64,000 nucleotides of DNA from a virus. The notes beneath the pieces were generated by a model. It did no database searches, had not been told where the DNA came from, and was given only the letters and a program-made list of their open reading frames with translations. Position numbers and translations under genes: made by a program. How positions within the stretch are numbered: position 1 is the first letter of the stretch; each line of letters begins with the position of its first letter. This document shows, piece by piece, positions 1-64,000 of this stretch. Where the stretch lies: IMG/VR virus record IMGVR_UViG_3300045988_129445; one strand, 5' to 3'.

Positions 1-138
1 ATCTTGCAAGAAGCAAAAAAGGTTTTTGACGGTATTTCATGGGTTAACACTGAAGAAGAACTGGACAATGTGTATCATGAGAAAATCAAGAACTTATATG
101 ATACGGTTGATTTTTCAGAGTTTGTGGCGTATTTATAA
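1..138 (+). CDS. 3' end of a CDS that begins upstream of the window (45 codons, ends TAA 136-138)
   Basis: Frame 1 is open from position 1 to the TAA, with protein-like composition; the overlapping track ORF 26..211 is judged spurious. Confidence 0.4.
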   Translation: MLQEAKKVFDGISWVNTEEELDNVYHEKIKNLYDTVDFSEFVAYL

Positions 139-231
139 GTCGAATATTATAGACAAGTCGTTTTCTAGACTTGTCTATTTTGTTGAACCTATAAAAAAGA
201 AAGTCCCGTAAAGGGCAGAAAGAAGAATATT

Positions 232-483
232 ATGACAAAATATAGAGTGATTTTCGGTTACTTTAGCGAACTTGTAGAAGTTGAAGAACCTACAACGGAT
301 TATGGTGCAATCTTAGATCTTGCGATCGACCAACTAGAATCTGATGGATGCATGGGTGTATTTGTTTCAGATGAAGATATAGAACGTGATGGGATCACTG
401 ATGATATGTACATTACTGGTGGAAATCACGGACTCAACTTATATCATGGTGGAAATTTCATGATAGAAAGAGTTGACGAGTAA
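232..483 (+). CDS. hypothetical small acidic protein (83 aa)
   Basis: ORF with an upstream GAAAGAAG Shine-Dalgarno block; part of the early small-gene array. Confidence 0.5.
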   Translation: MTKYRVIFGYFSELVEVEEPTTDYGAILDLAIDQLESDGCMGVFVSDEDIERDGITDDMYITGGNHGLNLYHGGNFMIERVDE

Positions 484-504
484 AGAAAGAAGGAAGGAAC
501 CACA

Positions 505-699
505 ATGGAAAATAAAACACAACTACATAAACCAAAACTAACAGAAATAGTCGTTGCGATTGTATGGATTGTAACGGCTATTATTACGTTTATCAAGATC
601 CCGCAAGCCTTTATATTAGAAGCGTTGTTGGTAATGATTACCGCTGTCTATATGCTTGCTTGCGTTGGATTTTTTGATGATGATACAGATACAGAATAA
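505..699 (+). CDS. small membrane protein (64 aa, two hydrophobic helices)
   Basis: ORF preceded by AAGAAAGAAGGAAGG; hydrophobic segments IVVAIVWIVTAIITFI and LLVMITAVYMLACVGFF. Confidence 0.5.
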   Translation: MENKTQLHKPKLTEIVVAIVWIVTAIITFIKIPQAFILEALLVMITAVYMLACVGFFDDDTDTE

Positions 700-711
700 G
701 AAAGAAGGTAA

Positions 712-1113
712 ATGATTATGAATTTTGAAAAATATAGAGAATTTGACACAATTAAATTGCATGGGATTTCTGCCAACATATTTCACGAGAATGAACACGG
801 AGAACTTATTGATCCTTTACGTGGAAAAGATGCAGACTGGTTAACGGGAAAATCCACATTGGCAAAAGCGGAAAATTTCAATTTTGAACAATTCGTTCTT
901 AATGAAATCAATCAGCATTTTATTAACAATTTAGAAGCAAAAGATATTTGTATTTGTGGTAGTTGCTTTTCTTTTTGGAAACAAGAAGATGATGATGGTT
1001 TAGAAGATGATAATGGAAAATATTTTGTATCCTATGCCGTTAGTATCACAATTAATGGAAAATACATAGATGAAGAAGATTTATACGAACTATTTCCGAA
1101 TTTTGAATATTAA
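712..1113 (+). CDS. hypothetical protein (133 aa)
   Basis: ORF preceded by the TAAGAAAGAAGGTAAA motif. Confidence 0.5.
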   Translation: MIMNFEKYREFDTIKLHGISANIFHENEHGELIDPLRGKDADWLTGKSTLAKAENFNFEQFVLNEINQHFINNLEAKDICICGSCFSFWKQEDDDGLEDDNGKYFVSYAVSITINGKYIDEEDLYELFPNFEY

Positions 1114-1131
1114 GAAAGAAGGTAAAACACA

Positions 1132-1740
1132 ATGAGAACAAAACAGAACAAAACAATCAAGATCCTATTAGCCGTAGCACTTATGTTTACGGCTTTTTTA
1201 ATGCTGGAAAATACAGTGTATGCAAAGACAAAAAGAAGCACGTACAGAACTATAAACGGCATTTGCAACAATGACGGCACAATTGATACGGCAGATGGCT
1301 ATTGTTGGAAAGTTCGCAAGGGATCATATGCCTATCCAGGGACTACCGTTGTAACTGTAAAATTCAATACTCATAGAACAAAAGATAAGCTCGATGATTC
1401 TATTGTAAAGATCACAGCAAAGAATAAGAATATCCAGCTTGTAAACGATTATATACGCCACGAGTACGACTTAAAAGCCTATAGAGTAAAGTATATCAGC
1501 ACTGGAAAATTAACCGATAAAATGATCCGTGAACGTGCTGTAAAGCATACGATTTATGTGGAAATTATTAAAAGTATTTCTGCTGGTGGTAAACATGGAA
1601 CGTATGGAAAAAACTACTACATTGTCTATAACAAGCGTGTACGCAAAGGAAAGCACGTAACAAGCTATTGTGTATGGAATCCTTGCAATAGTTACTGTGA
1701 TGATGTAGAAGCCGTGGCAGATAATGGAAAAATCAGATAG
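1132..1740 (+). CDS. secreted protein with N-terminal signal peptide (202 aa), function unknown
   Basis: N-terminus MRTKQNKTIKILLAVALMFTAFLMLENTVYA is a typical Gram-positive signal peptide; preceded by TAAGAAAGAAGGTAAA. Confidence 0.55.
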   Translation: MRTKQNKTIKILLAVALMFTAFLMLENTVYAKTKRSTYRTINGICNNDGTIDTADGYCWKVRKGSYAYPGTTVVTVKFNTHRTKDKLDDSIVKITAKNKNIQLVNDYIRHEYDLKAYRVKYISTGKLTDKMIRERAVKHTIYVEIIKSISAGGKHGTYGKNYYIVYNKRVRKGKHVTSYCVWNPCNSYCDDVEAVADNGKIR

Positions 1741-1757
1741 AAAGAAGGTAGAACGGT

Positions 1758-1991
1758 ATGACAACGATTACTATATACAGAAACAAACGTAACGAGAACA
1801 AATACATAGAAGTCCATAACGATGGATACTATCATAATTCCGTTAAACAGTTTATGCAATGGAAGAAAGATCACAATGGAAATCAGCTTGAAAAACCTAT
1901 CAGAAATGAAATGGGTGATCGAGTCTTACATAGATGGAAAAAAGCAAACCTTGTAGCACTATTGGAAGATTATGAACTGATTACGGCATAG
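1758..1991 (+). CDS. hypothetical protein (77 aa)
   Basis: ORF preceded by TAGAAAGAAGGTAGA. Confidence 0.5.
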   Translation: MTTITIYRNKRNENKYIEVHNDGYYHNSVKQFMQWKKDHNGNQLEKPIRNEMGDRVLHRWKKANLVALLEDYELITA

Positions 1992-2000
1992 AAAGAAGGT

Positions 2001-2315
2001 ATGGAAACTATGAAAGATTATAGAACGATTATTGATAATGATACAGTAGAAATGTTTTGCACGACTTTAGATGATTACTTAGAAGATAGTTTTGAAGGCT
2101 GTCTGTTAGATAACTATTTCTTTGATGTTGGAAATAACAATATGAGATGGGGCAGAGTTAAGCTAAGAAAGTACGTGATGATCTTAGAAAAGGGATTGAA
2201 TGAATGGTCAAGTGTCAACGAATTGTACATGACAGACAGCGAAAAGAAGTATAGAGAACTGTTCGATATGTACTATAAGGAACGTGAAGAATACGAAAAA
2301 GAAGAAACGGCATAG
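2001..2315 (+). CDS. hypothetical protein (104 aa)
   Basis: ORF preceded by TAGAAAGAAGGTATGG. Confidence 0.5.
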   Translation: METMKDYRTIIDNDTVEMFCTTLDDYLEDSFEGCLLDNYFFDVGNNNMRWGRVKLRKYVMILEKGLNEWSSVNELYMTDSEKKYRELFDMYYKEREEYEKEETA

Positions 2316-2331
2316 GAAGAAGGTGGAAGAA

Positions 2332-2547
2332 ATGAATCATCGTGCAACGTATCTTATCTATTATGAAGATAAGAATGGGTATAGGGATAGCTATGAAGTT
2401 TACGGGTATGAACAACTTAGAGAAGCTATGAAGTGGTTACATAGTGATGAGATTAAAGCAACTGATATATCAATCTATAAGCATGGAAAAGATTTTGAAA
2501 ATAATTCTGATGACATTATAGAAGTATATAAAAATTGGTGGAAATAA
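2332..2547 (+). CDS. hypothetical protein (71 aa); start moved to ATG 2332
   Basis: TAGGAAGAAGGTGG sits directly upstream of ATG 2332; the track ORF 2284 start only adds a lysine-rich extension. Confidence 0.5.
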   Translation: MNHRATYLIYYEDKNGYRDSYEVYGYEQLREAMKWLHSDEIKATDISIYKHGKDFENNSDDIIEVYKNWWK

Positions 2548-2564
2548 CCAGGAGGAACGATAGA

Positions 2565-2870
2565 ATGGAAAAGAACTTAAAAGATTTATACTTTGTATCT
2601 GTTTATTACAGTTTTGATTGTGATTCACCGCTTTATGTTTTTAGTACAGAAGAAGAAGCGGTTGCATTTATTAGAAAACAATATCAGGATGAATTGAACA
2701 TAGAATGTAGAGAATTGGAAATTGATATGAGTGTTTCTGAAAAGGATTATAGTGATTATGGATTATTTGTCGATATATCCGATGATGGAAGTTTTGCACG
2801 TATTGAACAAGTAAACGATGATTCGTCATTTATTGAATGGAATTTAACAACATTAAGAAATGATTTATAA
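2565..2870 (+). CDS. hypothetical acidic protein (101 aa); start moved to ATG 2565
   Basis: AGGAGGAACGATAGA then ATG at 2565, in frame with track ORF 2535. Confidence 0.5.
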   Translation: MEKNLKDLYFVSVYYSFDCDSPLYVFSTEEEAVAFIRKQYQDELNIECRELEIDMSVSEKDYSDYGLFVDISDDGSFARIEQVNDDSSFIEWNLTTLRNDL

Positions 2871-2887
2871 AAAGGAAGGTACACAAA

Positions 2888-3160
2888 ATGGAAATTTTAA
2901 AGATGACAAGAACAAACATGGTAGTGATTAGAACAGTAGAAAAGGAAGAACGAAACACTTTTGATATTGGGAAAATCAGAGTCGCAACATTGCCACCGAT
3001 TGCAAAGAAAGATCTTATCGCAGAACTTAAAAGCAAAGGCTTCTGCGATGGAATGATTCATACAGCTTTACAATGTAAGTTAGAAGATCTGAACGGATAT
3101 GTGAACGTGTGGAAATATGTAGCATATATCCTTGCTGTAGAACTGATGGAAAGATTATAG
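2888..3160 (+). CDS. hypothetical protein (90 aa)
   Basis: ORF preceded by AAAAGGAAGGTACA. Confidence 0.5.
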   Translation: MEILKMTRTNMVVIRTVEKEERNTFDIGKIRVATLPPIAKKDLIAELKSKGFCDGMIHTALQCKLEDLNGYVNVWKYVAYILAVELMERL

Positions 3161-3176
3161 AAGGAAGGTGGAAATT

Positions 3177-3365
3177 ATGATAGTAAGAAATGAATATCCT
3201 GACGGTAGAACGGAAATTTTCTGTAACACGCCTGATGAGTATAACGACTTATGCTGTGAGTACGATCTTGAAGATTGCGGTAACAGTGGAAAATATGTTG
3301 GATCTAGTTGGTCACACGATGATAAGAACAACGTAGATGTTTATTTTAAATGTACAGAACAGTAG
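3177..3365 (+). CDS. hypothetical protein (62 aa); start moved to ATG 3177
   Basis: TAGAAGGAAGGTGG at 3158-3171, then ATG at 3177; the track start is a GTG inside the Shine-Dalgarno block. Confidence 0.45.
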   Translation: MIVRNEYPDGRTEIFCNTPDEYNDLCCEYDLEDCGNSGKYVGSSWSHDDKNNVDVYFKCTEQ

Positions 3366-3372
3366 AAAGTAG

Positions 3373-3666
3373 ATGGAAATGATGCAAAAATTAAAGAATA
3401 GAGTAAAGATTGTTGGAAAATATAATGTCACCTTCTTTGATGCATACGATAAACAAGTGCCATATCAGGGAGTCACAGTAGAAGAATTCGATAAGAATGA
3501 TAAGTTAATAGAAGGAAGTAAAAAAACAGTTTACTTTAGAGCAGATAGAAATTACATAATTCCTTCTTTTAATACAGAACAAGAAATAAACAACATTAGT
3601 ACATATAAAAATTATTCAAGGTTGAAAGCAATACGGCAAGTTATTATAACAAGTGATGTATATTAG
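3373..3666 (+). CDS. hypothetical protein (97 aa)
   Basis: ORF preceded by TAGAAAGTAGATGG. Confidence 0.45.
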   Translation: MEMMQKLKNRVKIVGKYNVTFFDAYDKQVPYQGVTVEEFDKNDKLIEGSKKTVYFRADRNYIIPSFNTEQEINNISTYKNYSRLKAIRQVIITSDVY

Positions 3667-3682
3667 AAAGTAGGTGAAAAGA

Positions 3683-3937
3683 ATGAGTCGCAGAACAACT
3701 ATGGAATCATTAGCGTGTCACGTAGAACGAAAGTATAACACGTTATACTTTACGGAAAATCCGCCGAACGCTGGAATTAACGATAGCTTGCATGGATATA
3801 GATATTTCTTGCTATTCAAGAATACGTTCGGAATTTTTCGGAAATACAGAACGCAAGAAGAAGCAATTAACGGCATGACGGAAATTTTAAAAGAAGATCC
3901 AGCTAATCTATTCAACTTCTCTGTATGCCGTACATAG
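3683..3937 (+). CDS. hypothetical protein (84 aa); start moved to ATG 3683
   Basis: TAGAAAGTAGGTGAAAAGA then ATG 3683. Confidence 0.45.
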   Translation: MSRRTTMESLACHVERKYNTLYFTENPPNAGINDSLHGYRYFLLFKNTFGIFRKYRTQEEAINGMTEILKEDPANLFNFSVCRT

Positions 3938-4092
3938 TTTATTACATAGCCAATTAAAGGCTTTTACTGTCTGTAATGAAGCAGACTACACCCTAACGGA
4001 AAGACTCGACTATTGAAGCTAATAGTTACTTTAAATGAACGGAATGACTGTACTACTGATTGATGGTAGTGACGTATTGGAACGGGAAAACG

Positions 4093-4152
4093 GTGGCGTA
4101 TGGTAGATAAAAGAGTGCTTTTATCGGTGGGTTCAATTTCCACTCCGCCACT
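4093..4152 (+). other. tRNA-like fragment: acceptor-like stem, internal 8-bp hairpin, and a T-arm-like GGTTCAATT-CC element; about 61 nt, not a complete tRNA
   Basis: GGTGGCG ... GATAAAAG-agtg-CTTTTATC ... GTGGG-TTCAATT-TCCAC ... CGCCAC; no D-arm and only a 4-nt loop where the anticodon loop would be. Confidence 0.3.
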
Positions 4153-4180
4153 TCACACGATGGAAATTATCGTGTATAAT
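4152..4180 (+). promoter_or_regulatory. sigma-A-type promoter (-35 TTCACA, 17-nt spacer, extended -10 TGTATAAT)
   Basis: TTCACA at 4152-4157 and TATAAT at 4175-4180, upstream of the gene starting at 4248. Confidence 0.45.
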
Positions 4181-4247
4181 ATAAGAGAACAGTTAACTTA
4201 AAATCTGACCGCAAGGCAGTCAGTTCCTAAAAAGGATGGTGGAAATT

Positions 4248-5000
4248 ATGAAGTACAAAGAACTTATTATGACAGAACAATCTACTGGAAAGAAAACGGT
4301 GCTTTATGAGAATGAAGAGTTCAAGAACTTTGATTATCTAAGTAATCTTATGATGAAGTATGGGTATAGCGAGAATGATTATGAAAACCTTAATGATGAT
4401 ATTATGAGTGGAATTGATCACTTTGATGTTATGGAATATGGAAACACAATCGAAACACTTTTATTTGAATATATTAAATATCCTGAGTGCTTTGAGATCC
4501 ATAAGATTCCTGAAATGCCTGATGGATTTACAAAAATCACTTATCATGGTTATACAATCAAATTAAATCAATATAGCTGTGATTGGTACTACGGGAAGAG
4601 TTCTGACGGAAGTTTATGTGTGACAAGCACTAAGTACGATTGGAAAAAATACGACAAGATCAAGATACTAGTACAACGTGATTATTACGGAAAATTTGAA
4701 GAAGAATGGTGGAATATTGTTGACGACAACGGAAATCTTATAGTAAAAATCATGGATGATGATATGGAAAAAGCTGTCGCAGATATTAAAGATAATCGTG
4801 ATCATGCAATGGATTTTGAAGATTGGCTATTATCAACCGATGCAGAAAAGTGGGACGTTGAATGGACTCAAGAAAATTATGATAAAGATAGGGCAGATGA
4901 GATTATCAGAAATGCTTATAATGACTACCTTAATATGCACTGGAAATATTCATGGTTGGTTAGAATAGTAGCGGAAAATATGATCAAGAAGGGAATGTAG
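4248..5000 (+). CDS. hypothetical acidic protein (250 aa); start moved to ATG 4248
   Basis: GGATGGTGGAAATT then ATG 4248; the track start is a GTG inside the Shine-Dalgarno block. Confidence 0.55.
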   Translation: MKYKELIMTEQSTGKKTVLYENEEFKNFDYLSNLMMKYGYSENDYENLNDDIMSGIDHFDVMEYGNTIETLLFEYIKYPECFEIHKIPEMPDGFTKITYHGYTIKLNQYSCDWYYGKSSDGSLCVTSTKYDWKKYDKIKILVQRDYYGKFEEEWWNIVDDNGNLIVKIMDDDMEKAVADIKDNRDHAMDFEDWLLSTDAEKWDVEWTQENYDKDRADEIIRNAYNDYLNMHWKYSWLVRIVAENMIKKGM

Positions 5001-5010
5001 GTGGTAAATT

Positions 5011-5289
5011 ATGTTTGATTATGAAAGAAAAGAATTTGAAAAGAATGTGGAAATTTTAATGGAAGATCGTTGTACACGAAAAGAAGCGGAACGATTGTTA
5101 AAAAATAGCACAGTAGTATATGAATTGAAAGATTTTACAGAACATTTTGGTCAGTTTATGGAAGATTGGCAAGAAGACAAGGAAGGAATTGAAGCATATA
5201 AGAAGATGCTTGAAACTAAAAAACCGATGAGTGGATATAGTTTTGTAGAATATAATGGAAAAGAATATTTGATTAATTATTGTTTATAG
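5011..5289 (+). CDS. hypothetical protein (92 aa)
   Basis: ORF with GTAGGTGG ribosome-binding site. Confidence 0.5.
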   Translation: MFDYERKEFEKNVEILMEDRCTRKEAERLLKNSTVVYELKDFTEHFGQFMEDWQEDKEGIEAYKKMLETKKPMSGYSFVEYNGKEYLINYCL

Positions 5290-5324
5290 ACTAACGGAAA
5301 ATTAAATAAAAACAAAGTAATCTA

Positions 5325-5355
5325 GGAAGATGCAGAAATGTATCTTCCTTTTTTG
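5325..5355 (+). terminator. rho-independent terminator
   Basis: GGAAGAT-(10 nt loop)-ATCTTCC followed by TTTTTT. Confidence 0.5.
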
Positions 5356-5380
5356 ATGGAAAGAAACGAGGTAAGAACGA

Positions 5381-5668
5381 ATGAAAGTTAGTAAAGAAGA
5401 GTACGAAAGATTAGATTTTGAGGACTTTGTGGAAAAATTAAAACCACAATATGACACATTATGTAGCTTAGAAGATATGAAAAATGCTTGCGTTGATGCA
5501 GTTAACGTGATGGAAGTTAGCCTTGCAATCCATATATTGGAACCGATTGAGGAGTACGGTGTATGGTATTACGACTACGATAGAGAAAAGGGTATGCAGT
5601 ATGTACCGCAACCACTGTCACAGAAAGAAGATCTTGTAAAGGCTGGATACTTAGAATTAGTTGGATAA
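5381..5668 (+). CDS. hypothetical protein (95 aa)
   Basis: ORF with GAGG ribosome-binding site after the terminator. Confidence 0.5.
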   Translation: MKVSKEEYERLDFEDFVEKLKPQYDTLCSLEDMKNACVDAVNVMEVSLAIHILEPIEEYGVWYYDYDREKGMQYVPQPLSQKEDLVKAGYLELVG

Positions 5669-5707
5669 TAAAATGCAGATTTAACGGAAAGATATGAGGT
5701 GGAAATT

Positions 5708-5878
5708 ATGACATGGAATCATATTAAATTTGAAGATGGGTCTAATCCATATGTTTGTAAAACCAACAAAGAGCTGGAAAGAATGAAACGGAAATATGAC
5801 CTTGTGCAACTTGACAGAAATTTTTGGTTAGCAAAATATCATAAAGCAAAAGCAGACTTAGGTGGATTAATGTTTTAA
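5708..5878 (+). CDS. small hypothetical protein (56 aa), below the ORF-track size cutoff
   Basis: GAGGTGGAAATT then ATG 5708; reads MTWNHIKFEDGSNPYVCKTNKELERMKRKYDLVQLDRNFWLAKYHKAKADLGGLMF and fills an otherwise empty gap. Confidence 0.35.
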   Translation: MTWNHIKFEDGSNPYVCKTNKELERMKRKYDLVQLDRNFWLAKYHKAKADLGGLMF

Positions 5879-5890
5879 AGATTAGGAGAA

Positions 5891-6181
5891 ATGAATATGC
5901 AGACAGTAAAATTTGTAACAAAGGAAAATGATAAAGCAATATGTTGGTGTACGACAAATGATCTTGTCACATTCAGAGATTTTATGCAATACATTCTTGA
6001 TAATACGAATAATCCACATGATTTTATGATTATTGATACCAAAAAAGATCTTGTTTATGACTTTTATAGAGTTGCAACGGAACAGTATGGCATGAGAAAA
6101 AGAACTTTTGAAGAAAGAATGAATGGTGTTCAGACTGGAAAATGGAGTAAGTATACAAAAGAAGAATTGAAAGCTTTATAG
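5891..6181 (+). CDS. hypothetical protein (96 aa)
   Basis: ORF with AGGAGAAATGAATATG context. Confidence 0.5.
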   Translation: MNMQTVKFVTKENDKAICWCTTNDLVTFRDFMQYILDNTNNPHDFMIIDTKKDLVYDFYRVATEQYGMRKRTFEERMNGVQTGKWSKYTKEELKAL

Positions 6182-6211
6182 AAAACTTTATTACAGATAG
6201 GAGTGGAAATT

Positions 6212-6487
6212 ATGAAAGAAAATTATATTGTAGTTACATCAGGTGGAACAATACGTATGACATTAACAAGTAGGGTAAAAGAAATCTTAACTGAATTCAA
6301 GCCAAAAGGATGTCCGTTTGGAAATTATTCGATGTTAAATTTATTACAAGATTGGCTTGGTATGTATGCATGGCAGTTACCAAAGAATAAGCCTATGTCA
6401 ATAGTTAAATGTATTGAACGATTGGACGTGGATGGAACAACTATCTACAAAGAATCAATGATTCGATTGATTGAAGTAGTAGCATAA
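6212..6487 (+). CDS. hypothetical protein (91 aa); start moved to ATG 6212
   Basis: AGGAGTGGAAATT then ATG 6212. Confidence 0.5.
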   Translation: MKENYIVVTSGGTIRMTLTSRVKEILTEFKPKGCPFGNYSMLNLLQDWLGMYAWQLPKNKPMSIVKCIERLDVDGTTIYKESMIRLIEVVA

Positions 6488-6524
6488 AAGAAAAGTTTTA
6501 TCACATGAATAGGAGTGAGAGATT

Positions 6525-7064
6525 ATGAATAAAAATTTATTTGCAATACCAATAGTAAAGAAGTATTTAGAGGAAATGAATCCTACGTTTTGGAATGGGC
6601 AGGGTAATATCCCAGATACATTTGATTCTTGTCCATGGCAGTATCCTTTGACAGAGAATATTAGTCTTGAAATTACATGTGATTATAACGATGAAGAAAA
6701 AGTATGGAAACATTATTGTGATTTGATAAATAGTTCTGATGATAGTTCATTTGCTGTACTTAGTGGGGTTGGAATTAATGATGTATCAAGTATTGCCAAT
6801 ACAATTATTGATTTATGCAATACTCGTAAGGAGTTGGTTTTTATGAAGGAAGAAAGAATCGCAAATATCTTATTCAATATGTCTTTAGACATGGACTATG
6901 ATAGTTCTGTGGATGATTATAAAGAAGATATGGAAATGTTAACCGAAAGCATTGGAAAATTAGCCAAAGAAGATGATCCGCTGTTCTATGTATTACAGAA
7001 TATTGCAGATGATAACGCAGAACTGGAAAATAAACTTGTCAATGCAGATGGATCTATTAACTAA
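6525..7064 (+). CDS. hypothetical acidic protein (179 aa)
   Basis: ORF with AGGAGTGAGAGATT ribosome-binding site. Confidence 0.5.
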   Translation: MNKNLFAIPIVKKYLEEMNPTFWNGQGNIPDTFDSCPWQYPLTENISLEITCDYNDEEKVWKHYCDLINSSDDSSFAVLSGVGINDVSSIANTIIDLCNTRKELVFMKEERIANILFNMSLDMDYDSSVDDYKEDMEMLTESIGKLAKEDDPLFYVLQNIADDNAELENKLVNADGSIN

Positions 7065-7116
7065 TTAAATGTCAATTTGATCACAGGAAATTGTGTAAAA
7101 AATGTGTAATGAACTA

Positions 7117-7144
7117 TTGACATTGTGTAGATATTGTGTATAAT
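7117..7144 (+). promoter_or_regulatory. consensus sigma-A promoter (-35 TTGACA, 16-nt spacer, TG-extended -10 TATAAT) embedded in four TGTGTA repeats
   Basis: TTGACA at 7117-7122 and TATAAT at 7139-7144; TTGTGTA/TGTGTA copies at 7091, 7103, 7123 and 7135. Confidence 0.55.
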
Positions 7145-7169
7145 ATAAGTAAGTAAAGGAGACAATACA

Positions 7170-7343
7170 ATGAAGCAGAAAGATTTAATCAAGAAGCTTA
7201 AAGCAGGCGGATTTATCTTCGATAGACATGGTAGTAACCATGATATCTACACTAAAGGAGATATATCAGAATCAGTTCCTAGACATAGAGAAGTTGATGA
7301 ACGACTTGCTAGAGGTATTCTAAGAAGGAATGGGCTGTTATAA
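7170..7343 (+). CDS. hicA: HicA-family mRNA interferase toxin (57 aa)
   Basis: MKQKDLIKKLKAGGFIFDRHGSNHDIYTKGD... matches the YcfA/HicA fold signature (KG-F-RqkGSHxxyxh); AAGGAGA ribosome-binding site; missed by the track because under 60 aa. Confidence 0.7.
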   Translation: MKQKDLIKKLKAGGFIFDRHGSNHDIYTKGDISESVPRHREVDERLARGILRRNGLL

Positions 7344-7401
7344 TACAGCCTGCCCTTGGAAAATCTTGTTTGCAATCATATATAAGAATAGAGGTGAAAA
7401 T

Positions 7402-7836
7402 ATGAAAGCAGTATATCCTGTACTATTTACAAAAACCGATGACGGAAAATATTTAATTGAGGCACCAGATTTAAATGTATTAACGGAAGGAAAAGATATG
7501 TCGGATGCTATTAAAATGGCACGAGACGCAATGGAATTAACTTGTGTTTCTATGGAAGATAGAGAGGTGGAAATTCCTAAACCAACAAATATTACAGATA
7601 TCGATATTGCGAAAAGCACATTTTTTGATGAAGGAGAAACTATTATTTCATTGGTTGATATTGATTCAACAGAATATCGAAGAAAAATTGATACAAAATC
7701 TGTAAGAAGAAATGTTGCATTACCTAGTTGGTTAAATTATGAAGCAGAACATTCTGGAATTAATGTTTCTAAAGTGTTACAAGATGCACTTATTCAAGTA
7801 TTGAATGTTACTGATAGACCAAATTATAATAAATAG
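7402..7836 (+). CDS. hicB: HicB-family antitoxin (N-terminal HicB/UPF0150 domain plus C-terminal RHH-like DNA-binding tail), 144 aa
   Basis: YPVLFTKTDDGKYLIEAPDL...DAIKMARDAMEL is HicB-like; RRNVALPSWLNYEAEHSGINVSKVLQDAL is an RHH-like tail; GAGGTG ribosome-binding site then ATG 7402. Confidence 0.7.
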   Translation: MKAVYPVLFTKTDDGKYLIEAPDLNVLTEGKDMSDAIKMARDAMELTCVSMEDREVEIPKPTNITDIDIAKSTFFDEGETIISLVDIDSTEYRRKIDTKSVRRNVALPSWLNYEAEHSGINVSKVLQDALIQVLNVTDRPNYNK

Positions 7837-7864
7837 TATATATATAAACGATTAATTTATTGTC

Positions 7865-7894
7865 AATAGGCACTTTTAATAGTGCCTATTTTTT
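7865..7894 (+). terminator. rho-independent terminator
   Basis: AATAGGCACT-tttaat-AGTGCCTATT then TTTT. Confidence 0.5.
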
Positions 7895-7913
7895 AGCAAA
7901 GGAGAGTAAAATT

Positions 7914-8084
7914 ATGCCGTTGGTTTTATTATTAATAATTATTTTTATGATTCCTGAGGAAACTTTGGAAAGTATGCTAGGAGCTGTTTTAGGATGTGGG
8001 TATGGCATTTTAATGATCATAGCATTTGTTGCTATTCTGTATGGGGTTTATAAGTTCTTTTCCGATCTTTGGAACGGAAGATAG
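7914..8084 (+). CDS. small two-helix membrane protein (56 aa); start moved to ATG 7914
   Basis: AAAGGAGAG ribosome-binding site; MPLVLLLIIIFMIPEE...ILMIIAFVAILYGVY. Confidence 0.5.
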   Translation: MPLVLLLIIIFMIPEETLESMLGAVLGCGYGILMIIAFVAILYGVYKFFSDLWNGR

Positions 8085-8129
8085 TATGAAAATATTATAT
8101 TGATAAAATACAAATGAATATAGGTAACT

Positions 8130-8166
8130 AAGACACTTATGGAAAATTCCAGAGTGTCTTTTTTAA
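8130..8166 (+). terminator. rho-independent terminator
   Basis: AAGACACT-(15 nt loop)-AGTGTCTT then TTTTT. Confidence 0.5.
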
Positions 8167-8200
8167 TACAAATTTTTACATAAGAAAGGTGGAATTAATT

Positions 8201-9553
8201 ATGAATCTAAACGAAATGGAAATTCCTTGCGATCCAATTTTGGACAAAACAAAGAGAGATGAGTTGGTGCAGAACACAGAACTTTTAAAACAGGTTACAA
8301 TCAAGCCGATCCCGTGGCTTCCTGGACGAGATTATATTACTACGGAACAGGTAGCACGATTCTTTGATGGAGATGTTGAGGAAGTCAAACGATTGTGTAC
8401 GAAGTATCGTAAAGAATTTTTGGAAGATGGAATGGAAGTTAAGACAGTGCAGGAGATCATTGACGGTCAGGACGCAGCAACGGAAAAACAGAAGGGAAGA
8501 ATCATGGTAACGTATCCGAACGGATTGAATATCTCATTCGGTTACAAGGGTACTAAGGTATTTACTCTTAAATGCTTGATCAGATTGTCTTTGCTGATGG
8601 AAACTTCAAAGCTTGCTGAGAGCGTAAGATATTATGTTTTCATTAATGATTATATCACGATAGAAGAGCAGAGAGAACAAGAACAGATAGAGGCAGGCGT
8701 GCAGCTTGTTGATACAACGGAAATTTTAGGCAGACGAATTGACTTATATAGAAGTATTGAAAATCCGTTATTCTTAGCGAGAGATGTTGCAGAATGGATT
8801 GATTACAGCAAGAGAGATAATGGAAAATATAAGACAGACATGATGTTACAATCTGTTGATTCAGATGAAAAATTTAAGACTAAAATTTTGACTGCCAACA
8901 ATCTTGGCACTCAGAATTTAGGTCAATTAGATACTGATGGAAAAACTAAAGTTCCGTTTTGGTTCCTCACAGAAGATGGACTCTATGAAGTGTGTATGCA
9001 GTCACGCAAGCCGATTGCAAAGCAGATGAAGAAACAGATTAAAGAATATCTTAGGAACATTCGTAAGACAGGCGGTGCAGTTGACTTTGGGAAAGAGTCA
9101 CAATTCATTGAACACTACTTCCCGTCATTCTCTGAGGATGTCAAGCTTGCCATGGTAACCGATCTGCGAACACAAAACAAAGAACTCAAAGAAGAGAATC
9201 AGAAGTTACAGAATGATAATAAGCTATTAGCAGCGGAAATTTTAACATGGGATGATCGCAATAAGATGAACGCTGGGATTAGGAAGTTGGCTGCGGTTAC
9301 AGGGACACAATTCTCTGTTATGTGGAATGAGCTGTATAAGAACTTACAGTATAAATATCAGATTGATGTTAAGAAACGTGGAAAGAAACCATTTCTACAG
9401 TGGATTCAAGAACATGAATGGGATAAGGTACTGAAAGTCTTTTGTGCAATGTGTGAAGCTAGAAACCTATCTCCAACAGATATGTTCCAACAGACAGCAC
9501 CAGTGGAAAATTTATATGATAATGAAGATGAGGATGATGAAGTATGGAATTAG
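8201..9553 (+). CDS. ORF6N/KilA-N-like DNA-binding domain protein with C-terminal coiled coil (450 aa); putative antirepressor
   Basis: N-terminal YITTEQVARFFDGDVEEVKRL resembles the ORF6N/KilA-N family; coiled coil KELKEENQKLQNDNKLL; start moved to ATG 8201. Confidence 0.4.
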   Translation: MNLNEMEIPCDPILDKTKRDELVQNTELLKQVTIKPIPWLPGRDYITTEQVARFFDGDVEEVKRLCTKYRKEFLEDGMEVKTVQEIIDGQDAATEKQKGRIMVTYPNGLNISFGYKGTKVFTLKCLIRLSLLMETSKLAESVRYYVFINDYITIEEQREQEQIEAGVQLVDTTEILGRRIDLYRSIENPLFLARDVAEWIDYSKRDNGKYKTDMMLQSVDSDEKFKTKILTANNLGTQNLGQLDTDGKTKVPFWFLTEDGLYEVCMQSRKPIAKQMKKQIKEYLRNIRKTGGAVDFGKESQFIEHYFPSFSEDVKLAMVTDLRTQNKELKEENQKLQNDNKLLAAEILTWDDRNKMNAGIRKLAAVTGTQFSVMWNELYKNLQYKYQIDVKKRGKKPFLQWIQEHEWDKVLKVFCAMCEARNLSPTDMFQQTAPVENLYDNEDEDDEVWN

Positions 9554-9789
9554 AACAGGTTGTTCATTTCTTTGAACAGTTCTGCGGAATATCTTTTGTG
9601 TTATATGTGATTGTTTTCCTAGCTTGGTTATCGCTAAGAAAAATTAATCGTGAACATAATAAGGTATATTTAAGCAAATATATAGACGTATTAGAGGAAA
9701 TATTAGAAGCTATTATGAAGCCTATGAAAGTAATTACGACATTATGGGTTATCGTAGCTTTCGGAATGCTTATTTATCAGCTGATTTAA
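9544..9789 (+). CDS. small membrane protein (81 aa)
   Basis: Hydrophobic segments FVLYVIVFLAWLSL and ITTLWVIVAFGMLIY; ATGGAATTAG overlaps the upstream stop. Confidence 0.45.
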   Translation: MELEQVVHFFEQFCGISFVLYVIVFLAWLSLRKINREHNKVYLSKYIDVLEEILEAIMKPMKVITTLWVIVAFGMLIYQLI

Positions 9790-9811
9790 TTCCATATAAT
9801 AATTTTGGCAA

Positions 9812-9840
9812 AGAACCGAGTGGAAGGTTCTTTTTATTTT
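9812..9840 (+). terminator. rho-independent terminator
   Basis: AGAACC-gagtggaa-GGTTCT then TTTTTATTTT. Confidence 0.55.
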
Positions 9841-9849
9841 ACGGAAATA

Positions 9850-9889
9850 TTTGACGAGAACCGATTTGGCAGGTCGGTTCTTTGTCAAA
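9850..9889 (+). repeat. long, nearly perfect inverted repeat forming a hairpin (TTTGACGAGAACCGA / TCGGTTCTTTGTCAAA)
   Basis: 15/16-nt arms separated by TTTGGCAGG; weak T-run after it. Confidence 0.45.
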
Positions 9890-9954
9890 TTTATTATACA
9901 CAAACTAATGATTCACTAAGCATATAATTGTTAATGGAAAGGGTGTTGATTACA

Positions 9955-10045
9955 TAGAGAACTAATAGGAATAGAATAGGTTTCTATTAGGATTGGCACA
10001 CTAATAGTTGGAATTAAATGTTGATTTTATTCCTATTGGTTTACG
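9955..10045 (+). repeat. cluster of CTAATAGG/CTATTAGG/CCTATTGG iteron-like repeats
   Basis: ACTAATAGGAAT (9961), CTATTAGGATTGG (9985), CTAATAGTTGGAAT (10001), ATTCCTATTGG (10029); the first and last form an inverted pair. Confidence 0.4.
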
Positions 10046-10111
10046 GAATATAACTATACAAAAATAATGAGTGTAGAGAAAAATAAGGAAATTTAGAAAG
10101 GAAGGTAAAGA

Positions 10112-11206
10112 ATGAACCTACAGTTAGTTAAAACGGAAAAATTTAACGATATAGCGTGTGATTTTTATAGTGCTGAGGATGATATTTGGATGACAAGAAA
10201 GCAGATTGGAGAGGCACTGGAGTACGATAATCCGAAGGATGCAATTTATAGGATACACGAAAGACATAAAGATAGGTTGGATAAACATTCAGTGGTCGAC
10301 AAATTGTCGACTACTGACGACAAAAAATATGACACTATACTTTATAATGAACGTGGCGTGATGGAAATTTGTAGATGGAGTAAACAGCCAAAGGCAAACA
10401 CCTTTATGGACTGGGTATGGGATATTGTACAGGCTTATCGTCATGGAAAATTAAGAACAGGAACTCCTGTAACAACAGTAGAGCAGTTTCTTACAGAGCA
10501 GACAGAGCTTATGAAGCAGATGGAAAGAAACAATGAACGCCTGTATAAGATTACTATAGAAGGATTTAATCAGTTGGCAGATATCGTTAAAGAAATGAAA
10601 GCTGAACGTAAGGAATTTTATAAGCAGATCGCTAAACCTACGAAAGATATTCCAGTGATGGATAAAGAAGCTGTAATCGCAGAATATAAGATGAATGAAT
10701 GGAAATCTAACGTCTATGGAATTATCGCAGATATTTTGAAAGAATCAGATGAACTAGGAACTACCACTAGAGATATTTTAAGAGAAGTTTATAATTATTT
10801 GACTAACACATATGGTATTGTGTGGGAACAGGATCGGAAAGAATATAAAGAGAAATATAACATCAGAGAAAGAGGCAATGTACCAACGATTGATCTTTGT
10901 TATGACAAATATCCTGATCTGCTAGTCAATTCACTGGAAAAACTTCTGCGACAGTTCCGTAAAGAGAACGCACAGCCTGATTGGGAAGAAATGAAAATCA
11001 AGATTACTAATTATGCTAATCATATTGGAAATAAATCTAAAGGCGGAACGTCTGTTTATCGGAAAATCTACACTAAGATGACAGAGAATGGTGTTAACTG
11101 GGATGAGTATGCTCATGGCATTCCTAAATCTCAGCTTATTAAAACTAATGCAACTTTATACAACAGATTTTATGAAGCTGCGGTGGAAATTATTTCAGAA
11201 GAATAG
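10112..11206 (+). CDS. Bro-N/AntA-like antirepressor family protein (364 aa)
   Basis: N-terminal KFNDIACDFYSAEDDIWMTRKQIGEALEYDNPKDAIYRI resembles Bro-N; strong AGGAAGGTAAAGAATG translation-initiation context. Confidence 0.5.
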   Translation: MNLQLVKTEKFNDIACDFYSAEDDIWMTRKQIGEALEYDNPKDAIYRIHERHKDRLDKHSVVDKLSTTDDKKYDTILYNERGVMEICRWSKQPKANTFMDWVWDIVQAYRHGKLRTGTPVTTVEQFLTEQTELMKQMERNNERLYKITIEGFNQLADIVKEMKAERKEFYKQIAKPTKDIPVMDKEAVIAEYKMNEWKSNVYGIIADILKESDELGTTTRDILREVYNYLTNTYGIVWEQDRKEYKEKYNIRERGNVPTIDLCYDKYPDLLVNSLEKLLRQFRKENAQPDWEEMKIKITNYANHIGNKSKGGTSVYRKIYTKMTENGVNWDEYAHGIPKSQLIKTNATLYNRFYEAAVEIISEE

Positions 11207-11223
11207 AGAGGTGTGGTATAATT

Positions 11224-11487
11224 ATGAAAATTGACAATGTAGCAGAACTTAGAGAAAGTGATAAATTTTGTTCGTGTGTTGAATGTGGAAAGCATTTTGA
11301 GGACGATAGATGTATGAAAAGAATTTTATTTGAACATGAGTTAGGGTTTAATGTTGTAACGCATACAGTTTATTTGTGCTCAAAATGTTATGAAGATTTG
11401 TTCCAACTTATGTGCGACACAGATATTGATGAATCAATGGCTAAAACTGATGCAGTAATGAAACAAATATTTGATCAGAAGGAGTGA
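11224..11487 (+). CDS. small Cys-rich (Zn-ribbon-like) protein (87 aa)
   Basis: CSCVECGKHF...CSKCYEDL cysteine pairs. Confidence 0.45.
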   Translation: MKIDNVAELRESDKFCSCVECGKHFEDDRCMKRILFEHELGFNVVTHTVYLCSKCYEDLFQLMCDTDIDESMAKTDAVMKQIFDQKE

Positions 11488-11493
11488 TGTGAA

Positions 11494-11721
11494 ATGATTA
11501 AGATTTTTAAAGATATGAGTGATAGCGACTTAAAATCTATTTGGGAAAAATATGTTAGGGCTAAAGAAGTTGGAAAAACCTGTGAAAGTTTTAGAGAATA
11601 TGCGAGAAAGTGGAAAAATGAACTTTATTCAGAAGACACTTTGCAATTCTCCGGGCTTGTAATCGCAGTGGAACAACAATTTTTTGAAGAAATAGCGAAA
11701 AGATATTTTGAAAAGGAATGA
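11494..11721 (+). CDS. hypothetical protein (75 aa)
   Basis: ORF with GGAGTGATGTGAAATG context. Confidence 0.45.
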   Translation: MIKIFKDMSDSDLKSIWEKYVRAKEVGKTCESFREYARKWKNELYSEDTLQFSGLVIAVEQQFFEEIAKRYFEKE

Positions 11722-11727
11722 TGTAAA

Positions 11728-12105
11728 ATGGAAATATTAACATTGAAGGGCAATGGAAAATCTAAACTGCTAATGCAGTTAATGAATCAGTGTGAATCAA
11801 AACGAGCTTTAATGATTATCTATAAAGGACAGAATGTTTCTAAAAGTTGGATTCCATATGGCTGTATTTGTGCAGAAACAGATGATATTAAATTTATGGA
11901 AAGCAATGTTGAGCAGTATATCAAACACATGGAGACAGTTGTGTATGAACCTATTGATTATATTGTGATATACTCTAACGTAAAGACAGAAAATGAAATG
12001 AGAAGAGATGGAGTATATACGAAACTAGAATCTGTATTAAATAAATTTTATATGGATATTAGAAAGTATAATTCTCCAACTTGCATTGTAGCTTGTAAAG
12101 AATAA
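11728..12105 (+). CDS. hypothetical protein (125 aa)
   Basis: ORF with AAGGAATGATGTAAAATG context. Confidence 0.5.
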   Translation: MEILTLKGNGKSKLLMQLMNQCESKRALMIIYKGQNVSKSWIPYGCICAETDDIKFMESNVEQYIKHMETVVYEPIDYIVIYSNVKTENEMRRDGVYTKLESVLNKFYMDIRKYNSPTCIVACKE

Positions 12106-12138
12106 AATGAAACTTTGATAGAAAGGAAAGGGGTAAGT

Positions 12139-13128
12139 ATGGCTAAATATGAAGGTACTTACGCTTGTGGGCATGATGGCGTAGTAAATGTGATCGGAAA
12201 AATGAGTGAAAGACAGAGAAAAGCTGACTATGCTTTTTCTCATTTATGTCCGAAATGTGCAAAAGAAGAAAAAGAAAGAAAAATTGCAGAAGAAAACAAA
12301 AAGTCTAAAGAACTATCAGAAGAATACGGATTTCCAAACCTAACAGGAACGGAAAAACAAGTAGCATGGGGTAATACCATTCGATTGGGTTTTTACAATG
12401 AGTTTGAAAACGACAGAACGGCACAATCTATTATTGAGAATGAAACGACAGCTTCTTTTTGGTTAGACTTAGACCGATTTATTAGTAAACAAGATTTTCT
12501 GCGAAAATATAAACGAACTAAGAGGGAGAAAGAACGTCGAGAAAGAATCGTTAGTATTGATGCTGTGGCACCAGAAAGATTAGAACATGAAGGTGTTGTG
12601 GAAATTGTTAAAAAACTTGATAAAATATGCCTGTTTTATCTGAAAGATCAGGACTTCATCAATTTGGTTAAATCAAAAGATTATAGATGGAATGAAGATG
12701 ATTGTTGTTGGTGTCGTTGTCTGACCGAGAAAAGCGGAAATTATGCTGATAGAGTAGCAGAAATTGGACATGGCTTATTGCAGAATGGGTTTGCAATTTG
12801 TATTCATGATAGTGAAATTACAGAAATGGCAATCAGTGGAAATTATAAAAAAGAAAACACTCGTTGGATTAATTACGATTCAGAAGATAAAGTTCTAACA
12901 TTGCGTTGGAGCGCAAGGAGTAATGAAATTTACAATGCTGCAAGGAAAATTATGAATAATCGGTATAGTCGGGATAAAGGGTGTGTGGAAGTACCTATAG
13001 CCAATTACAGGTCTGTAAATAACTTTGCGAAAAAGTATGATTTTTGTTATACTGAAAATGCACTTGATGCTATCGAACAGTATAAAAAAGAAGTCAGAGA
13101 AATGAGAAGGGTTAAGGTGGACAAGTAA
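12139..13128 (+). CDS. hypothetical protein with N-terminal Zn-finger-like motif (329 aa); start moved to ATG 12139
   Basis: GAAAGGAAAGGGG ribosome-binding site; CGHDG...CPKC. Confidence 0.5.
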   Translation: MAKYEGTYACGHDGVVNVIGKMSERQRKADYAFSHLCPKCAKEEKERKIAEENKKSKELSEEYGFPNLTGTEKQVAWGNTIRLGFYNEFENDRTAQSIIENETTASFWLDLDRFISKQDFLRKYKRTKREKERRERIVSIDAVAPERLEHEGVVEIVKKLDKICLFYLKDQDFINLVKSKDYRWNEDDCCWCRCLTEKSGNYADRVAEIGHGLLQNGFAICIHDSEITEMAISGNYKKENTRWINYDSEDKVLTLRWSARSNEIYNAARKIMNNRYSRDKGCVEVPIANYRSVNNFAKKYDFCYTENALDAIEQYKKEVREMRRVKVDK

Positions 13129-13913
13129 TGGAATATATTAATCATTATACTCTGTTGACAGGGCATATGAGAAAATCTTATTCAGAGGAAATCAGTAGTG
13201 AAATAAGAACTAGAATGAGAGAGCTTATTAAATTTGATAGGAATGTATCATCTAATTACACAGTACCGTTTATGGATGGAACTAAATTGCATATTACTGC
13301 GGATGGAGCTTTCTATTGTGCAGAAGTTATATTAGAAGCTGAAGGCGAAAATATTGTATTGCTGACAACAGTAGGATGCAAAGATAGAAGCGGATTATCC
13401 CTTGCAATGAGATCAATAGAGTGTGCGTACAAAGATTTGTTTGGAAAATCCTTGGGTGAATATCACCCAGAACTGCCATTCATTGTAGATATTCCAACGC
13501 CATTTTGTACCATAATCTCAAACTGGTCAGGGGATTTTTGCAGAACATTGGCATGGTCGGTTTTTGATGACAAAGATGATCAGCCGACAGAAGAAAAAGT
13601 AGAAACAAATACAATTCGTAGAAGTGTAGAAGATCTTCACGGAGTAAAGAAAGATAATTATAAAGGACTTCCAGAGGAATTAAAAGAATTCAATTATTAT
13701 TTTGCTGATTGTGGACATTCTATCCTTGCAATTCCAGAATGTAAGTTAGACGAAGCAATTAAAGATGGAGATTTGGATATGTTTGAATGTCCGTTCCCTG
13801 TAAAATATGTTCTTGAAAAAGGATATAGAATGTATAAAGATCATGTAGTTTGTGACGCAGAATATCATCCTGCATTTGGGTTAGTAATTGACGAAGAATG
13901 GGATGAATTTTAG
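13128..13913 (+). CDS. hypothetical protein (261 aa)
   Basis: ORF overlapping the upstream stop (TAATGG). Confidence 0.5.
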   Translation: MEYINHYTLLTGHMRKSYSEEISSEIRTRMRELIKFDRNVSSNYTVPFMDGTKLHITADGAFYCAEVILEAEGENIVLLTTVGCKDRSGLSLAMRSIECAYKDLFGKSLGEYHPELPFIVDIPTPFCTIISNWSGDFCRTLAWSVFDDKDDQPTEEKVETNTIRRSVEDLHGVKKDNYKGLPEELKEFNYYFADCGHSILAIPECKLDEAIKDGDLDMFECPFPVKYVLEKGYRMYKDHVVCDAEYHPAFGLVIDEEWDEF

Positions 13914-13997
13914 AGCAACTTAATAAGATAGAACAAGTTAAAGCATATCATTTTTTGTAATGGTATGCTTTAAAAATATAGACAGGAATGAGAGTAG

Positions 13998-14381
13998 GTG
14001 GAAGATAAAGAAAAGAAATTTATATCAAAAGGAGATATAGATTTTGCTTATGGTAAAGATGGAATGATGCATAGGGTATGGCAGCTTGAAGATTTAAGAA
14101 GGTTATATCATGGTGTTTTAACAGATGATATGATAAAAGATATGCATTGTACCTATAATATTTATGATCTATTCAGTGGAAAAGAGTTTCTACAAATGGT
14201 TGAAGAAGATTGTATTATAGATTATGATGGTTCTCTATCGGATATTTTCGTCGATGGATACAAAAGTAACTTAGGACTTGTAGCTAACAATTTTTGTCAA
14301 GGAAAATTCTTAGTAACAACGGAAATATTCAGAGAATTATGTGATGAATATAATATTCAAGTTAACTGGGCAAATAAATAA
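13998..14381 (+). CDS. hypothetical protein (127 aa, GTG start)
   Basis: GAGAGTAGGTG context. Confidence 0.45.
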   Translation: MEDKEKKFISKGDIDFAYGKDGMMHRVWQLEDLRRLYHGVLTDDMIKDMHCTYNIYDLFSGKEFLQMVEEDCIIDYDGSLSDIFVDGYKSNLGLVANNFCQGKFLVTTEIFRELCDEYNIQVNWANK

Positions 14382-14405
14382 GCAAATGGAAAGGAAGTTG
14401 GATAA

Positions 14406-15134
14406 ATGAGAGAAAATGCTAGGAAAGAAGGAGATTATATAATATCAGAAGATGCTCTTGGAACATCATATAAACACCCATCATTTGGAATGTTATCATT
14501 CAATCGTACTCATGGCGGGCATAGCAATTTATTTGGCAGTAGCATTCAGCATAACGATACAATCCATATGGTATTAAGGGAAGGTGTGGTTACAAGGGGA
14601 CTCAATGATGATTGGTATGTTGGAGAAGATGAGATTCTGGAAGTAGAAATGTCGCAATCACAATTTGCGGAATTAATTACTTCTATGAATGTTGGAACAG
14701 GTACTCCATGTACTATTAAATATTTACGTGGTAAAGGACGTATTAACGAAGCGGATTTTATCAATAAAAGACAGCAGATAACAAATGAATTTAAAGAGTG
14801 TATGAACGAGCGTATGAGCGATGCAAAAGAATTTTATGATGAAGTCAAGGAGCTTTTTACTACGAAGAAATCTATTGGAAAAGGTGATCGAGAAATGATT
14901 CTGAGAAGACTTGCCAACGTGACTCAAGGTATGGAATCTAGTTCAAAATTTATCTTTGATCAATTCCAAAATCAGATAGACAAAACAATTACAGAAGCTA
15001 AAGGAGAAATCGAGGCTTTTGCACAGAATAAAATTAATGCAATAGCTCAACAGGCTCTTGTAGAACAGAAAGAAGATATTTTAAAATTAGAGAATCCTGT
15101 TGATGTAAATCATATGGAACTTGATGAAGAATAA
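14406..15134 (+). CDS. hypothetical protein (242 aa)
   Basis: GGAAAGGAAGTTGG ribosome-binding site. Confidence 0.5.
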   Translation: MRENARKEGDYIISEDALGTSYKHPSFGMLSFNRTHGGHSNLFGSSIQHNDTIHMVLREGVVTRGLNDDWYVGEDEILEVEMSQSQFAELITSMNVGTGTPCTIKYLRGKGRINEADFINKRQQITNEFKECMNERMSDAKEFYDEVKELFTTKKSIGKGDREMILRRLANVTQGMESSSKFIFDQFQNQIDKTITEAKGEIEAFAQNKINAIAQQALVEQKEDILKLENPVDVNHMELDEE

Positions 15135-15296
15135 AACGAAAATTTGATAGGTGGTGGTACGAATGGTGGATTGGGATCAACATAAATGTATAAAGGAGCG
15201 TTCCCTGCACATTTGACTAGGTTGCTAGTGGAAATTTCTAATTGCTGGGTAGAATCTATGTCTGAAAAATAATGTATATTATAGGAGATGATAAGA

Positions 15297-15476
15297 ATGG
15301 AAAGTATTTATAAAAGAAGGGCAGATAGTGACTTGATTGTGGAATACAAACAATTTGAAAATAAAATGAAAAATGGTAAATTAACTGTACACGAACAAAG
15401 AATGTATGTTACATTACTATCTGAAATTTCTGATCGTTGGATAAAACAGAATGAAATTGAAAGAGGTGCTAAATGA
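15297..15476 (+). CDS. hypothetical small protein (59 aa); start moved to ATG 15297
   Basis: AGGAG at 15282-15286 is too close to ATG 15288 and better spaced for ATG 15297. Confidence 0.4.
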   Translation: MESIYKRRADSDLIVEYKQFENKMKNGKLTVHEQRMYVTLLSEISDRWIKQNEIERGAK

Positions 15477-15718
15477 GAAAACCAATAACAAAATGTCCGC
15501 ACTGCGGAAGTGATCGTGGAATGGCTGTTAGGTTTAAAGCTACTGGAACCGATATATATAGTTTTGATGGACATTTTCAAGATGAAGAAATTATTGAATA
15601 CTGTACATATAATAAATGTATGACATGCTGTGACTGTGGTAAACGTATAATGAGTTATGATGAATTTATGACACATTATGCAATCAATGAATTAACAGGT
15701 AAGCATTTAAAACAGTGA
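15473..15718 (+). CDS. Zn-ribbon protein (81 aa)
   Basis: CPHCGS...CCDCGKRI. Confidence 0.45.
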   Translation: MRKPITKCPHCGSDRGMAVRFKATGTDIYSFDGHFQDEEIIEYCTYNKCMTCCDCGKRIMSYDEFMTHYAINELTGKHLKQ

Positions 15719-15758
15719 AAGGAGAATTTTATCTCCATATACAGAGGGGAGTGATGCC

Positions 15759-16478
15759 ATGAATAACACAGGATGGATTAAACTCCATCGGAAAATCACA
15801 GATCATTGGCTATGGGAAGATAAACCATTTGCCAGAGGACAAGCAATGATTGACTTACTGATTCTCGCAGGTTATAATGATCAATCAAAATACATTGATG
15901 GAAACTTAGAAACAGTCGAGCGAGGATCGATGGTTACTTCGATCAGAAGATTGTGTGATCGATGGGGGTGGAGTAATTCAAAGGTTGTCAAATTTTTAAA
16001 GACACTGGAACACGACAGTATCATACATGTAAAAAGCGACACTAAAAAGACAGTCATAACCATAGTAAATTACGGTGTTTATCAAGGCTTTGTAGACGAA
16101 AAAACTACACAGAAACGACACCAAAACGACGCAGAAGCGACACATAAAAAGAAAGTAAAGAATAATAATAAATATAATAATAATATAAAGCGATTCACAC
16201 CGCCTGATTGCGAGCAAGTCTCCAGATATTGCCAACAAAGACGAAATGGAATTAATCCAGAAGAGTTTGTGGATTATTACACAGCCAAAGATTGGATGAT
16301 AGGCAATAGCAAGATGACAGACTGGAAGGCAGCAGTACGAAACTGGGAACGGAATCAGGCTAAGAAGAACGCTAAACAAAAGCCAAAGGTAACGAACCTT
16401 GCACACTTGGAATGTGATCGTGATTATGATTTTGATGCGTTGGAAAGACAGTTGTTTGAGAAGCAGATGACAGGATAA
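15759..16478 (+). CDS. phage replisome-organizer / DnaD-like replication initiation protein (239 aa)
   Basis: N-terminal GWIKLHRKITDHWLWEDKPF is typical of the phage replisome-organizer N-terminal domain; C-terminal region with FTPPDCEQVSRYCQQR...DWKAAVRNWERNQ resembles a DnaD-type domain. Confidence 0.55.
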   Translation: MNNTGWIKLHRKITDHWLWEDKPFARGQAMIDLLILAGYNDQSKYIDGNLETVERGSMVTSIRRLCDRWGWSNSKVVKFLKTLEHDSIIHVKSDTKKTVITIVNYGVYQGFVDEKTTQKRHQNDAEATHKKKVKNNNKYNNNIKRFTPPDCEQVSRYCQQRRNGINPEEFVDYYTAKDWMIGNSKMTDWKAAVRNWERNQAKKNAKQKPKVTNLAHLECDRDYDFDALERQLFEKQMTG

Positions 16479-16499
16479 GTTTGACGAAAGGATGGAAAA

Positions 16500-16964
16500 A
16501 TGTCAGAAAATATTTATATTCACTACGGAAGTGATAAGTTTGAGAAAGAGTTGTTTATGTCAATTGTGAACAGAAACATGATTAACAAACCATTTGGAGG
16601 TTTATGGGCATCGGATATAAAGGCGGATCAGCCGTGGGAGAAATGGTGTATTGATAATGATTTTAGAATTGATAAACTAGACAAAAACTTTAAATTTACA
16701 TTGGATGATTCGGCAAATATTGTTGAATGGACAGCGAAAGCCGATTTAAGGCAGGTTCCAACGCAAGATCTATCGGGATATCTCCCAGAATATTTATTTG
16801 ATACAATGGGCGTTGTGCCAGATTTTGAGAAGATGGTCGAAGATGGAGTTGATGCAATTAAGCTTAATTTATCCAAAGGTGATTATGAGTTATATTATGA
16901 GCTTTACGGTTGGGATTGTGATAGTATTCTGATCATGAATCCTGATATTATTAGACCATTGTAG
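16500..16964 (+). CDS. hypothetical protein (154 aa)
   Basis: AAGGATGGAAAAATG context. Confidence 0.5.
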   Translation: MSENIYIHYGSDKFEKELFMSIVNRNMINKPFGGLWASDIKADQPWEKWCIDNDFRIDKLDKNFKFTLDDSANIVEWTAKADLRQVPTQDLSGYLPEYLFDTMGVVPDFEKMVEDGVDAIKLNLSKGDYELYYELYGWDCDSILIMNPDIIRPL

Positions 16965-16989
16965 AAATTAAATAACAGAATGAGATTGA

Positions 16990-17014
16990 GAAGCTTAGGG
17001 CTTCTTTTTATTTT
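16990..17014 (+). terminator. rho-independent terminator
   Basis: GAAGC-ttagg-GCTTC then TTTTTATTTT. Confidence 0.55.
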
Positions 17015-17117
17015 GCCTAAATTTAGAGAATAGGAGTAAGAATTATGGAATTAATCGAAGTAGAAATTAGACCAGAAGTACGTGAACAGTGCAATAATTA
17101 GAGAGGAGATTGGAATA

Positions 17118-17414
17118 ATGAAATTATACGGAACAGTGAATACAGAGGTTGATGTGAGTAAATATAATATATTAATAGCTGCGGCTCAAATACTATACGA
17201 TGGACACCTATATGATAGTTGGGGAATTCATACAGAGTTATTGGAGTCAGATCATAGAGAAAATAACACTGGTAAAAGAGCATTATTTAAGGTTGAAGAT
17301 ATATCATATCATGGTTCCCCAGTATGGAAATATACATTGATTACTGACGATGAAAATGCAATAAATGATTTTCTGTTGGCACAGGAAATAGAAAAAGTAA
17401 TTAAGAGAGTGTAA
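17118..17414 (+). CDS. hypothetical protein (98 aa); start moved to ATG 17118
   Basis: AGAGAGGAGATTGG ribosome-binding site. Confidence 0.45.
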   Translation: MKLYGTVNTEVDVSKYNILIAAAQILYDGHLYDSWGIHTELLESDHRENNTGKRALFKVEDISYHGSPVWKYTLITDDENAINDFLLAQEIEKVIKRV

Positions 17415-17440
17415 GAATAATTAAGAGAGGAGAGATTATC

Positions 17441-18391
17441 ATGGCTGCAACACAGTTTGAAGTTATTGAAACAGCAAACAATAATAACGCAGAAGAACCT
17501 GAAGCAAAGATCAAAAGACGTAAGGACGGAAATCCTAAATGGACTCGATCTAATAAACAAAAAGGCGTATCATCTTTAGTGTATCCAATTAAGAATAAAG
17601 AAAAATTTGCAGCCTTTAATGCATATTTTAGAGATCAGATTGATAAATCCTATACAGAGTACAAACGATATGTAGCTGCCAGAAATAATCTTTTGGTTGC
17701 AGTTGGGAACAATACCGCATATCGTATCTCTGATATTGTTAGACTTAAATGGAGCGACTTATTGGGAGACAAGACTCGTAAACAGGAAAAGAAAACAAAG
17801 AAATTCAGAACGGTATACTTTAACGATTTGGTAACTGAAGCAGTGGATATTTTCTTTGAAGCTGTTGCAGGAACTAAATATGATGTCAAGATTGATGGCG
17901 AAGTGTCAATGGATGATTATGTTTTTGGAACATGTAAGTCTGGATCAGGACACATGACTGAAGCAAATGCTTTGGATTTTGTTAAAAAAGGTGCTAAAGC
18001 AGTTGGAATTGAGGACAATATTGGTACACATACACTACGAAAGAACTTTGTGTATTGGACACTTGTTGATCATAAAGATGATCAGAACGTATTGTATACA
18101 CTTATGAGATTGTTGAATCATAGTAGCCCTGCAATGACGTTTTTATATGCTACAATTACAGAAGAGGAAACACATGTATTGTTCGATGATATTGCTCAGA
18201 CATACAAGGATATTATCAGCGGAGCATTTAATGGACTGAGGGAAAATGTTATTAACGTGAGCTATGATAGAGTAATGGAGATTATCAAGTGTGCTTATGA
18301 TGCAGGGAAAGATGATGCAGATAAAGATGATGGAGTGCATGAGGATAATATGCAAGCATTAAAAGAATTACTGGAAGGAGTTATTGTATGA
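17441..18391 (+). CDS. tyrosine-type site-specific recombinase/integrase (316 aa), catalytic residues present
   Basis: Box I NTAYRISDIVRLKWSDL, box II GTHTLRKNF, C-terminal LNHSSPAMTFLYA with the catalytic Tyr. Confidence 0.8.
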   Translation: MAATQFEVIETANNNNAEEPEAKIKRRKDGNPKWTRSNKQKGVSSLVYPIKNKEKFAAFNAYFRDQIDKSYTEYKRYVAARNNLLVAVGNNTAYRISDIVRLKWSDLLGDKTRKQEKKTKKFRTVYFNDLVTEAVDIFFEAVAGTKYDVKIDGEVSMDDYVFGTCKSGSGHMTEANALDFVKKGAKAVGIEDNIGTHTLRKNFVYWTLVDHKDDQNVLYTLMRLLNHSSPAMTFLYATITEEETHVLFDDIAQTYKDIISGAFNGLRENVINVSYDRVMEIIKCAYDAGKDDADKDDGVHEDNMQALKELLEGVIV

Positions 18392-19134
18392 TATTTGTAA
18401 CAGGAGACACACATGGGGATTGGATGACTCGATTAAACAGTCATTCTTTCCCTGAAGGCGTAGGGCTGACTAATGATGATTACGTGATCATTTGCGGAGA
18501 TTTTGGATTGTGGCATGACACAAAAGAAGAACGACATAATCTGGAATGGTTGGACAACAAACCATTTACTACTTTGTTTGTATGTGGGAACCATGAAAAT
18601 TATGATCGGCTGTACGAATATCCTGTAGAAGAATGGAATGGAGGAAAGATTCATAAGATTCGTGATTCTGTTTTTCATCTCATGCGAGGACAGGTATTTG
18701 ATATCCAGGGAAAGAGATTCTTCACATTTGGTGGAGCTAGTTCTCACGATGTTCAGGATGGGATTTTAGAGCCAGACGATCCAAGAATTAGTAAGTGGTA
18801 CAGAGATTATGACAAAATGTTTAGGATCAATCATACGTCATGGTGGAAAGAGGAGTTGCCTTCTGATAAAGAGATGGCAGAGGGTGTGATGAATTTGGAG
18901 AAAAATGACTTTCAAGTAGATTACGTTATTACACATAGCCCATACACATCTGTTTTAAGACAAATGGATGGCGGAGCAGGGTTGTACCAATCTGATAAGT
19001 TAACGGATTATTTACAGCAAATAAAGGACAAAGTGATTTATCAAAAATGGTTCTTTGGGCATATGCACGTTAATAAAAATTTTCTGTGGGATAATGCGAT
19101 TGCAATTTACGAACAGATAATTAGAATTTCATAA
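18388..19134 (+). CDS. calcineurin-like metallophosphoesterase (Ser/Thr protein-phosphatase family), 248 aa
   Basis: GDTHG, GDFGLW and GNHE motifs; start overlaps the recombinase stop (ATGA), so the two are co-operonic. Confidence 0.75.
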   Translation: MIFVTGDTHGDWMTRLNSHSFPEGVGLTNDDYVIICGDFGLWHDTKEERHNLEWLDNKPFTTLFVCGNHENYDRLYEYPVEEWNGGKIHKIRDSVFHLMRGQVFDIQGKRFFTFGGASSHDVQDGILEPDDPRISKWYRDYDKMFRINHTSWWKEELPSDKEMAEGVMNLEKNDFQVDYVITHSPYTSVLRQMDGGAGLYQSDKLTDYLQQIKDKVIYQKWFFGHMHVNKNFLWDNAIAIYEQIIRIS

Positions 19135-19146
19135 GGAGAATTTTGT

Positions 19147-19467
19147 ATGAAGATAAATACAATTAGACAAAATAAAGAAGAAAAGAAAGTAAACCAGAAT
19201 CTTATGTGGATTTCAGCAGAGATTCCACCGCTAAAACCAGATAACGCATCACGTTATATGAGATATAAAACATATCCTGTGATTGTAGATTACGAATATA
19301 ATGACGGATGCGTGGATGAAGTGCTTGATTTTTGCGACTATGACTTTGAGGAAAAGAAGTGGAAACTGGATAAGCCTCATAAAGTTAGACAGTATTTCCC
19401 ACTTCCAAGTAAGCACAAAGTAAAGTGTTCGAACAAAAAGAGAACATTTGTTCGAAAAATATCTTGA
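19147..19467 (+). CDS. hypothetical protein (106 aa)
   Basis: AAGGAGAATTTTGTATG context. Confidence 0.45.
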   Translation: MKINTIRQNKEEKKVNQNLMWISAEIPPLKPDNASRYMRYKTYPVIVDYEYNDGCVDEVLDFCDYDFEEKKWKLDKPHKVRQYFPLPSKHKVKCSNKKRTFVRKIS

Positions 19468-19539
19468 TTTTGTTCTATAGTAGCATTATAATAAGAAATG
19501 TAGAGATTCTTTGTTCACAATAAAAATTAACTTTCTTTC

Positions 19540-19578
19540 TTGCACCTATTGACAGGGTGCAAAAAGTATGGTATATTT
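19540..19578 (+). promoter_or_regulatory. promoter (-35 TTGACA, 17-nt spacer, -10 TATATT) nested inside the palindrome TTGCACC-N9-GGTGCAA
   Basis: TTGCACCTATTGACAGGGTGCAA; a near-identical element lies at 62646-62683 and a related spacer at 34072-34100. Confidence 0.5.
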
Positions 19579-19626
19579 AATTCATGAAAATAAAAAATGC
19601 AACTGGGGAAAGTTGAGGGACGTAAA

Positions 19627-20076
19627 ATGAACGGATATACTAACAAAGAAAGAAAAGGAAACGATAACAGAAAAAGAAAAGAATATGTATATGGCAAATA
19701 TCAAAATCCTCAAGTTTGGGGAATATATTTTGCAGATTTGCCGAAAATTGAAGGTAGTCACATCTTGCATGGGAAAAGACCAGTCATCGTATATTCTAAT
19801 AATATTTGTAATAATACGAGCACCGAGATTAACGTGTATCCAATTACAAAAAAATTAAGGAACTGGATACCGACACATGTGACCATTTATCCAAATACCA
19901 GTAATGGATTAAAAATGGTATCACAGGTGTATTTAGAGCAAGGAAGAACAATTCCAAAGAATAATCTTTTAGAGTATTGGGGAAGAATATCTGATCTATC
20001 TTTAATGTTAAAAATAGGACATGGCATTTTAATACAAAACGGCATGTTATCGTACATGAATGCAATGGCATCCTAG
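19627..20076 (+). CDS. MazF/PemK-family endoribonuclease-like toxin (149 aa from ATG 19627)
   Basis: VWGIYFADLPKIEGSHILHGKRPVIVYSNNICNNTSTEINVYPITKKLRNWIPTHVTIYP...VSQVYLEQGRTIPKNNLL follows the PemK/MazF pattern (G-I-f-dL-p-G-E-gkRP-vVvs-vi-v-PiTs); GAGGGA ribosome-binding site. Confidence 0.6.
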   Translation: MNGYTNKERKGNDNRKRKEYVYGKYQNPQVWGIYFADLPKIEGSHILHGKRPVIVYSNNICNNTSTEINVYPITKKLRNWIPTHVTIYPNTSNGLKMVSQVYLEQGRTIPKNNLLEYWGRISDLSLMLKIGHGILIQNGMLSYMNAMAS

Positions 20077-20078
20077 AA

Positions 20079-21107
20079 ATGGAGAATATTATGAATAATA
20101 AAGAATTGATACAAAATTATATAGATTCTCACGTATCAGAATCACGTCGCCCAACATGGAATTGGTTGTTAGATTCTGATATTGCGGACGACAATGAATC
20201 TGGGTTAACGTATGCACCAGGTACAATCCAAGAGGCTATATTATCAGATACTAGAGGTAAAAAAACCAAAAGTATGAATTCTATTAAAAAAAGATATGAC
20301 CAGCTCGTTAAACTATATACTTATGCATATGAACAAAATTACATTAAATATAATCCATTTGTTAATGATAAATTTATAAACTTGCAATTAGCAGTTGATA
20401 TATATTTCTCAAATAGAGTGAGTGTTAATTATGTTACACCAGATAAAATAAATGCGTTTATTTCTAATTTAATGTCGTGTAATGCATCAACTGATACCAA
20501 ATTGAATACTAGATTTCACATTGTGAGTTTATATAATGGGATAAATGGAAAGGAGCTAAGAAATCTAAAATTCTCAGATATTAATCAAAATGATTTAACA
20601 ATTTTTGGGAAACCAGTCTCCAAAGATTTTATTGAGACATTGAATGAATATAAATTGAAAATGGGAGATACGAATATATATCATGATTTTGTATTAATAC
20701 CACGAAAAAAATGTAATAATATAGAAGAATATCAAGCAGAGCAAAAGAGGATATATAATAATGTGCAGTCTCAATTAGAATTAACTGGTAACACTTTATC
20801 TTATGAGAAATTGACAACCATTGATGTTATTAATTCTGGTTTTATACAATATTTGAAATCTAAAATGGATATCAAAGCAATTGCAGATTTATATTATGTT
20901 AAATCAAAAGAAGGAATTGCACGATCTGTAATCGCACGTCAATTTAGTGATATTGCAATTGATTTTTATTATAATTATTATATATCATATCGAGTAAAAA
21001 AGAAGCAATTTAGTGATCGTCAAACTGTAATTGGTAAAACTATCGGTTATTTATATAACGATGAAGACTATAAGCAGTATCGTGTAAATCAAATTATGAC
21101 AGAATAA
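20079..21107 (+). CDS. integrase-like protein with SAM-like N-domain but degenerate catalytic box (342 aa); probably non-catalytic
   Basis: SLYNGINGKELRNLKFSDI aligns with recombinase box I (aLytGlRisEllaLkwsDi), but the catalytic Arg is replaced by Asn; HxxR and Tyr boxes not recognisable; lower-GC gene. Confidence 0.4.
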   Translation: MENIMNNKELIQNYIDSHVSESRRPTWNWLLDSDIADDNESGLTYAPGTIQEAILSDTRGKKTKSMNSIKKRYDQLVKLYTYAYEQNYIKYNPFVNDKFINLQLAVDIYFSNRVSVNYVTPDKINAFISNLMSCNASTDTKLNTRFHIVSLYNGINGKELRNLKFSDINQNDLTIFGKPVSKDFIETLNEYKLKMGDTNIYHDFVLIPRKKCNNIEEYQAEQKRIYNNVQSQLELTGNTLSYEKLTTIDVINSGFIQYLKSKMDIKAIADLYYVKSKEGIARSVIARQFSDIAIDFYYNYYISYRVKKKQFSDRQTVIGKTIGYLYNDEDYKQYRVNQIMTE

Positions 21108-21125
21108 AGGAAGGGAATTTTATAT

Positions 21126-21491
21126 ATGGACAATCAAATATTAAAAACATTGGTAGCGAATCAATCAAATCAAATGCGTGTTGATGTACTTGATTTGCAC
21201 TCGTCAGAAATGTCATCTTGGTTTCTGAGTGAATATAAGATTCGAGCAGATGACGGAAAGATGAAGATCTATGGCAAAGATAAAGATCTTTCATATCATT
21301 GGATCGAGTTTATTCAAGATGACAATTTGTTCTCTCATATTAAGCAGGACGACATATTTGACATAATCAAATGCCTGCAATTTACATACAAAGAGAGATA
21401 CAATATTGGAATTAAAATACAGACAATAAAAAAGAAAGCAGAAGTCTTTGGCAAAACTTCTACTTTCACACAAACTAATAATTCTAACTAA
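21126..21491 (+). CDS. hypothetical protein (121 aa)
   Basis: AAGGAAGGGAATTTTATATATG context. Confidence 0.45.
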   Translation: MDNQILKTLVANQSNQMRVDVLDLHSSEMSSWFLSEYKIRADDGKMKIYGKDKDLSYHWIEFIQDDNLFSHIKQDDIFDIIKCLQFTYKERYNIGIKIQTIKKKAEVFGKTSTFTQTNNSN

Positions 21492-21567
21492 ACAAATAAT
21501 AAATAACAAAAAAAGATTTTTTGAATCTACCGTGTTGGCAGCACGATAGAAAATCGAATTAAGTATT

Positions 21568-21625
21568 TAGAATTGTTTAATAGATAAGGATATTATTATC
21601 CTTAAAATCATTATAACAATTCTAA
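21568..21625 (+). repeat. nested inverted repeat: outer TAGAATTGTT/AACAATTCTA around inner AAGGATA-ttat-TATCCTT
   Basis: Read directly from the sequence; lies in the 190-bp gap between the genes at 21126 and 21685. Confidence 0.5.
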
Positions 21626-21684
21626 ACATGTTCGTCAACATGAAAATTTTTCCAAAAAACTACAATTAAATACAGGAGTGATGT

Positions 21685-22335
21685 ATGAAATATATAATTA
21701 CGAATGAAGAGTTCTATGTGAAAAGAGATCATGCAAGAAATAAATACGTTCGTGATAATCGTAAGTCTGAAGCTACTCAATTTACCTCCAAGCAAGCAAA
21801 GCACATTTTAGGTTTGAAGCATAAATATACGTGGATGAAAGACGGATTTTATGCCAGAGAAATTGAGCTAGGTAAAGTTGGAAAACCTATGGAATCTAGT
21901 GAAATAATGCGTAAGGGTAATGGAAATTGCTTTATGGATTGGGAATGTGATAATACATTGATCGATAACATAGAGACTGAGGAAAGAGCTATAGTAGGAC
22001 TTCTAGCATATGACTCAGATCAATTAGGAGAAAAGAAGTTTGAATTAGAGCAGGCATTATCATATGCCGATTCTGCCAGAAGTGATATTCTTCATGCGAT
22101 TGAGTTTAAAAAGATTGATGCTGCGAAACGTGCAGTGATTGTTGGGTATCTTAAAACCTTACAAGAATTACACAGAAAGATCAAGAATTGTATTCGATAC
22201 ATAGAAGTGATGCAGAATTGCATGGATAATCAGAAAGATATATGTACTTTGAAGAAAGAATTAAAAGATGCAGAACATAAGTCGTATGTCGGCAGGACAA
22301 AGTATTATGAGCTGATCCAGAATATAATCGGGTAG
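21685..22335 (+). CDS. hypothetical protein (216 aa)
   Basis: AGGAGTGATGTATG context. Confidence 0.5.
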   Translation: MKYIITNEEFYVKRDHARNKYVRDNRKSEATQFTSKQAKHILGLKHKYTWMKDGFYAREIELGKVGKPMESSEIMRKGNGNCFMDWECDNTLIDNIETEERAIVGLLAYDSDQLGEKKFELEQALSYADSARSDILHAIEFKKIDAAKRAVIVGYLKTLQELHRKIKNCIRYIEVMQNCMDNQKDICTLKKELKDAEHKSYVGRTKYYELIQNIIG

Positions 22336-22418
22336 AGTTTCTTCCTTATTATATATGATGACTCGCACAGGCATTTGTGCAAAATTAAAATGTAAATATT
22401 ATGTTAAAAAGGAGAAAT

Positions 22419-22856
22419 ATGGGCATTTACATACAAAAGTTTGGGAAATTAGGACAAAGATATTTTAAACCAGATGAAATAGAATATAGTCCACACTCAG
22501 GAGACTGCATTAAAGTATTAAATAAGCAAAATGGAAAAGAAAAAACATATGTAGTGATTAATGAAGATGTAGGTGATCTACGATTACATACAAGAGAGTT
22601 AATGCCAAGAGTTCATTATACAATCTGCGATGAAAAACATTTGGATAATATTTATATGTTCAGTGTTTCAGCTTTGCTTGATAAAGAAAGGTGGATATTG
22701 CGTATATATGATTCGTTTGGTATTGAAAGAAAACGAAATGGAATATATTCGTTTGTCGATACGTTAGATTCAGATGTCATTATTACCATTTTGATAGGAA
22801 AATATAAGCGTGAAGATACATTTAATGTAAAAGTACCTTGTGAATTAAGAAATTAA
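22419..22856 (+). CDS. hypothetical protein (145 aa), paralogous to the N-terminal domain of the next gene; start moved to ATG 22419
   Basis: AAAAGGAGAAAT ribosome-binding site; GIYIQKFGKLGQRYFKPDEIEYSPHSGDCIKVL compared with GVWVQTKGRHRKRLDSDDEIRLSIGDYIQVF in the 22871 ORF. Confidence 0.45.
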   Translation: MGIYIQKFGKLGQRYFKPDEIEYSPHSGDCIKVLNKQNGKEKTYVVINEDVGDLRLHTRELMPRVHYTICDEKHLDNIYMFSVSALLDKERWILRIYDSFGIERKRNGIYSFVDTLDSDVIITILIGKYKREDTFNVKVPCELRN

Positions 22857-22870
22857 AAAAGGAGAATCGT

Positions 22871-24175
22871 ATGGAAGAAAATAAAACGGGCGTTTGGGTG
22901 CAGACTAAAGGCAGACACAGGAAGAGACTTGATAGTGATGATGAAATTCGTTTGAGCATTGGAGATTATATACAAGTATTTTCCGATGTTGATAATGTAC
23001 TTTTCAAGGTAGTAAGTGTCGAATATAACAGAAGTAGAGGATCGAACTTTCAAAAACTTTTGCCTGTATGTAGTGTATTTGGGGAAGATGATAAAGCCAT
23101 TGATCCAACAGCTACAGGGTTACATCGTTTAATATATACGAAAATAAATAGTAATAATAAGATGTTGTTTGATGGTGATTTATATAGGTATATTAATTGT
23201 GTTGTTCGAACTTCAGATGAACTACAAGTTGTGCTTATTCGTGGAACAATGAATGAAGACCTCGAGATTAAGACAGGTACGATTTCAGCTGACGAAATAA
23301 AAATTGGCACATTAGCCCCACCACCACTTTCAGAAAGAAGAGGTTCTTTCCTGCCATACTATCAGCAAAAACCAATTACTGCAACGTCAGAAGCAGCAAA
23401 GAATTTTAAAAAAGAATATTATGGAACATTTGGAGCTGAACGTGAATTAAAGTCACAGATACCAACAATAGAACTGGATCAGACGTTAAAAAAGATTGCT
23501 GGCAGAATGGACAACATCATGATTAGCGATTTAAGAACAAATCACATCGAATTTAAGGAGAAAGAAATGTATACAAAGAATTTAAAAGAAATGATCAAGA
23601 AACCGATTTATGTTGACAAAGAAATTACTGTGAAGGAACCAATGTTAGATAACAACGGTAAGCAGATCGAAAAAGATGGTAAGCCAGTGTTTAAAGTAAA
23701 ACATTATCATGGAATGGTTAAAATCTTATGGGTTAGTGGAGCAGAAACTGTTGCGTATGTAGAGGGAAATGATGTGTATGACAGAGAAAATGGCTTCAAA
23801 ACTTGTGTATTAAAATACCTTTGTGGTAACGCAGGTGCTCATGATGCAGTTGACTTCTGGACAAACAAATATGTGAAATACCCAAGCAGCTGTGTGGAAG
23901 TGACAGAAAATTTATGCAAACTGGAAGAGATCATCGAGAACGATAAGCACAGAGAAGAGGAACGCAAAGGTTTACCTCATGCAAAATTCTTGAGAAGAAC
24001 GGTGGATCGTTTAGTACCTAGCTTTTCAGATGACAAATTACATTATGCACCAGAAGATGAAAAGCTTGCTAATGAATTTAAGAAATTAGCAAAGAAATAT
24101 TTTCCAGAACTTAAATGTAGGGAAATTTATATTAATGATAGAAAACAGGAAGACGTTTTCGTAGCAATTAAATAA
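22871..24175 (+). CDS. hypothetical protein (434 aa) with N-terminal domain duplicated from the 22419 ORF
   Basis: AAAAGGAGAATCGTATG context; no recognisable catalytic motif. Confidence 0.5.
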   Translation: MEENKTGVWVQTKGRHRKRLDSDDEIRLSIGDYIQVFSDVDNVLFKVVSVEYNRSRGSNFQKLLPVCSVFGEDDKAIDPTATGLHRLIYTKINSNNKMLFDGDLYRYINCVVRTSDELQVVLIRGTMNEDLEIKTGTISADEIKIGTLAPPPLSERRGSFLPYYQQKPITATSEAAKNFKKEYYGTFGAERELKSQIPTIELDQTLKKIAGRMDNIMISDLRTNHIEFKEKEMYTKNLKEMIKKPIYVDKEITVKEPMLDNNGKQIEKDGKPVFKVKHYHGMVKILWVSGAETVAYVEGNDVYDRENGFKTCVLKYLCGNAGAHDAVDFWTNKYVKYPSSCVEVTENLCKLEEIIENDKHREEERKGLPHAKFLRRTVDRLVPSFSDDKLHYAPEDEKLANEFKKLAKKYFPELKCREIYINDRKQEDVFVAIK

Positions 24176-24197
24176 CAAAATGAAAAGGAGATAAATT

Positions 24198-26267
24198 ATG
24201 TGTACACCAATGAATGAAAACTGGAGCAATTTTTTAAACAAATTGTCAGAGCGTTTAAATAAAATGCTCGATTATGTAGAGAAAAACAATTCTACATTGT
24301 ATGAAACCGATATTGATAAAGATGAACTTTGGGAAGTATATCTGAGTAGTTTTCCCGAAGGAACTAACAAGATGTATCGCAAGCGAAGAGAATACGATTG
24401 TGGTCATTGCCGAAACTTTATTAAAACAATCGGTGGAGCTGTGGCAATTGTTGACGGCAAGATTCATACAATCTGGGAGATCGACACAGATGATGTAGTA
24501 TTTCAGCCAGTAGTTGATGCTTTAAGAACATATGTCGAATCAAAGCCGATCAAAGATATTTGGAGACATTTTACAAATACAGTTGGAGTAAAAAGTACAA
24601 ATGAGTATACAGAAGATAAGCAGATTATCAAATGGACTCATATGTATACACCGATTCCAGAGAGATTACTAGAAAGAAAATCCGATATTCCTACAGCAAA
24701 AGCAAAAGTTAGAGATCGAAAGAATGTGTTTAAAAGATCACTCGATGAGATTACAGAAGAAGCTGTTGATACCGTATTAGAACTGATCGCTTCAAATACT
24801 CTTTACAGAGGACAGGAATGGGAAAGAGTCTTAAAAGACTTTAGAAAATATCAGCGAGAATATAATGCTTTGTCTGATGAAGAAAAAGATACATACACAT
24901 GGGCAAAAGCAATGACTATCGGAGATGTAATTGGTCGTATTAGAAACCATAGTATTGGTACATTGCTTGTAAATATCAGTGAGGATATGGACTTAGATAA
25001 TGCGGTTAAGGCTTATGAAAATGTTGTAGCTCCTGCGAATTACAAACGACCAAAGGCAATTTTTACAAAGAAAATGCTTGAGGATGCAAAGAAAACTGTG
25101 ACTGATTTAGGATATATGGATTCATTACAGCGTAGATTTGCGGAACTTGATGATATTACAGTCAACAATATCCTGTTTTGTAATCGTGATGCAGCCCCAC
25201 GTATTCAGGGCGGTTTAGATATTTTCGATGAGATGAGTAAGGAAGTTGCTGTAAATCCTAAGAAGTTCTCTAAAGTCGAAGAAATCAGTGCAGAGAAATT
25301 CGTATCAGATGTACTTCCAACGGCAAAAGAATTAGAAGTTCTGTTTGAAAATCGTCACAAGAAGAATATGGTTTCACTGATCGCACCTGTAAATAAAGAT
25401 GCTAAGAACATGATGAAGTGGAGTAATCCTTTCAGCTGGGCATATTCAGGAAATATGACAGACAGTGAAATGAAAGAAAGAGTTAAGAACGCAGGTGGTG
25501 CAGTTGATGGAGTTTTAAGATTCTCAATTCAGTGGAATGCAAATACAGATTGGAATCAGGACGATTTTGATGCACATTGCAGAACTCCACGTCATCATAT
25601 CTATTATGCTTCAATGCATGATTATGCAACTGGTGGAAGCCTTGATGTTGATGTAACTCATCCACATAGAGGAGAGCCTGCCGTAGAAAATATTACATGG
25701 GCAGATAAATCCAAAATGGTTGACGGAGAATATGAATTTTTCGTAAGAAATTTTGCTCATAGAAATGGAGTTTCTGGATTTACAGCAGAGATTGAATTTG
25801 ATGGACAGATTTATGAATTTGAATATGATAAGCCTTTACGTCAGAACGAAGATGTTCCAGTAGCTACAGTTACATTAAAAGATGGTGTGTTTACAATCAA
25901 AGAGAAACTTCCATCAACAACATCTTCAAGAGAAATCTGGGGCGTCAATACAAATCAGTTTGTGCCAGTAACAGTAATGTGTTATTCACCTAACTATTGG
26001 GATGAACAGACAGGTATTGGACACAAACATTATCTGTTTATGTTAAACGGATGCGTAAATGAAGATACACCAAATGGATTCTTTAATGAATTTTTGAAAC
26101 AGGAATTAGTACAGCACAAGAGAGTATTCGAGGCTTTAGGAAGCAAGATGCATGTCGCAGATGATCCAAACCAGCTATCAGGAATTGGTTTCAGTTCTAC
26201 AAAACGAGATGATGTAATCGTTAAAGTCAAGGGTGCAACAGAAAGAGTTCTTAAAATTAAATTTTAA
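24198..26267 (+). CDS. large hypothetical protein (689 aa)
   Basis: AAAGGAGATAAATTATG context; no motif recognised by eye; sits immediately upstream of the NAD module. Confidence 0.55.
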   Translation: MCTPMNENWSNFLNKLSERLNKMLDYVEKNNSTLYETDIDKDELWEVYLSSFPEGTNKMYRKRREYDCGHCRNFIKTIGGAVAIVDGKIHTIWEIDTDDVVFQPVVDALRTYVESKPIKDIWRHFTNTVGVKSTNEYTEDKQIIKWTHMYTPIPERLLERKSDIPTAKAKVRDRKNVFKRSLDEITEEAVDTVLELIASNTLYRGQEWERVLKDFRKYQREYNALSDEEKDTYTWAKAMTIGDVIGRIRNHSIGTLLVNISEDMDLDNAVKAYENVVAPANYKRPKAIFTKKMLEDAKKTVTDLGYMDSLQRRFAELDDITVNNILFCNRDAAPRIQGGLDIFDEMSKEVAVNPKKFSKVEEISAEKFVSDVLPTAKELEVLFENRHKKNMVSLIAPVNKDAKNMMKWSNPFSWAYSGNMTDSEMKERVKNAGGAVDGVLRFSIQWNANTDWNQDDFDAHCRTPRHHIYYASMHDYATGGSLDVDVTHPHRGEPAVENITWADKSKMVDGEYEFFVRNFAHRNGVSGFTAEIEFDGQIYEFEYDKPLRQNEDVPVATVTLKDGVFTIKEKLPSTTSSREIWGVNTNQFVPVTVMCYSPNYWDEQTGIGHKHYLFMLNGCVNEDTPNGFFNEFLKQELVQHKRVFEALGSKMHVADDPNQLSGIGFSSTKRDDVIVKVKGATERVLKIKF

Positions 26268-26289
26268 TATAGAAAAAGGAGATTGAATT

Positions 26290-26679
26290 ATGACAACAGA
26301 AAACTTATTCGAAATGGCAACTAGAAGTAAAATGAGATTCCCATCAACAAAGGGAGAATTATCCGTAGAAGATTTATGGGATTTATCTGATAAAGATTTA
26401 GACGTGGTTTATAAAAATCTGAAAGATCAGGAAGTTAAATCTTCAGAAGAAAGTCTATTGGATGATGCAAATGTTGATCCAAAATTAACGGCTGCGATTG
26501 GTATTGTGAAGTATATCTTTACAACAAAACGTAATGAGAGACTTGCTGAGAAGGAACGTATTAATAAGAAACTGACACAGAGAAAATATATTGATGCTCT
26601 TTCCAAGAAACAGGATGAGGCTATTGAGAAGATGTCAGAAGCAGAATTACGTGCAATGATTGATTCGTTAGAAGATTAA
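26290..26679 (+). CDS. hypothetical protein (129 aa)
   Basis: AAAGGAGATTGAATTATG context. Confidence 0.5.
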   Translation: MTTENLFEMATRSKMRFPSTKGELSVEDLWDLSDKDLDVVYKNLKDQEVKSSEESLLDDANVDPKLTAAIGIVKYIFTTKRNERLAEKERINKKLTQRKYIDALSKKQDEAIEKMSEAELRAMIDSLED

Positions 26680-26687
26680 GATAATAC

Positions 26688-26720
26688 ACCCACCCGTCAA
26701 ATTTGACGGGTGTGTGTTTA
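26688..26720 (+). terminator. strong hairpin (CACCCGTCA-aatt-TGACGGGTG) with weak T-tract; terminator or attenuator
   Basis: 9-bp GC-rich stem read from the sequence; followed by TGTGTTTA. Confidence 0.35.
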
Positions 26721-26736
26721 AAGAAAGGAGACTGGA

Positions 26737-27204
26737 ATGATTTATAAATTAGAATTAGGCGACTGGTCGGAAGATGGGCATAAAATATCAGAAAGTTTTT
26801 TATTTGATTGTAACTATGATATTCATAAAATTCGACAAGCGTATAAAGACAGTTGTAAAAAGCTAGGAGTAGCTTTTAATTACAATGAAGATTATACGGG
26901 TCTAGGTCTTGGTTATAGAAGTGAGAGACTGATTTGGACAGAGTATCAAGAATCAGAAATGAGCGAAACAGCATTTGAAATTTTAAATAATTCTGGGTGT
27001 TTTAAAGAGGTTGATTTCTATAAAGAAGATGGCGTGTATTATATCGAAGAAAGGAAAGATTGTGCAAAACTTATTATGAATTTTATCGCACTGTCTATGC
27101 CTGAAGATTTTCGATATAAGCTTGTCCAAGAGCCAAAAGTTGAATCGATTAATAGTTGGAATGATGAACTGAGACAGCACTTTGGGTATGGATTATTTGA
27201 TTAA
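26737..27204 (+). CDS. hypothetical protein (155 aa)
   Basis: AAGGAGACTGGAATG context. Confidence 0.5.
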   Translation: MIYKLELGDWSEDGHKISESFLFDCNYDIHKIRQAYKDSCKKLGVAFNYNEDYTGLGLGYRSERLIWTEYQESEMSETAFEILNNSGCFKEVDFYKEDGVYYIEERKDCAKLIMNFIALSMPEDFRYKLVQEPKVESINSWNDELRQHFGYGLFD

Positions 27205-27238
27205 TAAAACAGTAATTTAAAGGAAGGAGAAACTAATA

Positions 27239-27796
27239 ATGGACAATAACAAAATTTTAGTTGTTATTGATATGCAGAATGACTTTATTGATGGGAGTTT
27301 AGGAACGAAAGAGGCACAAGAAATCGTACCTAAAGTAGTTGAGAAAATTCGTAATTTTGATGAAGATGGAGATTTGTATGTAACGAAAGACACACATGAT
27401 GAAGATTATTTAGATACACAAGAGGGAATAAAACTACCAGTAAAACATTGTATTTTTCTTGAAGATGGATGGTATATCAATAAAGATATTTTGAAAGTTA
27501 TTGAAGAAAGAGGATTTGACAGTGTAAGAAGGTATTTTAATAAACCTACATTTGGTTCATTTAGATTAGCAGATCATTTTAGGAGAGAATACAAATATGC
27601 TTCAAATCTTGAAATTACATTAGTTGGATTATGTACCGATATTTGTGTTATTTCAAATGCGATGTTAATTAAATCGGTATTACCAGAGGCAAGAATTATT
27701 GTCGATGCATCTTGCTGTGCAGGTGTAACACCAGAGAGTCACAAGAACGCACTCGAAGCAATGAAGATGTGCCAGATTGAAGTAATCAATGAGTAA
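27239..27796 (+). CDS. isochorismatase-family cysteine hydrolase, nicotinamidase (PncA)-like (185 aa)
   Basis: N-terminal VVIDMQNDFIDGSLG (Asp of the D-K-C triad) and VGLCTDICVISNA (nucleophile Cys). Confidence 0.6.
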   Translation: MDNNKILVVIDMQNDFIDGSLGTKEAQEIVPKVVEKIRNFDEDGDLYVTKDTHDEDYLDTQEGIKLPVKHCIFLEDGWYINKDILKVIEERGFDSVRRYFNKPTFGSFRLADHFRREYKYASNLEITLVGLCTDICVISNAMLIKSVLPEARIIVDASCCAGVTPESHKNALEAMKMCQIEVINE

Positions 27797-27810
27797 AGGA
27801 GTGATGAAGG

Positions 27811-28647
27811 ATGATTAGCATTGGTGATGTACCAGTTGTTCCAGTTGTTTTCCCAGATGGAACACAGAAAATTGATTTACAGTTAGAGGCGATGTATCGA
27901 GAGATTACAGAAAATAAGACAGTATATATTACGTGGCTATACGAATCAGACAAAGAGCTGTTTTCGTTATATTGTATTTCTAAAAATATTAGAGAGCATT
28001 TTCCACAATTACAACAAGATTTAATGATGCCATACATACCAAATGCAAGATTTGATAGGGTAAAATATTCAAACGAATGCTTTACTTTAAAATATTTTGC
28101 AGAAATCATTAATAGTCTGGGATTTGTAAGAGTAATTGTAACTGATCCGCATTCCGATGTATCTACTGCATTGATTAATCATGTAGAAGTAATCCGTGGA
28201 GCATCATATATCACACAAACTTGTAGCAAAATCCTTAAAGCAGAGCCATCAAGAAATCTCGTAATTTATTTCCCAGACAGTGGATCACTAAAAAGATATT
28301 CTGAATTTGTATCAGATGATTATCCGATTGTCTATGGAATTAAAAATCGTGATTGGAAGACAGGAAAAATTCTTGGTATTGAGATTCATGGAGATACAGA
28401 GAAATTAGATGAGAATACAGCAATTTTAATGATTGATGATATTTGTAGTAAGGGTGGCACATTCTACTACGGATCAAAAGAATTAAACAAATACGGTTGT
28501 AAAGATATGTATTTGTACGTTACTCACTGTGAAAACACAATTCTTGATGGCGAATTACTAAAGGAAGATAGTTTGTTTAAAAAAGTATTTACAACACGTA
28601 GTATCTTTACGAAAGAACATGAGAAAGTTGAGGTGTTAGATTTATGA
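27811..28647 (+). CDS. ribose-phosphate pyrophosphokinase (Prs) family enzyme; candidate ADPR-pyrophosphate synthetase (Adps-type), 278 aa
   Basis: MPYIPNARFDR (Prs: IPYYGYARQDR), RVIVTDPHSD (Prs: RVIALDLHAPQ), AILMIDDICSKGGT (Prs PRPP loop: AILIDDIIDTAGT), YVTHC. Confidence 0.7.
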   Translation: MISIGDVPVVPVVFPDGTQKIDLQLEAMYREITENKTVYITWLYESDKELFSLYCISKNIREHFPQLQQDLMMPYIPNARFDRVKYSNECFTLKYFAEIINSLGFVRVIVTDPHSDVSTALINHVEVIRGASYITQTCSKILKAEPSRNLVIYFPDSGSLKRYSEFVSDDYPIVYGIKNRDWKTGKILGIEIHGDTEKLDENTAILMIDDICSKGGTFYYGSKELNKYGCKDMYLYVTHCENTILDGELLKEDSLFKKVFTTRSIFTKEHEKVEVLDL

Positions 28648-30113
28648 AACAGACAAATCCAATGTTATTAATTGATTTTTATAAAGCAGTTCATGCTGAA
28701 ATGTTACCAAAAGGTATTACAAAATCTGTTTCTTATTTTACTCCACGTATGAGCAGAGTAAAACGATGGAATGAAGTAGCCATGTTTGGATTACAAGGAT
28801 TCATTAAAGAGTATTTGGTCGATTATTTTAATGAGTATTTTTTCTTTGAATATAGAAACAAAGCAATTGGTACTTATAAGACAGTAATGGATGCAGCTCT
28901 TGGAGAAGGTACATATGGATTACAGAAAATCGAAGATTTATATGATCTTGGCTATCTTCCAATTGAGATTAAGGCTCTTCCTGAAGGAACTTTAGTACCA
29001 ATGCATGTGCCGATGTTTAGTATTGAGAATACACATAAAGATTTTGCATGGTTACCACAGGCATTAGAAAGCTTAATTTCCGCAGAAATGTGGCATCCGA
29101 TGATCGCCGCAACTGTTGGACATACATACAGACAGATTGTTAATAAGTTCTATGATATGACTTGTGATGACGATATTCCAAAATCTAAAGCATTAGGGGC
29201 TTTCGATTTTCGTGGCGAAGAATGTTTACAGTCTGCGGTTAAAGCAGGGGCAGGATGGTGTTTATCATTCTTAAATACTGCAACAGTTCCAACAATTCCG
29301 TATTTAGAGAGAAATTATAACTGTGATTGCACAAAAGAACCAGTTGCTTTTGGTAGTCCGTCTACTGAGCATTCGGTTATGTGTAGTAATTATGCGATTG
29401 ACGGAGATGAAGAGACTCTAATCAAAAGATTACTAACAGAGATTTACCCAAATACAAGTTTTTCTGCGGTATTGGACTCATATGATTATTGGAATGTCGT
29501 AGAAAATATTCTTCCAAAGCTTAAAAATGAGATTATGAATCACAACGGATGTCTTCTTATCAGAGGGGACTCAGGAGATTGTGTAGACGTAGTAACCAGA
29601 ACGGTATTTAAGTTATGGGAAGAGTTTGGGGGAACAACAAACAGTAAAGGTTATAAAGTTTTAAATCCTCATGTAAAAGCAATTTATGGAGATTCAATTA
29701 CAGTGCAGAGATGTGAGCAGATTTATGACATCTTAGAGAAAAATGGATTCGCAGCCAGCAATGTTGCACTTGGTGTTGGATCATTCTCATTTCAGTGTAT
29801 CGAAGAGGATGGAGTTTTGAAACCATTTACAAGAGATACATTTAGTAGTTGTATCAAAGCAACATATTGTGAGATTGATGGCAGACCATATCCAATTTTT
29901 AAGAATCCAAAAGATGGCGGATTTAAGAAATCTCAGAGAGGTTTATGTCATGTCTATAAAGGATCAGACAGCAAACTGACATTTAAAGATGGATATACTT
30001 CAGAAAATCTTCCAATGAATAATTTGCTCGAAACGGTATTCAGAGATGGCAAATTAGTAAAAGAACAGTCATTGCAGGAGATTAGAAGAGTGTTAAACGA
30101 AGGAGAATTTTAA
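28644..30113 (+). CDS. type-II phosphoribosyltransferase of the NAMPT/NadV family; candidate nicotinamide ADPR transferase (Namat-type) or NadV, 489 aa
   Basis: N-terminal NPMLLIDFYKAVHAEMLP matches NAMPT/PncB (DSYK/DAYK); size matches; start overlaps the Prs-like stop (ATGA). Confidence 0.65.
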   Translation: MKQTNPMLLIDFYKAVHAEMLPKGITKSVSYFTPRMSRVKRWNEVAMFGLQGFIKEYLVDYFNEYFFFEYRNKAIGTYKTVMDAALGEGTYGLQKIEDLYDLGYLPIEIKALPEGTLVPMHVPMFSIENTHKDFAWLPQALESLISAEMWHPMIAATVGHTYRQIVNKFYDMTCDDDIPKSKALGAFDFRGEECLQSAVKAGAGWCLSFLNTATVPTIPYLERNYNCDCTKEPVAFGSPSTEHSVMCSNYAIDGDEETLIKRLLTEIYPNTSFSAVLDSYDYWNVVENILPKLKNEIMNHNGCLLIRGDSGDCVDVVTRTVFKLWEEFGGTTNSKGYKVLNPHVKAIYGDSITVQRCEQIYDILEKNGFAASNVALGVGSFSFQCIEEDGVLKPFTRDTFSSCIKATYCEIDGRPYPIFKNPKDGGFKKSQRGLCHVYKGSDSKLTFKDGYTSENLPMNNLLETVFRDGKLVKEQSLQEIRRVLNEGEF

Positions 30114-30130
30114 GAGAGGAGATATAAAAC

Positions 30131-30901
30131 ATGAGTTTTAATGCAGCAGAAACCAAAGACAGATTAGTGCAGTGGATCAGAGATTGGTTTGAAATTAATG
30201 GTAAAGGATGTAATGCCGTTGTAGGAATTTCAGGCGGTAAAGATTCGTCAGTGGTTGCAGCCTTATGCGTAGAAGCACTTGGCAAGAATCGAGTAATTGG
30301 AGTTATGATGCCACAGGGTGTGCAGTCAGATATTGAGTATGCTCAGATGCTATGTGATCATCTAGGAATTGAACATTACACAGTTAATATTTTTAATGCT
30401 TGCAGAGATATTAAACATGAAATCAGAGATGAATTAGGTGGTAAATGGAGTAAACAAAGTGCCACAAATTTACCTGCTCGTATCCGTATGGCTACATTAT
30501 ATGCTTTTGCACAGAGTATGAATGGAAGGGTAAGTTGTAATTGCAATTTATCCGAAGATTGGGTTGGATATGCGACTTATGGCGGAGATGGATTTGGATC
30601 ATTTGCTCCACTTGCCGATCTGACTGTGACAGAAGTTAAAGCAATTGGTAAAGTTCTGGGACTTCCAACAGAGTTAATCGAAAAAATTCCTACTGATGGG
30701 TTATGTGGTAAGACAGATGAAGATAATCTTGGATTTACATACGAAGTGTTGGATGAATATATCAGAACAGGTGAATGCAAGGATAAAGCAGTGAGACAGA
30801 TCATTGATGAAATGCATGAGAAGAATGTATTTAAACTTGCTCCAATGCCTAAATTTATATCTGGCATGTGGATCGAGGCAGGAATGGAGTTGGATGATTA
30901 A
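30131..30901 (+). CDS. nadE: NH3-dependent NAD+ synthetase (256 aa)
   Basis: PP-loop VVGISGGKDSSVVAAL and overall NadE-like length and composition. Confidence 0.8.
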   Translation: MSFNAAETKDRLVQWIRDWFEINGKGCNAVVGISGGKDSSVVAALCVEALGKNRVIGVMMPQGVQSDIEYAQMLCDHLGIEHYTVNIFNACRDIKHEIRDELGGKWSKQSATNLPARIRMATLYAFAQSMNGRVSCNCNLSEDWVGYATYGGDGFGSFAPLADLTVTEVKAIGKVLGLPTELIEKIPTDGLCGKTDEDNLGFTYEVLDEYIRTGECKDKAVRQIIDEMHEKNVFKLAPMPKFISGMWIEAGMELDD

Positions 30902-30903
30902 AT

Positions 30904-31236
30904 ATGGAAGTTAAAGCAAAATGGACAGGTCGTGGTTTTGCACTCTGTATTGGAGAATGGAAGCTTTATGTTGATGGCAAAGATGTTACCGATAAGATTC
31001 CAGAAGACTTACGCACAGAACCTATGAATACATATAAAAGATATGAGCGATGGTATTTCAAGGGTTGGGTTGAAGAATGGGAATCATATTATGATGGACT
31101 GAAGCAAGATGAATGGATTGAGTCTAATAAGTATTGGTTAGATGAAATTACAACAGATATTGATGTTCAGCGCCAGATCTTCAAAGCAATCAATGAAGAG
31201 GATTTTCGCACTAATTCTTGTGGCGGATGTATTTAA
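30904..31236 (+). CDS. hypothetical protein (110 aa)
   Basis: ORF immediately after nadE (TAAATATG). Confidence 0.5.
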   Translation: MEVKAKWTGRGFALCIGEWKLYVDGKDVTDKIPEDLRTEPMNTYKRYERWYFKGWVEEWESYYDGLKQDEWIESNKYWLDEITTDIDVQRQIFKAINEEDFRTNSCGGCI

Positions 31237-31301
31237 TAACAAGATTATGACATCTATATATGGTGTTGTGATAAATAAATTTTATAACAAAGGAGATATT
31301 T

Positions 31302-32729
31302 ATGATTGAAGTAATTGGAACAGTGGTACCAGTGGTTATTGCGGTAGGTGGCGTAGGAGCTATTATCGGTAGCGGTTATGTCAAAGCAAGTCCAGATAAA
31401 GCTTATATTATTTCTGGACTTAGAAAGACACCTAAGACATTAATTGGTAAGGCGGGGTTAAAAATCCCATTCTTTGAAAAAGCAGATCATCTTAATCTTG
31501 AGTTAATTCCAATTGATGTTAAGACATCAAGTTCTGTGCCTACAGCAGATTATATCAATATCAATGTAGATGCAGCGGTCAATGTAAAGGTTAGCAGTAA
31601 TCCAGAAAGATTAAAACTTGCAGCAGAAAACTTCTTAAATAAGCCAGTAGGCGATATTGGACAGGTCGCAAGAGAAGTCCTTGAAGGTAATATGCGAGAG
31701 ATTGTTGGAAAGATGAGTCTCGAAGAAATGGTTTCTGATCGTCAGAAATTTGCACAGCTTGTTACAGAAAATGCGAAGCCAGATCTTGCTGCAATGGGAT
31801 TAGATATTATCAGTTTTAATGTTCAGAATTTTATGGATGATAATGATGTTATTGAAAATCTTGGTGTAGATAATGTTGTTAAAATCAAGAAGAAGGCTGC
31901 GATTTCCAGAGCTGAAAGCGAAAGAGATATTGAAAAAGCAAAAGCAATGGCTGAAAAAGAAGCAAACGATGCAAAGGTAGAGTCAGCAACAGCGATTGCA
32001 GAAAAGAATAACAATCTGGAGATTAAAAAATCTGAGCTTGAAAAGATTTCAAAAGCAAAGAAAGCCGAGGCAGATGCAGCATACAAGATCCAGGAAGAAA
32101 AATCACGTAAAGAAATTGAAGTTGTAACTGCGGATGCTAATATTATGCGTCAGGAAAAGGAAATTGAACTGAAACGCAAAGACGTTGAGGTAACAGAGCA
32201 GACATTAGATGCACAGATCAAGAAGCAGGCAGAGGCTGAAAGATATGCTTCACAGCAGAAAGCAGATGCAGACTTATACAAGAAACAGAAAGAATCTGAA
32301 GCTAACAAATATGCTATGGAGCAGGAAGCTGAAGGTATTCGTGCAAAGGGTGTAGCAGAAGCCGAAGCAATCAAAGCCAAAGGTATTGCTGAAGCAGAAG
32401 CAATCGAAAAGAAAGCAGAAGCTATGAAACAGATGGGCAAAGCATCTATTGTAGAAATGATGTGTCAGATGTTCCCAGAAGCAGTTAAAAATGCAGCCGC
32501 ACCATTAGGAAATGTAGGAAGTATCACTATGTATGGAGAAGGAAACACAACAAAATTAACAAAAGATATTATGAATGTTGTGAATCAGGTATCAGATGGT
32601 GTTAAAGGATCTACAGGTGTTGATCTTGCAAAGATGTTAAAAGATTTTGTTTCTGAAGATAACGAAGTAGAATCTACAGATAATGTTGGTCAGCCAGAAG
32701 TATATTCAGACGATTATCGTGAGTTCTAA
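31302..32729 (+). CDS. flotillin-like SPFH/band-7 protein with N-terminal membrane anchor and Glu/Ala-rich repeat region (475 aa)
   Basis: N-terminal hydrophobic MIEVIGTVVPVVIAVGGVGAIIG; SPFH core (PDKAYIISGL...IPIDVKT...VDAAVNVKV); long KAxAxAEAEAI-type flotillin repeats. Confidence 0.75.
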   Translation: MIEVIGTVVPVVIAVGGVGAIIGSGYVKASPDKAYIISGLRKTPKTLIGKAGLKIPFFEKADHLNLELIPIDVKTSSSVPTADYININVDAAVNVKVSSNPERLKLAAENFLNKPVGDIGQVAREVLEGNMREIVGKMSLEEMVSDRQKFAQLVTENAKPDLAAMGLDIISFNVQNFMDDNDVIENLGVDNVVKIKKKAAISRAESERDIEKAKAMAEKEANDAKVESATAIAEKNNNLEIKKSELEKISKAKKAEADAAYKIQEEKSRKEIEVVTADANIMRQEKEIELKRKDVEVTEQTLDAQIKKQAEAERYASQQKADADLYKKQKESEANKYAMEQEAEGIRAKGVAEAEAIKAKGIAEAEAIEKKAEAMKQMGKASIVEMMCQMFPEAVKNAAAPLGNVGSITMYGEGNTTKLTKDIMNVVNQVSDGVKGSTGVDLAKMLKDFVSEDNEVESTDNVGQPEVYSDDYREF

Positions 32730-32743
32730 TAGGAGAAATTATT

Positions 32744-33478
32744 ATGACAATTATTATTATTTGTGTAATTATAGCGATTATCGCATATTTGCAATTTACT
32801 AAAAATGGAAAACAGATTAAAAATGTGGCATCTGGAACAGTCACAGAGAAAATCAAAGAAAATGCAATGACTCCAGAGGGAGCAAGAGCCAGATATAATA
32901 CTGCAATTAAAGACAAGCAGGACTTCTACCAGAAAACAATGGGTACATACACAATGGTAGCTGGTCGATTGGCAACAATGGAAGATGACCTCAAAGAAAC
33001 AAAAGAAGAAATTTCTAAAACCGAGGTAATGATCAACCAGTATCTTGATAATAATGATGATAAAAAAGCAATGTATTATGCTCAAAAATTAGCCACGTTA
33101 AAGGCACAGAAATCAGTGTACGAAAAGAAGATCCCAGAGTTACAAGCAACAAAAGATAAGCAAGAAGAAATTAAAAACCAAGCATATGATCAGCTTATTA
33201 AACTAAAAGGCGAAAAAGACACTGTAGTTCTCCAGATGGAGGCAGATCAGCAGATTGCAGAATTGCAGAAAAATTTAGATCAATACAATAGTTCAAATGC
33301 TGCTCAGGAAGGTTTGGAAGAGGTTCGAGAAGGAGCAAAGAAACTTAGCGAACAAGCCAAAGGCGTTGCTATTGCGTATGAATCTAGTGCAGAAACATTG
33401 GATTATCATATGGAGCAAGAAGAGCGACAGCAAGAAGCTAAAGCCATATTAGATCAGATGAAAAATGCTCGCAAATAA
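32744..33478 (+). CDS. membrane-anchored coiled-coil protein (244 aa); possibly PspA/IM30-like
   Basis: N-terminal transmembrane helix MTIIIICVIIAIIAYL, then extended heptad-rich coiled coil; the specific family is not established. Confidence 0.5.
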   Translation: MTIIIICVIIAIIAYLQFTKNGKQIKNVASGTVTEKIKENAMTPEGARARYNTAIKDKQDFYQKTMGTYTMVAGRLATMEDDLKETKEEISKTEVMINQYLDNNDDKKAMYYAQKLATLKAQKSVYEKKIPELQATKDKQEEIKNQAYDQLIKLKGEKDTVVLQMEADQQIAELQKNLDQYNSSNAAQEGLEEVREGAKKLSEQAKGVAIAYESSAETLDYHMEQEERQQEAKAILDQMKNARK

Positions 33479-33608
33479 CGGATAAATTCATCTACAAAAA
33501 TTAATTTCACAAACATAAAACTGGCATTTTATGACTCTATAAAACACAATATATAGTGATTATCCAATTATTGAACCACTATATATAGTTGTATAAAGTG
33601 CCAGTCAT

Positions 33609-33746
33609 GGAAACATAGCTCAGTTGGTAGAGCAGGCAATACATAAACATTCATTTTTCTACCTCCATATAAGTATTTTTATTTATTTACATTTAATTTT
33701 CATCACATATAAATTGCCGACACAGGTTCGATTCCTGTTGTTTCCA
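33609..33746 (+). tRNA. tRNA-like gene interrupted in the anticodon loop by about 67 nt (5' half 33609-33639, insert 33640-33713, 3' half 33714-33746)
   Basis: GGAAACA-TA-GCTC-AGTTGGTA-GAGC-A-GGCAA ... TTGCC-GAC-ACAGG-TTCGATT-CCTGT-TGTTTCC-A; acceptor, D and T arms all pair canonically; the anticodon stem GGCAA/TTGCC is separated by 74 nt. Confidence 0.4.
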
Positions 33747-33786
33747 CTAAAAAAGACCTCAACCTAAATGGTTAAAGTCTTTTTGG

Positions 33787-33990
33787 TTAATCGTTTGGTA
33801 TGACCTCGATAACATCTTCAACTTTGCAATCAAGATATAAGCAAATTTTGTCAATGTTTTCGAGACTGATATACTGATTCTTTGCCATCTTGGCAATTGT
33901 ACCAGACCCCATATTTAAAGCGGTTCGTAAATCAGATTTTGTCATACCCTTTTTCGCTAAAGTTACGAAAAGCGGTTTATAACTTATCAT
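33787..33990 (-). CDS. XRE-family HTH transcriptional regulator (Cro/CI-like), 67 aa; the only convincing minus-strand gene
   Basis: MISYKPLFVTLAKKGMTKSDLRTALNMGSGTIAKMAKNQYISLENIDKICLYLDCKVEDVIE is a classic HTH_3; GGAGGTATATCAT then ATG on the minus strand; the track ORF 33787..34053 extends upstream of this start. Confidence 0.75.
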   Translation of the reverse strand: MISYKPLFVTLAKKGMTKSDLRTALNMGSGTIAKMAKNQYISLENIDKICLYLDCKVEDVIEVIPND

Positions 33991-34071
33991 ATGATATACC
34001 TCCACATCTATATTGTAACATATTATATACAGGATGTAAAATAAAATATTCAAGAAGTTGAAGATTTTGTA

Positions 34072-34100
34072 TTGACACTATGTGCAAGAAGTGGTATATT
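34072..34100 (+). promoter_or_regulatory. rightward promoter (-35 TTGACA, 17-nt spacer, -10 TATATT) divergent from the XRE gene; spacer shares GTGCAAGAAGTGG with the 19540 and 62646 promoters
   Basis: TTGACActatgtgcaagaagtggTATATT. Confidence 0.5.
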
Positions 34101-34156
34101 ATATTCAACAAATGAAAGGTAAACTTCAAGAAAATGAAATATGAAGGAGTGAGAAA

Positions 34157-34564
34157 ATGTCAAATAAAATTTATAGATATTATCAACCAAACGATAAAGA
34201 TACAAAAGACAATCATTCAGATTGCGTGATCAGAGCATTAACAAAAGTGCTTGATAAAGAATGGTTAACAACATTTGATGATTTGTTACCATACGCAAGG
34301 GATATGCAGTGTATGCCATCAGAGCGAAAATGTTACGAAGAATATTTATTCGATAATGGGTTTGCTTATCAAGGTATTAGCAACCGAAAAGGATCTAAAC
34401 GACCAACAGTTGAAAGTTTTGCAAAAGATCATAAACAAGGCAATTACTTGGTAAATGTTGCGAATCATGTAGTTGCAATTTCAGACGGTTGTTATTACGA
34501 CACATGGGATTCTGGAGATTGTTGCTTGTATGGATATTACTATAAGGAAGAAGGAGAGAAATAA
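34157..34564 (+). CDS. hypothetical protein (135 aa), possible papain-like Cys/His hydrolase
   Basis: AAGGAGTGAGAAAATG context; candidate catalytic Cys in SDCVIRAL and His in NHVVAISDG; weak call. Confidence 0.4.
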   Translation: MSNKIYRYYQPNDKDTKDNHSDCVIRALTKVLDKEWLTTFDDLLPYARDMQCMPSERKCYEEYLFDNGFAYQGISNRKGSKRPTVESFAKDHKQGNYLVNVANHVVAISDGCYYDTWDSGDCCLYGYYYKEEGEK

Positions 34565-34852
34565 ATGAGAAAGAAAATTTTGGCAACGGTTCTAGGAACA
34601 ACGATTTGCTTAGGATCAATGACAGGATGTACCGCAGGATTCAAAAGAGGAGTTGTTGATATGAAAAGCAATTGGAATGGTGGTATGAATAGAGTCATTA
34701 CAGTATACACGGCAGACGGTAAGAAGATTGCTGAATATAAAGGAAAAATTGATATTGATACAAATGATGGTGGATATGTCAAGTTTGACTACAAAGGTAA
34801 GAGATATATTTATTATAACTGTTTTGTAGAGAGTATCGCAGATATTGATTAG
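34565..34852 (+). CDS. lipoprotein (95 aa)
   Basis: MRKKILATVLGTTICLGSMTGC signal peptide with lipobox. Confidence 0.6.
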   Translation: MRKKILATVLGTTICLGSMTGCTAGFKRGVVDMKSNWNGGMNRVITVYTADGKKIAEYKGKIDIDTNDGGYVKFDYKGKRYIYYNCFVESIADID

Positions 34853-34867
34853 AGAGGAGAGAAACAA

Positions 34868-35260
34868 ATGAATTTAGAAGAAACTATCAAATGCGCAAAT
34901 GATATGGCAACAAAGAAATACACAGAAGCCATGTTGTGTCATGCGAATCCAGACGATGAAGAACTTGATGGATTGATTGACTGTGCCTTAAATCATGAGC
35001 AACTTGCGAAGTGGCTGGGAGAATTGAAAGAGTTAAAAGAATATAAAGAAAAGTATAGATGGCATGACTTAAGAAAGAATCCTGATGATCTGCCAGAAGA
35101 TATTAAGTACGTTTGGGTTTTTATAAAAGGTGAATGCACTCATAGGTCATGGCACGATTCTCATGGATGGAGAAGGCGTAACAGTAACATTTTATACTAT
35201 AACGACGAAAGTGTTTTGGCGTGGAGAGAGATTGAAGAGTTTAAAAGTGAGGGGAAATAA
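34868..35260 (+). CDS. hypothetical protein (130 aa)
   Basis: GAGGAGAGAAACAAATG context. Confidence 0.5.
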   Translation: MNLEETIKCANDMATKKYTEAMLCHANPDDEELDGLIDCALNHEQLAKWLGELKELKEYKEKYRWHDLRKNPDDLPEDIKYVWVFIKGECTHRSWHDSHGWRRRNSNILYYNDESVLAWREIEEFKSEGK

Positions 35261-35803
35261 ATGAGTACAACAAAAACAATTGATATTTCAGTGCTGCCAG
35301 AGGCAGAACAGGATCTAATAAAAGCATTATTTGATAAATGCTGCGAAAGAGTAAAACCGAAAGTGGTTGAAGTAAAGCGTAAAGTTTGGAAGCCTAAAAT
35401 TGGTGAACATTATTGGTATCTATCTGGCGATGGTAATATTGGTACTATTACATGGTGTGGTTCTAAACTAGATGCAGATAGATACAAATTAGGAAATTGC
35501 TTCAGAACTGAAGAAGAGGCAAAGTTTGCAAGAGAGAAGAAAAAAGTAGAAGTAGAATTAGAAAGATATGGTAAAGAACATAATAATCCTGCTAAAGAGG
35601 AATGGGATGGAATCAACACACATTATCGAATTGGATATGATTTAGCTGATGATGATTTAGTGACAACGTCTGCTATAACAATTAGACGTATAGGAGATAT
35701 ATATTTTACATCCAAAGAAGTTGCAAAGGATGCCGCCAACAAAATCGGTACAAAACGTATCATAAAATATCTATTTGATGTTGATTGTGAGGTGGATGAA
35801 TAA
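35261..35803 (+). CDS. hypothetical protein (180 aa)
   Basis: Start overlaps the upstream stop (TAAATG). Confidence 0.5.
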   Translation: MSTTKTIDISVLPEAEQDLIKALFDKCCERVKPKVVEVKRKVWKPKIGEHYWYLSGDGNIGTITWCGSKLDADRYKLGNCFRTEEEAKFAREKKKVEVELERYGKEHNNPAKEEWDGINTHYRIGYDLADDDLVTTSAITIRRIGDIYFTSKEVAKDAANKIGTKRIIKYLFDVDCEVDE

Positions 35804-36261
35804 TGCTGATATTGATACTTATAATCGCCATAATTTGCTCGATAATTTGCTATTGTCATGCACAAAAGACAGGTAACTCCGATCTTGATGTTCTTGGTGT
35901 CGTATTGATTTTGATTAACTTTCTTGTCATTACAGTTTTATGTTTACTACTGAATAACTTGTATGAAAATCAAGGCGTCAATCAGAAAATCAAAATGTAC
36001 GAAACACAAAATCGGCAACTTGAAAGAAAAATTGATGTTGCAGTTAAGAGTTACATGAATCATGAAAAGGATACATACAAAGAATTTAAAGCTGGTGATG
36101 GAATGGCATTGATTACAACATATCCTGAATTAAGAAGCAATGAACTTGTTAAAGAACAGATGAATACATACCAAAGCAATAATCGTAAGATTGCAAAATT
36201 AAAAGAAAAAGAAATTGATTGCAATGTTACCAAGTGGTGGATTTATTTTGGAGGAGAATAA
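35803..36261 (+). CDS. membrane protein (152 aa)
   Basis: Two N-terminal transmembrane helices (LILILIIAIICSIICYC; VLGVVLILINFLVITVLCLLL). Confidence 0.5.
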   Translation: MLILILIIAIICSIICYCHAQKTGNSDLDVLGVVLILINFLVITVLCLLLNNLYENQGVNQKIKMYETQNRQLERKIDVAVKSYMNHEKDTYKEFKAGDGMALITTYPELRSNELVKEQMNTYQSNNRKIAKLKEKEIDCNVTKWWIYFGGE

Positions 36262-36263
36262 TT

Positions 36264-36533
36264 ATGAGAAAAGGAATTTTAATCGGTTGTATGGCAGTAA
36301 TTATGGGCTGTATGTTAGTAGGGTGTGATGCTCGCCCACATTACGCAGACGAAAATAACAATGATCAGATAACTGACTTTAATCAAATCAATGAGGTGCT
36401 ATGGTATGATTCAGCAACAAAGGTTGTTTATTATTATCCTCATGGTCGGTTTCTGTGTCCGTATATCAGTAAAGACGGGCAATACTGCCAGTATGAAGAT
36501 GGTAAAGTAGTTCCGTTAAAGAAAGAAGAATAA
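36264..36533 (+). CDS. lipoprotein (89 aa); start moved to ATG 36264
   Basis: GGAGGAGAATAATT ribosome-binding site; MRKGILIGCMAVIMGCMLVGC lipobox. Confidence 0.55.
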   Translation: MRKGILIGCMAVIMGCMLVGCDARPHYADENNNDQITDFNQINEVLWYDSATKVVYYYPHGRFLCPYISKDGQYCQYEDGKVVPLKKEE

Positions 36534-36535
36534 TT

Positions 36536-36730
36536 ATGAAAGTTTTATATAAAGGTAAGCCGTACAAAGTATATGGAATGCATACAAATTATAATTCAAC
36601 AGGTTGGGATCATGAAATTTATGCATATTTCTTGATTTTTACAAAAAAATACTGGCAGTGGATATCTACTGATGATTGTATACCATATAAAAAGAAGAAA
36701 TATAAACAGAAAGGAAACAAAAGGTATTAG
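36536..36730 (+). CDS. hypothetical small basic protein (64 aa)
   Basis: Track ORF; overlaps the next gene. Confidence 0.35.
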   Translation: MKVLYKGKPYKVYGMHTNYNSTGWDHEIYAYFLIFTKKYWQWISTDDCIPYKKKKYKQKGNKRY

Positions 36731-36830
36731 ATACAGATACGCACTTAGAGATGTTTCGCTATTTACACTTACGAATTGCGTTGATGATGAAGAAAAAATA
36801 ATATTTACAATTCAAGGGAGCGAGGCTGAT

Positions 36831-37151
36831 ATGAATTACAATCTAACATTCCCTGTCGTAGTTCTGAAAGATGAAAATGACTCAGTTCCATATATGGCAT
36901 ATATCCCATATTTTGATGTAATGACGCAGGGATATGATGAAGAAGAATTGCAGATGATGATCAAAGATTTGTTGAATCTCTGCTTAGAAGATAAGGAATC
37001 TTATACAATTCCTGCATGGGCATATAGTTATTTCAATGAAGACGATGTCAAGGAACGAGGCAGAAAATATTTCACTGAACTTGATGATGGAGACGATACA
37101 TATTTTCAGAAGAATTTTTACACAGTATGGTGGTTCGATTTTAGGAGATAG
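36831..37151 (+). CDS. solo HicB-like (UPF0150) domain protein (106 aa); start moved to ATG 36831
   Basis: FPVVVLKDENDSVPYMAYIPYFDVMTQGYDEEELQMMIKDLLNLCLED matches the HicB N-domain pattern; GGGAGCGAGGCTGAT ribosome-binding site. Confidence 0.45.
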   Translation: MNYNLTFPVVVLKDENDSVPYMAYIPYFDVMTQGYDEEELQMMIKDLLNLCLEDKESYTIPAWAYSYFNEDDVKERGRKYFTELDDGDDTYFQKNFYTVWWFDFRR

Positions 37152-37174
37152 TAGTAGAAAAGGAGAAAGATAAA

Positions 37175-37354
37175 ATGGACGTTTTGTTTTACATAATTTG
37201 GGTATTGGCGTTTATGGTGATCGTAGCAATTGGAATTGGAGTACCATATATGACTTATTACAATTACAAAAGAATTAAAGCAATGGATAAGAAACTTACA
37301 GGAATGTGTACGGGTCTTGGTATTATGTTAAGACCAGAAGAGGATAATGAATAA
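37175..37354 (+). CDS. small membrane protein (59 aa), below the track size cutoff
   Basis: AAAGGAGAAAGATAAA ribosome-binding site; MDVLFYIIWVLAFMVIVAIGIGVPYMTYYNYKRIKAMDKKLTGMCTGLGIMLRPEEDNE; stop overlaps the next start (TAATG). Confidence 0.4.
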   Translation: MDVLFYIIWVLAFMVIVAIGIGVPYMTYYNYKRIKAMDKKLTGMCTGLGIMLRPEEDNE

Positions 37355-37662
37355 TGAAAGATATGAGAAATAATCCCATTGAAAATGGAAATCTGTGTTT
37401 TAGATCAAGAATGGTAAATGGAGAAACATTGATTGGATATGCATTAGTTATCTCAAACAAGTTGTTTTGGAAAGACGGATGGAATAACTATATTTCTAGT
37501 CACGACAAACTTAATTCTAAGCAATTAATTGTCATCGAACACCTAAATGATGATGAAAAGAAAATGAGAAAAGAGTGGTTAAAGTTCATGGCAACAACAA
37601 AATCAAAAAAGGTTAAAGATGCAGACCGAGTAATTGTGAAAGACTTATTGAGTGAAATATGA
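37354..37662 (+). CDS. hypothetical protein (102 aa)
   Basis: Track ORF, translationally coupled to the upstream small gene. Confidence 0.5.
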   Translation: MKDMRNNPIENGNLCFRSRMVNGETLIGYALVISNKLFWKDGWNNYISSHDKLNSKQLIVIEHLNDDEKKMRKEWLKFMATTKSKKVKDADRVIVKDLLSEI

Positions 37663-37677
37663 GGTGTAAGATATTAA

Positions 37678-37854
37678 ATGAGAAGATTAATTTGGTATAT
37701 CAGGTCTTGTTTCTGTAAACATGATTGGGAACAGATATTTAATTCAGATATATATTGAAGTGAGAAATCAACTAAGCCTTATAAATGTGAAAAGGTTTAT
37801 CGGTGTAAGAAATGTGGCTGTGAGAAAAGATATACGACTGAGGGTAAAATCTGA
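37678..37854 (+). pseudogene. Zn-ribbon-like small ORF interrupted by one in-frame TGA (at 37756-37758); pseudogene or recoded stop
   Basis: MRRLIWYIRSCFCKHDWEQIFNSDIY-TGA-SEKSTKPYKCEKVYRCKKCGCEKRYTTEGKI in one frame; the cysteine pairs lie on both sides of the TGA. Confidence 0.3.
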
Positions 37855-37880
37855 GTTTTATGTAAAGTGAGGTGATTAAC

Positions 37881-38192
37881 ATGGAAGCCAATATTGAGTT
37901 TGCCATTGGCTATGCCATTGGGTTTTGTATCGTTGGGGCGATCGTATTTCTAAGACATGAAAGAAAGATGGATCGCCTGAGGCAGACAAATGTAAATCTG
38001 ATCTTAGCTAAGATGTCGTTTATGGCTGATGCTAACAACAAAGAAAATGATACATGTAATAAGGAAGAAACTCGTTCAGATGTTAAGGACGCAGTGAAGT
38101 ATGCAATGAAGAAAAGTCATCCAGATAATGGTGGCAGTGCAGATGATTTTAGAAAATTTAGAGAGCTTTATGAAGAAATGGAAGGTAAGTAA
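37881..38192 (+). CDS. hypothetical protein with N-terminal transmembrane helix (103 aa); start moved to ATG 37881
   Basis: GAGGTGATTAAC ribosome-binding site; FAIGYAIGFCIVGAIVFL. Confidence 0.45.
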   Translation: MEANIEFAIGYAIGFCIVGAIVFLRHERKMDRLRQTNVNLILAKMSFMADANNKENDTCNKEETRSDVKDAVKYAMKKSHPDNGGSADDFRKFRELYEEMEGK

Positions 38193-38474
38193 ATGCTAAA
38201 GGTCGGAGATAGAGTTTATATTTATAGAATGAAGCCAGCGGCTAAAGGAGGTTTGGTTAGAAATAACGACAAAGGTACAATTACTCGCATCGGAACAGAT
38301 GAGATTGGTCGCAGATATGGGTATAGATATATGACCGTTAAATTTGACAAACCAGTAAATACCTCTAATCGTGATATTTACTCTTTAGAATTTTTTGAAA
38401 ACAAGGATGATCGTAAGATAGGTAGAATACGAGATATTGGATTCTTACTATATGGTAGAAAATGTGAGGAATAA
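38193..38474 (+). CDS. hypothetical protein (93 aa)
   Basis: Overlaps the upstream stop (TAAATG). Confidence 0.5.
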   Translation: MLKVGDRVYIYRMKPAAKGGLVRNNDKGTITRIGTDEIGRRYGYRYMTVKFDKPVNTSNRDIYSLEFFENKDDRKIGRIRDIGFLLYGRKCEE

Positions 38475-38479
38475 GACTC

Positions 38480-38665
38480 ATGAGTAAACAAGAATCATTG
38501 AAGTTTTTGCAAGGTTTGATTGACGAAGTAGAAAATTGGACAAAAGAAGATATTGAGCGAGGTCGGAAGTTGATGGAGAAAATATATAAAGAAGAACCAA
38601 AAGAAGTTGAAAATAGTGATGGGTATTGGGAATTTATAATGCCAGATGGCAAGGTAGTGAAGTAG
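38480..38665 (+). CDS. hypothetical protein (61 aa)
   Basis: Track ORF. Confidence 0.45.
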   Translation: MSKQESLKFLQGLIDEVENWTKEDIERGRKLMEKIYKEEPKEVENSDGYWEFIMPDGKVVK

Positions 38666-38872
38666 ATATGGCTAAGAAACAAAATAAAAATTTTAAAATA
38701 TTTGGTGTGTTTTTGGGAATATAAAAATATTCTGCTCAAATAGTTTTTGAGTACGTCAAAAGTGAGATTTGTTATAGCACTCACTAAAATCTATGTTATT
38801 TTGTCGGATTTATGTTATTTGGGGGTTTGACAACTATTAAAAATAACAGAACTAAAGGAATTTAAACAAAAA

Positions 38873-39040
38873 ATGAAATCGAGACAACAACGAAAACAAG
38901 AGATAAAACGATTCTTTGATCGGCTGAGTCCTGAGGAATTGGACAAGCTATTAGAAAGAAATGGAATTAATGATAAAGAGTCTAATGAGGCTATTTCATA
39001 TAGAACTATAAAAGAAGAAATTGAGAAAGGAGAGATATAA
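38873..39040 (+). CDS. small hypothetical protein (55 aa), below the track size cutoff
   Basis: MKSRQQRKQEIKRFFDRLSPEELDKLLERNGINDKESNEAISYRTIKEEIEKGEI; a TTGACA sits 40 nt upstream. Confidence 0.3.
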   Translation: MKSRQQRKQEIKRFFDRLSPEELDKLLERNGINDKESNEAISYRTIKEEIEKGEI

Positions 39041-39041
39041 T

Positions 39042-39350
39042 ATGGCACATAACTTGTATATTGAAACACAATCAGAATATACAGGATGTAGTCCACAGCT
39101 GGAGGTATTAAATGTAAGAGATTGCAAACATATCATTGCATCATTAGATCATTATCCACCGACGGCAGACGAAGTTAAGAAAGCAATTTGTATTTTGACG
39201 GGACGATTGATCTACAGAAGCGTTTGGATTATGGAATCTGATATTGATAGTTTAAATATGAGTTTATCCCCGCCAAAAGAAATGACGATTGAAGAAATCG
39301 AAAAAGAACTCGGTCATAAAGTAAAAATTGTAGAGGAGAAAGAAAAATGA
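39042..39350 (+). CDS. hypothetical protein (102 aa); start moved to ATG 39042
   Basis: AAAGGAGAGATATAAT then ATG. Confidence 0.5.
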   Translation: MAHNLYIETQSEYTGCSPQLEVLNVRDCKHIIASLDHYPPTADEVKKAICILTGRLIYRSVWIMESDIDSLNMSLSPPKEMTIEEIEKELGHKVKIVEEKEK

Positions 39351-39760
39351 AAGTATTTTTAGGAGGAACATGCTCTGGCTGGAAATGGAGAGATCAGTTA
39401 CAAAAGATGTTAGATTGTGATTATTATAATCCGATCGTAAAAAATTGGAGTGAAGAAGACCGACTGCGAGAAGTTAAGGAAAGAGAAGAGTCCGATTATG
39501 TTCTGTATGGTATTACGAATGGTATTAAAGGAGTATACAGTATTGCAGAAGTAGTTGATGATTCTCATAAGAGACCAGATAAAGTGATCTTTCTTAATCT
39601 CTATCAGGAACAAAAGAATAAAGAATCTAAGCAGATGAGCCACAGTTTAAAAGCAGTCGAAAATTTATTGAAAGAAAATCGTATTAAAGTATATTCTGGT
39701 GTGCATGCTATGCAGGATGTTGCAGATTTTCTTAATTTAATGAATAAACGAAAGGGGTAA
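39347..39760 (+). CDS. small protein with possible nucleoside 2-deoxyribosyltransferase-like fold (137 aa)
   Basis: N-terminal MKVFLGGTCSGWKW resembles the NDT-fold N-terminus (KIYLAGP); weak call. Confidence 0.3.
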   Translation: MKVFLGGTCSGWKWRDQLQKMLDCDYYNPIVKNWSEEDRLREVKEREESDYVLYGITNGIKGVYSIAEVVDDSHKRPDKVIFLNLYQEQKNKESKQMSHSLKAVENLLKENRIKVYSGVHAMQDVADFLNLMNKRKG

Positions 39761-39766
39761 AGAAGA

Positions 39767-40720
39767 ATGAAATGTTTTTATCACGTTGATCAAGACGGGA
39801 TTGTGTCTGGGTTTTACGTTAGAAAAGCTTGCGAACAGCGAGGTTTAGCATTTGAACCAGAGGACTTCCGAAAAATTAATTACGGCATGAAATTCCCGTT
39901 TCATGACATTGAGCAGGATGAATTTGTGTTTATTGTAGACTACAGTATTGAGCCAGAAGAGATGTGGCAGTTGCTCAGTATTACAAAGAATGTATTTTGG
40001 ATCGACCATCATCAGTCTACGATTGAAGCGTATAAAGATTTCAAGTGTGATGTAAAAGGAATCAGAATTACTGGAGCGGGTATTTCAGGAGCGAATTTGA
40101 CATGGTTATATTTTAAATATATGTGTGATGAAAATTGGGAGCAAATTGAGAGGACGGATGAGAAAAATGTAAAAAGATTACTCAATATATATAAATATAA
40201 AGCAGATTATCCAAAACTGGCAGAATATACAGCCATGTGGGATACATTTTATTTTGGTGAAACGTCAAAACAATTCGTAAAAGCATTTCACTATGCATTT
40301 GAATCGTATGATTTTGATGCGTTAAGTCCATTGCTAAACACGTTAAATAAAGATCAAGGAATTTATGAAGCAGCAAAAATTATTGGTGATATGATAGCAG
40401 ATGGCTTATCAATTATTGAGTATTTAGCAGCAAATGCAGAACAATATCTTAGAGCATATGGTTTTGAAACCATATTTGAGGGACATAAAGTCTATGCAAT
40501 CAACAGAGCGTTAATCAATTCTGATTTCTTCGAATCTATTGATGCTTCTAAATACGATATGTTTATCGGTTTTTCATTCAATGGAAGTATGTGGGAATAT
40601 CAGCTACGATCCGCAGAACAAGATAAAGTAAATGTGTATGAGCTTGCTGTGAAATATGGTGGTGGCGGTCATCCAAATGCAGCTGGGTTCAGATGTGATA
40701 AATATGTATTAGGAGTGTGA
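39767..40720 (+). CDS. DHH-DHHA1 phosphoesterase (NrnA-like nanoRNase / pAp phosphatase family), 317 aa
   Basis: DHH motif I HVDQDGIVSG, motif III WIDHHQS, DHHA1 motif KYGGGGHPNAAGF. Confidence 0.7.
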   Translation: MKCFYHVDQDGIVSGFYVRKACEQRGLAFEPEDFRKINYGMKFPFHDIEQDEFVFIVDYSIEPEEMWQLLSITKNVFWIDHHQSTIEAYKDFKCDVKGIRITGAGISGANLTWLYFKYMCDENWEQIERTDEKNVKRLLNIYKYKADYPKLAEYTAMWDTFYFGETSKQFVKAFHYAFESYDFDALSPLLNTLNKDQGIYEAAKIIGDMIADGLSIIEYLAANAEQYLRAYGFETIFEGHKVYAINRALINSDFFESIDASKYDMFIGFSFNGSMWEYQLRSAEQDKVNVYELAVKYGGGGHPNAAGFRCDKYVLGV

Positions 40721-40723
40721 TGT

Positions 40724-41527
40724 ATGTCAAGGAAAAATACAAGAGAAATTGAACTTGCTTTTAGTAAAAACAGAGATCCAGATTGGGAAGCCGATGTGGA
40801 AATTTATAGAAGAAGAAAGTTCGAAGTAGTGCGTGGTATTTGTCTGGGAGATGAGTTTGCTGAAATTGAGTCTTTAGAATACAAAAATTGTGACGAGTTA
40901 GATGAAATGTATTATCGTTTTGATTATAATTTAAAAATACTTATGAAGTCTTATTTGTATGAATATACAGATTATGTGCCAATCGAAACAATGCATATTA
41001 CATCTCCTGCAATATTGTGTTGTGATGAAATTGTATTAAAAAACGGTGAGAAAATTTCTATTGATAACATATGTATTGATAAATCAAATGGCAATGAAGT
41101 TTATAAATTATATTCTAATAGTACATATACAGATGATGTATATTATGAATCTACTAAAGCATTAGTTTATGAATTGGCTAGTAAAGATGTTTGCAAGGCT
41201 ATACATATAATGAAAGATATGATGGACAAAGCGTATATAAAAGCAAGAAATGAACGAAGCATACATCCTTTTATTAGCCACTTGTTTAACGACCCTCCAA
41301 TTCCATGTATTAAAAATAAATATTCTATACATGATTTAGTAATGGGTACATTAAAATGCAGTGGTGATATTTATAAAGAAATAAACAAAGAAGTCCCAAA
41401 TGCTATAGATATGATTGTGCCTCATCCTGGAAGACATGCAGAGTATTATTTTGGGTTAGATTATACAGATGAAGTAGAGCAATTTATTAAAGAACAGGAG
41501 GCTAAGAAATGTGAAGAAACTAAATGA
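40724..41527 (+). CDS. hypothetical protein (267 aa)
   Basis: GGAGTGTGATGTATG context. Confidence 0.5.
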   Translation: MSRKNTREIELAFSKNRDPDWEADVEIYRRRKFEVVRGICLGDEFAEIESLEYKNCDELDEMYYRFDYNLKILMKSYLYEYTDYVPIETMHITSPAILCCDEIVLKNGEKISIDNICIDKSNGNEVYKLYSNSTYTDDVYYESTKALVYELASKDVCKAIHIMKDMMDKAYIKARNERSIHPFISHLFNDPPIPCIKNKYSIHDLVMGTLKCSGDIYKEINKEVPNAIDMIVPHPGRHAEYYFGLDYTDEVEQFIKEQEAKKCEETK

Positions 41528-42062
41528 TGAACAGCGAAAGCTGATTGAAGATAATTATTCTTTGATTTGGCATTTGCATGAGAAGTATTTTACAAAATTT
41601 AAAGATTTTGATACATATATGGATCTTGGTCGTATGGCAATTTGCAAAGCAGCATTAAAATGGGATGAGTCTAAAGGTAATTTTGGGACGTATTTTAGAT
41701 GGGTATTACAGTCAGAAATTAATAAATATTATATAAAATGGCATAGCCCAACAGAGAAAATGAACAGAAATGCGGAATCATTGGATGCACCTGTTGACGA
41801 AAGAGTTGACGCAGAAGAATTAACAATTGGTAGTTTGCTTGTGAGTAACGATGACATAGAGAGTCAAGCATTAACAACAGTATATTATCAAGGAGAATTT
41901 AACAAATTGTCAGACAAGCAGAAGAAAATTATATATATGTTACTTGATGATATTGAACATAAATACATAGCCAAAGAATTTGGAAAGAGTATTCAATGGG
42001 TAAGTTGGCAACTTGGTAATATTAAAAAAATAATGCATAGGGCAAAGGCGGTGAGATCATGA
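41511..42062 (+). CDS. sigma-70-family sigma factor, small TcdR/UviA-like type (183 aa, GTG start)
   Basis: Region 2: DLGRMAICKAALKWDESKGNFGTYFRWVLQSEINKY; region 4 HTH: YIAKEFGKSIQWVSWQLGNIKKIM; AGGAGG ribosome-binding site. Confidence 0.75.
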   Translation: MKKLNDEQRKLIEDNYSLIWHLHEKYFTKFKDFDTYMDLGRMAICKAALKWDESKGNFGTYFRWVLQSEINKYYIKWHSPTEKMNRNAESLDAPVDERVDAEELTIGSLLVSNDDIESQALTTVYYQGEFNKLSDKQKKIIYMLLDDIEHKYIAKEFGKSIQWVSWQLGNIKKIMHRAKAVRS

Positions 42063-42880
42063 CAATTGAAGAAGTGAAAGATTACATAAACTCGTCTACA
42101 GAGTATGATTTTTTGCGAGATTATCCTCATAAAATCGCTTTTCTCACACTAGGTGGAAGTTATGCTTACGGAACAAATACAGAGGATTCTGACATTGATT
42201 TACGTGGTGTTTTCCTTAGTGATAAAAGAGAGATTTTGTTGAATAATAATCAGAACAATCTTGAGAAGACCGATGATCATAAAGACATTGATACCGTGTT
42301 ACATTCGCATATTAAGATGGTTAATATGCTTGCTAAGGGCAATCCTACATTTTTAGAGTTGCTATACTTTGCACCAGACCGCTATTTGTATGTATCCGAT
42401 ATTGGTATGGAGTTGATCAAAAATAGAGATATGTTCTTATCTAAGAGAGTTTGTCATGCATATAAAGGATATATTTGTGATTGCCTAGAACAAGCATACG
42501 TGAGATGTTCTAAATCAGACGACATTCAAAAGAAAACAAAATTTGCCAATAAATCAATGATGCATGCTGTTCGTTTGTTGCTCCAAGTGATTCAATTACT
42601 ACAATGTGGAACTATGTGTGGAACAATTGAAGAAATAGGAAAAGACCTTATAGATATTAAGATGGGGTACAATACTTTGTGTGAAAAGAGACATCTTCCA
42701 GATGGCACTGAATGTACGGATTATCGTCCAAACGAATCTTATAATGTGTTTACTAACAGACTATTGTCTGAATTTGAGTATGGGTACAAACATACAACCT
42801 TGCCAGACGAACCAGACTGGGATCGTATCAATAACTTCTTGATGACAACAAATGAACGAATTGTGAGAGGAATGGTGTAA
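42059..42880 (+). CDS. Pol-beta-superfamily nucleotidyltransferase with C-terminal helical domain (273 aa)
   Basis: LTLGGSYAYGTNTEDSDIDLRGVF is the GS-x9-13-DxD nucleotidyltransferase signature; start overlaps the sigma-gene stop. Confidence 0.65.
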   Translation: MTIEEVKDYINSSTEYDFLRDYPHKIAFLTLGGSYAYGTNTEDSDIDLRGVFLSDKREILLNNNQNNLEKTDDHKDIDTVLHSHIKMVNMLAKGNPTFLELLYFAPDRYLYVSDIGMELIKNRDMFLSKRVCHAYKGYICDCLEQAYVRCSKSDDIQKKTKFANKSMMHAVRLLLQVIQLLQCGTMCGTIEEIGKDLIDIKMGYNTLCEKRHLPDGTECTDYRPNESYNVFTNRLLSEFEYGYKHTTLPDEPDWDRINNFLMTTNERIVRGMV

Positions 42881-42882
42881 AA

Positions 42883-43152
42883 ATGTATGTAAAGATTGGA
42901 GACGAAATTGCTTTTCATCCTGGCGAATGCTTAGAAGAATTTGTTGAATCTTGCAGGATGACTCCTTATCAGCTTGCGAGTAAAATTGGCATGGATGTTG
43001 ATTATGTTCAAGGGTTGATTGACGGATCACAAAGTGTCACAAAAGAATTTGCAAAATCAATGGCAGATCATTATGGGTTCTCTGACGATGGACAGTTTTG
43101 GTTAAACTTGCAAGAAACATTTGATAAAAAAGTAGGTGGCATAGATGTTTAA
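42883..43152 (+). CDS. HigA-family XRE-type antitoxin-like HTH protein (89 aa)
   Basis: IAFHPGECLEEFVE...TPYQLASKIGMDVDYVQGLIDGSQSVTKEFAKSMADHYGFSDDGQFWLNLQETFD closely follows the HigA pattern (IHPGEIL-EEFLEP...LA--LGVS---I--II-G-R-IT---ALRLA--FG-S--FWLNLQ). Confidence 0.65.
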   Translation: MYVKIGDEIAFHPGECLEEFVESCRMTPYQLASKIGMDVDYVQGLIDGSQSVTKEFAKSMADHYGFSDDGQFWLNLQETFDKKVGGIDV

Positions 43153-43678
43153 ATTAATAAAACGCCCACGTTCTGATAACGATCAATATACTAAATATGA
43201 TGTTGTGCTTGATAAAGAATATACTGTAGAAGAATTTATTGATGCGATTGCAGATGGAAGAAATGGAACGCATGGTCAAATTACAATAAAAAATGATAAA
43301 CAAGCCATTGAATCATTTGGCTATAATATCGAGAGTATTAATTATAGACATTGTAGACTTCAAAATGCTGAAGAAAAAATTAAACAAGTATGGGCAGATG
43401 GTAGCTGGGTAAAAATCAATTATACTATCTTACTTGAAAACAAACAGGAAACACAAAAAGGTGCGCTCAGATTTATTGTTAAGAAGCCAAATGGGGAAGA
43501 ATCAGTGGTGGTTATTTTTAAGAACAAATCCGATGGCACATATTCATTTGTTAATTTGACAAAAGAGCATATTTGTTCATGTAAATTTAAAACAATTGAG
43601 GAAGCCATTCAGGATATGAATGATCGCTTAAGAAAAGGATTGATTGAGTCCTATATTGTGAAAGGAGAAAGAAAATAA
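43145..43678 (+). CDS. hypothetical protein (177 aa)
   Basis: Overlapping start (ATAGATG). Confidence 0.5.
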   Translation: MFKLIKRPRSDNDQYTKYDVVLDKEYTVEEFIDAIADGRNGTHGQITIKNDKQAIESFGYNIESINYRHCRLQNAEEKIKQVWADGSWVKINYTILLENKQETQKGALRFIVKKPNGEESVVVIFKNKSDGTYSFVNLTKEHICSCKFKTIEEAIQDMNDRLRKGLIESYIVKGERK

Positions 43679-44016
43679 TGGATATACATATTGGAGATTT
43701 TTGTCAGAACAAATGTAATCCAAAAGTAATTCAACATGTAGTTAATTTTTCATTTAGAATGGGTGGATTTCCAAGTAGTAAAGATATGCTACTGATCTGT
43801 GAAGAATTTCATTGTACAAAGATAGGTGAGGATTCTGCCTCTGTTAAAGAAGATTCCAGATTCTTCACACATATTACAGTGGATAATTTTAAAAAGATGA
43901 ATCAATGTATCCTCAGTGCAGAAAGAATTATGAAAGACACTCAGACATTTAAGACAGACAAAGATATTTTGGATTATTTAACGAAGAAAGTCGAGGAGAA
44001 ATTGAATGCAAAATAA
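43678..44016 (+). CDS. hypothetical protein (112 aa)
   Basis: TAATGG overlap with the upstream gene. Confidence 0.5.
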   Translation: MDIHIGDFCQNKCNPKVIQHVVNFSFRMGGFPSSKDMLLICEEFHCTKIGEDSASVKEDSRFFTHITVDNFKKMNQCILSAERIMKDTQTFKTDKDILDYLTKKVEEKLNAK

Positions 44017-44488
44017 TATATTTCAGATTTATTTGGCTGGCGGTATGCAGGATTTATCATTTGAAGAACAGAATGAGTGGAGAGAAGAAATTTGTAGGTG
44101 TATCAATAGTCGCTGCGAGAAATCATTAGTTGATGTAAAACCAGTTAACATTATCAATCCAGTAGATTATTACAATTTTGAAAATGACAAAGCTGAGACA
44201 GAAAAAGAAGTTATGAGATTTGATACTCGGCTTGTTAAGAATAGCGATTTGATTATTGTGTACGCAAACGATCCAAAGAGCATTGGCACATCTATGGAAA
44301 TTGCTATTGCCCATGAGAATAATATTCCAGTATTAATTTTAAACGATGGGAACGAAAAACTTCATTCTTGGTGGATTGAGATGTCTGATAGGGTGTTTAG
44401 TGAATATATTGGTCTGTGCCTATACGTTGTAGATTTTTACTTGGAGATGAAGCACTATAGCGCAAAATATAACGTGACAATAAAATAG
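44006..44488 (+). CDS. nucleoside 2-deoxyribosyltransferase (NDT/Rcl-DNPH1) family protein (160 aa)
   Basis: IYLAGGM N-terminus; SIGTSMEIAIAHENNIPVLIL aligns with the NDT catalytic-Glu region GLGMELGYA...KPV. Confidence 0.55.
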   Translation: MQNNIFQIYLAGGMQDLSFEEQNEWREEICRCINSRCEKSLVDVKPVNIINPVDYYNFENDKAETEKEVMRFDTRLVKNSDLIIVYANDPKSIGTSMEIAIAHENNIPVLILNDGNEKLHSWWIEMSDRVFSEYIGLCLYVVDFYLEMKHYSAKYNVTIK

Positions 44489-44630
44489 GAATTTGAGGCA
44501 AAATGAAAGGAGTTGAATCACTATCACGGCAGAGAAACAAGGCAAGTTTATTATTTTCCATCTGGATGATGGTAAAACTTGTAAATATGATTTATCAAAT
44601 GGTGATTGCTATGGCAAAAGTGGTAAGAAA

Positions 44631-45665
44631 GTGAAAGCTTTAAATAATATTCTGTCTGGGCATTCGGCTGATGAATTGGATAAATTATTTGTGTCCGATC
44701 CACATTATGCAGAGTTTTTAAAATATGTAAACTGGCGAAAAAATTGTGAAATGGGAAGAACTACATGGGGCTTCATTGATTATAATTTAGGAACATTGTT
44801 TAAATATGCAAGTAAATATTCGGTATGTGAGCAGTTCTTTGCTATAGGATTTACACATAAACAAGTCACAGAAGATTTTAAATATTCAATCAATGAAGTA
44901 CCAAAATGGTTAAGGAATTATTGTCTTGGTGTGAAGAATAGACGATTGTTAAGTAATGATTTTGTTGATTTTTATAAGATGTATCCAGATTATGTACAAA
45001 CGATTTTACAGACAGAGTATATGACATTAACTAAAGAATATTTAATAAATTTCTTCGAGGATAATCATAGATATCGTTTTACGAAAATTTTGGAGGCTTT
45101 AAATCAGGATTATGGCTATAATCTTGCAGATGTGTTTGTTTATATAGATAGAATAATTACATTTGAAGCTGCTACCAATAGTATAAATTGGTTACTCGGA
45201 GAATTGCGTGATTATGCTCGTATGATGGACGCAATCAGTCATAAATTTGATAGATATCCAAGACATTTCAAAACAACAATGGATATTGTCACAAGAAATT
45301 ACAAAAGATTGCAAAAAGAATTTTCGGAAGAAGTCTTTAAGAACCGTATTAATAAAGAATATGAATTTACATATAAAGGACTGAGATTCTTTTATCCGAA
45401 TTGTACTCAAGATATTAAAGACGAAGCGGTACAGCAGAATAATTGTGTGGCAAGTTACATAGATCGAGTCATTGATGGCGAATGCCACATTATGTTCTTA
45501 AGAAGAGTAAAAGAACCAAACAAATCGTTAGTGACGATTGAAATACAAAATGGACGAATCGTACAAGCGCTGCAAAGATTCAACGATCCTCTAACTGCTG
45601 ATCAGCAAGAAGCGGTCGATGCATGGAATGAACATTTTAGTAAGAAAGGTAAGGTGGCAGCATGA
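44631..45665 (+). CDS. hypothetical protein (344 aa, GTG start; the same frame stays open upstream to 44517 without a canonical start)
   Basis: Track ORF; upstream in-frame stretch reads ITITAEKQGKFIIFHLDDGKTCKYDLSNGDCYGKSGKK. Confidence 0.5.
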   Translation: MKALNNILSGHSADELDKLFVSDPHYAEFLKYVNWRKNCEMGRTTWGFIDYNLGTLFKYASKYSVCEQFFAIGFTHKQVTEDFKYSINEVPKWLRNYCLGVKNRRLLSNDFVDFYKMYPDYVQTILQTEYMTLTKEYLINFFEDNHRYRFTKILEALNQDYGYNLADVFVYIDRIITFEAATNSINWLLGELRDYARMMDAISHKFDRYPRHFKTTMDIVTRNYKRLQKEFSEEVFKNRINKEYEFTYKGLRFFYPNCTQDIKDEAVQQNNCVASYIDRVIDGECHIMFLRRVKEPNKSLVTIEIQNGRIVQALQRFNDPLTADQQEAVDAWNEHFSKKGKVAA

Positions 45666-46207
45666 TTAATATTAATGAATTAACTACAGATCGTAAGATT
45701 AAATTAAAGAAGCCAATGGGATGTTTCGATAATCTTGGCGAGGTATGCGAGATTGTTAAGATTGATACAGATGAAAATGTTATCAATTTTAGATTTGGTG
45801 TAGATGGAGTGCATCTTGGTGTGATGTCAGGAGATGAATTAGAGAAATATTTTGATGTCATTGAACCAGCTGTTGTACCAGATGATTATGATTGGCATCC
45901 ATATGGGTTTATTGAAGATAATCCAGTTGAGTACATGGCATTGAAAAATGGCGGTATTTTGATGGAGACTACATATAATGGAGAAGATGGAATGATTTCT
46001 GTGGAGTATTGTCATCCTGAAAATCCTTATCGGCAAATTAAAAATGGGCAAAGAGGTAAGTTTTATGAAGATGATTTAAAGGTTGCTTTTTTCAAATTAC
46101 AGAAATCATATTATGATCAATTATATGAAGATATACAAGAAGAAGTCGAATTAGATTTTATGAAAAATAAAGATAAATTGGTAGCAGTTGAAGTCAATGA
46201 ACGGTAA
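45662..46207 (+). CDS. hypothetical protein (181 aa)
   Basis: Overlapping start (GCATGA). Confidence 0.5.
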   Translation: MININELTTDRKIKLKKPMGCFDNLGEVCEIVKIDTDENVINFRFGVDGVHLGVMSGDELEKYFDVIEPAVVPDDYDWHPYGFIEDNPVEYMALKNGGILMETTYNGEDGMISVEYCHPENPYRQIKNGQRGKFYEDDLKVAFFKLQKSYYDQLYEDIQEEVELDFMKNKDKLVAVEVNER

Positions 46208-46213
46208 GATGCA

Positions 46214-46420
46214 ATGATAGATAATGTAAAACTAACAATCCGAATATTTTCAATTGCAGTGTGCGTATTGTTGTATGTAGTTATCTGGGTTTGGTTCATA
46301 ATTACTGGTTGTGATGATTCATCCTATTGGGATTGGACTAAATATTATAGGACATTTTTCTTATGGATTATGTTACATGTAGTATGCTTAATTGGAGTAA
46401 TTATATGGGCTTGGTGTTAG
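46214..46420 (+). CDS. small membrane protein (68 aa)
   Basis: Two hydrophobic helices (IFSIAVCVLLYVVIWVWFII; LWIMLHVVCLIGVIIWAW). Confidence 0.45.
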   Translation: MIDNVKLTIRIFSIAVCVLLYVVIWVWFIITGCDDSSYWDWTKYYRTFFLWIMLHVVCLIGVIIWAWC

Positions 46421-46435
46421 AAAGAGGTGATAAAG

Positions 46436-46822
46436 ATGGGCGATTTTAAAGTTGGAGACGAAGTGTATTTTGCTTGGTACGATGAACCATATACTGTTAA
46501 ATCTGGAATTATTACGGAGATTAAATGTCTTGGCGATCTAATATATATAATGATACAAGACAGTATAACGCATGGTTTATATATGGTTCTTTTAGAAGAG
46601 ATATATCGCACTGAATCAGAAATAAAAGCGGTTCTAAAACGAGAGTTTTATGTCAAAGTAAATGAAGTCAAAAAAGACATTCACACCTTAGAAGACTTGC
46701 TGAAATTCATGTACAATAATAATCTTACAATTGATGAAGATGATGGACATTGCGTTCGGGAAGAGCGTGTTGCAGTGAGAGAACTGGCGAAAGAAATTTG
46801 CGGTATTGAGCTAGGAGAGTAA
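46436..46822 (+). CDS. hypothetical protein (128 aa); paralogous to the 47231 gene; start moved to ATG 46436
   Basis: AAAGAGGTGATAAAG ribosome-binding site; shared block TLEDLLKFMYNNN...KEICGIELGE. Confidence 0.5.
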   Translation: MGDFKVGDEVYFAWYDEPYTVKSGIITEIKCLGDLIYIMIQDSITHGLYMVLLEEIYRTESEIKAVLKREFYVKVNEVKKDIHTLEDLLKFMYNNNLTIDEDDGHCVREERVAVRELAKEICGIELGE

Positions 46823-46828
46823 TGAAAT

Positions 46829-47182
46829 ATGAATGAAAGTAAAGATTATAAAAGTGAAAAATATTTAGTAGTAACTGTTGGCGATAACGATTTTTATAAC
46901 GATATATATGTAGTTTGTAATTTGTTATATTATCATTTTCAAAGTAGAGGAGAGTATCCAGAATCGAAAGAGGACTTAGAACTACTGAAGCCAATTATTC
47001 AGAATCTAATATATCAGAGCACAGAATTGCGAAGATATAATAATAAAGATTATCCCGCTAGCAAATTAGAATATTTTGTGCCCGACTTATGGTTTTCTGA
47101 TAAATCTGGATTAAAATGGCTTGATGATACTGAGTTTTGTGTTATTCCAATGTTCAGTGGGGCAAAAGTTTTTATGAAATAA
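46829..47182 (+). CDS. hypothetical protein (117 aa)
   Basis: Track ORF. Confidence 0.5.
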   Translation: MNESKDYKSEKYLVVTVGDNDFYNDIYVVCNLLYYHFQSRGEYPESKEDLELLKPIIQNLIYQSTELRRYNNKDYPASKLEYFVPDLWFSDKSGLKWLDDTEFCVIPMFSGAKVFMK

Positions 47183-47195
47183 AAGGAGAAACATA

Positions 47196-47234
47196 ATGAA
47201 GAAAGAAATTTGTGGGATTGAGTTAGGAGAGTGA
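47196..47234 (+). repeat. 33-bp duplicated gene-end block encoding the mini-ORF MKKEICGIELGE; copy of 46786-46822
   Basis: AAAGAAATTTG(C/T)GG(T/G)ATTGAG(C/T)TAGGAGAGT(A/G)A is present at both sites; the second copy has its own AAAAGGAGAAA ribosome-binding site. Confidence 0.5.
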
Positions 47235-47860
47235 AATTAGTGAAAGAATTAAAAATTGGAAATCATTTCTGGGGAATTCAACGAGGAAGTGATGAGACTG
47301 ATAGGACAATTGTTGATGGTAAGATTATATCTATTAACAAGATAAGAAACCACGAAGGAAAACTTGTAACGTATATTGAATTAGATAATGGGTTTGTTTC
47401 TAGTTCTTCAGTAAATATTGATGATATTTATGAGAGTGGAGATGAAGCAATGAACGCTTATCATGAAGAAAGCCGCCATATGATTGATAAATATAAATCG
47501 ACCATTAATACCATAGGTGATCTTATTATATTTATGTTTAATAATGGTGTGGGATATGATGAGTATTACGAAAATTATGAAGTTTATCAAACAGTTATAG
47601 AAAAAGCAAAAGAACTGTTAGGAATTAAATTAAAGAGGAAAATTTTGTGTAATTATTGCCATAAAACATCTCTGTATAAAACATGTGAAAAGCCAGTTAC
47701 AAAAGAGGCGCTAGGAGTAGAATATACTTATCTTGAAAAATACGGTGTTTGTGAGAATTGTGGATGCGAAATTTGTGTCCCAGAATATTATGAAGAAAAT
47801 CTTAAAAGGATGCGTCAGGCATATAGCGATGCAGAGAGTAAAAAGAAAGGAGATAAATAG
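47231..47860 (+). CDS. hypothetical protein (209 aa, GTG start) with C-terminal Cys cluster; paralogous to the 46436 gene
   Basis: TIGDLIIFMFNNGVGYDEY...KAKELLGIKL resembles the upstream paralog; C-terminal CNYCHK...CENCGCEIC. Confidence 0.5.
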   Translation: MKLVKELKIGNHFWGIQRGSDETDRTIVDGKIISINKIRNHEGKLVTYIELDNGFVSSSSVNIDDIYESGDEAMNAYHEESRHMIDKYKSTINTIGDLIIFMFNNGVGYDEYYENYEVYQTVIEKAKELLGIKLKRKILCNYCHKTSLYKTCEKPVTKEALGVEYTYLEKYGVCENCGCEICVPEYYEENLKRMRQAYSDAESKKKGDK

Positions 47861-47861
47861 A

Positions 47862-48308
47862 GTGAAGAAAGAAGATAATAAAGTGTTTACATACGGGCAG
47901 TTAGAAGCATTAAGAGATGGTTTAGCACTTCCAATGGATGAGGTTGGATCAAATAAGCAAGATCATATACTTCGAAAATATTATAATATATGTAGTTTAC
48001 TTGATACGTTTCAACTGACGAAATCACTAGTTGATGAACTAAAATGTCAACCGATTGCAGCGAGATATTTTGTTTTTTCGCTATGGAATGAATTGGTGAA
48101 TTCGTGTATTAATGCGTGCGGTACACTGACCGTGGACGATATAGAGAATCGAGATTTCAAAAAGCCACTATCTACTAAAATCAATGCGAAACAGTACATT
48201 CATGTATTAAATGATATGATTTCCGTAAATGATTATACAACAATTCAAGATGAGGCGTTGCAGTTTGCAATTGATGCAATTAAGGAGAAATATAATGGAG
48301 AAAAGTAA
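47862..48308 (+). CDS. hypothetical protein (148 aa, GTG start)
   Basis: AAGGAG at 47846 then GTG at 47862; the track ORF 47733 start lies inside the preceding gene. Confidence 0.45.
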   Translation: MKKEDNKVFTYGQLEALRDGLALPMDEVGSNKQDHILRKYYNICSLLDTFQLTKSLVDELKCQPIAARYFVFSLWNELVNSCINACGTLTVDDIENRDFKKPLSTKINAKQYIHVLNDMISVNDYTTIQDEALQFAIDAIKEKYNGEK

Positions 48309-48519
48309 ATTACATACACCTGAAGAGATTCTAAATGCATTGCATGTAATTCAGGATACATGTGAGTATTATCTTCATGGCAATGATGAAGATTGCAAAA
48401 AATGCCCATTATGTACAATGACAGGGAGGGCGCCAAGTTGTACGATTAGAGATTCTGATCCTTATGTTTGGGAGATTGATGATGATCCAGATACTACGTG
48501 GCGAGCATTTAAGAAGTAG
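48294..48519 (+). CDS. small Cys-rich protein (75 aa), tandem paralog 1
   Basis: AGGAGAAATATA then ATG 48294; IQDTCEYYLHGNDEDCKKCPLCTMTG. Confidence 0.45.
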
Positions 48520-48530
48520 GAGGCATTTAT

Positions 48531-48767
48531 ATGGATGAGAAAAATTATGGAGAGTATACGGAAGAAGCAGTGGCTGTTGCACTAAAAACAATTCAAGATA
48601 TTTGTACTATTAACAAAGATAGTTGTGGTTGTAATATCACATGTCCGTTTTTAGAATTACTAGATGGCGGGACTAGGCAAATATGTTCTATTACCTATAG
48701 TCATCCTGGTTATTGGAGATTGAACGAATTTCCGCCCAAACAATGGGTGCCTTTTTGCAAGGGATAA
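48531..48767 (+). CDS. small Cys-rich protein (78 aa), tandem paralog 2
   Basis: IQDICTINKDSCGCNITCPFLELLDGG shares the IQD-C...C-C...CP pattern with the upstream gene. Confidence 0.45.
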   Translation: MDEKNYGEYTEEAVAVALKTIQDICTINKDSCGCNITCPFLELLDGGTRQICSITYSHPGYWRLNEFPPKQWVPFCKG

Positions 48768-48797
48768 TTACATAAAAACAAGTAAATAAAGGAGTAA

Positions 48798-49337
48798 ATG
48801 TCGTTGAAATTAAATGACGAACAGAGAAAATTAGTAGAACAAAATCATAATTTGATTTACTCTGCTATGACAAAATGCGGTATCCGCAGACAAGATTTTG
48901 ATGACTATTATGGATTCGCTGCCATTGGGTTGTGTAAGGCAGCAATTGATTATGATGAATCCAAAGCTAAATCATTCTCTACATATGCATATAAATGTAT
49001 GCAAAAAGAAATTATAGCATATACTCGATGGAGATTTGCAGATAAAAGAGATGAACGACTTACCTTATCGTACAATCAGTTAATGAATGATTTAGATGAA
49101 GACGAAAAAGAATATTCTTTTTTGCTATCTGATAAAAAAAATAATGAAAAAAAATTAATTTTCTTTTTGTGTTTTGATGAACAAATGCGAATACTAAATA
49201 ATAAGGACAGGTTAATTATTAATTTAAAGGCAAAAGGGTATACGAACGAAGAAATAGGAAATACCATTGGTGTTACATATCAAGCAATTCAATATCAATT
49301 GAAAAAAATTAAAAATAAATTAATCCCATCCTTATAA
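48798..49337 (+). CDS. sigma-70-family sigma factor, TcdR/UviA-like (179 aa); paralog of the 41511 gene
   Basis: N-terminal LNDEQRKLVEQNHNLIY compared with LNDEQRKLIEDNYSLIW in the paralog; region 2 AIGLCKAAIDYDESKAKSFSTYAYKCMQKEI; region 4 YTNEEIGNTIGVTYQAIQYQLKKIKNKL. Confidence 0.7.
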   Translation: MSLKLNDEQRKLVEQNHNLIYSAMTKCGIRRQDFDDYYGFAAIGLCKAAIDYDESKAKSFSTYAYKCMQKEIIAYTRWRFADKRDERLTLSYNQLMNDLDEDEKEYSFLLSDKKNNEKKLIFFLCFDEQMRILNNKDRLIINLKAKGYTNEEIGNTIGVTYQAIQYQLKKIKNKLIPSL

Positions 49338-49341
49338 TTTC

Positions 49342-49371
49342 AAAAAAGCTTTTTGCTTTTATTATTTTTTT
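49342..49371 (+). terminator. rho-independent terminator
   Basis: AAAAGC-ttttt-GCTTTT then ATTATTTTTTT. Confidence 0.5.
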
Positions 49372-49544
49372 GACGCATTTGTTATAAATGTACTAGAACG
49401 ATTATAGCAATATAAGACGATCAGATAAAATTATTTTTTGTTCCTGTTGGCTTTGGCAGAGTTGACAGTGGATATAAATTGATGACTTATTTACAAACTA
49501 AAAACTAACTAAACAAATTTAATAACAGAAAGAGGTAAATTTAT

Positions 49545-50666
49545 TTGGCAGAAAACACAAAATCTAAAAGACTTTTCAACTTACCAGAAACTAAAGGTAC
49601 ATTTCAGTTAGAAGGATTAATCACTGATTGTGCAAAAGACGACTTTTACAAGGAAGGTAAAACGCAGAAAGGCAAAGATAAACGAACGTTATCTTTCGGA
49701 GTTAAGGTAGAACCTGACGTAAAAGTTAAATGTAAAATCCAGGCATTTGAAAAACCAAAAGTTTATTTCCTTAAAAGAGAAAAGAACGGTAAAAAAACTA
49801 CATACAAAACTAAGGATATTCCTTGGGCTGACCGTTTTAAATCTGTTAAGGAGCTTGGGCTTGGAGATGATTGGTCATTGATTGGTTCAAGGGTTGGTCT
49901 TGAGAAAGAGACTAATGATAAAGGACAGGTCGTTAACAAAAAACTGGTATTAGATCCATTTGATTTAACAAAATATGCTTCAGAACACATGGCAGATAAC
50001 CAGAGTGTATTCATTAAAGGAGATATTGAATATGGAAGTTTTACTGGGGAAAACGGAACTAAACGCCAGTGGTCAAGAATGTCTCCAACACAGATTAGTT
50101 TAACAAGTAAAGAAATTGATCTTGATGATGAGGAGCATAAAGTAAGATCTGATTTTAAACAGACAATGGTTTTTACAAATATTGAACAGGAAAAAGAAGA
50201 TGATGTGCCAACAGGACGTTTTATCGTTTATGGAAAGATTATTGGTTATTCATCTGTTGATGATGCTGAATTCTATATGACAAATAAGAAATTAGCAAAA
50301 ACTTTTAAGAAGAATGTTAAGCCATATTCATCTATTGAAGTTTGGGGACATATTAAGACAGAAATTCAGACAGAAGAAGTTGAAGTAGAAGATGATGGAT
50401 GGGGAGAAGCAGATCCTACAAAGAGAGTCGTAGATTCTGCAAGAAAAGAACTTATTATCACTGGCGCAAGCAAAGATAGTATTGATGCAGAAACATACAC
50501 CAGAGAAGCAATTGATGCAGCGATTGAAGCTATTAAAAAGGCAGAAGCAGCAAGAAGTGATTTCGGTGAGTCTGATGACGAACAGACAAGTAGCTCTTCT
50601 ACAGATGATGAATGGGGATCTGGTTTTGATGATTCTTCAGATGATACTGAAGGCGATGTTTGGTAA
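49545..50666 (+). CDS. putative ssDNA-binding protein with SSB-like acidic C-terminal tail (373 aa, TTG start)
   Basis: AAGAGGTAAATTTA then TTG GCA; C-terminal SSSSTDDEWGSGFDDSSDDTEGDVW resembles SSB C-terminal tails; the OB fold is not verified. Confidence 0.4.
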   Translation: MAENTKSKRLFNLPETKGTFQLEGLITDCAKDDFYKEGKTQKGKDKRTLSFGVKVEPDVKVKCKIQAFEKPKVYFLKREKNGKKTTYKTKDIPWADRFKSVKELGLGDDWSLIGSRVGLEKETNDKGQVVNKKLVLDPFDLTKYASEHMADNQSVFIKGDIEYGSFTGENGTKRQWSRMSPTQISLTSKEIDLDDEEHKVRSDFKQTMVFTNIEQEKEDDVPTGRFIVYGKIIGYSSVDDAEFYMTNKKLAKTFKKNVKPYSSIEVWGHIKTEIQTEEVEVEDDGWGEADPTKRVVDSARKELIITGASKDSIDAETYTREAIDAAIEAIKKAEAARSDFGESDDEQTSSSSTDDEWGSGFDDSSDDTEGDVW

Positions 50667-50730
50667 GAACAATTCTAAATCATTTCACAAATAAATAACA
50701 AAACAATATATACATAAAGGAGTTTTACAT

Positions 50731-51945
50731 TTGGCAAAAGCAAGAAAAGCAGCAAAAACACAGAGTAAATTGATGACTATTATTTATGGAGAACCTTTTA
50801 CTGGTAAAAGTACACTGGCAATGCAGTTAGCGTATTTTAAACGCCCAGATGGGAAACCTTTCAGAGTCTTATATTTAGACTCTGAATCAGGAAGTATTGA
50901 TGATTATTTACCAGAATTAGAGGAAAATGGTGTAAATCTCGAAAACATTTACATTGTTTACACTCAGAGTTTAGGAGAAGTAAGACATTATATTGATACA
51001 GTTAAAACAAACGGTGACTTCTACGAGCTTGATGACGATGGAGAAGAAACTGATGATGTAGTTTTAGACGCAGATGGTCTTCCATTTAGAGCTGACGCAA
51101 TTGTTGTAGATGGATCAACAATCTTAAATCTGACTACAAAACAGGGATTAATTGAGTTCTCTAAGAAAAGAAATCGTGTAAAAGCGGATGCTGCAAATAT
51201 GACAGGTGAAGCCAGACTTGTCAAGATTGAAGGTGCAGGTATGGAATTAAAAGATTACCAGACTGTAAACTTTAAAGGTCAGGATTTAATTCTTGATTTA
51301 TTAGCTTCTGGAGCACATTGTGTTGTAACAGCAAGAGAAAAAGATGAAACAGAATCTAAGATGATTGATGGTAAAAGAGAAACTGTTACGACAGGTCGTA
51401 AGATTATTGACGGATTTAAAGGTATGGATTATAACGCAAAAACAGTAATTCGTACATTCGTTGATAGTGAAACTGACATGGTTTGTGCTCAGATAGTGAA
51501 AGATAGAACACATACATATAAAAAGAACGAGATTGTAGAAGATCCACAGATGTTAGCTTGGCAGAAAGTTATTGATAATTCTGTTGGAAACAAAGAGTTT
51601 ACACTTGGTAATGCTCTTACAAAAGCAGTAGATGTTGAACAGAAAATCTATAAGAGAGAAATTCTTGGAGAAGCAGGTAAGCCAGTTTCCGAAGAGGAAG
51701 CAGAAAAAGAAGAATCTGGTGTGTCATCCAGTGAATCATCTAGTAAAAAAGATTCTGTTCAGGATGTAAAAAAACGAATTTCTGACAGAATCAAAAAATT
51801 AGCTCCTCCAAAACGACAGGAAATGAAAGATAAGCTCGCCAAAGAAGGATTACCTACCGCCTTTAGTCGTCTTAATGATCTTGATCAGCTAAAGAAGATT
51901 GAAGAAATCTTAGTGAAAAAAATCAAAGAAGATCAGGAAGGATAA
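50731..51945 (+). CDS. RecA-superfamily ATPase, Sak4/AAA_24-like recombination protein (404 aa, TTG start)
   Basis: Walker A IIYGEPFTGKSTLA; LYLDSESGS; Walker B-like AIVVDGST; same ATTTGGCA start context as the SSB-like gene. Confidence 0.6.
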   Translation: MAKARKAAKTQSKLMTIIYGEPFTGKSTLAMQLAYFKRPDGKPFRVLYLDSESGSIDDYLPELEENGVNLENIYIVYTQSLGEVRHYIDTVKTNGDFYELDDDGEETDDVVLDADGLPFRADAIVVDGSTILNLTTKQGLIEFSKKRNRVKADAANMTGEARLVKIEGAGMELKDYQTVNFKGQDLILDLLASGAHCVVTAREKDETESKMIDGKRETVTTGRKIIDGFKGMDYNAKTVIRTFVDSETDMVCAQIVKDRTHTYKKNEIVEDPQMLAWQKVIDNSVGNKEFTLGNALTKAVDVEQKIYKREILGEAGKPVSEEEAEKEESGVSSSESSSKKDSVQDVKKRISDRIKKLAPPKRQEMKDKLAKEGLPTAFSRLNDLDQLKKIEEILVKKIKEDQEG

Positions 51946-52024
51946 GGTGAAATTACAAAAGGGTTTATGTGGTAGCCATTTTGGCTACCTAATCCTTTGA
52001 TATTGGACGAGGAGTAACTGTAGC

Positions 52025-52720
52025 ATGGCAGATGTTTTAACAGTAAAATGCGCTTATTGTAAAGAAGTAATTGAACTTGATTTAGATAAAGTGCAAGAGA
52101 TTGTTAAATATGACAATAGTTATTATCACAAAGAATGTTTCCGCAAAATGTGTGAAGCAAAATTATTATCCAAAAATACTAAACATGACAAATGGTTATC
52201 TGCATTGTCTAAGATTGATGAATATAATCAGAAAGCACGAGTGTTACTTGAACCAAGATTGTTAGAAGACAAAGTATATCGGTTTATTCTTGATAATTAT
52301 AACTACATTGGTTCTATACCAGCATATGTTTTTACAAAATTGAAAAGTATTTATAAAGGTACATATCGTGGTCTGGTGAAACCAATTCCACCAAGTGATC
52401 TTTTAGATATGTGGAAGCGTCAAATGAAATATCTTAAGAAAAATCGAACATTTTTGATACAAAAAGGAACGATGGATGAAGATAATCCAACGCACCAGGT
52501 TAATTATGATTTGGCAGTTTTAGTAGGAAAGTATGATAGTTATTTACGATGGAAAGAGAAACAGAAATTAAATGAAGTAGACAAAAAGAATAATGAAAAA
52601 TTTGCAAAATCTTTTGTTGAAACAAATAATATCACAACTCAAAAAACTGTAGTAACAGCCACACAAGACGATAACATGGATGACATTTTAAGTGATATTT
52701 TTGGTGAGGGACTTGATTGA
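52025..52720 (+). CDS. hypothetical Zn-finger protein (231 aa); possible helicase-loader position
   Basis: CAYCKEV...YYHKECF; lies immediately upstream of the DnaB-like helicase and overlaps its start. Confidence 0.4.
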   Translation: MADVLTVKCAYCKEVIELDLDKVQEIVKYDNSYYHKECFRKMCEAKLLSKNTKHDKWLSALSKIDEYNQKARVLLEPRLLEDKVYRFILDNYNYIGSIPAYVFTKLKSIYKGTYRGLVKPIPPSDLLDMWKRQMKYLKKNRTFLIQKGTMDEDNPTHQVNYDLAVLVGKYDSYLRWKEKQKLNEVDKKNNEKFAKSFVETNNITTQKTVVTATQDDNMDDILSDIFGEGLD

Positions 52721-54270
52721 CAGAAGAAACAGTAGAACGTAAAAGTGTAACTAACATTCAGAGTGAAATGATGTTTATCGGTGCTTTGTATAAACAACCA
52801 GATTTATATGTTTCTTATGGTGGATATATGAGAAGCCAGTATGATTTCAGTGATGAGGCATGTAAATTCTTCTATGATATGTTTGAGATTATGTACAAAA
52901 CATTTACTCAGACGATTGAGGAAGACAAGGTAAATATGTTCATGAGTCAATCAGATGAAAGACTTAGGACATACAAAAGATACAAAGGGTGGAAGACAAT
53001 TTCATCATGGATGCAGGTTGCAGATTGTGATGATTTTAAAAAATATTATAATCTCGTTAAGAAATACTCTCTTGTAAGAGAATATGACAGAAATGGATAT
53101 CCTGTTCAACGAATTTTAAACCATAGGTTATTTGAAAAATGGGAAGCAAAAGATATTTATAGAGTGATTCGATCTCAGGCAGACAAAATTAACACTGTTA
53201 TTAGCGCAGGCGAAGATTCTGTCTTATTGAATAGTGGTGTTGAATCACAGGTTGAATCATTTTTATCAAAACCAGATTTAGGGATTCCGTTACCTTGGGC
53301 GATTCTCAATAAGATGTTTAGAGGATGTCGCCTTGGAAAGGTAATTTTTAATGGATTCTTAAGTAATGAAGGAAAATCAAGAAATATGATGTTGTTGATT
53401 GCATATATCGTATTGGCAATGGACGAGAAATTTTTATTACTCAGTAATGAGATGGATGAAGACGATTTACGAAATTGTTTAGTCGTTACAGTAATCAACA
53501 ACAAATGCTTCAAAGAGCTTCATGGGATTGATATTGAAAAGCCAGAAGAAGAAATAGTTCTTGGTATTTACAGAGATAACAATGGCAATGTGATTGAAAG
53601 AAAAACAAATGAAAATGGAGACTTTATTGAAACAGAAGAGGAATACAAACATAGAGTAGCCACTACGTCAGATGAGTTTCAGAAAGTTATGCAAGTTGCA
53701 AAATGGGTTGATCAGAAACGTCAAGGGAAATTATATTTCAAGGATGTTGGCTCTGATTATTCAGATTCGGCATTAGAGTTTGAATTTAGAAAACATCGTA
53801 TGTTATATGATGTGAAATATTGTGGTTATGACACGTTAAAAGGTTATCGTATTGATGATTGGCAAACAGTAAAACAGACAGCCACAAAAATTAAAGAACT
53901 TATGAAAGAGATCCATATGTTTTGCTTTTCTGTATTCCAGTTAACTGATGATACGGTGTATACAGATATATTCCAGCTAAGTAGTAATAATATTGCCAAT
54001 GCAAAACAGATTAAGCACGTTGCTGACATCTTAATGCTTGGTAAAAGATTACATCCTGACGAATATTACAAATATCAGTATATATCAATTAGTGATTGGG
54101 GAGAACCACAGGCGCATGATCTAAAAAAGGACAAGACATATTTCTGTATTAAGGTTGATAAAAACCGAGGCGGTAACAAGAATGTTATTCCAATTTTTGA
54201 AATCAATTTGGATTTAAATACTTGGGACGAAATAGGATATGTCATAAAACGAGAGAAAAACGGAGCGTAG
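52717..54270 (+). CDS. dnaB: DnaB-family replicative DNA helicase (517 aa, TTG start)
   Basis: N-domain ...MMFIGALYKQPDLYVSYGGYMRSQYDFSDEACKFFYDMFEIMY; C-terminal FCIKVDKNRGGNKNVIPIFEINLD resembles the DnaB C-terminus; divergent Walker A (NGFLSNEGKSRN). Confidence 0.65.
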   Translation: MTEETVERKSVTNIQSEMMFIGALYKQPDLYVSYGGYMRSQYDFSDEACKFFYDMFEIMYKTFTQTIEEDKVNMFMSQSDERLRTYKRYKGWKTISSWMQVADCDDFKKYYNLVKKYSLVREYDRNGYPVQRILNHRLFEKWEAKDIYRVIRSQADKINTVISAGEDSVLLNSGVESQVESFLSKPDLGIPLPWAILNKMFRGCRLGKVIFNGFLSNEGKSRNMMLLIAYIVLAMDEKFLLLSNEMDEDDLRNCLVVTVINNKCFKELHGIDIEKPEEEIVLGIYRDNNGNVIERKTNENGDFIETEEEYKHRVATTSDEFQKVMQVAKWVDQKRQGKLYFKDVGSDYSDSALEFEFRKHRMLYDVKYCGYDTLKGYRIDDWQTVKQTATKIKELMKEIHMFCFSVFQLTDDTVYTDIFQLSSNNIANAKQIKHVADILMLGKRLHPDEYYKYQYISISDWGEPQAHDLKKDKTYFCIKVDKNRGGNKNVIPIFEINLDLNTWDEIGYVIKREKNGA

Positions 54271-54273
54271 GTT

Positions 54274-55302
54274 ATGGATGTAGCACAGCTAAAAGAATAT
54301 ATATACGACAATAATTATGTAGAAAATATTCTGAAAGATATAGGCTGTCATCATATTAAATATCATTCGTCTGGATATTGGAGCTGTGCAAATAAAGATG
54401 GGGATAATGAATCCGCAGTTATTACATATAACAACGAAAACCTAAATTGCACAAATTATACAAGAAAAATGACAGTAAAAGAAAGACAGACAGATTTAAT
54501 TGACTTGGTATGCTTTACAAAAAGTCTGTCTTTCCCAGACGGTTTAAAATATCTAGCCAATTTGATCGGCATAGATTATTATCATGATTTTAATGAGCAA
54601 CTGCCAGAAAGTTTGCAGATCACTCAATTGATTCATGATATGAAAGAAAATATAGAAACCGAAGAAGATAAACCAGTCAAACCAATTTCAAAACGAATTC
54701 TTTCTTATTATAAGGACTATGTTAATGATCTGTTTTATGAAGATCATATTACTTATTTAACACAGAAAGAATTTAATATTGGCTATGACGAAGATACAAA
54801 CAGAATTACAATACCTATTTTTTCTGAAATTGGTGATTTGGTAGGTGTTAAAGGACGATTGTTCAAGAAAGAGTTAGATAAACATGATTTGAAATATTTA
54901 TATATTGAGCCATGCGCTAGACAAAGAATCTTATACGGATTGAATAAAACTCTACCTTATATAGAAAGGGTTGGAAGAGTATATGTTGCAGAAGCAGAAA
55001 AAGCTGTCATGCAGCTATGGTCATATGGATATCAAAATGTTGTAGCAACTGGCGGCAAGCAAGTTTCAAGACAGCAAATTGATATGTTAACAAGACTCGG
55101 AGTTGAAGTAGTATTTATTTTTGACAAAGATGTTGAGTTAGAAGAGATTCAAAAGCTTGGCGATCGTTTTATTGATGGAGTTCCGATTTCATACATCATG
55201 GATAACTCAAAAGAAGGAATCCTTGATGAAAAAGAATCACCTACTGATGATCCTAAAAAATGGGAACTATTGTTAAATAACTATTTGTATACACTTAAAT
55301 AA
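54274..55302 (+). CDS. DnaG-type primase (Toprim domain), 342 aa
   Basis: Toprim core VYVAEAEKAVMQLWSYGYQNVVATGGKQVSRQQIDMLTRLGVEVVFIFDKD; N-terminal Cys/His cluster. Confidence 0.65.
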   Translation: MDVAQLKEYIYDNNYVENILKDIGCHHIKYHSSGYWSCANKDGDNESAVITYNNENLNCTNYTRKMTVKERQTDLIDLVCFTKSLSFPDGLKYLANLIGIDYYHDFNEQLPESLQITQLIHDMKENIETEEDKPVKPISKRILSYYKDYVNDLFYEDHITYLTQKEFNIGYDEDTNRITIPIFSEIGDLVGVKGRLFKKELDKHDLKYLYIEPCARQRILYGLNKTLPYIERVGRVYVAEAEKAVMQLWSYGYQNVVATGGKQVSRQQIDMLTRLGVEVVFIFDKDVELEEIQKLGDRFIDGVPISYIMDNSKEGILDEKESPTDDPKKWELLLNNYLYTLK

Positions 55303-55369
55303 GAACAGGCAGGTTATACATATAAAATACAAATTATATGAAGGTGGCACAAATGATACCTCTAATGTT

Positions 55370-57118
55370 GTGCCAGAAATTTTAAGAAATAGAGGGATTG
55401 ATGATTATGAAACGTATTTGAACCTTGATGATAACGTAATTCAAGATTATGCCGATTTAGAGGGTATCAAAAACGCAGTAAATACAACGATTTTTGCACT
55501 TGAAAATGGACATAAAATCGGTATTTTAATCGACGAGGACGTAGACGGATTTTGCTCGGCTGCAATGGCATATATGTACTTAAATCGCATTAATAATGAA
55601 CTTTATGATGGTAAGAGTAACATTTGTTACTTATTACATAAAAAAGCAAAAGCTCATGGATTAAGTGAAGATATTACTATACCTGAAGACGTGAAACTTC
55701 TAATAATTCCAGATGCAGGCACCAATGATGTAGCACAATGTACAGAACTTGTAGACCGTGGCGTACAGATTGTAATTCTTGATCACCATGAAAAAGAAGA
55801 ATCTGAAGAAATAATGCCAGAGGAAGTTGTAATTGTAAATAATCAGTGTAGTCCACGATATAGAAATAAAGACTTATGTGGGGCTGGGATTGTCTATAGA
55901 TTTTTACAGGCAATGGATGATGAATTATGGATTAATTATGCAGATGATTATTTAGATTTATGTGCATTAGCCAATATTGGTGATGTGATGGATATGAGAT
56001 CATTTGAGACACGTCGATTAGTGGATAAAGGGATTCAGAATATTCAGAATAAATGCCTTAAAGCACTAATTCAGGCACAAGATTATTCAATGCACAGTAT
56101 TGTTAATATCCATAATGTTCAGTGGTATATCGTTCCAATTATCAATGGTATGGTACGATTTGGTTCTTTGAAAGATAAAGAATTAGTTTTTAGAGCATTT
56201 ATTGAAGACTATGAGGTATTTGATTATAAGAAAAGAGCAACAAAAAACAATCCTGCGGAAGTAATCAAAGAGAACATTTACGATCGTGCTGCTCGATTAT
56301 GTAAAAATGCTAAAGGTAAACAGGATCGTCAAAAGAAAAAGATGGTTCCGATTATTATGAAAGAAGCAGAAAAAGATCAAGATAGCAAGATTACTATTCT
56401 TGATGTTACAGAAACATTAGATAGTAGTTTGACAGGATTGGTTGCTATTAAGATTGCTGAGGATATGAACAGACCATGTTTATTATTACGAAAACATACT
56501 AACCCAGAAACAGGATTAGTAGAAATGAGTGGTAGCGCAAGGAATGTAGATCATAGCCCGATTGATAGTTTGAAAGATGTGATATCCGAAACAAATTCAT
56601 TTTTATGGGCAAAAGGTCACGCCAATGCATTTGGATGTTCGACAGATAATATTTCTGGAGCAATCACAGAATTAAACGACAAGCTGGAAGATGTTAAATA
56701 TGATGCAACTTATAGGGTTGATTTCATTGTAGATGCTTGCAGATTAGATTTTGAACTACTACAGGAAATGTCTAAATTGGATAATATTCGTGGGCAGGGC
56801 ATTGATGATCCGATGATTGCTGTCGAGAATATCACATTAAATAAGGAAGAAATTAATGTTGTTGGTAAAAAAATGGATACAATACAATTCAAGATTAATG
56901 ATATTCCATGCGTGATGTTTAGATGTGATGAAAAAAATAAGATTTATGATTGGATTATGAACGATTTCTCTGACGAAGGTACAGTTACATTTGAATTAGT
57001 AGGAACTGCGCAAATTAATATTTTTAATGGTATTAGACAATATCAAATTGCAGTTGATGATCTTAATGTTCTGAGCATTACAGCAGATGAAGAATTAGAC
57101 GAAGATATTTGGGATTGA
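55370..57118 (+). CDS. RecJ-like DHH-family ssDNA exonuclease (582 aa, start uncertain, GTG)
   Basis: DHH motif I IGILIDEDVDGFCSAAMA; motif III IVILDHHEK; DHHA1-like KGHANAFG. Confidence 0.7.
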   Translation: MPEILRNRGIDDYETYLNLDDNVIQDYADLEGIKNAVNTTIFALENGHKIGILIDEDVDGFCSAAMAYMYLNRINNELYDGKSNICYLLHKKAKAHGLSEDITIPEDVKLLIIPDAGTNDVAQCTELVDRGVQIVILDHHEKEESEEIMPEEVVIVNNQCSPRYRNKDLCGAGIVYRFLQAMDDELWINYADDYLDLCALANIGDVMDMRSFETRRLVDKGIQNIQNKCLKALIQAQDYSMHSIVNIHNVQWYIVPIINGMVRFGSLKDKELVFRAFIEDYEVFDYKKRATKNNPAEVIKENIYDRAARLCKNAKGKQDRQKKKMVPIIMKEAEKDQDSKITILDVTETLDSSLTGLVAIKIAEDMNRPCLLLRKHTNPETGLVEMSGSARNVDHSPIDSLKDVISETNSFLWAKGHANAFGCSTDNISGAITELNDKLEDVKYDATYRVDFIVDACRLDFELLQEMSKLDNIRGQGIDDPMIAVENITLNKEEINVVGKKMDTIQFKINDIPCVMFRCDEKNKIYDWIMNDFSDEGTVTFELVGTAQINIFNGIRQYQIAVDDLNVLSITADEELDEDIWD

Positions 57119-57129
57119 GGTGAAAGTTA

Positions 57130-60100
57130 GTGAGCAGTTCATTACATACACATTCGCATTATTCATTATTAGATGGATATGCATTACCTGAAGAAAACTT
57201 ACAAAGAGCAGAAGAGATAGGACTAAAAGCACTGGCTATCACAGAACATGGCAATGAGTATAGTTGGTGCTATTATGATAAGCTTCATGAGAAATATCCA
57301 AGTGTTAAATTGATTTTTGGAGTTGAATTTTATGAATGCTTTGATATGACAGAACAGAATAAGGATAGCAAATATTTCCATTTAATTGTATTGGCAAAGA
57401 ATGAGAATGGTAGAAAAGCAATTAATCAATTGGTAACTGATTCAAATTTTCATGGATTTTACTACAAGCCACGAATTGATCTGGATGCATTAAAACTATA
57501 TGCAAAGGATTTGGTTGTGAGTAGTGCTTGTTTGGCATCTAAACTTGCCAGAGAGCCAGATTATCAGAAATGTGTTAAATATGTTCGTGAATACAAAGAG
57601 ATTTTTCCACATTTTTATTTAGAAATGCAGTCACATTCACATCAGGATCAAATGGTATATAATCAGAAAATCTTACAGCTTTCAGTAGACACTAATACAC
57701 CATACATTATCACAACTGATAGTCACGCTGCTAGAAAAGAAGATTTATATTATCAGAACTGGCATGTAAAACTTGCTCACGATACTGAAACCGCAGCAGA
57801 AATTTATGAAGGATGTTATTTACAATCTGACGATGAAATTCATGCAATTATGGATAACCAAATTGGAGAAGACGCAGTAACTAAAGGGCTTGAAGAAACT
57901 GATAGGATTGCAGATTTAATTGATGAAATTCACATGCCATTTCAGGCACCTCAGTTACCATCTTTCCCATTACCAGAAGGATTTGAAGATAATTATTCTT
58001 ATTTAAAGTATCTGATTGATACAGGGTGGGTAAAACGAGGATTCGATAAATTACCAGAAGAAGAACAGAAACTCAGAAAAGAAAGAATTGATTATGAATT
58101 AGATATTATTCATTCAATGGGATTCGATGGGTATTTCTTAATTGTATGGGATTTTATCAATTTTGCAAGAGAAAATGGTATTCCAATTGGTGCTGGTCGA
58201 GGTAGTTGTGCAGGTAGTTTAGTGTGTTACACGATTACAATTACAGACTTAGATCCTATCAAATATGGACTAATTTTTGAAAGATTTTTGAATCCAGAGC
58301 GAATTTCAATGCCAGATACAGATACAGATGTTGGTACACGAGATGAGATTATCCAATATTTGATCGATAAGTATGGCGAAAACAGAGTATGCCAGATTAT
58401 CAATTTCAGTTTTATTACTCCAATTGTGGCAATCAAAGATGTTGGCAAGGTCTTAGGGTTCAATTATCACGAGATGGACAAACTAAGTAAAAAATTTGTA
58501 TATGACACGATTGAAGAATCTTTATGGAATAACAGAGATTTAGCAGAGAACCCAAGATATGAAGAACTTTTTGATGTTGCATCACATCTTGCAGGCAGAG
58601 TAAAAACAGTATCTTCTCATGCAGGTGGTGTAGGAATTGTAGATACAGATATTAGCGATTATATGGCAATGAAGCTTGGAACTGACGGAGAGCACGTTAT
58701 TCAAGTAGATAAACGTATCGTTGAAGAAATTGGAATTATTAAATTTGATATTCTGGGTGTTGCCACATTAAACACTGTAAAAGAAGCTGAAATTGACGCA
58801 GGGTTAACTGAGTTTGATGTAAATATTAACAATCCAAAGTTTGAAATGGATAAAGGATCATATGAATTATTGCGTAGTGCAATGACGAATGGTGTTTTCC
58901 AAGTTGAAAGTGCTGGCATGAAGGATTTGTTGGTTAGGTTACAGGTATCAAACATGGAAGAGTTGGCAGCTGTATTAGCACTGTATAGACCAGATGCAAT
59001 GGATGTCTTAGAAGAATTTATTGAGTACAAACATCACCCAGAGAAAATTACATATATCCATCCAGATATGGAGCCAATCTTAAAGGAAACATATGGATGT
59101 ATGATTTATCAGGAGCAATTACTTGATATTGTTCGTAAATTTGGTGGTCGAAGTTATGGAGGAGCCGACTTATTCCGTAAGGCGATTGGTAAAAAGAATA
59201 TTGAACTTGTGAAGTCTGAATCTAAAAAGCTTTATTACGAGATTATTGAAAATGGATACCCCGAAGAAATTGCAAAACAGATTAGCGAGACGTTATCCCA
59301 AAAAGGGGGATACTTATTCAATAAAAGTCATGCGTACTCCTACGCTGTATTATGCTTGCAAACAGCGTTTTTAAAGAAACATTATGCGTTGTGTTTTTTT
59401 AAGGCATTATTGAATCGCAATAAAGATAAGGCAGGAATGGTAAATAAATATATTCTTGATGCCAAGGCGTTTAAGATTCAAGTGTTACCACCAAACTTAA
59501 ATAAATCAATGATGAATTTCAGTATTGACGATGTGTATATATTGTTTGGATTATCGGCTATCAGTGGTATTGGAGAAAAAATTGCAAAGGTAATTCTTGA
59601 AGACCGTGATAAAAATGGTAAATTCATAGGATTTGAAAACTTTTGCGAACGTATTAATCCAAGTAAATCACAGGTTATTCAGTTGATCAAAGCAGGTGCA
59701 ATTCCAACAAAGAATAAACGTAAAACTTTAATTCAGTATTTGAAATCTATGTATCAGCCAACAACATTCAAGCCAGTTGCAAAAGCACCGAGTTACAAAC
59801 AATTACTTATTAAATGGGATATTGACGCTGAAGATTACCGTATAGGTGAGAAGAAATATGATTACGACAAAGATGCAATATTAAAAGCTTACAACGATAA
59901 AAAGTATGAACTGTATAAAGACAAGGAAAAGGAACGCTTTCAGAAATTTATCACACAGAATCAAAAATATCTTGAGAATGAAGATTTTTGGGAATTTGAA
60001 GCATTGCAAATCTTTATCAACGATAACCCATTTGATCAGGCATACAAGTATATGTCAAAACAATTTCAAGATGTTGAAAATGGAGATGATTGTACTGTGG

Positions 60101-60363
60101 TTGCAGTGATCGCTAAAGTTGATAAAAAGAAAGACAAAAATAAAAAGACATTTGCGTATGTGAATTTATATTCTAGTTTTGGATTGACTGAGGCAATCGT
60201 CTGGCATTCGCAATTAAAAGAATATGAAGATATGATTACCAAAGGAAATCAGATTGCGATGTTATGCAGAAAAGATTCAGACGAGAAGGTTATCGCAAAG
60301 AAAATTAAACCATATAAACAATGGCTAGAAGATATTAAGAAAGTGAAGGGGGTTGTCGCCTAA
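57130..60363 (+). CDS. dnaE: DNA polymerase III alpha subunit, DnaE type (1077 aa, GTG start)
   Basis: PHP domain HTHSHYSLLDG...AITEHGN; fingers/palm region ...FDILGV...; length and order are typical of DnaE. Confidence 0.85.
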   Translation: MSSSLHTHSHYSLLDGYALPEENLQRAEEIGLKALAITEHGNEYSWCYYDKLHEKYPSVKLIFGVEFYECFDMTEQNKDSKYFHLIVLAKNENGRKAINQLVTDSNFHGFYYKPRIDLDALKLYAKDLVVSSACLASKLAREPDYQKCVKYVREYKEIFPHFYLEMQSHSHQDQMVYNQKILQLSVDTNTPYIITTDSHAARKEDLYYQNWHVKLAHDTETAAEIYEGCYLQSDDEIHAIMDNQIGEDAVTKGLEETDRIADLIDEIHMPFQAPQLPSFPLPEGFEDNYSYLKYLIDTGWVKRGFDKLPEEEQKLRKERIDYELDIIHSMGFDGYFLIVWDFINFARENGIPIGAGRGSCAGSLVCYTITITDLDPIKYGLIFERFLNPERISMPDTDTDVGTRDEIIQYLIDKYGENRVCQIINFSFITPIVAIKDVGKVLGFNYHEMDKLSKKFVYDTIEESLWNNRDLAENPRYEELFDVASHLAGRVKTVSSHAGGVGIVDTDISDYMAMKLGTDGEHVIQVDKRIVEEIGIIKFDILGVATLNTVKEAEIDAGLTEFDVNINNPKFEMDKGSYELLRSAMTNGVFQVESAGMKDLLVRLQVSNMEELAAVLALYRPDAMDVLEEFIEYKHHPEKITYIHPDMEPILKETYGCMIYQEQLLDIVRKFGGRSYGGADLFRKAIGKKNIELVKSESKKLYYEIIENGYPEEIAKQISETLSQKGGYLFNKSHAYSYAVLCLQTAFLKKHYALCFFKALLNRNKDKAGMVNKYILDAKAFKIQVLPPNLNKSMMNFSIDDVYILFGLSAISGIGEKIAKVILEDRDKNGKFIGFENFCERINPSKSQVIQLIKAGAIPTKNKRKTLIQYLKSMYQPTTFKPVAKAPSYKQLLIKWDIDAEDYRIGEKKYDYDKDAILKAYNDKKYELYKDKEKERFQKFITQNQKYLENEDFWEFEALQIFINDNPFDQAYKYMSKQFQDVENGDDCTVVAVIAKVDKKKDKNKKTFAYVNLYSSFGLTEAIVWHSQLKEYEDMITKGNQIAMLCRKDSDEKVIAKKIKPYKQWLEDIKKVKGVVA

Positions 60364-62626
60364 AGTGGTGGATAGTACAAAAGAATATGAGTTTGAGATT
60401 GTCCCATTATATCAGATTTATTATAATGAAGAATCTTTATTTGGGATTTACACATTCTGTACAGCAGAAGATTTGCCAGAATGCAAACCATATAACAATA
60501 ATGATTTTGATGACTTATCCGATAAAAAAATGAATAAATGTGGCAAATTGGTTGGTAACATGCAGGAGTTGTATTTAGGAACGAAATATAAAGTTAAAGC
60601 CAATATGACATATTCTAAGAAATACAATGAATACCAATATAAACCACTTTCTATAGTTGCTGAAGTTCCTAAAACTTTTGAAGCCCAAAAGGTATTTTTA
60701 AAAACACAGACGAATGCAACGATCGCAGATCAGTTAATTGCGAAATACCCTAATGTTGTTGAAGATGTAATGAATGGTCAGTTAGAAATGATTGACCATT
60801 CAGAAATCAAAGGACTAGGAGATAAAACTTGGAAGAAACTTAGAGATAAAATTATTAAAAATTATGTGATTTCTGATATTGTTGTAATGTTACAACCATA
60901 TGGAGTTACATTACCAACGATTGAAAGATTGTTGAAATCTGAACCTAATCCAAGTGTTTTAAAAAAACAGATTGAACAAAATCCATATATACTCACTAGA
61001 GTAAAGGGCATGGGGTTTAAACGAGTTGATGATATTGCGCTTAAATTAAAACCAGAATTGCGATGCTCAAATCAACGGTTAAATGCATTTATTTCTTACG
61101 ACTTGCATCAAGTTGGTGATAATGATGGACATACATATGTATATATCAAAAATTTAAGAAGCGATATTAGTAATGCAGCGTCTGAATGCCTACCTATATT
61201 TGACGAATGGCTTGATGAAGAATCAGATAAAAAAATACCAAATTATTTATATACATCTGGAGATAAAATTGGTCTGAAATCGTATTATACAATTGAAATG
61301 GATATTTACGAATTGATTAAAGATATGGAGAAATATTCATTTGGGAATACAACAGATTACAAACCAATAACAGATAGTGAGATTAGTCAGACGATTTCTG
61401 AAGTTGAAGATGAAGAAGGGTTTATGTTTTCAGAAGAGCAAATTACAGGAGTTAACAAAGCATTAAATTGCCAAGTTGTGTTTATTTCTGGAGAAGCTGG
61501 AACTGGTAAAACAACAATTCTGAAACCAATTATAAAATGCTACCAAAAAAGAAATAATAGAATTGTTGCGTGTGCATTATCTGCAAAAGCAGCCCAGCGA
61601 ATTAAAGAAGCAACAGGTTTGGACTCACGGACTATTCATAGATTACTTGTGGCAGAAGGTATTGATAGTTTTTGCTACAACCAAGATAACCCATTACCTG
61701 CTGATGTTGTGATCATGGATGAAAGTAGTATGACAAATGCGAGCCTTTTCTATAATTTTTTATTGGCAATTCGACCAGGAACACGATTAATTTTTTGTGG
61801 TGATTATATGCAGTTGCCACCGATTGGATTTGGTAATATTTTCTCTGACCTGTTAAAAAAGAAAGGTTTAAATAGTGTGCAGCTTACCAAACCGATGAGA
61901 CAAGCAGAAAAATCTGGTATTTTAACGGATGCAAGAAAGATTCGCAGAGGGATTAATCCATTGGATAGTCCACAATTAAAAATTGTTCATGGTGAACTAA
62001 ATGATATGTTTTATTTGTTTAGGAAGAATAGAGAATCATTGTTTAATATGGCAGTAAAACAGTATATCAAATCTGTTAAAGAGGAAGGACTTGACAATGT
62101 TGTGATTATTTCTCCACGAAGAAGTAATTGTACGAACAGTACAGATGAATTGAATAAAGCAGTACAGAAAGAGTTATTTGCTAGTAGTAATAAAGCATTT
62201 GTTGAATTTAAAGATCGTAAATACTATTTGGGAGATAAGGTATTACAGACCTCAAATGATTACGAGCGAGATGTGTTCAATGGGGATATTGGATACATTA
62301 CAGCGATTGATAAAGAAAAAGAAATATGTTTGGTGTCTATGAATGCAAATATTGAAGAGAAGATGATTGAATATTCTTTCGCTCAGTTAGGGCAACTGCA
62401 ATTAGCATATGCATTAACCACGCATAAACTTCAAGGATCGGCTGCACAAACTGTGATCGGTATTATTGACAATACGCATTACAAATTGCTTGATAACTGT
62501 ATGTTATATACGATGTTGACACGAGCTAAGAAAAGATTTGCGCTCCTTGCAGAGCCAGAGGCGTTCAAAAGATGTATCGTGACAAATCATAATAAGAGAC
62601 GCACATGGCTGAGCTTAAAAAATTAA
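60353..62626 (+). CDS. RecD/RecD2-like SF1 5'-3' DNA helicase (757 aa)
   Basis: Walker A FISGEAGTGKTT, Walker B VIMDESSM, motif VI YALTTHKLQGSAAQTV, C-terminal YTMLTRAKKR. Confidence 0.8.
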   Translation: MSPKVVDSTKEYEFEIVPLYQIYYNEESLFGIYTFCTAEDLPECKPYNNNDFDDLSDKKMNKCGKLVGNMQELYLGTKYKVKANMTYSKKYNEYQYKPLSIVAEVPKTFEAQKVFLKTQTNATIADQLIAKYPNVVEDVMNGQLEMIDHSEIKGLGDKTWKKLRDKIIKNYVISDIVVMLQPYGVTLPTIERLLKSEPNPSVLKKQIEQNPYILTRVKGMGFKRVDDIALKLKPELRCSNQRLNAFISYDLHQVGDNDGHTYVYIKNLRSDISNAASECLPIFDEWLDEESDKKIPNYLYTSGDKIGLKSYYTIEMDIYELIKDMEKYSFGNTTDYKPITDSEISQTISEVEDEEGFMFSEEQITGVNKALNCQVVFISGEAGTGKTTILKPIIKCYQKRNNRIVACALSAKAAQRIKEATGLDSRTIHRLLVAEGIDSFCYNQDNPLPADVVIMDESSMTNASLFYNFLLAIRPGTRLIFCGDYMQLPPIGFGNIFSDLLKKKGLNSVQLTKPMRQAEKSGILTDARKIRRGINPLDSPQLKIVHGELNDMFYLFRKNRESLFNMAVKQYIKSVKEEGLDNVVIISPRRSNCTNSTDELNKAVQKELFASSNKAFVEFKDRKYYLGDKVLQTSNDYERDVFNGDIGYITAIDKEKEICLVSMNANIEEKMIEYSFAQLGQLQLAYALTTHKLQGSAAQTVIGIIDNTHYKLLDNCMLYTMLTRAKKRFALLAEPEAFKRCIVTNHNKRRTWLSLKN

Positions 62627-62645
62627 CTTTATTCTTTGCACCTAT

Positions 62646-62683
62646 TGACAAGGTGCAAGAAGTATGATAAGATACCAATATGT
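62646..62683 (+). promoter_or_regulatory. promoter (-35 TTGACA, 17-nt spacer, -10 TAAGAT) inside the palindrome TTGCACC-N9-GGTGCAA; near-identical to the element at 19540
   Basis: TTGCACCTATTGACAAGGTGCAAGAAGTATGATAAGAT. Confidence 0.5.
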
Positions 62684-62703
62684 TAATGAAAGGAGATGTG
62701 AAA

Positions 62704-63342
62704 ATGAGAAAAAGATTTTTAATGAAAGTTGTCTCGTTTAGTTTTTTAGCAATGTGTTCGGGCTTTATGGCTCACACGGTTAAAGCAGAGGAGCGACCCT
62801 CGGTAGAGACTTCAACCTTATCAACAGAGACAACTGTTGCAGAAAATAAGCAAGGCAATGTGATTTCAAACAATCCAATCAGTCAAAGCGTTGAATTAAA
62901 AGACGTTCATGAGCATTATCAGAAATGTAAGGAAGCCGATGAAGAGAAGGCAAGGCAGATTCGATTAGAAAAGCTTCAGAAGAAACGATTGCGAATTAAA
63001 CGACAACGGCTGAAGCGAAAGCAAGAACTTGAAAAGAGTTCACTTGGAACATTTTTGATCACGGCATATTGTCCATGTTATGAATGTTCTGAAGGATATG
63101 GATCTAAGATTGCTTGGAATCATGCAGGGCATAGATTTGCTCGACCGTATCATACGATTGCGGTTGATAAAAACATTATCCCTTACGGAACAAGAGTTAA
63201 GATTGAGGGATACGGTGATACAATCTTTGTGGCAGAAGATTGCGGAGGCAAAGTAAAAGGAATGCATGTAGACGTGTTCAAATCAACACATTCCGAAACA
63301 ATAAATGTGCAACAGCACAGAAAAATATATGTAGTGAAGTAA
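62704..63342 (+). CDS. secreted 3D-domain protein (MltA-like double-psi beta-barrel, cell-wall associated), 212 aa; start moved to ATG 62704
   Basis: AAAGGAGATGTGAAA ribosome-binding site; signal peptide MRKRFLMKVVSFSFLAMCSGFMAHTVKA; 3D-domain core LITAYCPCYECSEGYGSKIAWNH...IAVDKNIIPYGTRVKIEGYGDTIFVAEDCGGKVKGMHVDVF. Confidence 0.7.
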   Translation: MRKRFLMKVVSFSFLAMCSGFMAHTVKAEERPSVETSTLSTETTVAENKQGNVISNNPISQSVELKDVHEHYQKCKEADEEKARQIRLEKLQKKRLRIKRQRLKRKQELEKSSLGTFLITAYCPCYECSEGYGSKIAWNHAGHRFARPYHTIAVDKNIIPYGTRVKIEGYGDTIFVAEDCGGKVKGMHVDVFKSTHSETINVQQHRKIYVVK

Positions 63343-63425
63343 TTGGCAGTTACTGAAAGACATAGAAACACAAATTAAAATAATCAACTAAACAATATAA
63401 ACAAGAAAAGGAAAATCCAAAAATT

Positions 63426-64000
63426 ATGAAAACTGAATATGTGAAAGAAATGAATGTCTTGATCGACAAAATCAATGATGCTTCATATGCGTACTACGCA
63501 GAGGATAATCCAATCATTTCAGATAAAGAATTTGACGATTTATGCACTGCTTTAGAACGATTTGAGAGAGATTCTGGCGTTGTTTTGAACAATTCGCCCA
63601 TCCATCACGTTCAAGGATTTATAATTGATTCTCTGGCTAAAGTAAAGCATACACGCCCAATGTTATCAGCTCAGAAGACGAAGGATGTCAATGAGGTCAA
63701 AAAATTTCTTGCGGATAAAATTGGTGTTTTATCGTGGAAAGAAGATGGTTTGACGGTGGTACTAAGGTACGAAAAAGGACGCTTAAAACAAGCAATTACA
63801 AGGGGAAATGGCGAGATTGGAGAAGATGTGACTCATACAGCACGTATGATTTTCAATTTACCTCTTGAGATTCCTGATAAGCGTAGTATTGAGGTACGTG
63901 GCGAATCAGTTATTAGTTATGAAAACTTCCAGAAAATCAATGAAGCGTTGCATGGTAAATGCAAGAACGCAAGAAATCTGGCAGCAGGTACAGTTAGACA
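63426..64000 (+). CDS. ligA: NAD+-dependent DNA ligase, N-terminal part (continues beyond the window end)
   Basis: Adenylation motif WKEDGLTV (KxDG) and TRGNGEIGEDVT (LigA motif III); AYYAEDNPIISDKEFD N-terminal Ia domain. Confidence 0.85.
   Translation, partial: MKTEYVKEMNVLIDKINDASYAYYAEDNPIISDKEFDDLCTALERFERDSGVVLNNSPIHHVQGFIIDSLAKVKHTRPMLSAQKTKDVNEVKKFLADKIGVLSWKEDGLTVVLRYEKGRLKQAITRGNGEIGEDVTHTARMIFNLPLEIPDKRSIEVRGESVISYENFQKINEALHGKCKNARNLAAGTVR

What the first reader, a model, noticed from the sequence alone, without database searches (positions are those of the whole stretch)
27239..30901. NAD+ reconstitution operon: Prs-like + NAMPT-like pair with added NadE and PncA-like hydrolase
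Four co-directional, overlapping genes encode a nicotinamidase-like cysteine hydrolase, a ribose-phosphate pyrophosphokinase homolog, a NAMPT/NadV-family phosphoribosyltransferase and NH3-dependent NAD synthetase. A phage Prs-like gene adjacent to a NAMPT-like gene is the reported architecture of the NARP1 anti-defence pathway (ADPR to ADPR-pyrophosphate to NAD+), which phages use to rebuild NAD+ after Thoeris-, DSR- or SIR2-type depletion. The extra NadE and the PncA-like enzyme are not part of the minimal described pair. They suggest either a hybrid amidated/deamidated salvage route or a different substrate for the hydrolase, since a true nicotinamidase would remove the nicotinamide that the NAMPT-like enzyme needs. 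The flotillin gene and a 689-aa unknown flank the operon.
Basis: partly seen in the sequence, partly recalled or inferred. Interest (0 to 1): 0.7.

Follow-up and report, generated by a model that had tools for sequence, protein, structure and literature searches.

The report
Phage NAD-rebuilding operon rewired for nicotinate
A gut phage carries a four-gene version of the known two-gene NAD+-rebuilding anti-defence pathway (NARP1) whose key enzyme has lost the residue that recognises nicotinamide and always travels with a nicotinamidase and an NAD synthetase, so it probably rebuilds NAD+ through nicotinic acid and deamido-NAD, a route not yet described.

Summary
The four genes are real and correctly annotated: PncA-type nicotinamidase, Adps-clade Prs homologue, Namat-clade NAMPT homologue, NH3-dependent NadE.

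The NAMPT-like protein is much closer to solved phage Namat (388 bits) than to true Nampt (~175 bits). The Asp that hydrogen-bonds the nicotinamide amide (SPβL1 D215, human D219) is Ala213 here. The neighbouring pocket residue Ala242 is Ser240. All ribose, phosphate and AMP contacts are kept, as are most adenine contacts.

These two switches define a monophyletic Namat subfamily, about a third of the nearest 50%-identity clusters.

- **Subfamily loci:** PncA and NadE lie within a few kb in 76/78 IMG/VR loci (16/16 after de-replication) and 49/51 genome loci. Divergent members with a canonical adenine clamp show the same linkage.
- **Asp-type NARP1 loci:** 0/26 (0/23 de-replicated) have either gene.

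Adps shows no group-specific changes.

Best reading (not tested biochemically):
1. PncA: Nam → NA
2. Adps: ADPR → ADPR-PP
3. Namat-like: NA + ADPR-PP → NaAD
4. NadE: NaAD → NAD+

I found no paper describing this. It is a new variant of a known kind. Its "other hydrolase substrate" idea is not supported.

The parts
27239..27796 (+). PncA-type nicotinamidase (185 aa). Catalytic D11, K102, C136. Zn site D51, H53, H70.
   Evidence: Pfam Isochorismatase at 67.5 bits. Best PDB hit is P. horikoshii pyrazinamidase/nicotinamidase 1ILW, with triad and metal ligands aligned. All six residues are invariant in 74 distinct module-linked homologues. Closest relatives are 60-66% identical cysteine hydrolases of gut Clostridia.
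27811..28647 (+). Adps-clade Prs homologue (278 aa), predicted ADP-ribose pyrophosphokinase (ADPR + ATP -> ADPR-PP).
   Evidence: phrog_619 at 228 bits. TIGR01251 Prs scores only 80.5 bits against a cutoff of 113. It scores 239 bits full-length against an HMM built only from Adps of canonical Asp-type NARP1 loci. There are no group-specific positions between the Adps of the two module types. It overlaps the Namat-like start by 4 bp.
28644..30113 (+). Namat-subfamily transferase (489 aa), predicted nicotinate:ADPR-PP transferase making NaAD.
   Evidence: 388 and 320 bits to phage entries 9w5x and 9ke8, against ~175 bits to human and bacterial Nampt. Catalytic core and ribose/phosphate/AMP contacts are invariant. 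It belongs to a pure monophyletic Ala/Ser215 + Ser242 clade.
29280..29282 (+). Codon for Ala213, at the position of SPβL1 Namat Asp215 / human NAMPT Asp219 (nicotinamide amide hydrogen bond, substrate-specificity determinant).
   Evidence: Alignments; translation. D215A lowers NAD+ synthesis 8.1-fold (PMC12774641). D219S switches substrate affinity and D219A loses activity in human NAMPT (PMC4919578, PMC7096376, both citing Khan 2006).
29361..29363 (+). Codon for Ser240, at the position of SPβL1 Namat Ala242 (nicotinamide pocket).
   Evidence: Strict switch: Ala in 25/25 Asp-type sequences, Ser in 17/17 Ala/Ser-type sequences. In the 150 representatives, 47 pair A/S215 with S242 and 94 pair D215 with A242.
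29772..29837 (+). SCH 'selectivity clamp' segment GVGSFSFQC-IEEDGVLKP-FTRD. It carries a 9-aa insertion (29799-29825) that displaces the second adenine-stacking aromatic (SPβL1 Y396).
   Evidence: motif definition from PMC12774641. The insertion is lineage-specific. It is absent from Phass-1 and from clusters P0264, P0265, P0275, P0297 and P0378, which still carry Ala215/Ser242.
30131..30901 (+). NH3-dependent NAD+ synthetase NadE (256 aa), PP-loop SGGKDS at residues 34-39.
   Evidence: TIGR00552 at 172.9 bits against a cutoff of 63.65. PF02540 at 175 bits. Best PDB hits are all NH3-dependent NadE. The PP-loop is invariant in 77 module-linked homologues.
26691..26712 (+). Terminator-like hairpin (9-bp stem, 6 GC pairs). 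Probable upstream limit of the transcription unit that contains the module.
   Evidence: consensus scan only. It is followed by the SD-preceded 155-aa ORF and then the module.

Best explanation
This is a four-enzyme, deamidated version of the phage NAD+ reconstitution pathway NARP1. When a host defence NADase splits NAD+ into ADP-ribose and nicotinamide, the proposed steps are:
1. The phage nicotinamidase converts nicotinamide to nicotinic acid plus NH3.
2. The Adps homologue pyrophosphorylates ADP-ribose to ADPR-PP.
3. The Namat-subfamily enzyme joins nicotinic acid to ADPR-PP, giving nicotinic acid adenine dinucleotide (NaAD) directly. Its pyridine pocket has lost the amide-binding Asp (Ala213) and gained Ser240.
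4. NadE amidates NaAD to NAD+.

Shown here:
- The gene identities and clade memberships.
- The two pocket substitutions.
- Monophyly of the subfamily.
- Its near-obligate linkage to PncA and NadE.

Inferred: the substrates of steps 2 and 3, and the anti-defence role.
For: (1) Namat-clade membership: 388 and 320 bits to phage entries 9w5x and 9ke8 against ~175 bits to Nampts. Adps-clade membership: 239 bits to an HMM of canonical Adps against 80 bits to Prs, below its cutoff.

(2) Of 20 ligand-contact residues of SPβL1 Namat, all ribose, phosphate and AMP contacts are invariant in both groups. The adenine contacts R40, F/Y392, T398 and D400 are retained. The only strict switches are D215->A/S and A242->S, the two residues lining the carboxamide.

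(3) Literature: Asp219 defines NAMPT substrate specificity. D219S switches substrate affinity and D219A loses activity (PMC7096376, PMC4919578). SPβL1 D215A is down 8.1-fold (PMC12774641).

(4) Linkage:
- IMG/VR loci with at least 5 kb of flank: 76/78 Ala/Ser-type have PncA, NadE and Adps; 0/26 Asp-type have PncA or NadE.
- De-replicated at 80% identity: 16/16 against 0/23.
- GTDB genome set: 49/51.
- Divergent clusters with a fully canonical adenine clamp (P0264, P0265, P0275, P0297, P0332, Phass-1) are also linked.

(5) Genome-wide control in GenBank phages: 1,526 records carry Adps, 51 carry any NadE homologue, and only 7 carry a PncA-like gene, all from the gut.

(6) The linkage survives gene-order changes, insertions and allelic replacement of PncA (~98% or ~64% identity among phages whose Namat is 97-99% identical).

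(7) ADPR-handling accessory genes sit inside Ala/Ser-type modules: Macro/Adpp-like, NADAR, Tpt1 and, in one bacterial locus, an NrtR-like regulator. This fits ADPR as the input.

(8) PncA has the full triad and Zn site. NadE has an intact PP-loop.

Against: - No biochemistry exists for any member of this subfamily.
- The Ala/Ser type has a single origin. The association is therefore one evolutionary event that has been maintained, not many independent events, and the Fisher p-value is not phylogenetically corrected.
- The only direct precedent for a specificity switch is Asp->Ser in human NAMPT. Asp->Ala is reported there as loss of activity, and whether nicotinate was assayed with that mutant was not checked.
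- In the window lineage the SCH clamp carries a 9-aa insertion and loses the Y396-equivalent aromatic. Position 190 is Asp instead of Ser. ADPR-PP use could therefore be altered.
- A NadM-type NMNAT lies near 8 Ala/Ser loci, which hints at a mononucleotide route in some lineages.
- Two loci lack NadE or PncA.
- The selective advantage of the longer route is unexplained.
Confidence: 0.55

Rival explanations
1. Dual-substrate hybrid. The Ala/Ser-type Namat accepts both nicotinamide and nicotinic acid with ADPR-PP, giving NAD+ and NaAD. PncA and NadE only rescue the fraction that is deamidated by the phage or host nicotinamidase.
For: Human NAMPT D219S is tabulated as switching substrate affinity (PMC4919578, citing Khan 2006); my recollection, not checked here, is that it accepts both substrates. 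SPβL1 D215A keeps about 12% activity with nicotinamide (PMC12774641).
Against: If nicotinamide were still a good substrate, a phage-encoded nicotinamidase would be counter-productive. Yet it is retained in 76/78 and 49/51 loci with an invariant active site. Both pocket residues that face the amide changed in every member.
Confidence: 0.15
2. Phage Preiss-Handler booster through mononucleotides. The Prs-like enzyme makes PRPP (or the host supplies it) and the NAMPT-like enzyme acts as a nicotinate phosphoribosyltransferase giving NaMN. Host NadD makes NaAD and phage NadE finishes. ADPR-PP is not involved.
For: The SCH clamp is disrupted by an insertion in the window lineage. Namat can use PRPP in vitro (bioRxiv 2024.02.11.579819). 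NadM-type NMNAT genes lie near 8 Ala/Ser loci.
Against: - The Prs-like protein is in the Adps clade with no group-specific changes, and SPβL1 Adps made no measurable product in the control assay without ADPR (bioRxiv 2024.02.11.579819).
- R40, F/Y392, T398 and D400 are retained, and several members, including Phass-1, have a perfect Namat SCH motif.
- Macro/Adpp-like, NADAR and an NrtR-like regulator sit in the modules.
- There is no adenylyltransferase in the window or in more than 95% of the loci.
Confidence: 0.15
3. Ordinary NARP1 (nicotinamide + ADPR-PP -> NAD+) that sits beside two unrelated auxiliary metabolic genes acquired from the host.
For: PncA is 60-66% identical to gut Clostridia proteins, which suggests host origin. 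Phage genomes are mosaics.
Against: There is a perfect split between Asp-type loci (0/26 with PncA or NadE) and Ala/Ser-type loci (76/78). Two strict pocket switches sit exactly at the amide-binding residues. The linkage is maintained across sequences only 30-50% identical, across rearrangements and across allelic replacement.
Confidence: 0.07
4. The hydrolase is not a nicotinamidase but a cysteine hydrolase acting on another amide, for example a modified nucleotide or a defence signal.
For: It scores far below the E. coli-type PncA equivalog cutoff (26 against 174 bits). The bacterial homologues sit in uninformative contexts.
Against: The D-K-C triad and the D-x-H...H metal site typical of nicotinamidases are complete and invariant. 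The best PDB hits are nicotinamidases. Its strict co-occurrence with NadE and the altered pyridine pocket is explained by nicotinamide deamidation.
Confidence: 0.05

Closest known systems
NARP1 (Adps + Namat; Osterman et al., bioRxiv 2024.02.11.579819; Namat structure, PMC12774641)
   Same: An Adps-clade gene is immediately upstream of, and translationally coupled to, a Namat-clade gene. The catalytic core, ribose/phosphate/AMP contacts and most adenine-clamp residues are conserved. The context is phage. The accessory repertoire (Macro, NADAR, HAD-like) is shared.
   Different: - The nicotinamide-binding Asp215 is Ala (Ser in sister lineages) and Ala242 is Ser.
- The enzyme belongs to a separate monophyletic subfamily.
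- PncA and NadE are near-obligate partners. No canonical locus examined has them.
- The SCH clamp carries an insertion in most members.
- The predicted product of the transferase is NaAD, not NAD+.
NARP1-AP (NARP1 + Macro-domain ADPR-1''-phosphatase Adpp; bioRxiv 2026.01.28.702374)
   Same: It is a precedent for extending the NARP1 operon with an extra enzyme that adapts its input. Macro genes occur inside some Ala/Ser-type modules (L002, L067, L077, L120).
   Different: That extension acts on the ADPR side. Here the extension acts on the pyridine side and adds a downstream amidation step. The window itself has no Macro gene.
Preiss-Handler / deamidated salvage (PncA-PncB-NadD-NadE)
   Same: The first enzyme (PncA) and last enzyme (NadE) are the same, and so is the NaAD intermediate.
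   Different: There is no PncB-family enzyme (TIGR01513 at 23 bits against a cutoff of 297) and no NadD. The two middle steps are predicted to be replaced by Adps plus a nicotinate-specific Namat that uses ADPR instead of PRPP and ATP.
NARP2 (Nampt + NMNAT/Nudix) and NARP3 (PnuC + NadR; PMC13464706)
   Same: These are phage-encoded NAD+ restoration pathways that counter NAD+-depleting defence.
   Different: NARP2 and NARP3 build NAD+ through NMN from PRPP or nicotinamide riboside. The window encodes no NMNAT, Nudix, PnuC or NadR.

Membership tests
Namat (NARP1 nicotinamide ADPR-transferase) | Closer in sequence to characterised Namat than to Nampt | tested here: met
   388 bits (9w5x/9w5w) and 320 bits (9ke8) against ~175 bits for human, rat and Xcc Nampt.
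Namat (NARP1 nicotinamide ADPR-transferase) | Conserved Nampt-like catalytic core (D13, Y15, F189, R192, H245, R306, D308, G360, D361, G390, R399) | tested here: met
   All listed contacts are identical in the window protein and invariant in both groups. His243 sits in STEHSVM.
Namat (NARP1 nicotinamide ADPR-transferase) | Asp215 hydrogen-bonding the nicotinamide amide | tested here: not met
   Ala213 in the window protein. A/S/V in the whole subfamily. Asp or Glu in 25/25 canonical sequences.
Namat (NARP1 nicotinamide ADPR-transferase) | SCH motif GS-X-Φ-X-Φ-X-Φ-TRD with aromatics at positions 3 and 7 | tested here: not met
   GSFSFQC + 9-aa insertion + FTRD. Position 3 is Phe (met). The position 7 aromatic is lost. 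Other subfamily members, such as Phass-1 and P0264, do meet it.
Namat (NARP1 nicotinamide ADPR-transferase) | SCL Arg40 (adenine stacking) | tested here: met
   Arg38 in TPRMSRV.
Namat (NARP1 nicotinamide ADPR-transferase) | Uses ADPR-PP in preference to PRPP, and nicotinamide as the base | not testable with these tools
   Requires enzyme assays.
Adps (ADPR-PP synthetase) | Falls in the phage Adps clade, separate from cellular Prs | tested here: met
   239 bits full-length to an HMM of Adps from Asp-type NARP1 loci. TIGR01251 at 80.5 bits, below the cutoff of 113, and below every Prs equivalog cutoff. phrog_619 at 228 bits.
Adps (ADPR-PP synthetase) | Namat homologue in the immediate vicinity (97% of the clade, per bioRxiv 2024.02.11.579819) | tested here: met
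   4-bp overlap with the Namat-like gene.
Adps (ADPR-PP synthetase) | Active-site Lys (SPβL1 K162) | tested here: inconclusive
   K178 and R180 are invariant in all 40 Adps aligned. I did not have the SPβL1 Adps sequence to confirm that these positions are equivalent.
Nicotinamidase PncA | Isochorismatase fold with Asp-Lys-Cys triad | tested here: met
   PF00857 at 67.5 bits. D11, K102 and C136 align to D10, K94 and C133 of 1ILW. Invariant in 74 sequences.
Nicotinamidase PncA | Metal site Asp-x-His...His | tested here: met
   D51, H53 and H70 align to D52, H54 and H71 of 1ILW. Invariant in 74 sequences.
Nicotinamidase PncA | Passes the NCBIfam PncA equivalog (NF008623) | tested here: not met
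   26.4 bits against a cutoff of 174. That model is the E. coli-type bifunctional enzyme; the short archaeal/Firmicute type scores poorly.
NH3-dependent NAD+ synthetase NadE | NAD_synthase domain above cutoff, PP-loop SGGxDS, no glutaminase domain | tested here: met
   TIGR00552 at 172.9 bits against a cutoff of 63.65. SGGKDS at residues 34-39. 256 aa, single domain. PDB hits are NH3-dependent enzymes.
PncB-type nicotinate phosphoribosyltransferase | Passes the NAPRTase equivalog model | tested here: not met
   TIGR01513 at 22.8 bits against a cutoff of 297.4. The NF006629 label 'nicotinate phosphoribosyltransferase' (438.5 bits against a cutoff of 405) is, from my own knowledge rather than a test here, the NadV/Nampt-type family, so the name is not evidence about substrate.
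NARP1-AP | Macro-domain Adpp in the operon | tested here: not met
   No Macro homologue anywhere in the 64-kb window. It is present in sister lineages.
NARP2 | NMN adenylyltransferase partner | tested here: not met
   No NadM/NMNAT-like ORF in the window.

The most novel reading that the evidence does not exclude
A previously undescribed enzyme activity, nicotinate:ADPR-PP transferase forming NaAD in one step, sits at the centre of a self-contained four-enzyme loop (PncA, Adps, the nicotinate-specific Namat, NadE). The loop rebuilds NAD+ from the exact products of defence NADases through deamidated intermediates. The pathway would define a large monophyletic Namat subfamily, about a third of Namat-like 50%-identity clusters. 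It is abundant in ~160-kb phages of gut Lachnospiraceae and other Clostridia. It also occurs in at least one apparently chromosomal bacterial operon next to an NrtR-like regulator.
Probability: 0.55. Interest if true: 0.85.

Novelty: new variant of a known kind. Interest (0 to 1): 0.78.

Why it matters
NAD+ depletion is one of the commonest bacterial anti-phage strategies, and NARP1 is the main known way phages reverse it.

If this subfamily really joins nicotinic acid to ADPR-PP, three things follow:
- It adds a new reaction to NAD biochemistry: direct NaAD synthesis from ADP-ribose.
- It gives a fourth route of viral NAD+ restoration.
- It shows that a single pocket residue, already known to set Nam/NA specificity in human NAMPT, was used in nature to re-plumb an anti-defence pathway.

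The variant is essentially absent from cultured phages: 7 of 50,697 GenBank records, all from the gut. It is common in gut viromes, so current tools that call 'NARP1' would mis-assign its chemistry.

It makes a clear and cheap prediction: swapping two residues should interconvert nicotinamide and nicotinate specificity.

It also raises a question that experiments can address: why do phages of gut Clostridia prefer the longer, ATP-costlier deamidated route?

Tried and rejected
- **Megablast against GenBank phages:** no match for the operon, so there is no close cultured relative.
- **Literature searches:** I searched for Namat or ADPR-PP together with nicotinate, NaAD, PncA or NadE, and searched inside the NARP1, NARP1-AP, RyDEP and Namat-structure papers. 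Nothing was found. 'NARP3' is PnuC + NadR and is unrelated.
- **Flanking genes as part of the system:** the 155-aa, 110-aa, 129-aa, 689-aa, flotillin and PspA-like genes occur only in close relatives. Rejected.
- **Genomic context of bacterial PncA homologues (P0029, P0101):** I looked for a pncB/nadD/nadE neighbourhood. The contexts were unrelated housekeeping genes, so this was uninformative.
- **Other phage NadE genes:** the cyanophage P-TIM68 NadE-like gene sits in a glycosyltransferase context and is not related to this module.
- **Group-specific positions in Adps:** none found.
- **Catalytic Cys:** I first took C132 as the catalytic Cys of the hydrolase. The 1ILW alignment shows it is C136.
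- **Structure prediction and fold search:** not run. The tools return no coordinates or ligands. The key residues are already placed by alignment to a 2.3-Å Namat-NAD+ structure, which the window enzyme matches at 388 bits.
- **Replacement genes in the two exceptions (L013 without NadE, L043 without PncA):** no Pfam identity for the replacements. L043 has a NadM-type NMNAT after NadE.

Full report
**Observation**

The four ORFs exist at the stated coordinates, all on the + strand.
- 27239-27796 (185 aa): an isochorismatase-family protein (Pfam 67.5 bits).
- 27811-28647 (278 aa): hits the phage 'ribose-phosphate pyrophosphokinase' family phrog_619 at 228 bits. It is below every NCBIfam Prs cutoff (TIGR01251 80.5 bits against 113).
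- 28644-30113 (489 aa): carries NAPRTase and NAMPT_N domains (phrog_448, 527 bits).
- 30131-30901 (256 aa): NadE (TIGR00552 173 bits against a cutoff of 64).

Every gene has a Shine-Dalgarno sequence. Adps and Namat overlap by ATGA. The other junctions are short gaps. A terminator-like hairpin at 26691-26712 precedes the run 155-aa ORF, PncA, Adps, Namat, NadE, 110-aa ORF, flotillin.

The window is the early/replication region of a large AT-rich phage with all genes on one strand. It encodes DnaB, primase, RecJ, DNA polymerase and Ant-like proteins. It has no close relative in GenBank phages. It has many ~160-kb relatives in gut viromes and in Lachnospiraceae MAG bins.

**What each protein is**

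*NAMPT-like protein.* It scores 388 bits to PDB 9w5x/9w5w. I take this to be SPβL1 Namat, because its numbering reproduces every residue named in PMC12774641. It scores 320 bits to 9ke8, another phage entry. It scores only ~175 bits to human, rat or Xanthomonas Nampt. It is therefore in the Namat clade.

*Prs-like protein.* It scores 239 bits over its full length against an HMM built only from the Adps genes of canonical NARP1 loci. It is therefore in the Adps clade, which Osterman et al. showed is separate from Prs and 97% linked to Namat.

*Hydrolase.* It aligns to P. horikoshii nicotinamidase (1ILW). The triad is D11/K102/C136 and the Zn ligands are D51/H53/H70. All six are invariant in 74 distinct module-linked homologues.

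*NadE.* It is a single-domain NH3-type enzyme with an intact PP-loop.

**The key finding**

In the crystal structure of SPβL1 Namat, Asp215 hydrogen-bonds nicotinamide, and D215A lowers NAD+ synthesis 8.1-fold. [quoted passage not shown] D219S is tabulated as switching substrate affinity and D219A as loss of activity. My recollection that D219S gains nicotinate use is from memory of Khan et al. 2006.

In the window protein this position is Ala213. I aligned 42 de-replicated Namat-like sequences and compared the 20 ligand-contact positions:
- Every ribose, phosphate and AMP-phosphate contact is invariant in both groups.
- The adenine contacts R40, F/Y392, T398 and D400 are kept.
- The only strict switches are D215->A/S and A242->S, the two residues that line the carboxamide.
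- Y396 is additionally displaced by an 8-20-aa insertion in most members, but not all.

**Association with PncA and NadE**

I fetched ±10 kb around Namat homologues found with three queries: the window protein, SPβL1 Namat and 9ke8. I searched the flanks with iteratively built HMMs.
- Loci with at least 5 kb on both sides: 76 of 78 Ala/Ser-type loci contain PncA, Adps and NadE. None of 26 Asp/Glu-type loci contains PncA or NadE, and all contain Adps.
- After de-replication at 80% identity: 16/16 against 0/23 (Fisher p = 2.7e-11, not phylogenetically corrected).
- Independent scan of GTDB genomes: 49 of 51 Ala-type loci with all four genes.
- Exhaustive search of 1.84 billion representatives: among the 150 nearest 50%-identity clusters, 94 pair D215 with A242 and 47 pair A/S215 with S242.
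- On a tree built without the two diagnostic columns, the Ala/Ser/Val forms are a single pure clade of 44 of 138 tips.

Several clusters in that clade keep a perfect Namat adenine-clamp motif, for example GIGSYTYQYNTRD. Phass-1 does too. Their contigs again show PncA-Adps-Namat-NadE.

In GenBank phages, Adps occurs in 1,526 records. Any NadE homologue occurs in 51, and the five best are gut phages. A PncA-like gene occurs in only 7, all from the gut. Canonical NARP1 phages therefore lack both genes genome-wide.

**What travels with the module and what does not**

The usual gene order is PncA > Adps > Namat > NadE. Insertions are variable, and L110 and L002 are rearranged.

The flanking 155-aa, 110-aa, 689-aa, flotillin and PspA-like genes of the window are found only in close relatives.

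Among phages whose Namat is 97-99% identical, the PncA allele is either ~98% or ~64% identical. The function is kept while the sequence is exchanged.

Inserted genes in other lineages are:
- Macro domain, the Adpp of NARP1-AP
- NADAR
- Tpt1/KptA
- NT5C
- a small HAD-like ORF

Macro, NADAR and the HAD-like ORF are also seen in Asp-type modules. This is consistent with both module types being fed by ADP-ribose.

One locus (L219) looks bacterial. It encodes an NrtR winged-helix protein, then Adps, PncA, Namat (Ala/Ser type) and NadE, next to a chemoreceptor gene.

**Mechanism proposed**

1. Nicotinamide -> nicotinic acid (PncA)
2. ADPR -> ADPR-PP (Adps)
3. Nicotinic acid + ADPR-PP -> NaAD (Namat subfamily)
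4. NaAD -> NAD+ (NadE)

This closes a loop from the two products of defence NADases with no host enzyme needed.

I infer that losing the Asp removes charge repulsion with the carboxylate, and that Arg190 (SPβL1 R192) and Ser240 could bind it. This is not tested.

Why the longer route is favoured is unknown. Three untested ideas:
- The charged nicotinate is trapped in the cell.
- The ATP-driven NadE step pulls the equilibrium.
- The phage is adapted to hosts with high nicotinamidase activity.

**Rivals**

(a) A dual-substrate enzyme.

(b) A mononucleotide route: nicotinic acid + PRPP -> NaMN, host NadD, then phage NadE. In its favour, the window lineage has an SCH insertion, and a NadM-type NMNAT lies near 8 Ala/Ser loci. 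Against it: the Adps clade is unchanged, the adenine contacts are retained, some members have a canonical clamp, ADPR-handling accessories sit in the modules, and more than 95% of loci, including the window, have no adenylyltransferase.

(c) Plain NARP1 with unrelated passenger genes. The clean split and the pocket changes contradict this.

(d) A hydrolase with another substrate. The invariant nicotinamidase site contradicts this.

**Novelty**

Full-text searches found no report of a nicotinate-using Namat, of NaAD made from ADPR-PP, or of PncA/NadE in NARP1 operons. NARP3 is a PnuC-NadR system. I file this as a new variant of a known kind: it works like NARP1 on the ADPR side, but it fails two Namat membership features (Asp215 and, in this lineage, the SCH motif). 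Confidence in the specific chemistry is moderate (0.55), because nothing has been assayed and the subfamily has a single origin.

Noticed in passing
L219:128-4614 (Logan SRR22388207 contig 892): An apparently chromosomal bacterial version of the module. The order is an NrtR winged-helix regulator, Adps, PncA, Namat (Ala215/Ser242, canonical clamp) and NadE, next to a convergent methyl-accepting chemotaxis gene. From my own knowledge, NrtR regulators respond to ADP-ribose. This would suggest an ADPR-induced NAD+ repair operon in bacteria.
   Followed up: partly
L003-L031, L061, L068, L072 (hydrolase gene about 0.85 kb upstream of the Namat-like gene): Among phages whose Namat-like gene is 97-99% identical to the window's, the PncA gene at the same position is either ~98% or only ~63-65% identical. 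This is allelic replacement with the function retained. Adps (72-97%) and NadE (86-100%) also vary in a mosaic way.
   Followed up: partly
P0243, P0261, P0276, P0281, P0288, P0317 and others: Many Namat-like representatives are 550-1,114 aa long and match the 489-aa query in 2-4 separate stretches. This suggests inteins, homing-endonuclease insertions or domain fusions inside the gene.
   Followed up: no
L043:12246-12833; L120:16002-16652; L123, L124, L125, L144, L149, L163: A NadM-type NMN adenylyltransferase (GRFQTFHIGH; Pfam CTP_transf_like) lies next to a minority of Ala/Ser-type modules. It is in none of the Asp-type loci and not in the window. L043 has it but lacks PncA.
   Followed up: partly
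L120:5800-16700: An expanded ~10.6-kb Ser-type module interleaved with Tpt1/KptA RNA 2'-phosphotransferase, Macro, NADAR, a vWA-like protein and an NMNAT. This is a dense island of ADP-ribose metabolism.
   Followed up: partly
L001:9510-9932; L032:11482-11895; also L060, L063, L105, L108: A small (~136-139 aa) ORF with a DFDDT motif recurs between Namat and NadE. It has no Pfam hit. The motif is HAD-phosphatase-like. It occurs in both Ala- and Asp-type modules and may be a second kind of NARP1-associated phosphatase.
   Followed up: no
L001:9935-10858 (Phass-1 OQ749652, protein WIC39685.1): This protein is annotated 'hypothetical protein' but is NadE (44% identical to the window NadE). Phass-1 therefore carries the full four-gene module, although only three of the genes are named in GenBank.
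   Followed up: yes
window:31302-33478: A flotillin-like gene (Band_7 + Flot; FloT model at 285 bits, below its cutoff) and a weak PspA/IM30-like gene follow the module. This pair of membrane-scaffold/stress genes is unusual in a phage. It is conserved only in close relatives and a few others.
   Followed up: partly
window:24198-26267: A 689-aa protein of unknown function (phrog_1735, 880 bits; no Pfam hit). It recurs upstream or downstream of the module in several divergent lineages (L002, L044, L047, L056, L066, L077-L081) but not in most.
   Followed up: partly
window:39767-40720, 42059-42880, 18388-19134: A DHH phosphoesterase, a nucleotidyltransferase (phrog_388) and a metallophosphoesterase are encoded elsewhere in the window. 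They are candidates for other nucleotide-signal or anti-defence functions.
   Followed up: no
window:17441-18391 and 20079-21107; 8189-9553 and 10112-11206: Two tyrosine-recombinase-like genes and two Ant/KilAC-like anti-repressor genes sit in a ~160-kb phage. Some relatives lie on very large contigs assigned to Mogibacterium or Lachnospiraceae (0.9-1.4 Mb), which raises the possibility of integration or mis-binning.
   Followed up: no
window:28644-30113 (NCBIfam NF006629): The NCBI model that this protein passes (438.5 bits against a cutoff of 405) is named 'nicotinate phosphoribosyltransferase'. An Anaerostipes record carries that name for a 97% identical protein. From my own knowledge the model is the NadV/Nampt-type family, so the label is historical. 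For this subfamily it may by accident be nearer the truth on the pyridine substrate.
   Followed up: partly

What the first reader, a model, noticed from the sequence alone, without database searches (positions are those of the whole stretch)
33609..33746. tRNA-like gene split in the anticodon loop by a ~67-nt AT-rich insert, with an antisense ribosome-binding site and mini-ORF
A canonical acceptor stem (GGAAACA/TGTTTCC), U8-A9, D-arm GCTC-AGTTGGTA-GAGC and T-arm ACAGG-TTCGATT-CCTGT are all present. The 5-bp anticodon stem GGCAA/TTGCC, however, encloses 74 nt instead of 7, and the variable region is only 3 nt (GAC). The insert is far too short for a group I intron, which is the only intron type established in bacterial tRNA genes. 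The insert carries ACCTCC; on the opposite strand this forms a strong GGAGGT Shine-Dalgarno followed by ATG and a 28-codon ORF that runs antisense through the tRNA 5' half. Possible explanations: a tRNA with a novel small intervening element, a disrupted tRNA serving as an att-like core (it abuts the XRE repressor gene), or a tRNA-like regulatory RNA.
Basis: seen in the sequence. Interest (0 to 1): 0.65.

Follow-up and report, generated by a model that had tools for sequence, protein, structure and literature searches.

The report
Phage tRNA-shaped RNA with replaced anticodon arm
A family of large human-gut phages carries a conserved gene for a tRNA-shaped RNA. Where the anticodon loop should be, there is a fast-changing, unstructured A/U-rich stretch, so it is probably a tRNA mimic rather than a working or intron-split tRNA.

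Summary
**Observation:** correct. Window 33609-33746 (+) holds a full tRNA cloverleaf (Rfam tRNA 46.4 bits). The 5-bp stem GGCAA/TTGCC encloses 74 nt, and the variable region is 3 nt.

**Not chance or decay:**
- All 80 complete alleles anchored outside the element keep the split form.
- Two more distant relatives have the same architecture with unrelated inserts of 154 and 167 nt.
- Across 21 distinct cores, 98.2% of pair cells are paired and 7 of 21 pairs show compensatory double changes (0 of 500 shuffles).
- The tertiary 15:48 pair also covaries.

**The insert:**
- It is the least constrained part of the locus. It has no significant fold and no Rfam family.
- It is not related to the IscB transposon ends.
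- Its CCUCC motif mutates freely.
- No anticodon is conserved between homologues.
- The antisense mini-ORF is frameshifted in about a quarter of alleles.
- The att-site and pseudogene readings are rejected.

**Best reading (inferred):** a non-decoding tRNA mimic matured by RNase P and RNase Z, working through its tRNA-shaped core. The anticodon arm has become a tolerated expansion. A spliced tRNA using an unknown mechanism is not excluded (about 0.1).

**Closest precedent:** the unexplained "enigmatic introns" of Lak megaphage tRNAs.

The parts
33520..33605 (+). Leader hairpin directly upstream of the tRNA-like gene. Its arms are ACTGGCAT (33520-27) and (G)TGCCAGT (33598-605). In this window the loop carries a ~72-nt A/T-rich palindromic insertion, which contains the weak promoter-like TTGAAC (33571-76) and TATAAA (33592-97).
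   Evidence: Inverted repeats I1 and I4. About half of the relatives, and all long-insert relatives, have the short form ACTGGCAT-loop-ATGCCAGT placed 3-4 nt before G1. On the minus strand the hairpin is followed by TTTTAT, so it looks like a terminator for leftward transcription. The promoter match is weak (8/12) and was not listed.
33609..33639 (+). 5' half of the tRNA-shaped core: acceptor strand (33609-15), U8-A9, D-arm (33618-33), A26, and the 5' strand of the anticodon-type stem GGCAA (33635-39).
   Evidence: Rfam tRNA match at 46.4 bits. Compensatory changes occur at pairs 5-68, 6-67, 11-24, 13-22, 27-43, 28-42 and 29-41. G18, G19, A14, A21 and U8 are invariant. U at position -1 is conserved.
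33640..33713 (+). 74-nt A/U-rich insert that takes the place of the anticodon loop. There are two possible ways to read a loop out of it. TACATAA (33640-46) gives anticodon CAU but A33 in place of U33. T33640 plus TATAAA (33708-13) gives anticodon AUA.
   Evidence: The insert has no fold of its own (z = -0.84) and no Rfam family. It is present in 80/80 complete alleles, with lengths varying through indels. Relatives have unrelated inserts of 154 or 167 nt. Its CCTCC motif (33662-66) is hit by three independent C>T changes.
33714..33746 (+). 3' half of the core: stem strand TTGCC (33714-18), 3-nt variable region GAC (33719-21), T-arm (33722-38), acceptor strand (33739-45), and discriminator A73 (33746). 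No CCA is encoded; CTA follows.
   Evidence: Position 48 (33721) covaries with position 15 (33623). The T-loop TTCGAT(T/C) is conserved in all types.
33750..33786 (.). Bidirectional terminator-like hairpin, AAAAAGACCTCAACC / GGTTAAAGTCTTTTT. It is shared with the convergent XRE gene.
   Evidence: Inverted repeat I5, 87% complementary. It is 85-91% identical even in the distant relatives. It was used as the outside anchor for unbiased allele retrieval. The terminator scan did not list it.
33787..33990 (-). Convergent 67-aa XRE / Cro-C1-type HTH regulator gene. It is the constant neighbour of the element in every relative found.
   Evidence: Pfam HTH_26, E = 1.4e-14. Homologues at 68-77% identity sit beside homologous long-insert elements.
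33568..33654 (-). Antisense 28-codon mini-ORF with the SD GGAGGT (complement of 33661-66). Judged not to be a gene.
   Evidence: The reading frame is broken or shifted in roughly a quarter of the 40 distinct alleles, giving three different frames. The SD motif is mutated in several alleles.

Best explanation
**What it is.** This is a real, selectively maintained gene for a tRNA-shaped RNA. It occurs in a family of roughly 140-170-kb phages from the human gut.

**Origin.** Its core most resembles tRNAs of the Ile(GAU) / CAU type that share the acceptor stem GGAAACA/TGTTTCC-A.

**What is kept.** The parts that build the L-shaped body are kept by compensatory evolution:
- the acceptor, D and T arms
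- the first three pairs of the anticodon stem
- the elbow nucleotides
- the 15:48 tertiary pair

**What is lost.** Everything distal to the anticodon stem has been replaced by an unstructured, fast-evolving A/U-rich extension. It is 74 nt here and 154-167 nt in relatives.

**Inferred mechanism.**
- The RNA is transcribed with the upstream rightward operon. In this window it may also use a weak promoter of its own, carried by an insertion in the leader hairpin.
- RNase P cuts the 5' end after the conserved U(-1).
- The 3' end is set by RNase Z and CCA addition, or by the terminator.
- The RNA does not decode. It acts through its tRNA-shaped core.
- The most likely role is a processing or stability module that releases the upstream mRNA ending in the conserved hairpin. 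A decoy for tRNA-binding factors is an alternative.
- The insert is a tolerated expansion.

**Shown:** the structure, its conservation, the variability of the insert, and the lack of a conserved anticodon.

**Inferred:** transcription, processing by tRNA enzymes, and the biological role.
For: **Cloverleaf detected**
- Rfam tRNA match at 46.4 bits.

**The split form is fixed**
- All 80 complete alleles anchored on the terminator outside the element are interrupted. They come from the 53 viral and 31 human-gut metagenome loci that the anchor matched, and they give 26 distinct sequences.

**Distant relatives share the architecture**
- Relatives were reached through XRE homologues of 68-77% identity.
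- They have the same leader hairpin, core and terminator, but inserts of 154 or 167 nt.

**Covariation in the core**
- 98.2% of pair cells are paired.
- 7 of 21 pairs show double compensatory changes. None of 500 shuffles reaches this, and the slid controls give 0-3.
- The 15:48 pair is G:C in 16 cores and A:U in 4. The A:U state arose twice, and one A:C intermediate exists.
- Within the window type, pair-preserving transitions in stems outnumber disruptive ones, 7-9 against 1. The flanking DNA has a symmetric spectrum, 109 against 111.

**The insert is unconstrained**
- It has no fold.
- Its similarity to the long inserts is at chance level.
- Insert identity between types is 37-43%. The flanks are 68-89% identical.
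- Between L244 and L245 the insert diverges like intergenic DNA, 76% against 77%.

**No conserved anticodon**
- Intron-mode ARAGORN gives different answers for the homologues.
- The 5' end of the insert varies between alleles, including CAT to CGT and several indels.

**Origin of the core**
- Normal-length tRNAs with the same acceptor stem are Ile-GAU (58) and CAU type (39).
- The CAU type is nearly identical to the window core outside the anticodon arm.

**Processing signals (read from the sequence)**
- U(-1), G1:C72 and A73 are conserved, and no CCA is encoded. By established knowledge of bacterial tRNA maturation, this fits RNase P and RNase Z.
Against: - There are no expression or processing data.
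- Only three sequence types exist, so the compensatory changes rest on few independent lineages.
- I built the core alignment with the cloverleaf in mind, which biases it towards that structure.
- The specific role is pure inference.
- A terminator hairpin already lies downstream, so an extra processing site is not obviously needed.
- The insert is as conserved as the neighbouring genes within the window-type clade: 0.23 events per nt against 0.20-0.31. A sequence-specific role within each clade cannot be excluded.
- The 3' end of the insert (CACATATAAA) is invariant in the 26 distinct anchor-retrieved alleles. It could supply a canonical loop, U-U-AUA-A-A, if 67 nt were removed.
- One relative (L021) carries an IscB transposon inside the gene. 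Disruption may therefore be tolerated.
Confidence: 0.55

Rival explanations
1. It is a working tRNA whose gene carries a new kind of small intervening sequence. The insert would be removed by an unknown mechanism that is neither group I nor bulge-helix-bulge, leaving a decoding tRNA. One candidate product has the loop U-U-AUA-A-A. Another has anticodon CAU.
For: - ARAGORN in intron mode produces a canonical 72-nt cloverleaf after removing 67 nt at position 32/33.
- The 3' side of the insert that would supply this loop is invariant in the 26 distinct anchor-retrieved alleles.
- A fast-evolving insert inside a conserved body is how introns behave.
- Lak megaphages have oversized tRNAs with conserved "enigmatic introns" (PMC6784885).
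- The window encodes an RlaP-family nucleotidyltransferase (Pfam "RNA repair pathway DNA polymerase beta family") and a DHH phosphoesterase.
Against: - Predicted anticodons differ between homologues: Tyr-AUA, none, Val-UAC.
- An AUA anticodon on an Ile/Met-like class I body is not a known bacterial tRNA.
- The CAU reading has A33 instead of the near-universal U33, and it mutates to CGU or shifts by indels in natural alleles.
- The variable region is 3 nt in all types.
- In the long types only three anticodon-stem pairs are kept.
- No group I or ribozyme family is detected.
- No helix links the insert to the loop, as a bulge-helix-bulge motif would need.
- No RNA ligase or splicing endonuclease was seen among the 40 window proteins scanned.
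Confidence: 0.12
2. It is a small regulatory RNA displayed on a tRNA scaffold. The A/U-rich insert would be the effector, for example through antisense pairing of its pyrimidine-rich CCUCC / CCUUCC stretch with ribosome-binding sites such as that of the adjacent XRE gene. The core would only provide stability and processing.
For: - The sense RNA carries CAUUUUUCUACCUCC, a perfect complement of an SD plus AUG.
- The insert shares 20 of 28 nt with the antisense of the XRE ribosome-binding region (repeat D1).
- The long inserts carry UUACCUUCCUUCAUU or UUACAUUCCUUCAUU.
- The element is always linked to the XRE gene.
Against: - Predicted pairing with the XRE start region ranks only 6th of 88 gene starts, z about -1.7.
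- Matches to the 15-mer in the window are at chance level: 7 found, 4.4 expected.
- CCTCC is hit by three independent C>T changes.
- The insert sequence is not conserved between types.
Confidence: 0.15
3. It is a dead tRNA gene, or a recombination or attachment relic. On this view a tRNA was inactivated by an insertion (a mobile-element remnant or att duplication) and persists only because the phages are closely related.
For: - The anticodon loop is destroyed.
- The ~85 window-type copies are more than 95% alike, so conservation within that set alone is weak evidence.
- An IscB/HEARO transposon sits at the same site in L021.
- The window has an integrase-family gene.
Against: - Seven compensatory pairs and the covarying 15:48 tertiary pair span the insert.
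- Stem substitutions are biased towards pair-preserving changes against a symmetric background.
- The insert is not similar to the IscB element ends: a fraction of 0.24-0.40 of shuffled inserts score at least as well.
- The element lies inside the genome with the same flanks in all contigs.
- The integrase gene is 16 kb away.
Confidence: 0.04
4. The functional product is on the minus strand. It would be a small peptide (the 28-codon ORF behind GGAGGT, perhaps a type I toxin) or an antisense transcript ending at the leader hairpin, which looks like a leftward terminator.
For: - A strong SD with ideal spacing to ATG is kept in most alleles.
- The leader hairpin is followed by TTTTAT on the minus strand.
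- The long types encode a 12-codon ORF, MNWQFSIIFT.., on the minus strand. This was read from the sequences.
Against: - The peptide is not conserved. Three frames occur, giving products of 8-35+ aa among window-type alleles.
- The SD is mutated in several alleles.
- In the long types the SD-like motif is ~20 nt from the ATG.
- No promoter-like site was listed on the minus strand inside the insert.
- This reading cannot explain the compensatory changes that preserve the plus-strand cloverleaf and its tertiary pair.
Confidence: 0.04

Closest known systems
Oversized tRNA genes with "enigmatic introns" in Lak megaphages (Devoto et al. 2019, PMC6784885; bioRxiv 10.1101/356790)
   Same: Both are gut-phage tRNA genes that bacterial tRNA finders miss because a short non-group-I insert sits in the anticodon region. 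In both, the insert is nearly identical among related phages from different people, and the mechanism is unknown.
   Different: The Lak cases were read as introns of identifiable tRNAs (Phe, Gly, Thr, Tyr), and some alleles lack the insert. Here no allele lacks it (80/80), no anticodon is conserved between homologues, the variable region is 3 nt, and the insert is swapped for unrelated sequence in relatives. The phage and probable host group also differ: this is a Bacillota-like ~160-kb phage, whereas the Lak phages are 540-kb Prevotella phages.
Canonical bacterial or phage tRNA-Ile(GAU) and tRNA(CAU), Rfam RF00005
   Same: The acceptor stem GGAAACA/TGTTTCC-A is the same. The D-arm and T-arm are near-identical to the CAU-type phage or prophage tRNAs. 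All the universal tertiary nucleotides are present.
   Different: There is no 7-nt anticodon loop. The variable region is 3 nt rather than 5. The anticodon stem is unrelated in sequence.
tRNA-like processing elements such as MALAT1 mascRNA, and the mitochondrial tRNA punctuation model (from general knowledge)
   Same: In both, a tRNA-shaped module at the end of a longer transcript recruits RNase P and RNase Z through its acceptor/T-arm and elbow, while the anticodon arm is degenerate. The upstream RNA is left with a protective 3' structure. Here that would be the conserved hairpin 3-4 nt before G1.
   Different: Those are eukaryotic or organellar systems. No cleavage has been shown here. mascRNA has a shortened anticodon arm, not a greatly expanded one.
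tmRNA tRNA-like domain
   Same: The topology is the same: 5' acceptor strand, D region, a long internal insertion, T-arm, 3' acceptor strand.
   Different: The element has A3-U70, not the G3:U70 alanine identity pair. It has a true D-stem. It has no pseudoknots or conserved tag reading frame. Neither ARAGORN nor Rfam gives a tmRNA match; the only Rfam hit is 12.9 bits at E = 1.5.
T4 RNAC / RNAD (small stable RNAs from the T4 tRNA gene region)
   Same: Both are phage-encoded small RNAs linked to tRNA genes. The roles of RNAC and RNAD are still unknown (PMC3014915; PMC9697503). From memory, RNAC is of similar size, ~140 nt.
   Different: I found no sequence or structural relationship and did not test one. 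The T4 RNAs lie inside a tRNA cluster, whereas this window has no other tRNA.

Membership tests
Decoding tRNA (Rfam RF00005) | Cloverleaf with four helices, supported by covariation | tested here: met
   46.4 bits against a gathering score of 29. 98.2% of cells are paired and 7 pairs are compensatory.
Decoding tRNA (Rfam RF00005) | Universal tertiary nucleotides (U8, A14, G18G19, A21, T-loop TTCRA, G53:C61, R15:Y48) | tested here: met
   All are present and conserved. The 15:48 pair covaries, G:C to A:U.
Decoding tRNA (Rfam RF00005) | 7-nt anticodon loop with U33 and R37, and an anticodon conserved among orthologues | tested here: not met
   The loop is 74-167 nt. Intron-mode predictions give Tyr-AUA, none and Val-UAC for the homologues. 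The CAU reading has A33 and varies between alleles.
Decoding tRNA (Rfam RF00005) | Variable region of 4-5 nt, or a long arm | tested here: not met
   It is 3 nt (GAC or TAT) in all 21 distinct cores.
Group I intron in a bacterial tRNA gene | Intron of about 200 nt or more with the conserved P3-P8 catalytic core; an Rfam Intron_gpI match | tested here: not met
   The insert is 67-74 nt with no fold (z = -0.84). No group I hit appears at the gathering score or at E <= 10, nor in the long forms at E <= 1.
Archaeal/eukaryal bulge-helix-bulge tRNA intron | Two 3-nt bulges around a 4-bp helix formed by the anticodon-loop region and the intron, plus a splicing endonuclease and ligase in the cell | tested here: not met
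   Neither the minimum-energy nor the centroid structure contains such a helix. No endonuclease or ligase was found among the 40 window proteins scanned. Host enzymes cannot be tested here.
Lak-type phage tRNA with an "enigmatic intron" | Oversized phage tRNA gene with a short unclassifiable insert in the anticodon region, conserved among related phages | tested here: met
   description in PMC6784885. This is a descriptive category, not a mechanistic family.
Lak-type phage tRNA with an "enigmatic intron" | An identifiable isotype and anticodon after removal, and alleles without the insert | tested here: not met
   No consistent anticodon. None of the 80 alleles is uninterrupted. No intact bacterial tRNA has this 5' half.
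tmRNA | G3:U70, a tag-peptide reading frame, pseudoknots, and a match to tmRNA models | tested here: not met
   A3-U70. ARAGORN finds no tmRNA. The only Rfam hit is tmRNA_permuted at 12.9 bits, E = 1.5. No plus-strand reading frame is conserved, because indels fall in the 5' part of the insert.
Phage attP or prophage att site in a tRNA gene | A partial tRNA copy (usually the 3' part) next to an integrase; halves that are independent fragments at element ends | tested here: not met
   Both halves are always present and co-evolve. The element is internal to contigs of 100-200 kb. The integrase-family gene is at 17441-18391, 16 kb away.
IS200/IS605-type IscB (HEARO) element remnant | Similarity to the element's left end (GTGAACTACCC...) or right end (...CTGAATATTTATAAA), with their hairpins | tested here: not met
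   Local alignment of the insert to either end is at chance level: a fraction of 0.24 and 0.40 of shuffles score at least as well. No HEARO match occurs in the window.
Small protein gene or type I toxin on the antisense strand | A reading frame conserved among relatives | tested here: not met
   Three frames and early stops occur in roughly a quarter of the 40 distinct alleles.

The most novel reading that the evidence does not exclude
The insert is a genuinely new class of small intervening sequence in phage tRNA genes. It would be removed by a mechanism that is neither self-splicing group I nor bulge-helix-bulge endonuclease. One example would be cleavage in the exposed A/U-rich loop followed by phage- or host-mediated RNA repair and ligation, producing a working tRNA during infection. 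If so, the "enigmatic introns" of Lak and other large gut phages would belong to the same unrecognised RNA-processing pathway in bacteria.
Probability: 0.1. Interest if true: 0.9.

Novelty: new variant of a known kind. Interest (0 to 1): 0.6.

Why it matters
**A blind spot in annotation.** Standard annotation misses this RNA. ARAGORN in default mode finds nothing, and Rfam misses the long-insert homologues entirely. Yet covariation shows that it is under selection in a widespread family of human-gut phages.

**A testable case for an open observation.** Oversized phage tRNA genes with unexplained inserts have been known since the Lak megaphage work and remain unexplained. Here natural variation separates the two parts of such a gene. 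The tRNA-shaped body is what selection keeps, while the insert is replaceable.

**What either outcome would mean.**
- If the RNA is a mimic, phages use tRNA shape for something other than decoding, such as processing, stability or decoy functions.
- If it is spliced, bacteria or their phages have an undescribed tRNA splicing route.

Either outcome can be settled with a northern blot or with junction-spanning reads.

Tried and rejected
1. **Decayed IscB/HEARO transposon ends.**
   - This lead came from L021, where a full HEARO RNA (98.9 bits) and an IscB ORF follow GGCAATAC.
   - Rejected because the insert's similarity to the element ends is at chance level.
   - Other IscB copies have unrelated flanks and all end in ...TATAAA. 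The window sequence GGCAATAC|ATAAAC therefore looks like the empty target site.
2. **Antisense regulator with a specific target.**
   - The 15-mer search was at chance level.
   - In RNAduplex ranking of 88 gene starts, the XRE start came 6th.
   - An earlier whole-window duplex scan timed out.
3. **Uninterrupted allele or parental host tRNA.**
   - None was found in viral contigs or metagenome contigs.
   - The bacterial species genomes gave only one truncated fragment, in a Dysgonomonas MAG.
4. **Insert as a mobile or repeated sequence.** It occurs only inside this element and is not repeated in the window.
5. **Cultured relatives.** There was no DNA match in GenBank phages in near or distant mode. 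The best protein relatives of the PolIII-alpha gene are ~33% identical, from Bacillota phages.
6. **Weak Rfam hits.** A permissive scan gave only noise besides tRNA.
7. **More distant relatives through XRE homologues of 47-63% identity.** The contexts were unrelated and lacked the element.
8. **Splicing or repair enzymes in the window.** Only an RlaP-family nucleotidyltransferase and a DHH phosphoesterase were found.
9. **A conserved fold in the long inserts.** The folds are weak, z = -1.6 and -1.8, with one possible 8-bp long-range helix.
10. **Automatic alignment of whole elements.** MAFFT mis-registered the 5' halves, so I used a structure-guided core alignment instead.
Full report
**1.

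- acceptor GGAAACA (33609-15) / TGTTTCC (33739-45), with A73 at 33746
- U8-A9
- D-arm GCTC-AGTTGGTA-GAGC
- T-arm ACAGG-TTCGATT-CCTGT
- a 5-bp stem GGCAA/TTGCC that encloses 74 nt (33640-33713) instead of 7
- a 3-nt variable region, GAC

The Rfam tRNA model matches 33609-33746 over its full length at 46.4 bits (gathering score 29, E about 1e-6 for the window), with the insert treated as an 81-nt insertion. ARAGORN in default mode calls no tRNA in the whole 64-kb window. With its intron option it calls this element with a 67-nt intron.

The whole element folds as the cloverleaf (z = -2.97). The insert alone has no fold beyond chance (z = -0.84).

**2. Context**

The window is part of an uncultured, low-GC (about 33%) phage-like genome with almost all genes on the plus strand.

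Genes identified:
- PolIII-alpha, RecJ, RecD2 and a Toprim-domain protein (possible primase)
- two phage sigma factors
- NAD-salvage genes
- flotillin and PspA-like proteins
- an RlaP-family nucleotidyltransferase
- an integrase-family gene, 16 kb from the element

Nothing in GenBank phages matches at the DNA level. The best protein relatives, at about 33% identity, are phages of Bacillota.

The element lies at the end of a rightward gene string. It is convergent with a 67-aa Cro/C1-type HTH (XRE) gene at 33787-33990 on the minus strand. A bidirectional terminator-like hairpin (33750-33784) separates the two.

A hairpin lies directly upstream, with arms ACTGGCAT (33520-27) and TGCCAGT (33599-605), three nucleotides before G1. 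In this window its loop contains a ~72-nt palindromic A/T-rich insertion. About half of the relatives lack that insertion.

The sigma-70-type promoter seen by eye inside that insertion is weak. It matches 8 of 12 positions at proper spacing and was not listed by the scan. The short-hairpin alleles have no such promoter, so co-transcription with the upstream genes is the more general expectation. This is inference.

**3. The split form is fixed in nature**

Exact-pattern scans with either half found about 55 viral contigs, most of them 80-170 kb. The two halves always lay 99-103 nt apart.

To avoid selecting on the element itself, I anchored on the terminator outside it.
- The anchor matched 53 viral and 31 human-gut metagenome loci (85 copies counting the window).
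- These gave 80 complete alleles, all interrupted, 137-145 nt long, in 26 distinct sequences.
- No uninterrupted allele or alternative insert turned up.
- The insert motif occurs nowhere else in the viral collection.
- No bacterial species genome has this 5' half in an intact tRNA.

**4. Deeper relatives settle whether it is functional**

The roughly 85 window-type copies are more than 95% alike, so their conservation alone says little.

Homologues of the adjacent XRE protein at 68-77% identity led to syntenic contigs. These contigs have the same module:
- the leader hairpin ACTGGCAT-TTTATT-ATGCCAGT, then (C)CAT
- an acceptor and D-arm
- a long A/U-rich stretch
- the identical T-arm and an acceptor 3' strand
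- A73, CTAAAAAAG and the terminator

The stems differ in a compensatory way:
- The acceptor is GGAAGTA/TACTTCC instead of GGAAACA/TGTTTCC.
- The D-stem is GTTC/GAAC, GTTT/GAAC or GTTT/AAAC instead of GCTC/GAGC.
- The base of the anticodon stem is GAC/GTC or AGT/ACT instead of GGC/GCC.

The inserts are 154 nt and 167 nt.

I aligned 21 distinct cores, with the insert trimmed to 3 + 4 nt. On that alignment:
- The cloverleaf has 98.2% of cells paired.
- 7 of 21 pairs carry changes on both sides.
- None of 500 shuffles reaches this, and structures slid by 1-3 columns give 0-3 such pairs.

The tertiary Levitt pair covaries as well. It is G15:C48 in 16 cores and A15:U48 in 4. The A:U state arose separately in the long types and in one window-type allele (L210). 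One allele shows an A:C intermediate.

Within the window type, transitions in the stems are nearly all of the pair-preserving kind, 7-9 against 1. The flanking DNA shows a symmetric spectrum: C>T plus A>G total 109, and G>A plus T>C total 111. My binomial estimate is p of about 0.01-0.04.

Caveats:
- There are only three sequence types.
- I built the core alignment with the cloverleaf in mind.

Even so, the pseudogene and att-fragment readings cannot explain co-evolution between positions on opposite sides of the insert.

**5. The insert is the unconstrained part**

- The window insert is no more similar to the long inserts than shuffled sequence is.
- Between types the insert is 37-43% identical. 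The XRE gene is 68-71%, the next intergenic region 72-77% and the terminator 85-89%.
- Between the two long types it diverges like intergenic DNA, 76% against 77%.
- The long inserts fold only weakly, z = -1.6 and -1.8.
- Rfam detects nothing in the long forms, not even tRNA.
- Within the window type, indels and substitutions cluster at the 5' end of the insert. Examples are an extra A or G after GGCAA, CAT to CGT, and AAAC to AAC.
- The CCTCC motif is hit by three independent C>T changes.

**6. Is it a tRNA with an intron?**

Two mature loops can be imagined.
- The first is U-A-CAU-A-A, with the insert after position 37/38. This has A33 instead of U33, and it is altered in several natural alleles.
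- The second is U-U-AUA-A-A, with the insert at 32/33. This is ARAGORN's choice.

For the homologues, intron-mode ARAGORN gives Tyr-AUA at a different position, no gene, or Val-UAC. No anticodon is therefore conserved.

Other points against an intron:
- The variable region is 3 nt in all types.
- In the long types only three anticodon-stem pairs are kept.
- There is no group I signature, and 67-74 nt is too short for one.
- No helix exists that could form a bulge-helix-bulge motif.
- No ligase or endonuclease was recognised among the 40 window proteins scanned.

I rate a spliced, decoding tRNA at about 0.1. It is not excluded, because the 3' end of the insert is invariant and because introns also evolve fast.

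**7. Origin of the core**

- ARAGORN types them mainly as Ile-GAU (58) and CAU type (39).
- The commonest CAU type is GGAAACATAGTTCAGTTGGTTAGAGCA...CACAGGTTCGAATCCTGTTGTTTCCA.
- It differs from the window core by one substitution and one indel in the 5' part, and by one substitution in the T-loop.
- Its anticodon arm and variable region are unrelated to those of the window element.

The body therefore descends from, or has recombined with, an Ile/Met-type tRNA.

**8. The antisense features**

The minus-strand GGAGGT-N7-ATG is real. The ORF behind it falls into three different frames, with early stops in roughly a quarter of the 40 distinct alleles. The SD is mutated in several alleles. It is not a conserved coding gene.

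On the sense RNA the same bases form an anti-SD-like stretch. No gene start in the window stands out as a target:
- The 15-mer matches are at chance level.
- The XRE start region ranks 6th of 88 in predicted duplex energy.

**9. Most likely mechanism (inferred)**

RNase P, RNase Z and the CCA-adding enzyme recognise specific features of a tRNA body. The features kept here are the following:
- the coaxial acceptor/T-arm helix
- the D/T elbow (G18, G19, T-loop, 15:48)
- U(-1), G1:C72 and A73
- the absence of an encoded CCA

This statement about enzyme recognition rests on established knowledge of bacterial tRNA maturation.

The part those enzymes ignore, the anticodon arm, is the part that has been allowed to expand and drift. 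I therefore take the RNA to be a non-decoding tRNA mimic that is matured like a tRNA and acts through its core.

The most concrete proposal is a processing and stability module. On this view, RNase P cleavage at G33609 would release the upstream operon mRNA ending in the conserved hairpin. This resembles how the mascRNA element defines the 3' end of MALAT1, and it resembles tRNA punctuation in mitochondria.

A decoy for tRNA-binding host factors, or a scaffold for an effector insert, are alternatives.

My confidence estimates:
- the structural claim (a selected tRNA-shaped RNA): about 0.9
- non-decoding: about 0.75
- the processing-module role specifically: about 0.3

**10. Comparison with what is known, and novelty**

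The closest published observation is the set of oversized tRNAs with "enigmatic", highly conserved introns in Lak megaphages. Their mechanism is unknown, and I found no later work that resolves them.

This element fits that description but differs in three ways:
- It has no insert-free alleles.
- It has no conserved anticodon.
- Its insert is swapped for unrelated sequence between relatives.

It shares topology with the tRNA-like domain of tmRNA but fails every tmRNA criterion.

T4 RNAC and RNAD are a loose precedent for phage small RNAs linked to tRNA genes with unknown roles.

I classify it as a new variant of a known, unexplained kind. Interest is moderate to high. It is invisible to routine annotation, clearly under selection, common in human-gut phages, and directly testable.

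**11. Other observations**

In one relative (L021) a complete IscB/HEARO element is inserted between the bases that correspond to 33642 and 33643. There the 5' half of the tRNA-like gene sits where the omega-RNA guide would be.

Other gut-phage loci in hand also contain oversized tRNA-like genes with different inserts. The phenomenon is therefore broader than this one family.

Noticed in passing
L021 (minus strand) 1261-1, same contig as L056; corresponds to window 33642|33643: One relative carries a full IscB transposon inside the tRNA-like gene. A HEARO / omega-RNA (Rfam 98.9 bits) starts 3 nt after GGCAA, followed by an ORF with PLMP, RuvC, RRxRR and HNH motifs. The bases that would serve as the omega-RNA guide are therefore the D-arm and anticodon-stem bases of the tRNA-like gene. 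The contig ends inside iscB, so the right junction is unknown. Ten related elements in other phages have unrelated left flanks. The eight with an intact IscB ORF all end in ...TATAAA or ...CATAAA. The window sequence GGCAATAC|ATAAAC thus looks like the empty target with an ATAAA motif.
   Followed up: partly
window 33528-33598: The loop of the leader hairpin holds a ~72-nt A/T-rich insertion. It contains two operator-like palindromes, ACAATATATAGTG and CACTATATATAGTTG, spaced 32 bp apart, and a weak promoter-like pair of hexamers. About half of the related phages have it and the rest lack it. The locus therefore has two hairpin loops that each acquired a ~70-nt A/T-rich insertion.
   Followed up: partly
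L065 5179-5296, 5306-5412, 9785-9921 (also L235, L238): A different IscB-bearing gut phage has a tRNA array in which several units are oversized. Their inserts share a "hairpin + ACAGCAAU" motif, and that motif also recurs outside tRNAs in the same locus. One unit has the same acceptor stem, GGAAACA/TGTTTCC-A, as the window element. Intron-mode ARAGORN calls that unit Phe-GAA with a 44-nt intron.
   Followed up: partly
L078 4002-4122 (minus; Dysgonomonas MAG), L196, L236, L069: Further oversized tRNA-like genes (105-170 nt) with unrelated inserts in the anticodon region. Some of these inserts are GC-richer and look structured (L196, L236). This suggests that interrupted or expanded tRNA-like genes are recurrent in phage and gut sequences.
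   Followed up: no
window 27811-33478, and L245 / L248 upstream genes: The rightward genes that end at the element include a ribose-phosphate-pyrophosphokinase-like ORF (identified by eye, no Pfam hit), NAMPT/NAPRTase, NAD synthase, flotillin/Band_7 and a PspA/IM30-like protein. Relatives additionally have TerD, vWA-TerF-like and a P-type ATPase. This is an unusual membrane-stress and NAD-salvage cassette for a phage.
   Followed up: no
window 42059-42880, 39767-40720, 41511-42062, 48798-49337, 17441-18391: The window encodes an RlaP-family nucleotidyltransferase (Pfam "RNA repair pathway DNA polymerase beta family") with no recognisable RNA ligase next to it. It also encodes a DHH phosphoesterase, two phage sigma factors and a tyrosine-recombinase-family protein.
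   Followed up: partly
L060 1260-1328 and 3174-3246: Two Pistol self-cleaving ribozyme matches (63.9 and 57.2 bits) in an IscB-bearing viral contig.
   Followed up: no
L023 / L052 (both ends of contig IMGVR_UViG_3300045988_110343); L203, L204, L222: Several assemblies break inside or at the edge of the element. One 100-kb contig has its two ends at ...CATCACA and TATAAATTGCC..., which are adjacent bases within the insert. This is probably an arbitrary cut of a circular assembly, or a polymorphism such as an IscB insertion. I did not examine it.
   Followed up: no

Follow-up and report, generated by a model that had tools for sequence, protein, structure and literature searches.

The 273-aa nucleotidyltransferase (NTase) encoded on the plus strand at positions 42059..42880 of the 64,000-nucleotide stretch of viral DNA analyzed here (the window) is, by its sequence, a full-length and divergent phage member of the RlaP family from a gut phage. 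As the probable explanation of the locus, we favor an enzyme of RNA-end repair, likely serving in counter-defence, that lies beside an accessory orphan regulator of the HigA type, an 89-aa protein encoded directly downstream at 42883..43152 (+). An earlier note on this DNA, which had delimited both open reading frames correctly, proposed that the two genes form an uncharacterised toxin–antitoxin (TA) or abortive-infection-like module. We consider a new TA system very unlikely, since the NTase belongs to RlaP, the pairing was absent from the ~114 diverse loci searched outside a single phage clade, and within that clade the helix–turn–helix (HTH) gene is variously deleted, frameshifted or fused next to an intact NTase gene. 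A correct TA reading would have meant a new family of NTase toxins with HigA antitoxins; the evidence instead assigns the enzyme to the known RlaP family of RNA-repair proteins and leaves the HTH gene as an optional neighbor. The sequence features themselves are not due to chance, both genes being conserved or under purifying selection.

The NTase matches the Pfam RlaP profile PF10127 at 3e-24 and 86.5 bits, for a curated gathering cut-off of 23 bits, over profile positions 14-248 of 249, and it also matches PHROG 388 at 1.9e-41. The Pol-beta NTase signature and helical C-domain described in the earlier note are borne out: the generic Pol-beta profiles PF01909 (2.8e-6) and PF18765 (5.5e-6) match the protein, the signature LTLGGSYAYGTNTEDSDIDLRGVF is present, and the catalytic motif hG[GS]-x(9-13)-Dh[DE]h and the third Asp are represented by G32-G33-S34 ... 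D45-I-D47 and D78, where our alignment (A1) shows no variation at D78 and >=90% conservation at D45 and D47. Among the homologs listed, those of full length (96% to ~38% identity) carry a precomputed PF10127 assignment, which is lacking from two truncated matches (P0011 and P0037). Homologs annotated as nucleotidyltransferase occur in 260 phage records, and identity to those of isolate phages is at most about 30%. The 38-48 kb region gave no megablast match to isolate phages, and the DnaE protein of the phage is at most 36% identical to that of any isolate phage, which leaves no close annotated relative for comparison.

The AF2 model of the NTase (pLDDT 79.7) predicts an NTase core with a C-terminal helical domain, in which N-terminal helices (residues 3-21) are followed by the beta core, helices spanning residues 129-244, and a terminal helix (254-269) that probably packs back onto the N-terminal helices. 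A structure search with this model matched 28 viral NTase models at E<=1e-3, with TM scores of 0.6 to about 0.67, and PDB sequence and profile searches recovered the shared MNT core only (best E 3e-4). With RlaP proteins, which are common in large phages, the NTase shares a full-length profile match, the Pol-beta motifs, and a predicted NTase domain joined to a helical domain with a terminal helix. Inside one phage clade, the helical domain is found as at least four strongly diverged alleles, with 22-52% identity between alleles of otherwise near-identical phages. Our data add to the RlaP family a divergent gut-phage member with several swapped helical-domain alleles. Gene-specific diversifying selection on the strongly diverged middle region of RlaP was considered and dropped because similar allelic mosaicism is seen in neighboring genes: the sigma factor gene, the gene at 40724, the NDT-like genes and the gene at 43145.

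Toxins with an NTase fold are known in other TA families, namely AbiEii and MenT, and this general precedent favors the idea that the present NTase is a toxin, for instance one that nucleotidylates tRNA as MenT or AbiEii does, with the HigA-like protein serving as cognate antitoxin and autorepressor in the toxin-first order of higBA. The AbiEii/AbiEi, MenT/MenA (DUF1814) and MNT/HEPN (MntA/HepT) systems resemble the locus in joining a Pol-beta-superfamily NTase to a small partner gene, but differ in the partner, as the HTH protein here is not AbiEi/COG5340, MenA or HEPN, and no HEPN match was found in the neighbors scanned. In MNT/HEPN, moreover, a minimal MNT protein of ~100-140 aa lies beside a HEPN RNase and acts as the antitoxin, not the toxin, whereas the NTase here has 273 aa and an additional helical domain.

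Comparison of the NTase itself with these families also argues against a toxin. There was no Pfam match to PF08843 (AbiEii) at E<=0.1, PADLOC returned weak N-terminal matches only, with no ABI or MenT model among them, and AbiEii and MenT structures were absent from the top 50 PDB matches of the NTase model. The MntA model NF047752 scored 23.2 bits for a cut-off of 60, and only over residues 25-83, so that the likeness to MntA is subthreshold and confined to the shared N-terminal core. Pfam likewise gave no match to CD-NTases (CBASS) or aminoglycoside NTases, and the kanamycin NTase ANT(4') shows a weak fold likeness (E 3e-3, TM 0.36-0.38, 13% identity). Of the profiles that the earlier note had singled out for comparison (PF08843, CD-NTase and aminoglycoside NTase), none was matched above threshold, and RlaP PF10127 was found in their place.

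What is reported of RlaP suggests a different role. The Pseudomonas proteins PfRlaP and PaRlaP add 1-2 NMP to RNA 3'-OH ends and favor nicked-tRNA mimics, the family has a two-domain fold with three strictly conserved Asp residues, and phage T4 NrdC.11 is one of its members (PMC12776372); this RNA-repair role comes from one preprint on homologs from P. fluorescens and P. aeruginosa that are distant from the phage NTase (PMC12776372). In jumbo phages, RlaP is described as the most prevalent repair NTase (PMC7824862). By homology, the NTase described here most likely extends the 3'-OH ends of broken RNAs by 1-2 nucleotides in an untemplated manner. Its substrates are probably tRNAs that host anticodon nucleases or other ribotoxins have nicked or trimmed. 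Such an addition would allow the broken RNA to be resealed or its 3' end to be restored, and the NTase would thereby act as a counter-defence or RNA-maintenance enzyme, expressed, we propose, as one gene of a long co-directional early/middle array.

The genomic surroundings of RlaP elsewhere agree with a repair function and speak against a toxin. Of 100 diverse RlaP loci, 25 have a CCA-adding enzyme encoded by the gene downstream of RlaP, 5 another RlaP copy, and 2 a Pnkp-type kinase-phosphatase-Rnl1 ligase. At the P0089 locus, the gene after RlaP encodes a CCA-adding enzyme. Whereas the closest homologs outside the clade adjoin CCA-adding enzymes and Pnkp-type RNA ligases, a Pfam search of all window ORFs >=200 aa found no RNA ligase, PNK, RtcB or CCA-adding enzyme, nor were any of these found in the flanks (~8 kb on the upstream side and ~10 kb on the downstream side). 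The repair context that defines bacterial RlaP is therefore not seen in the ~82 kb examined of a phage genome that has a further ~80 kb, which counts against the RNA-repair reading. Transfer RNA genes, sought as a further repair-related context, were absent from the window.

The spacing of the two genes is among the features that favor a TA module. Only 2 nt separate the TAA of the NTase gene, which ends at 42880, from the ATG of the HigA-like gene at 42883 (the "four nucleotides" of the earlier note being a trivial miscount), and the order is that of toxin-first systems. The pair directly follows a phage sigma-70-family factor gene (41511..42062, +; TIGR02937 at 45.1 bits, PHROG 351), just as had been noted, with a 4-nt overlap (ATGA) between the sigma stop and the NTase start. 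A promoter or operator dedicated to the pair has no space here, which counts against a TA module. The overlap also bears on a second suggestion of the earlier note, an anti-defence NTase under HigA-like autoregulation: the anti-defence part agrees with RlaP membership, but the autoregulation part finds no promoter or operator space and is not supported. Gaps of <=10 nt or overlaps occur at 38 of the 93 gene junctions in the window, so that tight spacing is generic in this array and not peculiar to the NTase and HTH genes. Since the HTH gene is also optional in the clade (see below), adjacency does not imply partnership.

It is conceivable that the HigA-like protein regulates transcription of a block of phage genes that includes the NTase gene, with no toxin to neutralize. 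The XRE-type HTH fold, the regulatory-looking stretch immediately after a phage sigma factor, and the purifying selection on the gene (dN/dS ~0.15 over 31 alleles) are all consistent with such a role. We nevertheless judge it improbable, as there is no intergenic region near the pair and no conserved operator palindrome, AT-rich palindromes occurring within coding sequence only and none above chance; promoter-like and terminator-like sites around the pair are no commoner than expected by chance; and the gene is dispensable in natural variants.

That the 89-aa protein is an XRE HTH protein of the HigA/VapI family, as the earlier note had read it, is well supported. TIGR02607 (antidote_HigA) matches at 42.4 bits and E 4.5e-11, below the 47.7 cut-off, which indicates a protein that is HigA-like by homology and not a certified equivalog of that model. 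PHROG 1381 ("plasmid antitoxin with HTH domain") matches at 1.1e-10, PF13560 scores 26.7 bits, and the PDB matches comprise 3trb (VapI; 2.8e-8), 3cec (2e-4) and several HigA chains (1e-3 to 9e-3). This closeness to HigA/VapI antitoxins is a second argument for a TA module, and the likeness to the HigA/VapI proteins of higBA modules (TIGR02607; 3trb, 4mcx, 6chv) extends to size, the XRE HTH, an N-terminal hPGE segment, a C-terminal FWLNLQ motif, and gene order, the HigA-like gene following another gene as it does in toxin-first higBA. In contrast to higBA modules, no HigB/RelE toxin was found upstream or in the window, there is no upstream operator region, and the HigA-like gene is dispensable in sister phages. 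The nearest HigA-like match in the phage record collection is on MT836021, a high-GC "Bacteriophage sp." scaffold, where a 93-aa ORF directly upstream of the HigA-like gene appears HigB/RelE-like by inspection. A phmmer search with this ORF as a single-sequence query, of limited sensitivity, found no HigB-like gene among the 586 window ORFs, and opposite-strand ORFs gave no Pfam match. A genuine HicA/HicB pair lies elsewhere in the window, at 7170-7836.

Most plausibly, the HigA-like protein, by its family an XRE-type DNA-binding protein, would be a small transcriptional regulator or an orphan antitoxin-like factor. It resembles the orphan antitoxin-like HTH proteins of PHROG 1381 (moron/host-takeover category), which are likewise small HigA-like HTH proteins standing alone among accessory genes, with the difference that the HTH here is also found fused to a clade-specific beta-rich domain.

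The distribution of the pairing bears on any partnership between the two genes. The HigA-like gene is restricted to a single clade of gut phages with genomes of ~160 kb, in which all close homologs of its product were found, and hmmsearch of 5407 ORFs placed a HigA-like ORF beside RlaP at 0 of 114 diverse loci outside it. In the isolate phages MarvelLand and DyoEdafos, the small ORFs downstream of RlaP have no HTH match. Within the clade, the pair is syntenic in 48 of the 51 informative IMG/VR loci, a third point in favor of a TA module, and the full-length HigA-like gene always occupies the same position. In the other three, the gene is frameshifted once (L048) and deleted twice (L040 and L051), whereas a full-length NTase is kept at 51/51 loci, and its catalytic motif was read directly in both loci that lack the HigA-like gene. 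A widespread frameshifted HigA-like allele also occurs in the P0139 lineage, where we read it on 24 contigs (the index lists 167 collection blocks) and show it in 4 places from different samples; this allele could still yield a 64-aa HTH fragment by initiation at an internal Met. In P0010-type phages (L055/L056), residues 1-85 of the HigA-like protein are fused in frame to residues 86-177 of the downstream 177-aa protein, on at least 20 contigs.

The HigA-like gene is thus dispensable for an intact NTase within the clade. These natural variants, which lack a full HigA-like gene and keep the catalytic residues of the supposed toxin, argue against a TA pairing and against the HTH protein as a partner of the NTase more generally. 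A clade-specific functional link of the HigA-like gene to its neighbors is conceivable, given its retention at 48/51 loci and the purifying selection on it. Under the RNA-repair reading that we prefer, the HigA-like gene would be a separate accessory gene, acquired by the clade behind the NTase gene and ahead of the following one, and its product would be neither an antitoxin of the NTase nor needed for NTase retention. The natural series of deletion, frameshift and fusion further illustrates that gene neighborhood by itself can be a misleading guide to TA systems where phage genes are tightly packed.

The fusion raises the question of whether the HigA-like protein instead belongs with the 177-aa protein. 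The gene for the latter (43145..43678, +) overlaps the HigA-like stop by 8 nt and has homologs within the clade only. Its AF2 model (pLDDT 82.9) comprises two small domains rich in beta structure, lacks a RelE/HigB-like fold and matches no PDB entry significantly, and we accordingly rejected the 177-aa protein as a HigB/RelE-like or HicB-like partner. As an HTH plus beta-rich effector or sensor unit unrelated to the NTase, the two proteins would account for the gene overlap, the in-frame fusion, and the way in which the conserved C-terminal module of the larger protein recurs with differing N-terminal parts. We regard this as unlikely, because the downstream gene is present in L040 and L051, where the HigA-like gene is missing, the fusion could be an accidental deletion that is tolerated, no toxin or enzyme fold is recognizable in the 177-aa protein, and overlaps are common in the array. 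A looser form of the idea is compatible with the RNA-repair reading, under which the HigA-like protein may possibly act with the 177-aa protein, its fusion partner in sister phages.

A more elaborate proposal gives the HigA-like protein a counter-defence role of its own, as a phage orphan antitoxin mimic that would neutralize or derepress a host HigB-type toxin, or another XRE-controlled toxin or defence system, alone or with the clade-specific beta-rich domain to which it is sometimes fused. On this proposal the locus would fall in an accessory counter-defence stretch together with RlaP, NAD+ salvage genes and the Tad2-like sponges that relatives encode. In a related reading, the cassette-like swapping of the NTase helical domain could stem from an arms race over the choice of damaged host RNAs for repair. 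We give these readings a small chance.

Finally, a DHH/DHHA1 phosphoesterase gene (PHROG 4771 at 7e-36) lies upstream of the sigma factor gene, at 39767..40720 (+). Two other phage lineages, both divergent, carry a similar gene a short way upstream of RlaP: in L059, a 314-aa DHHA1 protein is encoded two genes upstream of RlaP, and in L057 the gene directly upstream encodes 317 aa and is of unconfirmed family. The phosphoesterase may be an RNA-end-processing partner of RlaP.

We assign the 273-aa Pol-beta nucleotidyltransferase of the window (42059-42880, +), on the strength of its sequence, to RlaP, the RNA-repair nucleotidyltransferase family PF10127, as a phage member. It matches the RlaP profile over positions 14-248 of 249 (E 3e-24; 86.5 bits, gathering score 23), its other Pfam matches are to generic nucleotidyltransferase cores only, and among PHROGs it falls to phrog_388, 'nucleotidyltransferase' (1.9e-41). 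ORF calls and profile matches bear out what the earlier note read from the sequence: both genes are present, the GS...DxD signature is real, and so is the HigA-like pattern of the 89-aa XRE-type protein that follows (42883-43152, +). The G32-G33-S34...D45-x-D47 motif and D78 of the nucleotidyltransferase are conserved in an alignment whose most distant members share 39% identity. The profile check proposed in that note, once run, returned no Pfam match to AbiEii (PF08843) or CD-NTase families at E<=0.1; MntA reached 23 of the 60 bits that its cut-off demands, in the N-terminal core only, and PADLOC gave just weak N-terminal PDC-S09 matches. The AlphaFold model (pLDDT 79.7) comprises an N-terminal nucleotidyltransferase domain, a terminal helix and, between them, a long helical domain. 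Among PDB entries it bears a weak resemblance, and only to kanamycin nucleotidyltransferase ANT(4') and MntA (E ~3e-3, TM <0.4), whereas it matches 28 predicted viral 'nucleotidyltransferases' (E<=1e-3, TM up to 0.67). By tblastn, homologs occur in 260 isolate phage genomes, among them mycobacteriophages, SPO1-like Bacillus phages, jumbo coliphages and Aeromonas phages, all at full-length identities of ~35% or less and all annotated merely as 'nucleotidyltransferase'.

RlaP enzymes of Pseudomonas accept RNA as their sole substrate type, extending a 3'-OH by one or two NMPs, with a preference for Mn2+ and for the broken end of a nicked-tRNA mimic, and can restore aminoacylation to a tRNA lacking one anticodon-loop nucleotide (preprint, December 2025, PMC12776372). 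They combine a nucleotidyltransferase and a helical domain in a fold closed by a C-terminal helix, carry three strictly conserved Asp residues, and count phage T4 NrdC.11 among their family (PMC12776372). RlaP was the most prevalent repair nucleotidyltransferase in a comparative study of jumbo phages, where it was predicted to put back nucleotides that host RNases had removed (PMC7824862). Our best-supported reading, which we consider probable, is that the window's enzyme is such a phage RlaP repairing RNA 3' ends and that the HigA-like protein stands apart from it as an accessory XRE-type factor. The enzyme would extend or restore 3' ends damaged by host ribotoxins, acting with ligase or CCA-adding functions of the host or encoded distally. 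The repair part has a point against it: searches of the window and ~18 kb of flanks turned up no RNA ligase, PNK or CCA-adding enzyme. Two genes upstream of the nucleotidyltransferase lies a DHH/DHHA1 phosphoesterase gene (~315 aa, 39767-40720, +; PHROG 4771), and two other divergent phage lineages have, just upstream of RlaP, a same-sized gene of putatively the same family (L057, 3977-4930) or a DHHA1 protein (L059, 3130-4074). This recurrence is suggestive: the phosphoesterase could supply end-healing chemistry, and the two enzymes may work as a pair in processing RNA ends or nucleotides.

The company that RlaP keeps elsewhere bears on the proposal of the earlier note that the pair is an uncharacterised toxin-antitoxin or Abi-like module. 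Outside the window's clade of gut phages, we surveyed 80 bacterial and ~25 divergent viral RlaP loci along with the contexts of individual homologs. Of 100 loci, 25 have a CCA-adding enzyme as the gene after RlaP (by motif, with Pfam confirming L218), five have a second RlaP paralog there, and two (L100 and L103) have a Pnkp-type kinase-phosphatase-Rnl1 RNA ligase. Recurrent downstream neighbors often overlap RlaP by 11 nt; NADAR and nucleoside-deoxyribosyltransferase-like genes also adjoin it, and the small ORF following RlaP in two annotated isolate phages has no HTH signature. An HMM built on the HigA-like protein and run against all 5407 ORFs of 114 RlaP loci gave matches in the window's own clade only. 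This census therefore identifies RNA-end repair, not an XRE antitoxin, as the conserved company of the family.

Within the clade, the same gene order recurs in 53 IMG/VR loci on gut-phage contigs of ~85-170 kb. The HigA-like gene is full-length in 48 of 51 informative loci, frameshifted in one (L048) and absent from two (L040 and L051), where the nucleotidyltransferase stop abuts the next gene; the nucleotidyltransferase is full length in all three exceptions, and its catalytic motif, read directly in the two deletion loci, is intact. Beyond IMG/VR, a very widespread allele (P0139, read on 24 contigs and with 167 collection blocks in its index) carries a 1-nt deletion in the codon-11 T-run of the HigA-like gene, with an intact nucleotidyltransferase at the four places inspected, which come from different samples. 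Phages with a 64%-identity nucleotidyltransferase allele (P0010, 20 contigs, likewise beyond IMG/VR) have HigA-like residues 1-85 continuing in frame into residues 86-177 of the protein encoded next; this fusion is read at 5840-6370 of loci L055 and L056, equivalent to 42883-43678 of the window. Were the HTH a true antitoxin, one would not expect phages to lose or truncate it, or to join it to another protein, and still keep a catalytically intact toxin. Although the HigA-like gene is evidently functional where present, since its dN/dS is ~0.15 across 31 alleles, these losses and fusions, together with the lack of HMM matches at RlaP loci outside the clade, leave a genuine toxin-antitoxin or Abi module highly improbable. 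Both genes belong to known kinds: the nucleotidyltransferase is a phage RlaP, and the HTH is an orphan HigA-like protein of PHROG 1381 carried by a phage. In a further locus (L053/L202, IMGVR_UViG_3300029856_000147), the nucleotidyltransferase breaks off after ~codon 64 and continues into the C-terminal part of a RecD2-like helicase, with a 3D-domain protein and an NAD-dependent DNA ligase next in order; compared with the window, either a ~19-kb deletion or an assembly chimera has removed the HigA-like gene and everything to ~61.7 kb.

The gene downstream of the HigA-like one (177 aa, 43145-43678, +) overlaps its stop by 8 nt and encodes a clade-restricted protein predicted to form two small beta-rich domains, whose model lacks a RelE-like fold and matches no known structure significantly; a ~70-aa C-terminal module (LRFIVKKPNGEES...GLIESY) is conserved and is found with other N-terminal parts too. 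Cooperation between the HTH and this protein, which the overlap and the fusions favor, is in our estimation unlikely, as is a role for the HTH, by itself or joined to the protein it is fused to, as an antitoxin mimic against host toxin-antitoxin-type defenses. The nearest match outside the clade in the phage record collection, MT836021, has a 93-aa ORF directly upstream of the HTH homolog that is HigB/RelE-like by inspection, and no HigB-like ORF was detectable in the window. That the HTH regulates the gene block seems more doubtful still. Its start lies 2 nt past the nucleotidyltransferase stop, and a sigma factor gene (41511-42062, +) overlaps the nucleotidyltransferase start by 4 nt, leaving no intergenic room upstream for a promoter or operator; promoter-like and terminator-like sites did not exceed shuffled controls, the palindromes are short, AT-rich and inside coding sequence only, and opposite-strand ORFs beneath the pair had no family match. 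Such tight spacing is generic in this array, where 38 of 93 junctions are overlaps or gaps of <=10 nt. The earlier note's alternative, an anti-defense nucleotidyltransferase under HTH autoregulation, divides: anti-defense fits the family-level function of RlaP, and autoregulation is unsupported.

Comparison of the window with L005, L039, L040, L054 and L055 shows at least four alleles of the nucleotidyltransferase. Between phages whose flanking genes are ~90-100% identical, residues 1-60 and 246-273 hardly differ, whereas identity across the helical domain (136-245) falls to 22-52% and synonymous sites there are close to saturation (pS 0.64-0.80 vs 0-0.39 in the ends). The ends kept together are the parts that form a three-helix bundle in PfRlaP. 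We treat the swap, judged from these alignments, as a cassette-like exchange of a putative RNA-binding domain; because several neighboring genes are similarly mosaic, such exchange is typical of the region and not proof of diversifying selection specific to the nucleotidyltransferase. The preceding sigma factor falls into three allelic classes (~99, 63 and 35% identity) in phages that otherwise resemble one another, and is one of at least two sigma-70-family factors in the window (the other at 48798-49337, +).

The window as a whole (33.6% GC, ~95 tightly packed genes, nearly all on the plus strand) derives from a large phage. Unlike the nucleotidyltransferase and HTH, a 57-aa HicA toxin (7170-7343, +; PF07927 at 1.7e-9) and a 168-aa HicB-like antitoxin (7330-7836, +; PF15919 at 4.7e-10), whose early-region genes overlap by 14 nt, are a bona fide toxin-antitoxin-type pair of this phage. 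The early region also encodes two Bro-N domain proteins (8189-9553 and 10112-11206, +), and a tyrosine-recombinase (Phage_integrase) domain gene (17441-18391, +) overlaps that of a calcineurin-like metallophosphoesterase (18388-19134, +). A nicotinamide/nicotinate phosphoribosyltransferase (NAPRTase and NAMPT_N; 28644-30113, +) and the adjoining NAD synthase NadE (30131-30901, +) are a phage NAD+ salvage pair, and are followed by an SPFH/flotillin protein (31302-32729). Genes of this kind are known to counter NAD-depleting defenses. Relatives carry one to three Tad2-like genes of the anti-Thoeris sponge family (PF11195; L054 2124-2721, L055 1975-2572, L063 14867-15130), which come after the replication module and just ahead of the DHH gene; the small window ORFs scanned in the matching intervals (35261-38474 and 39021-39350) had no Tad2 match. 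The block is bordered by two nucleoside 2-deoxyribosyltransferase-like (SLOG-like) genes (39347-39760 and 44006-44488, +), the second followed by a PcfJ-like gene (44631-45665, +), and a gene of this type also adjoins RlaP in an unrelated locus, L081. The replication module (54274-63342, +) encodes a Toprim primase-like protein, a RecJ-like DHH exonuclease, a DnaE-type Pol III alpha, a RecD2-like helicase and a 3D-domain protein, after which relatives (L063 downstream) continue with an NAD-dependent DNA ligase, LemA, an ADP-ribosylglycohydrolase and NrdD/NrdG. The polymerase is <=36% identical to that of any isolate phage, and no cultured phage is closely related to this one; a Lachnospiraceae host is hinted at by one homologous region, which lies in an Anaerostipes sp. 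assembly.
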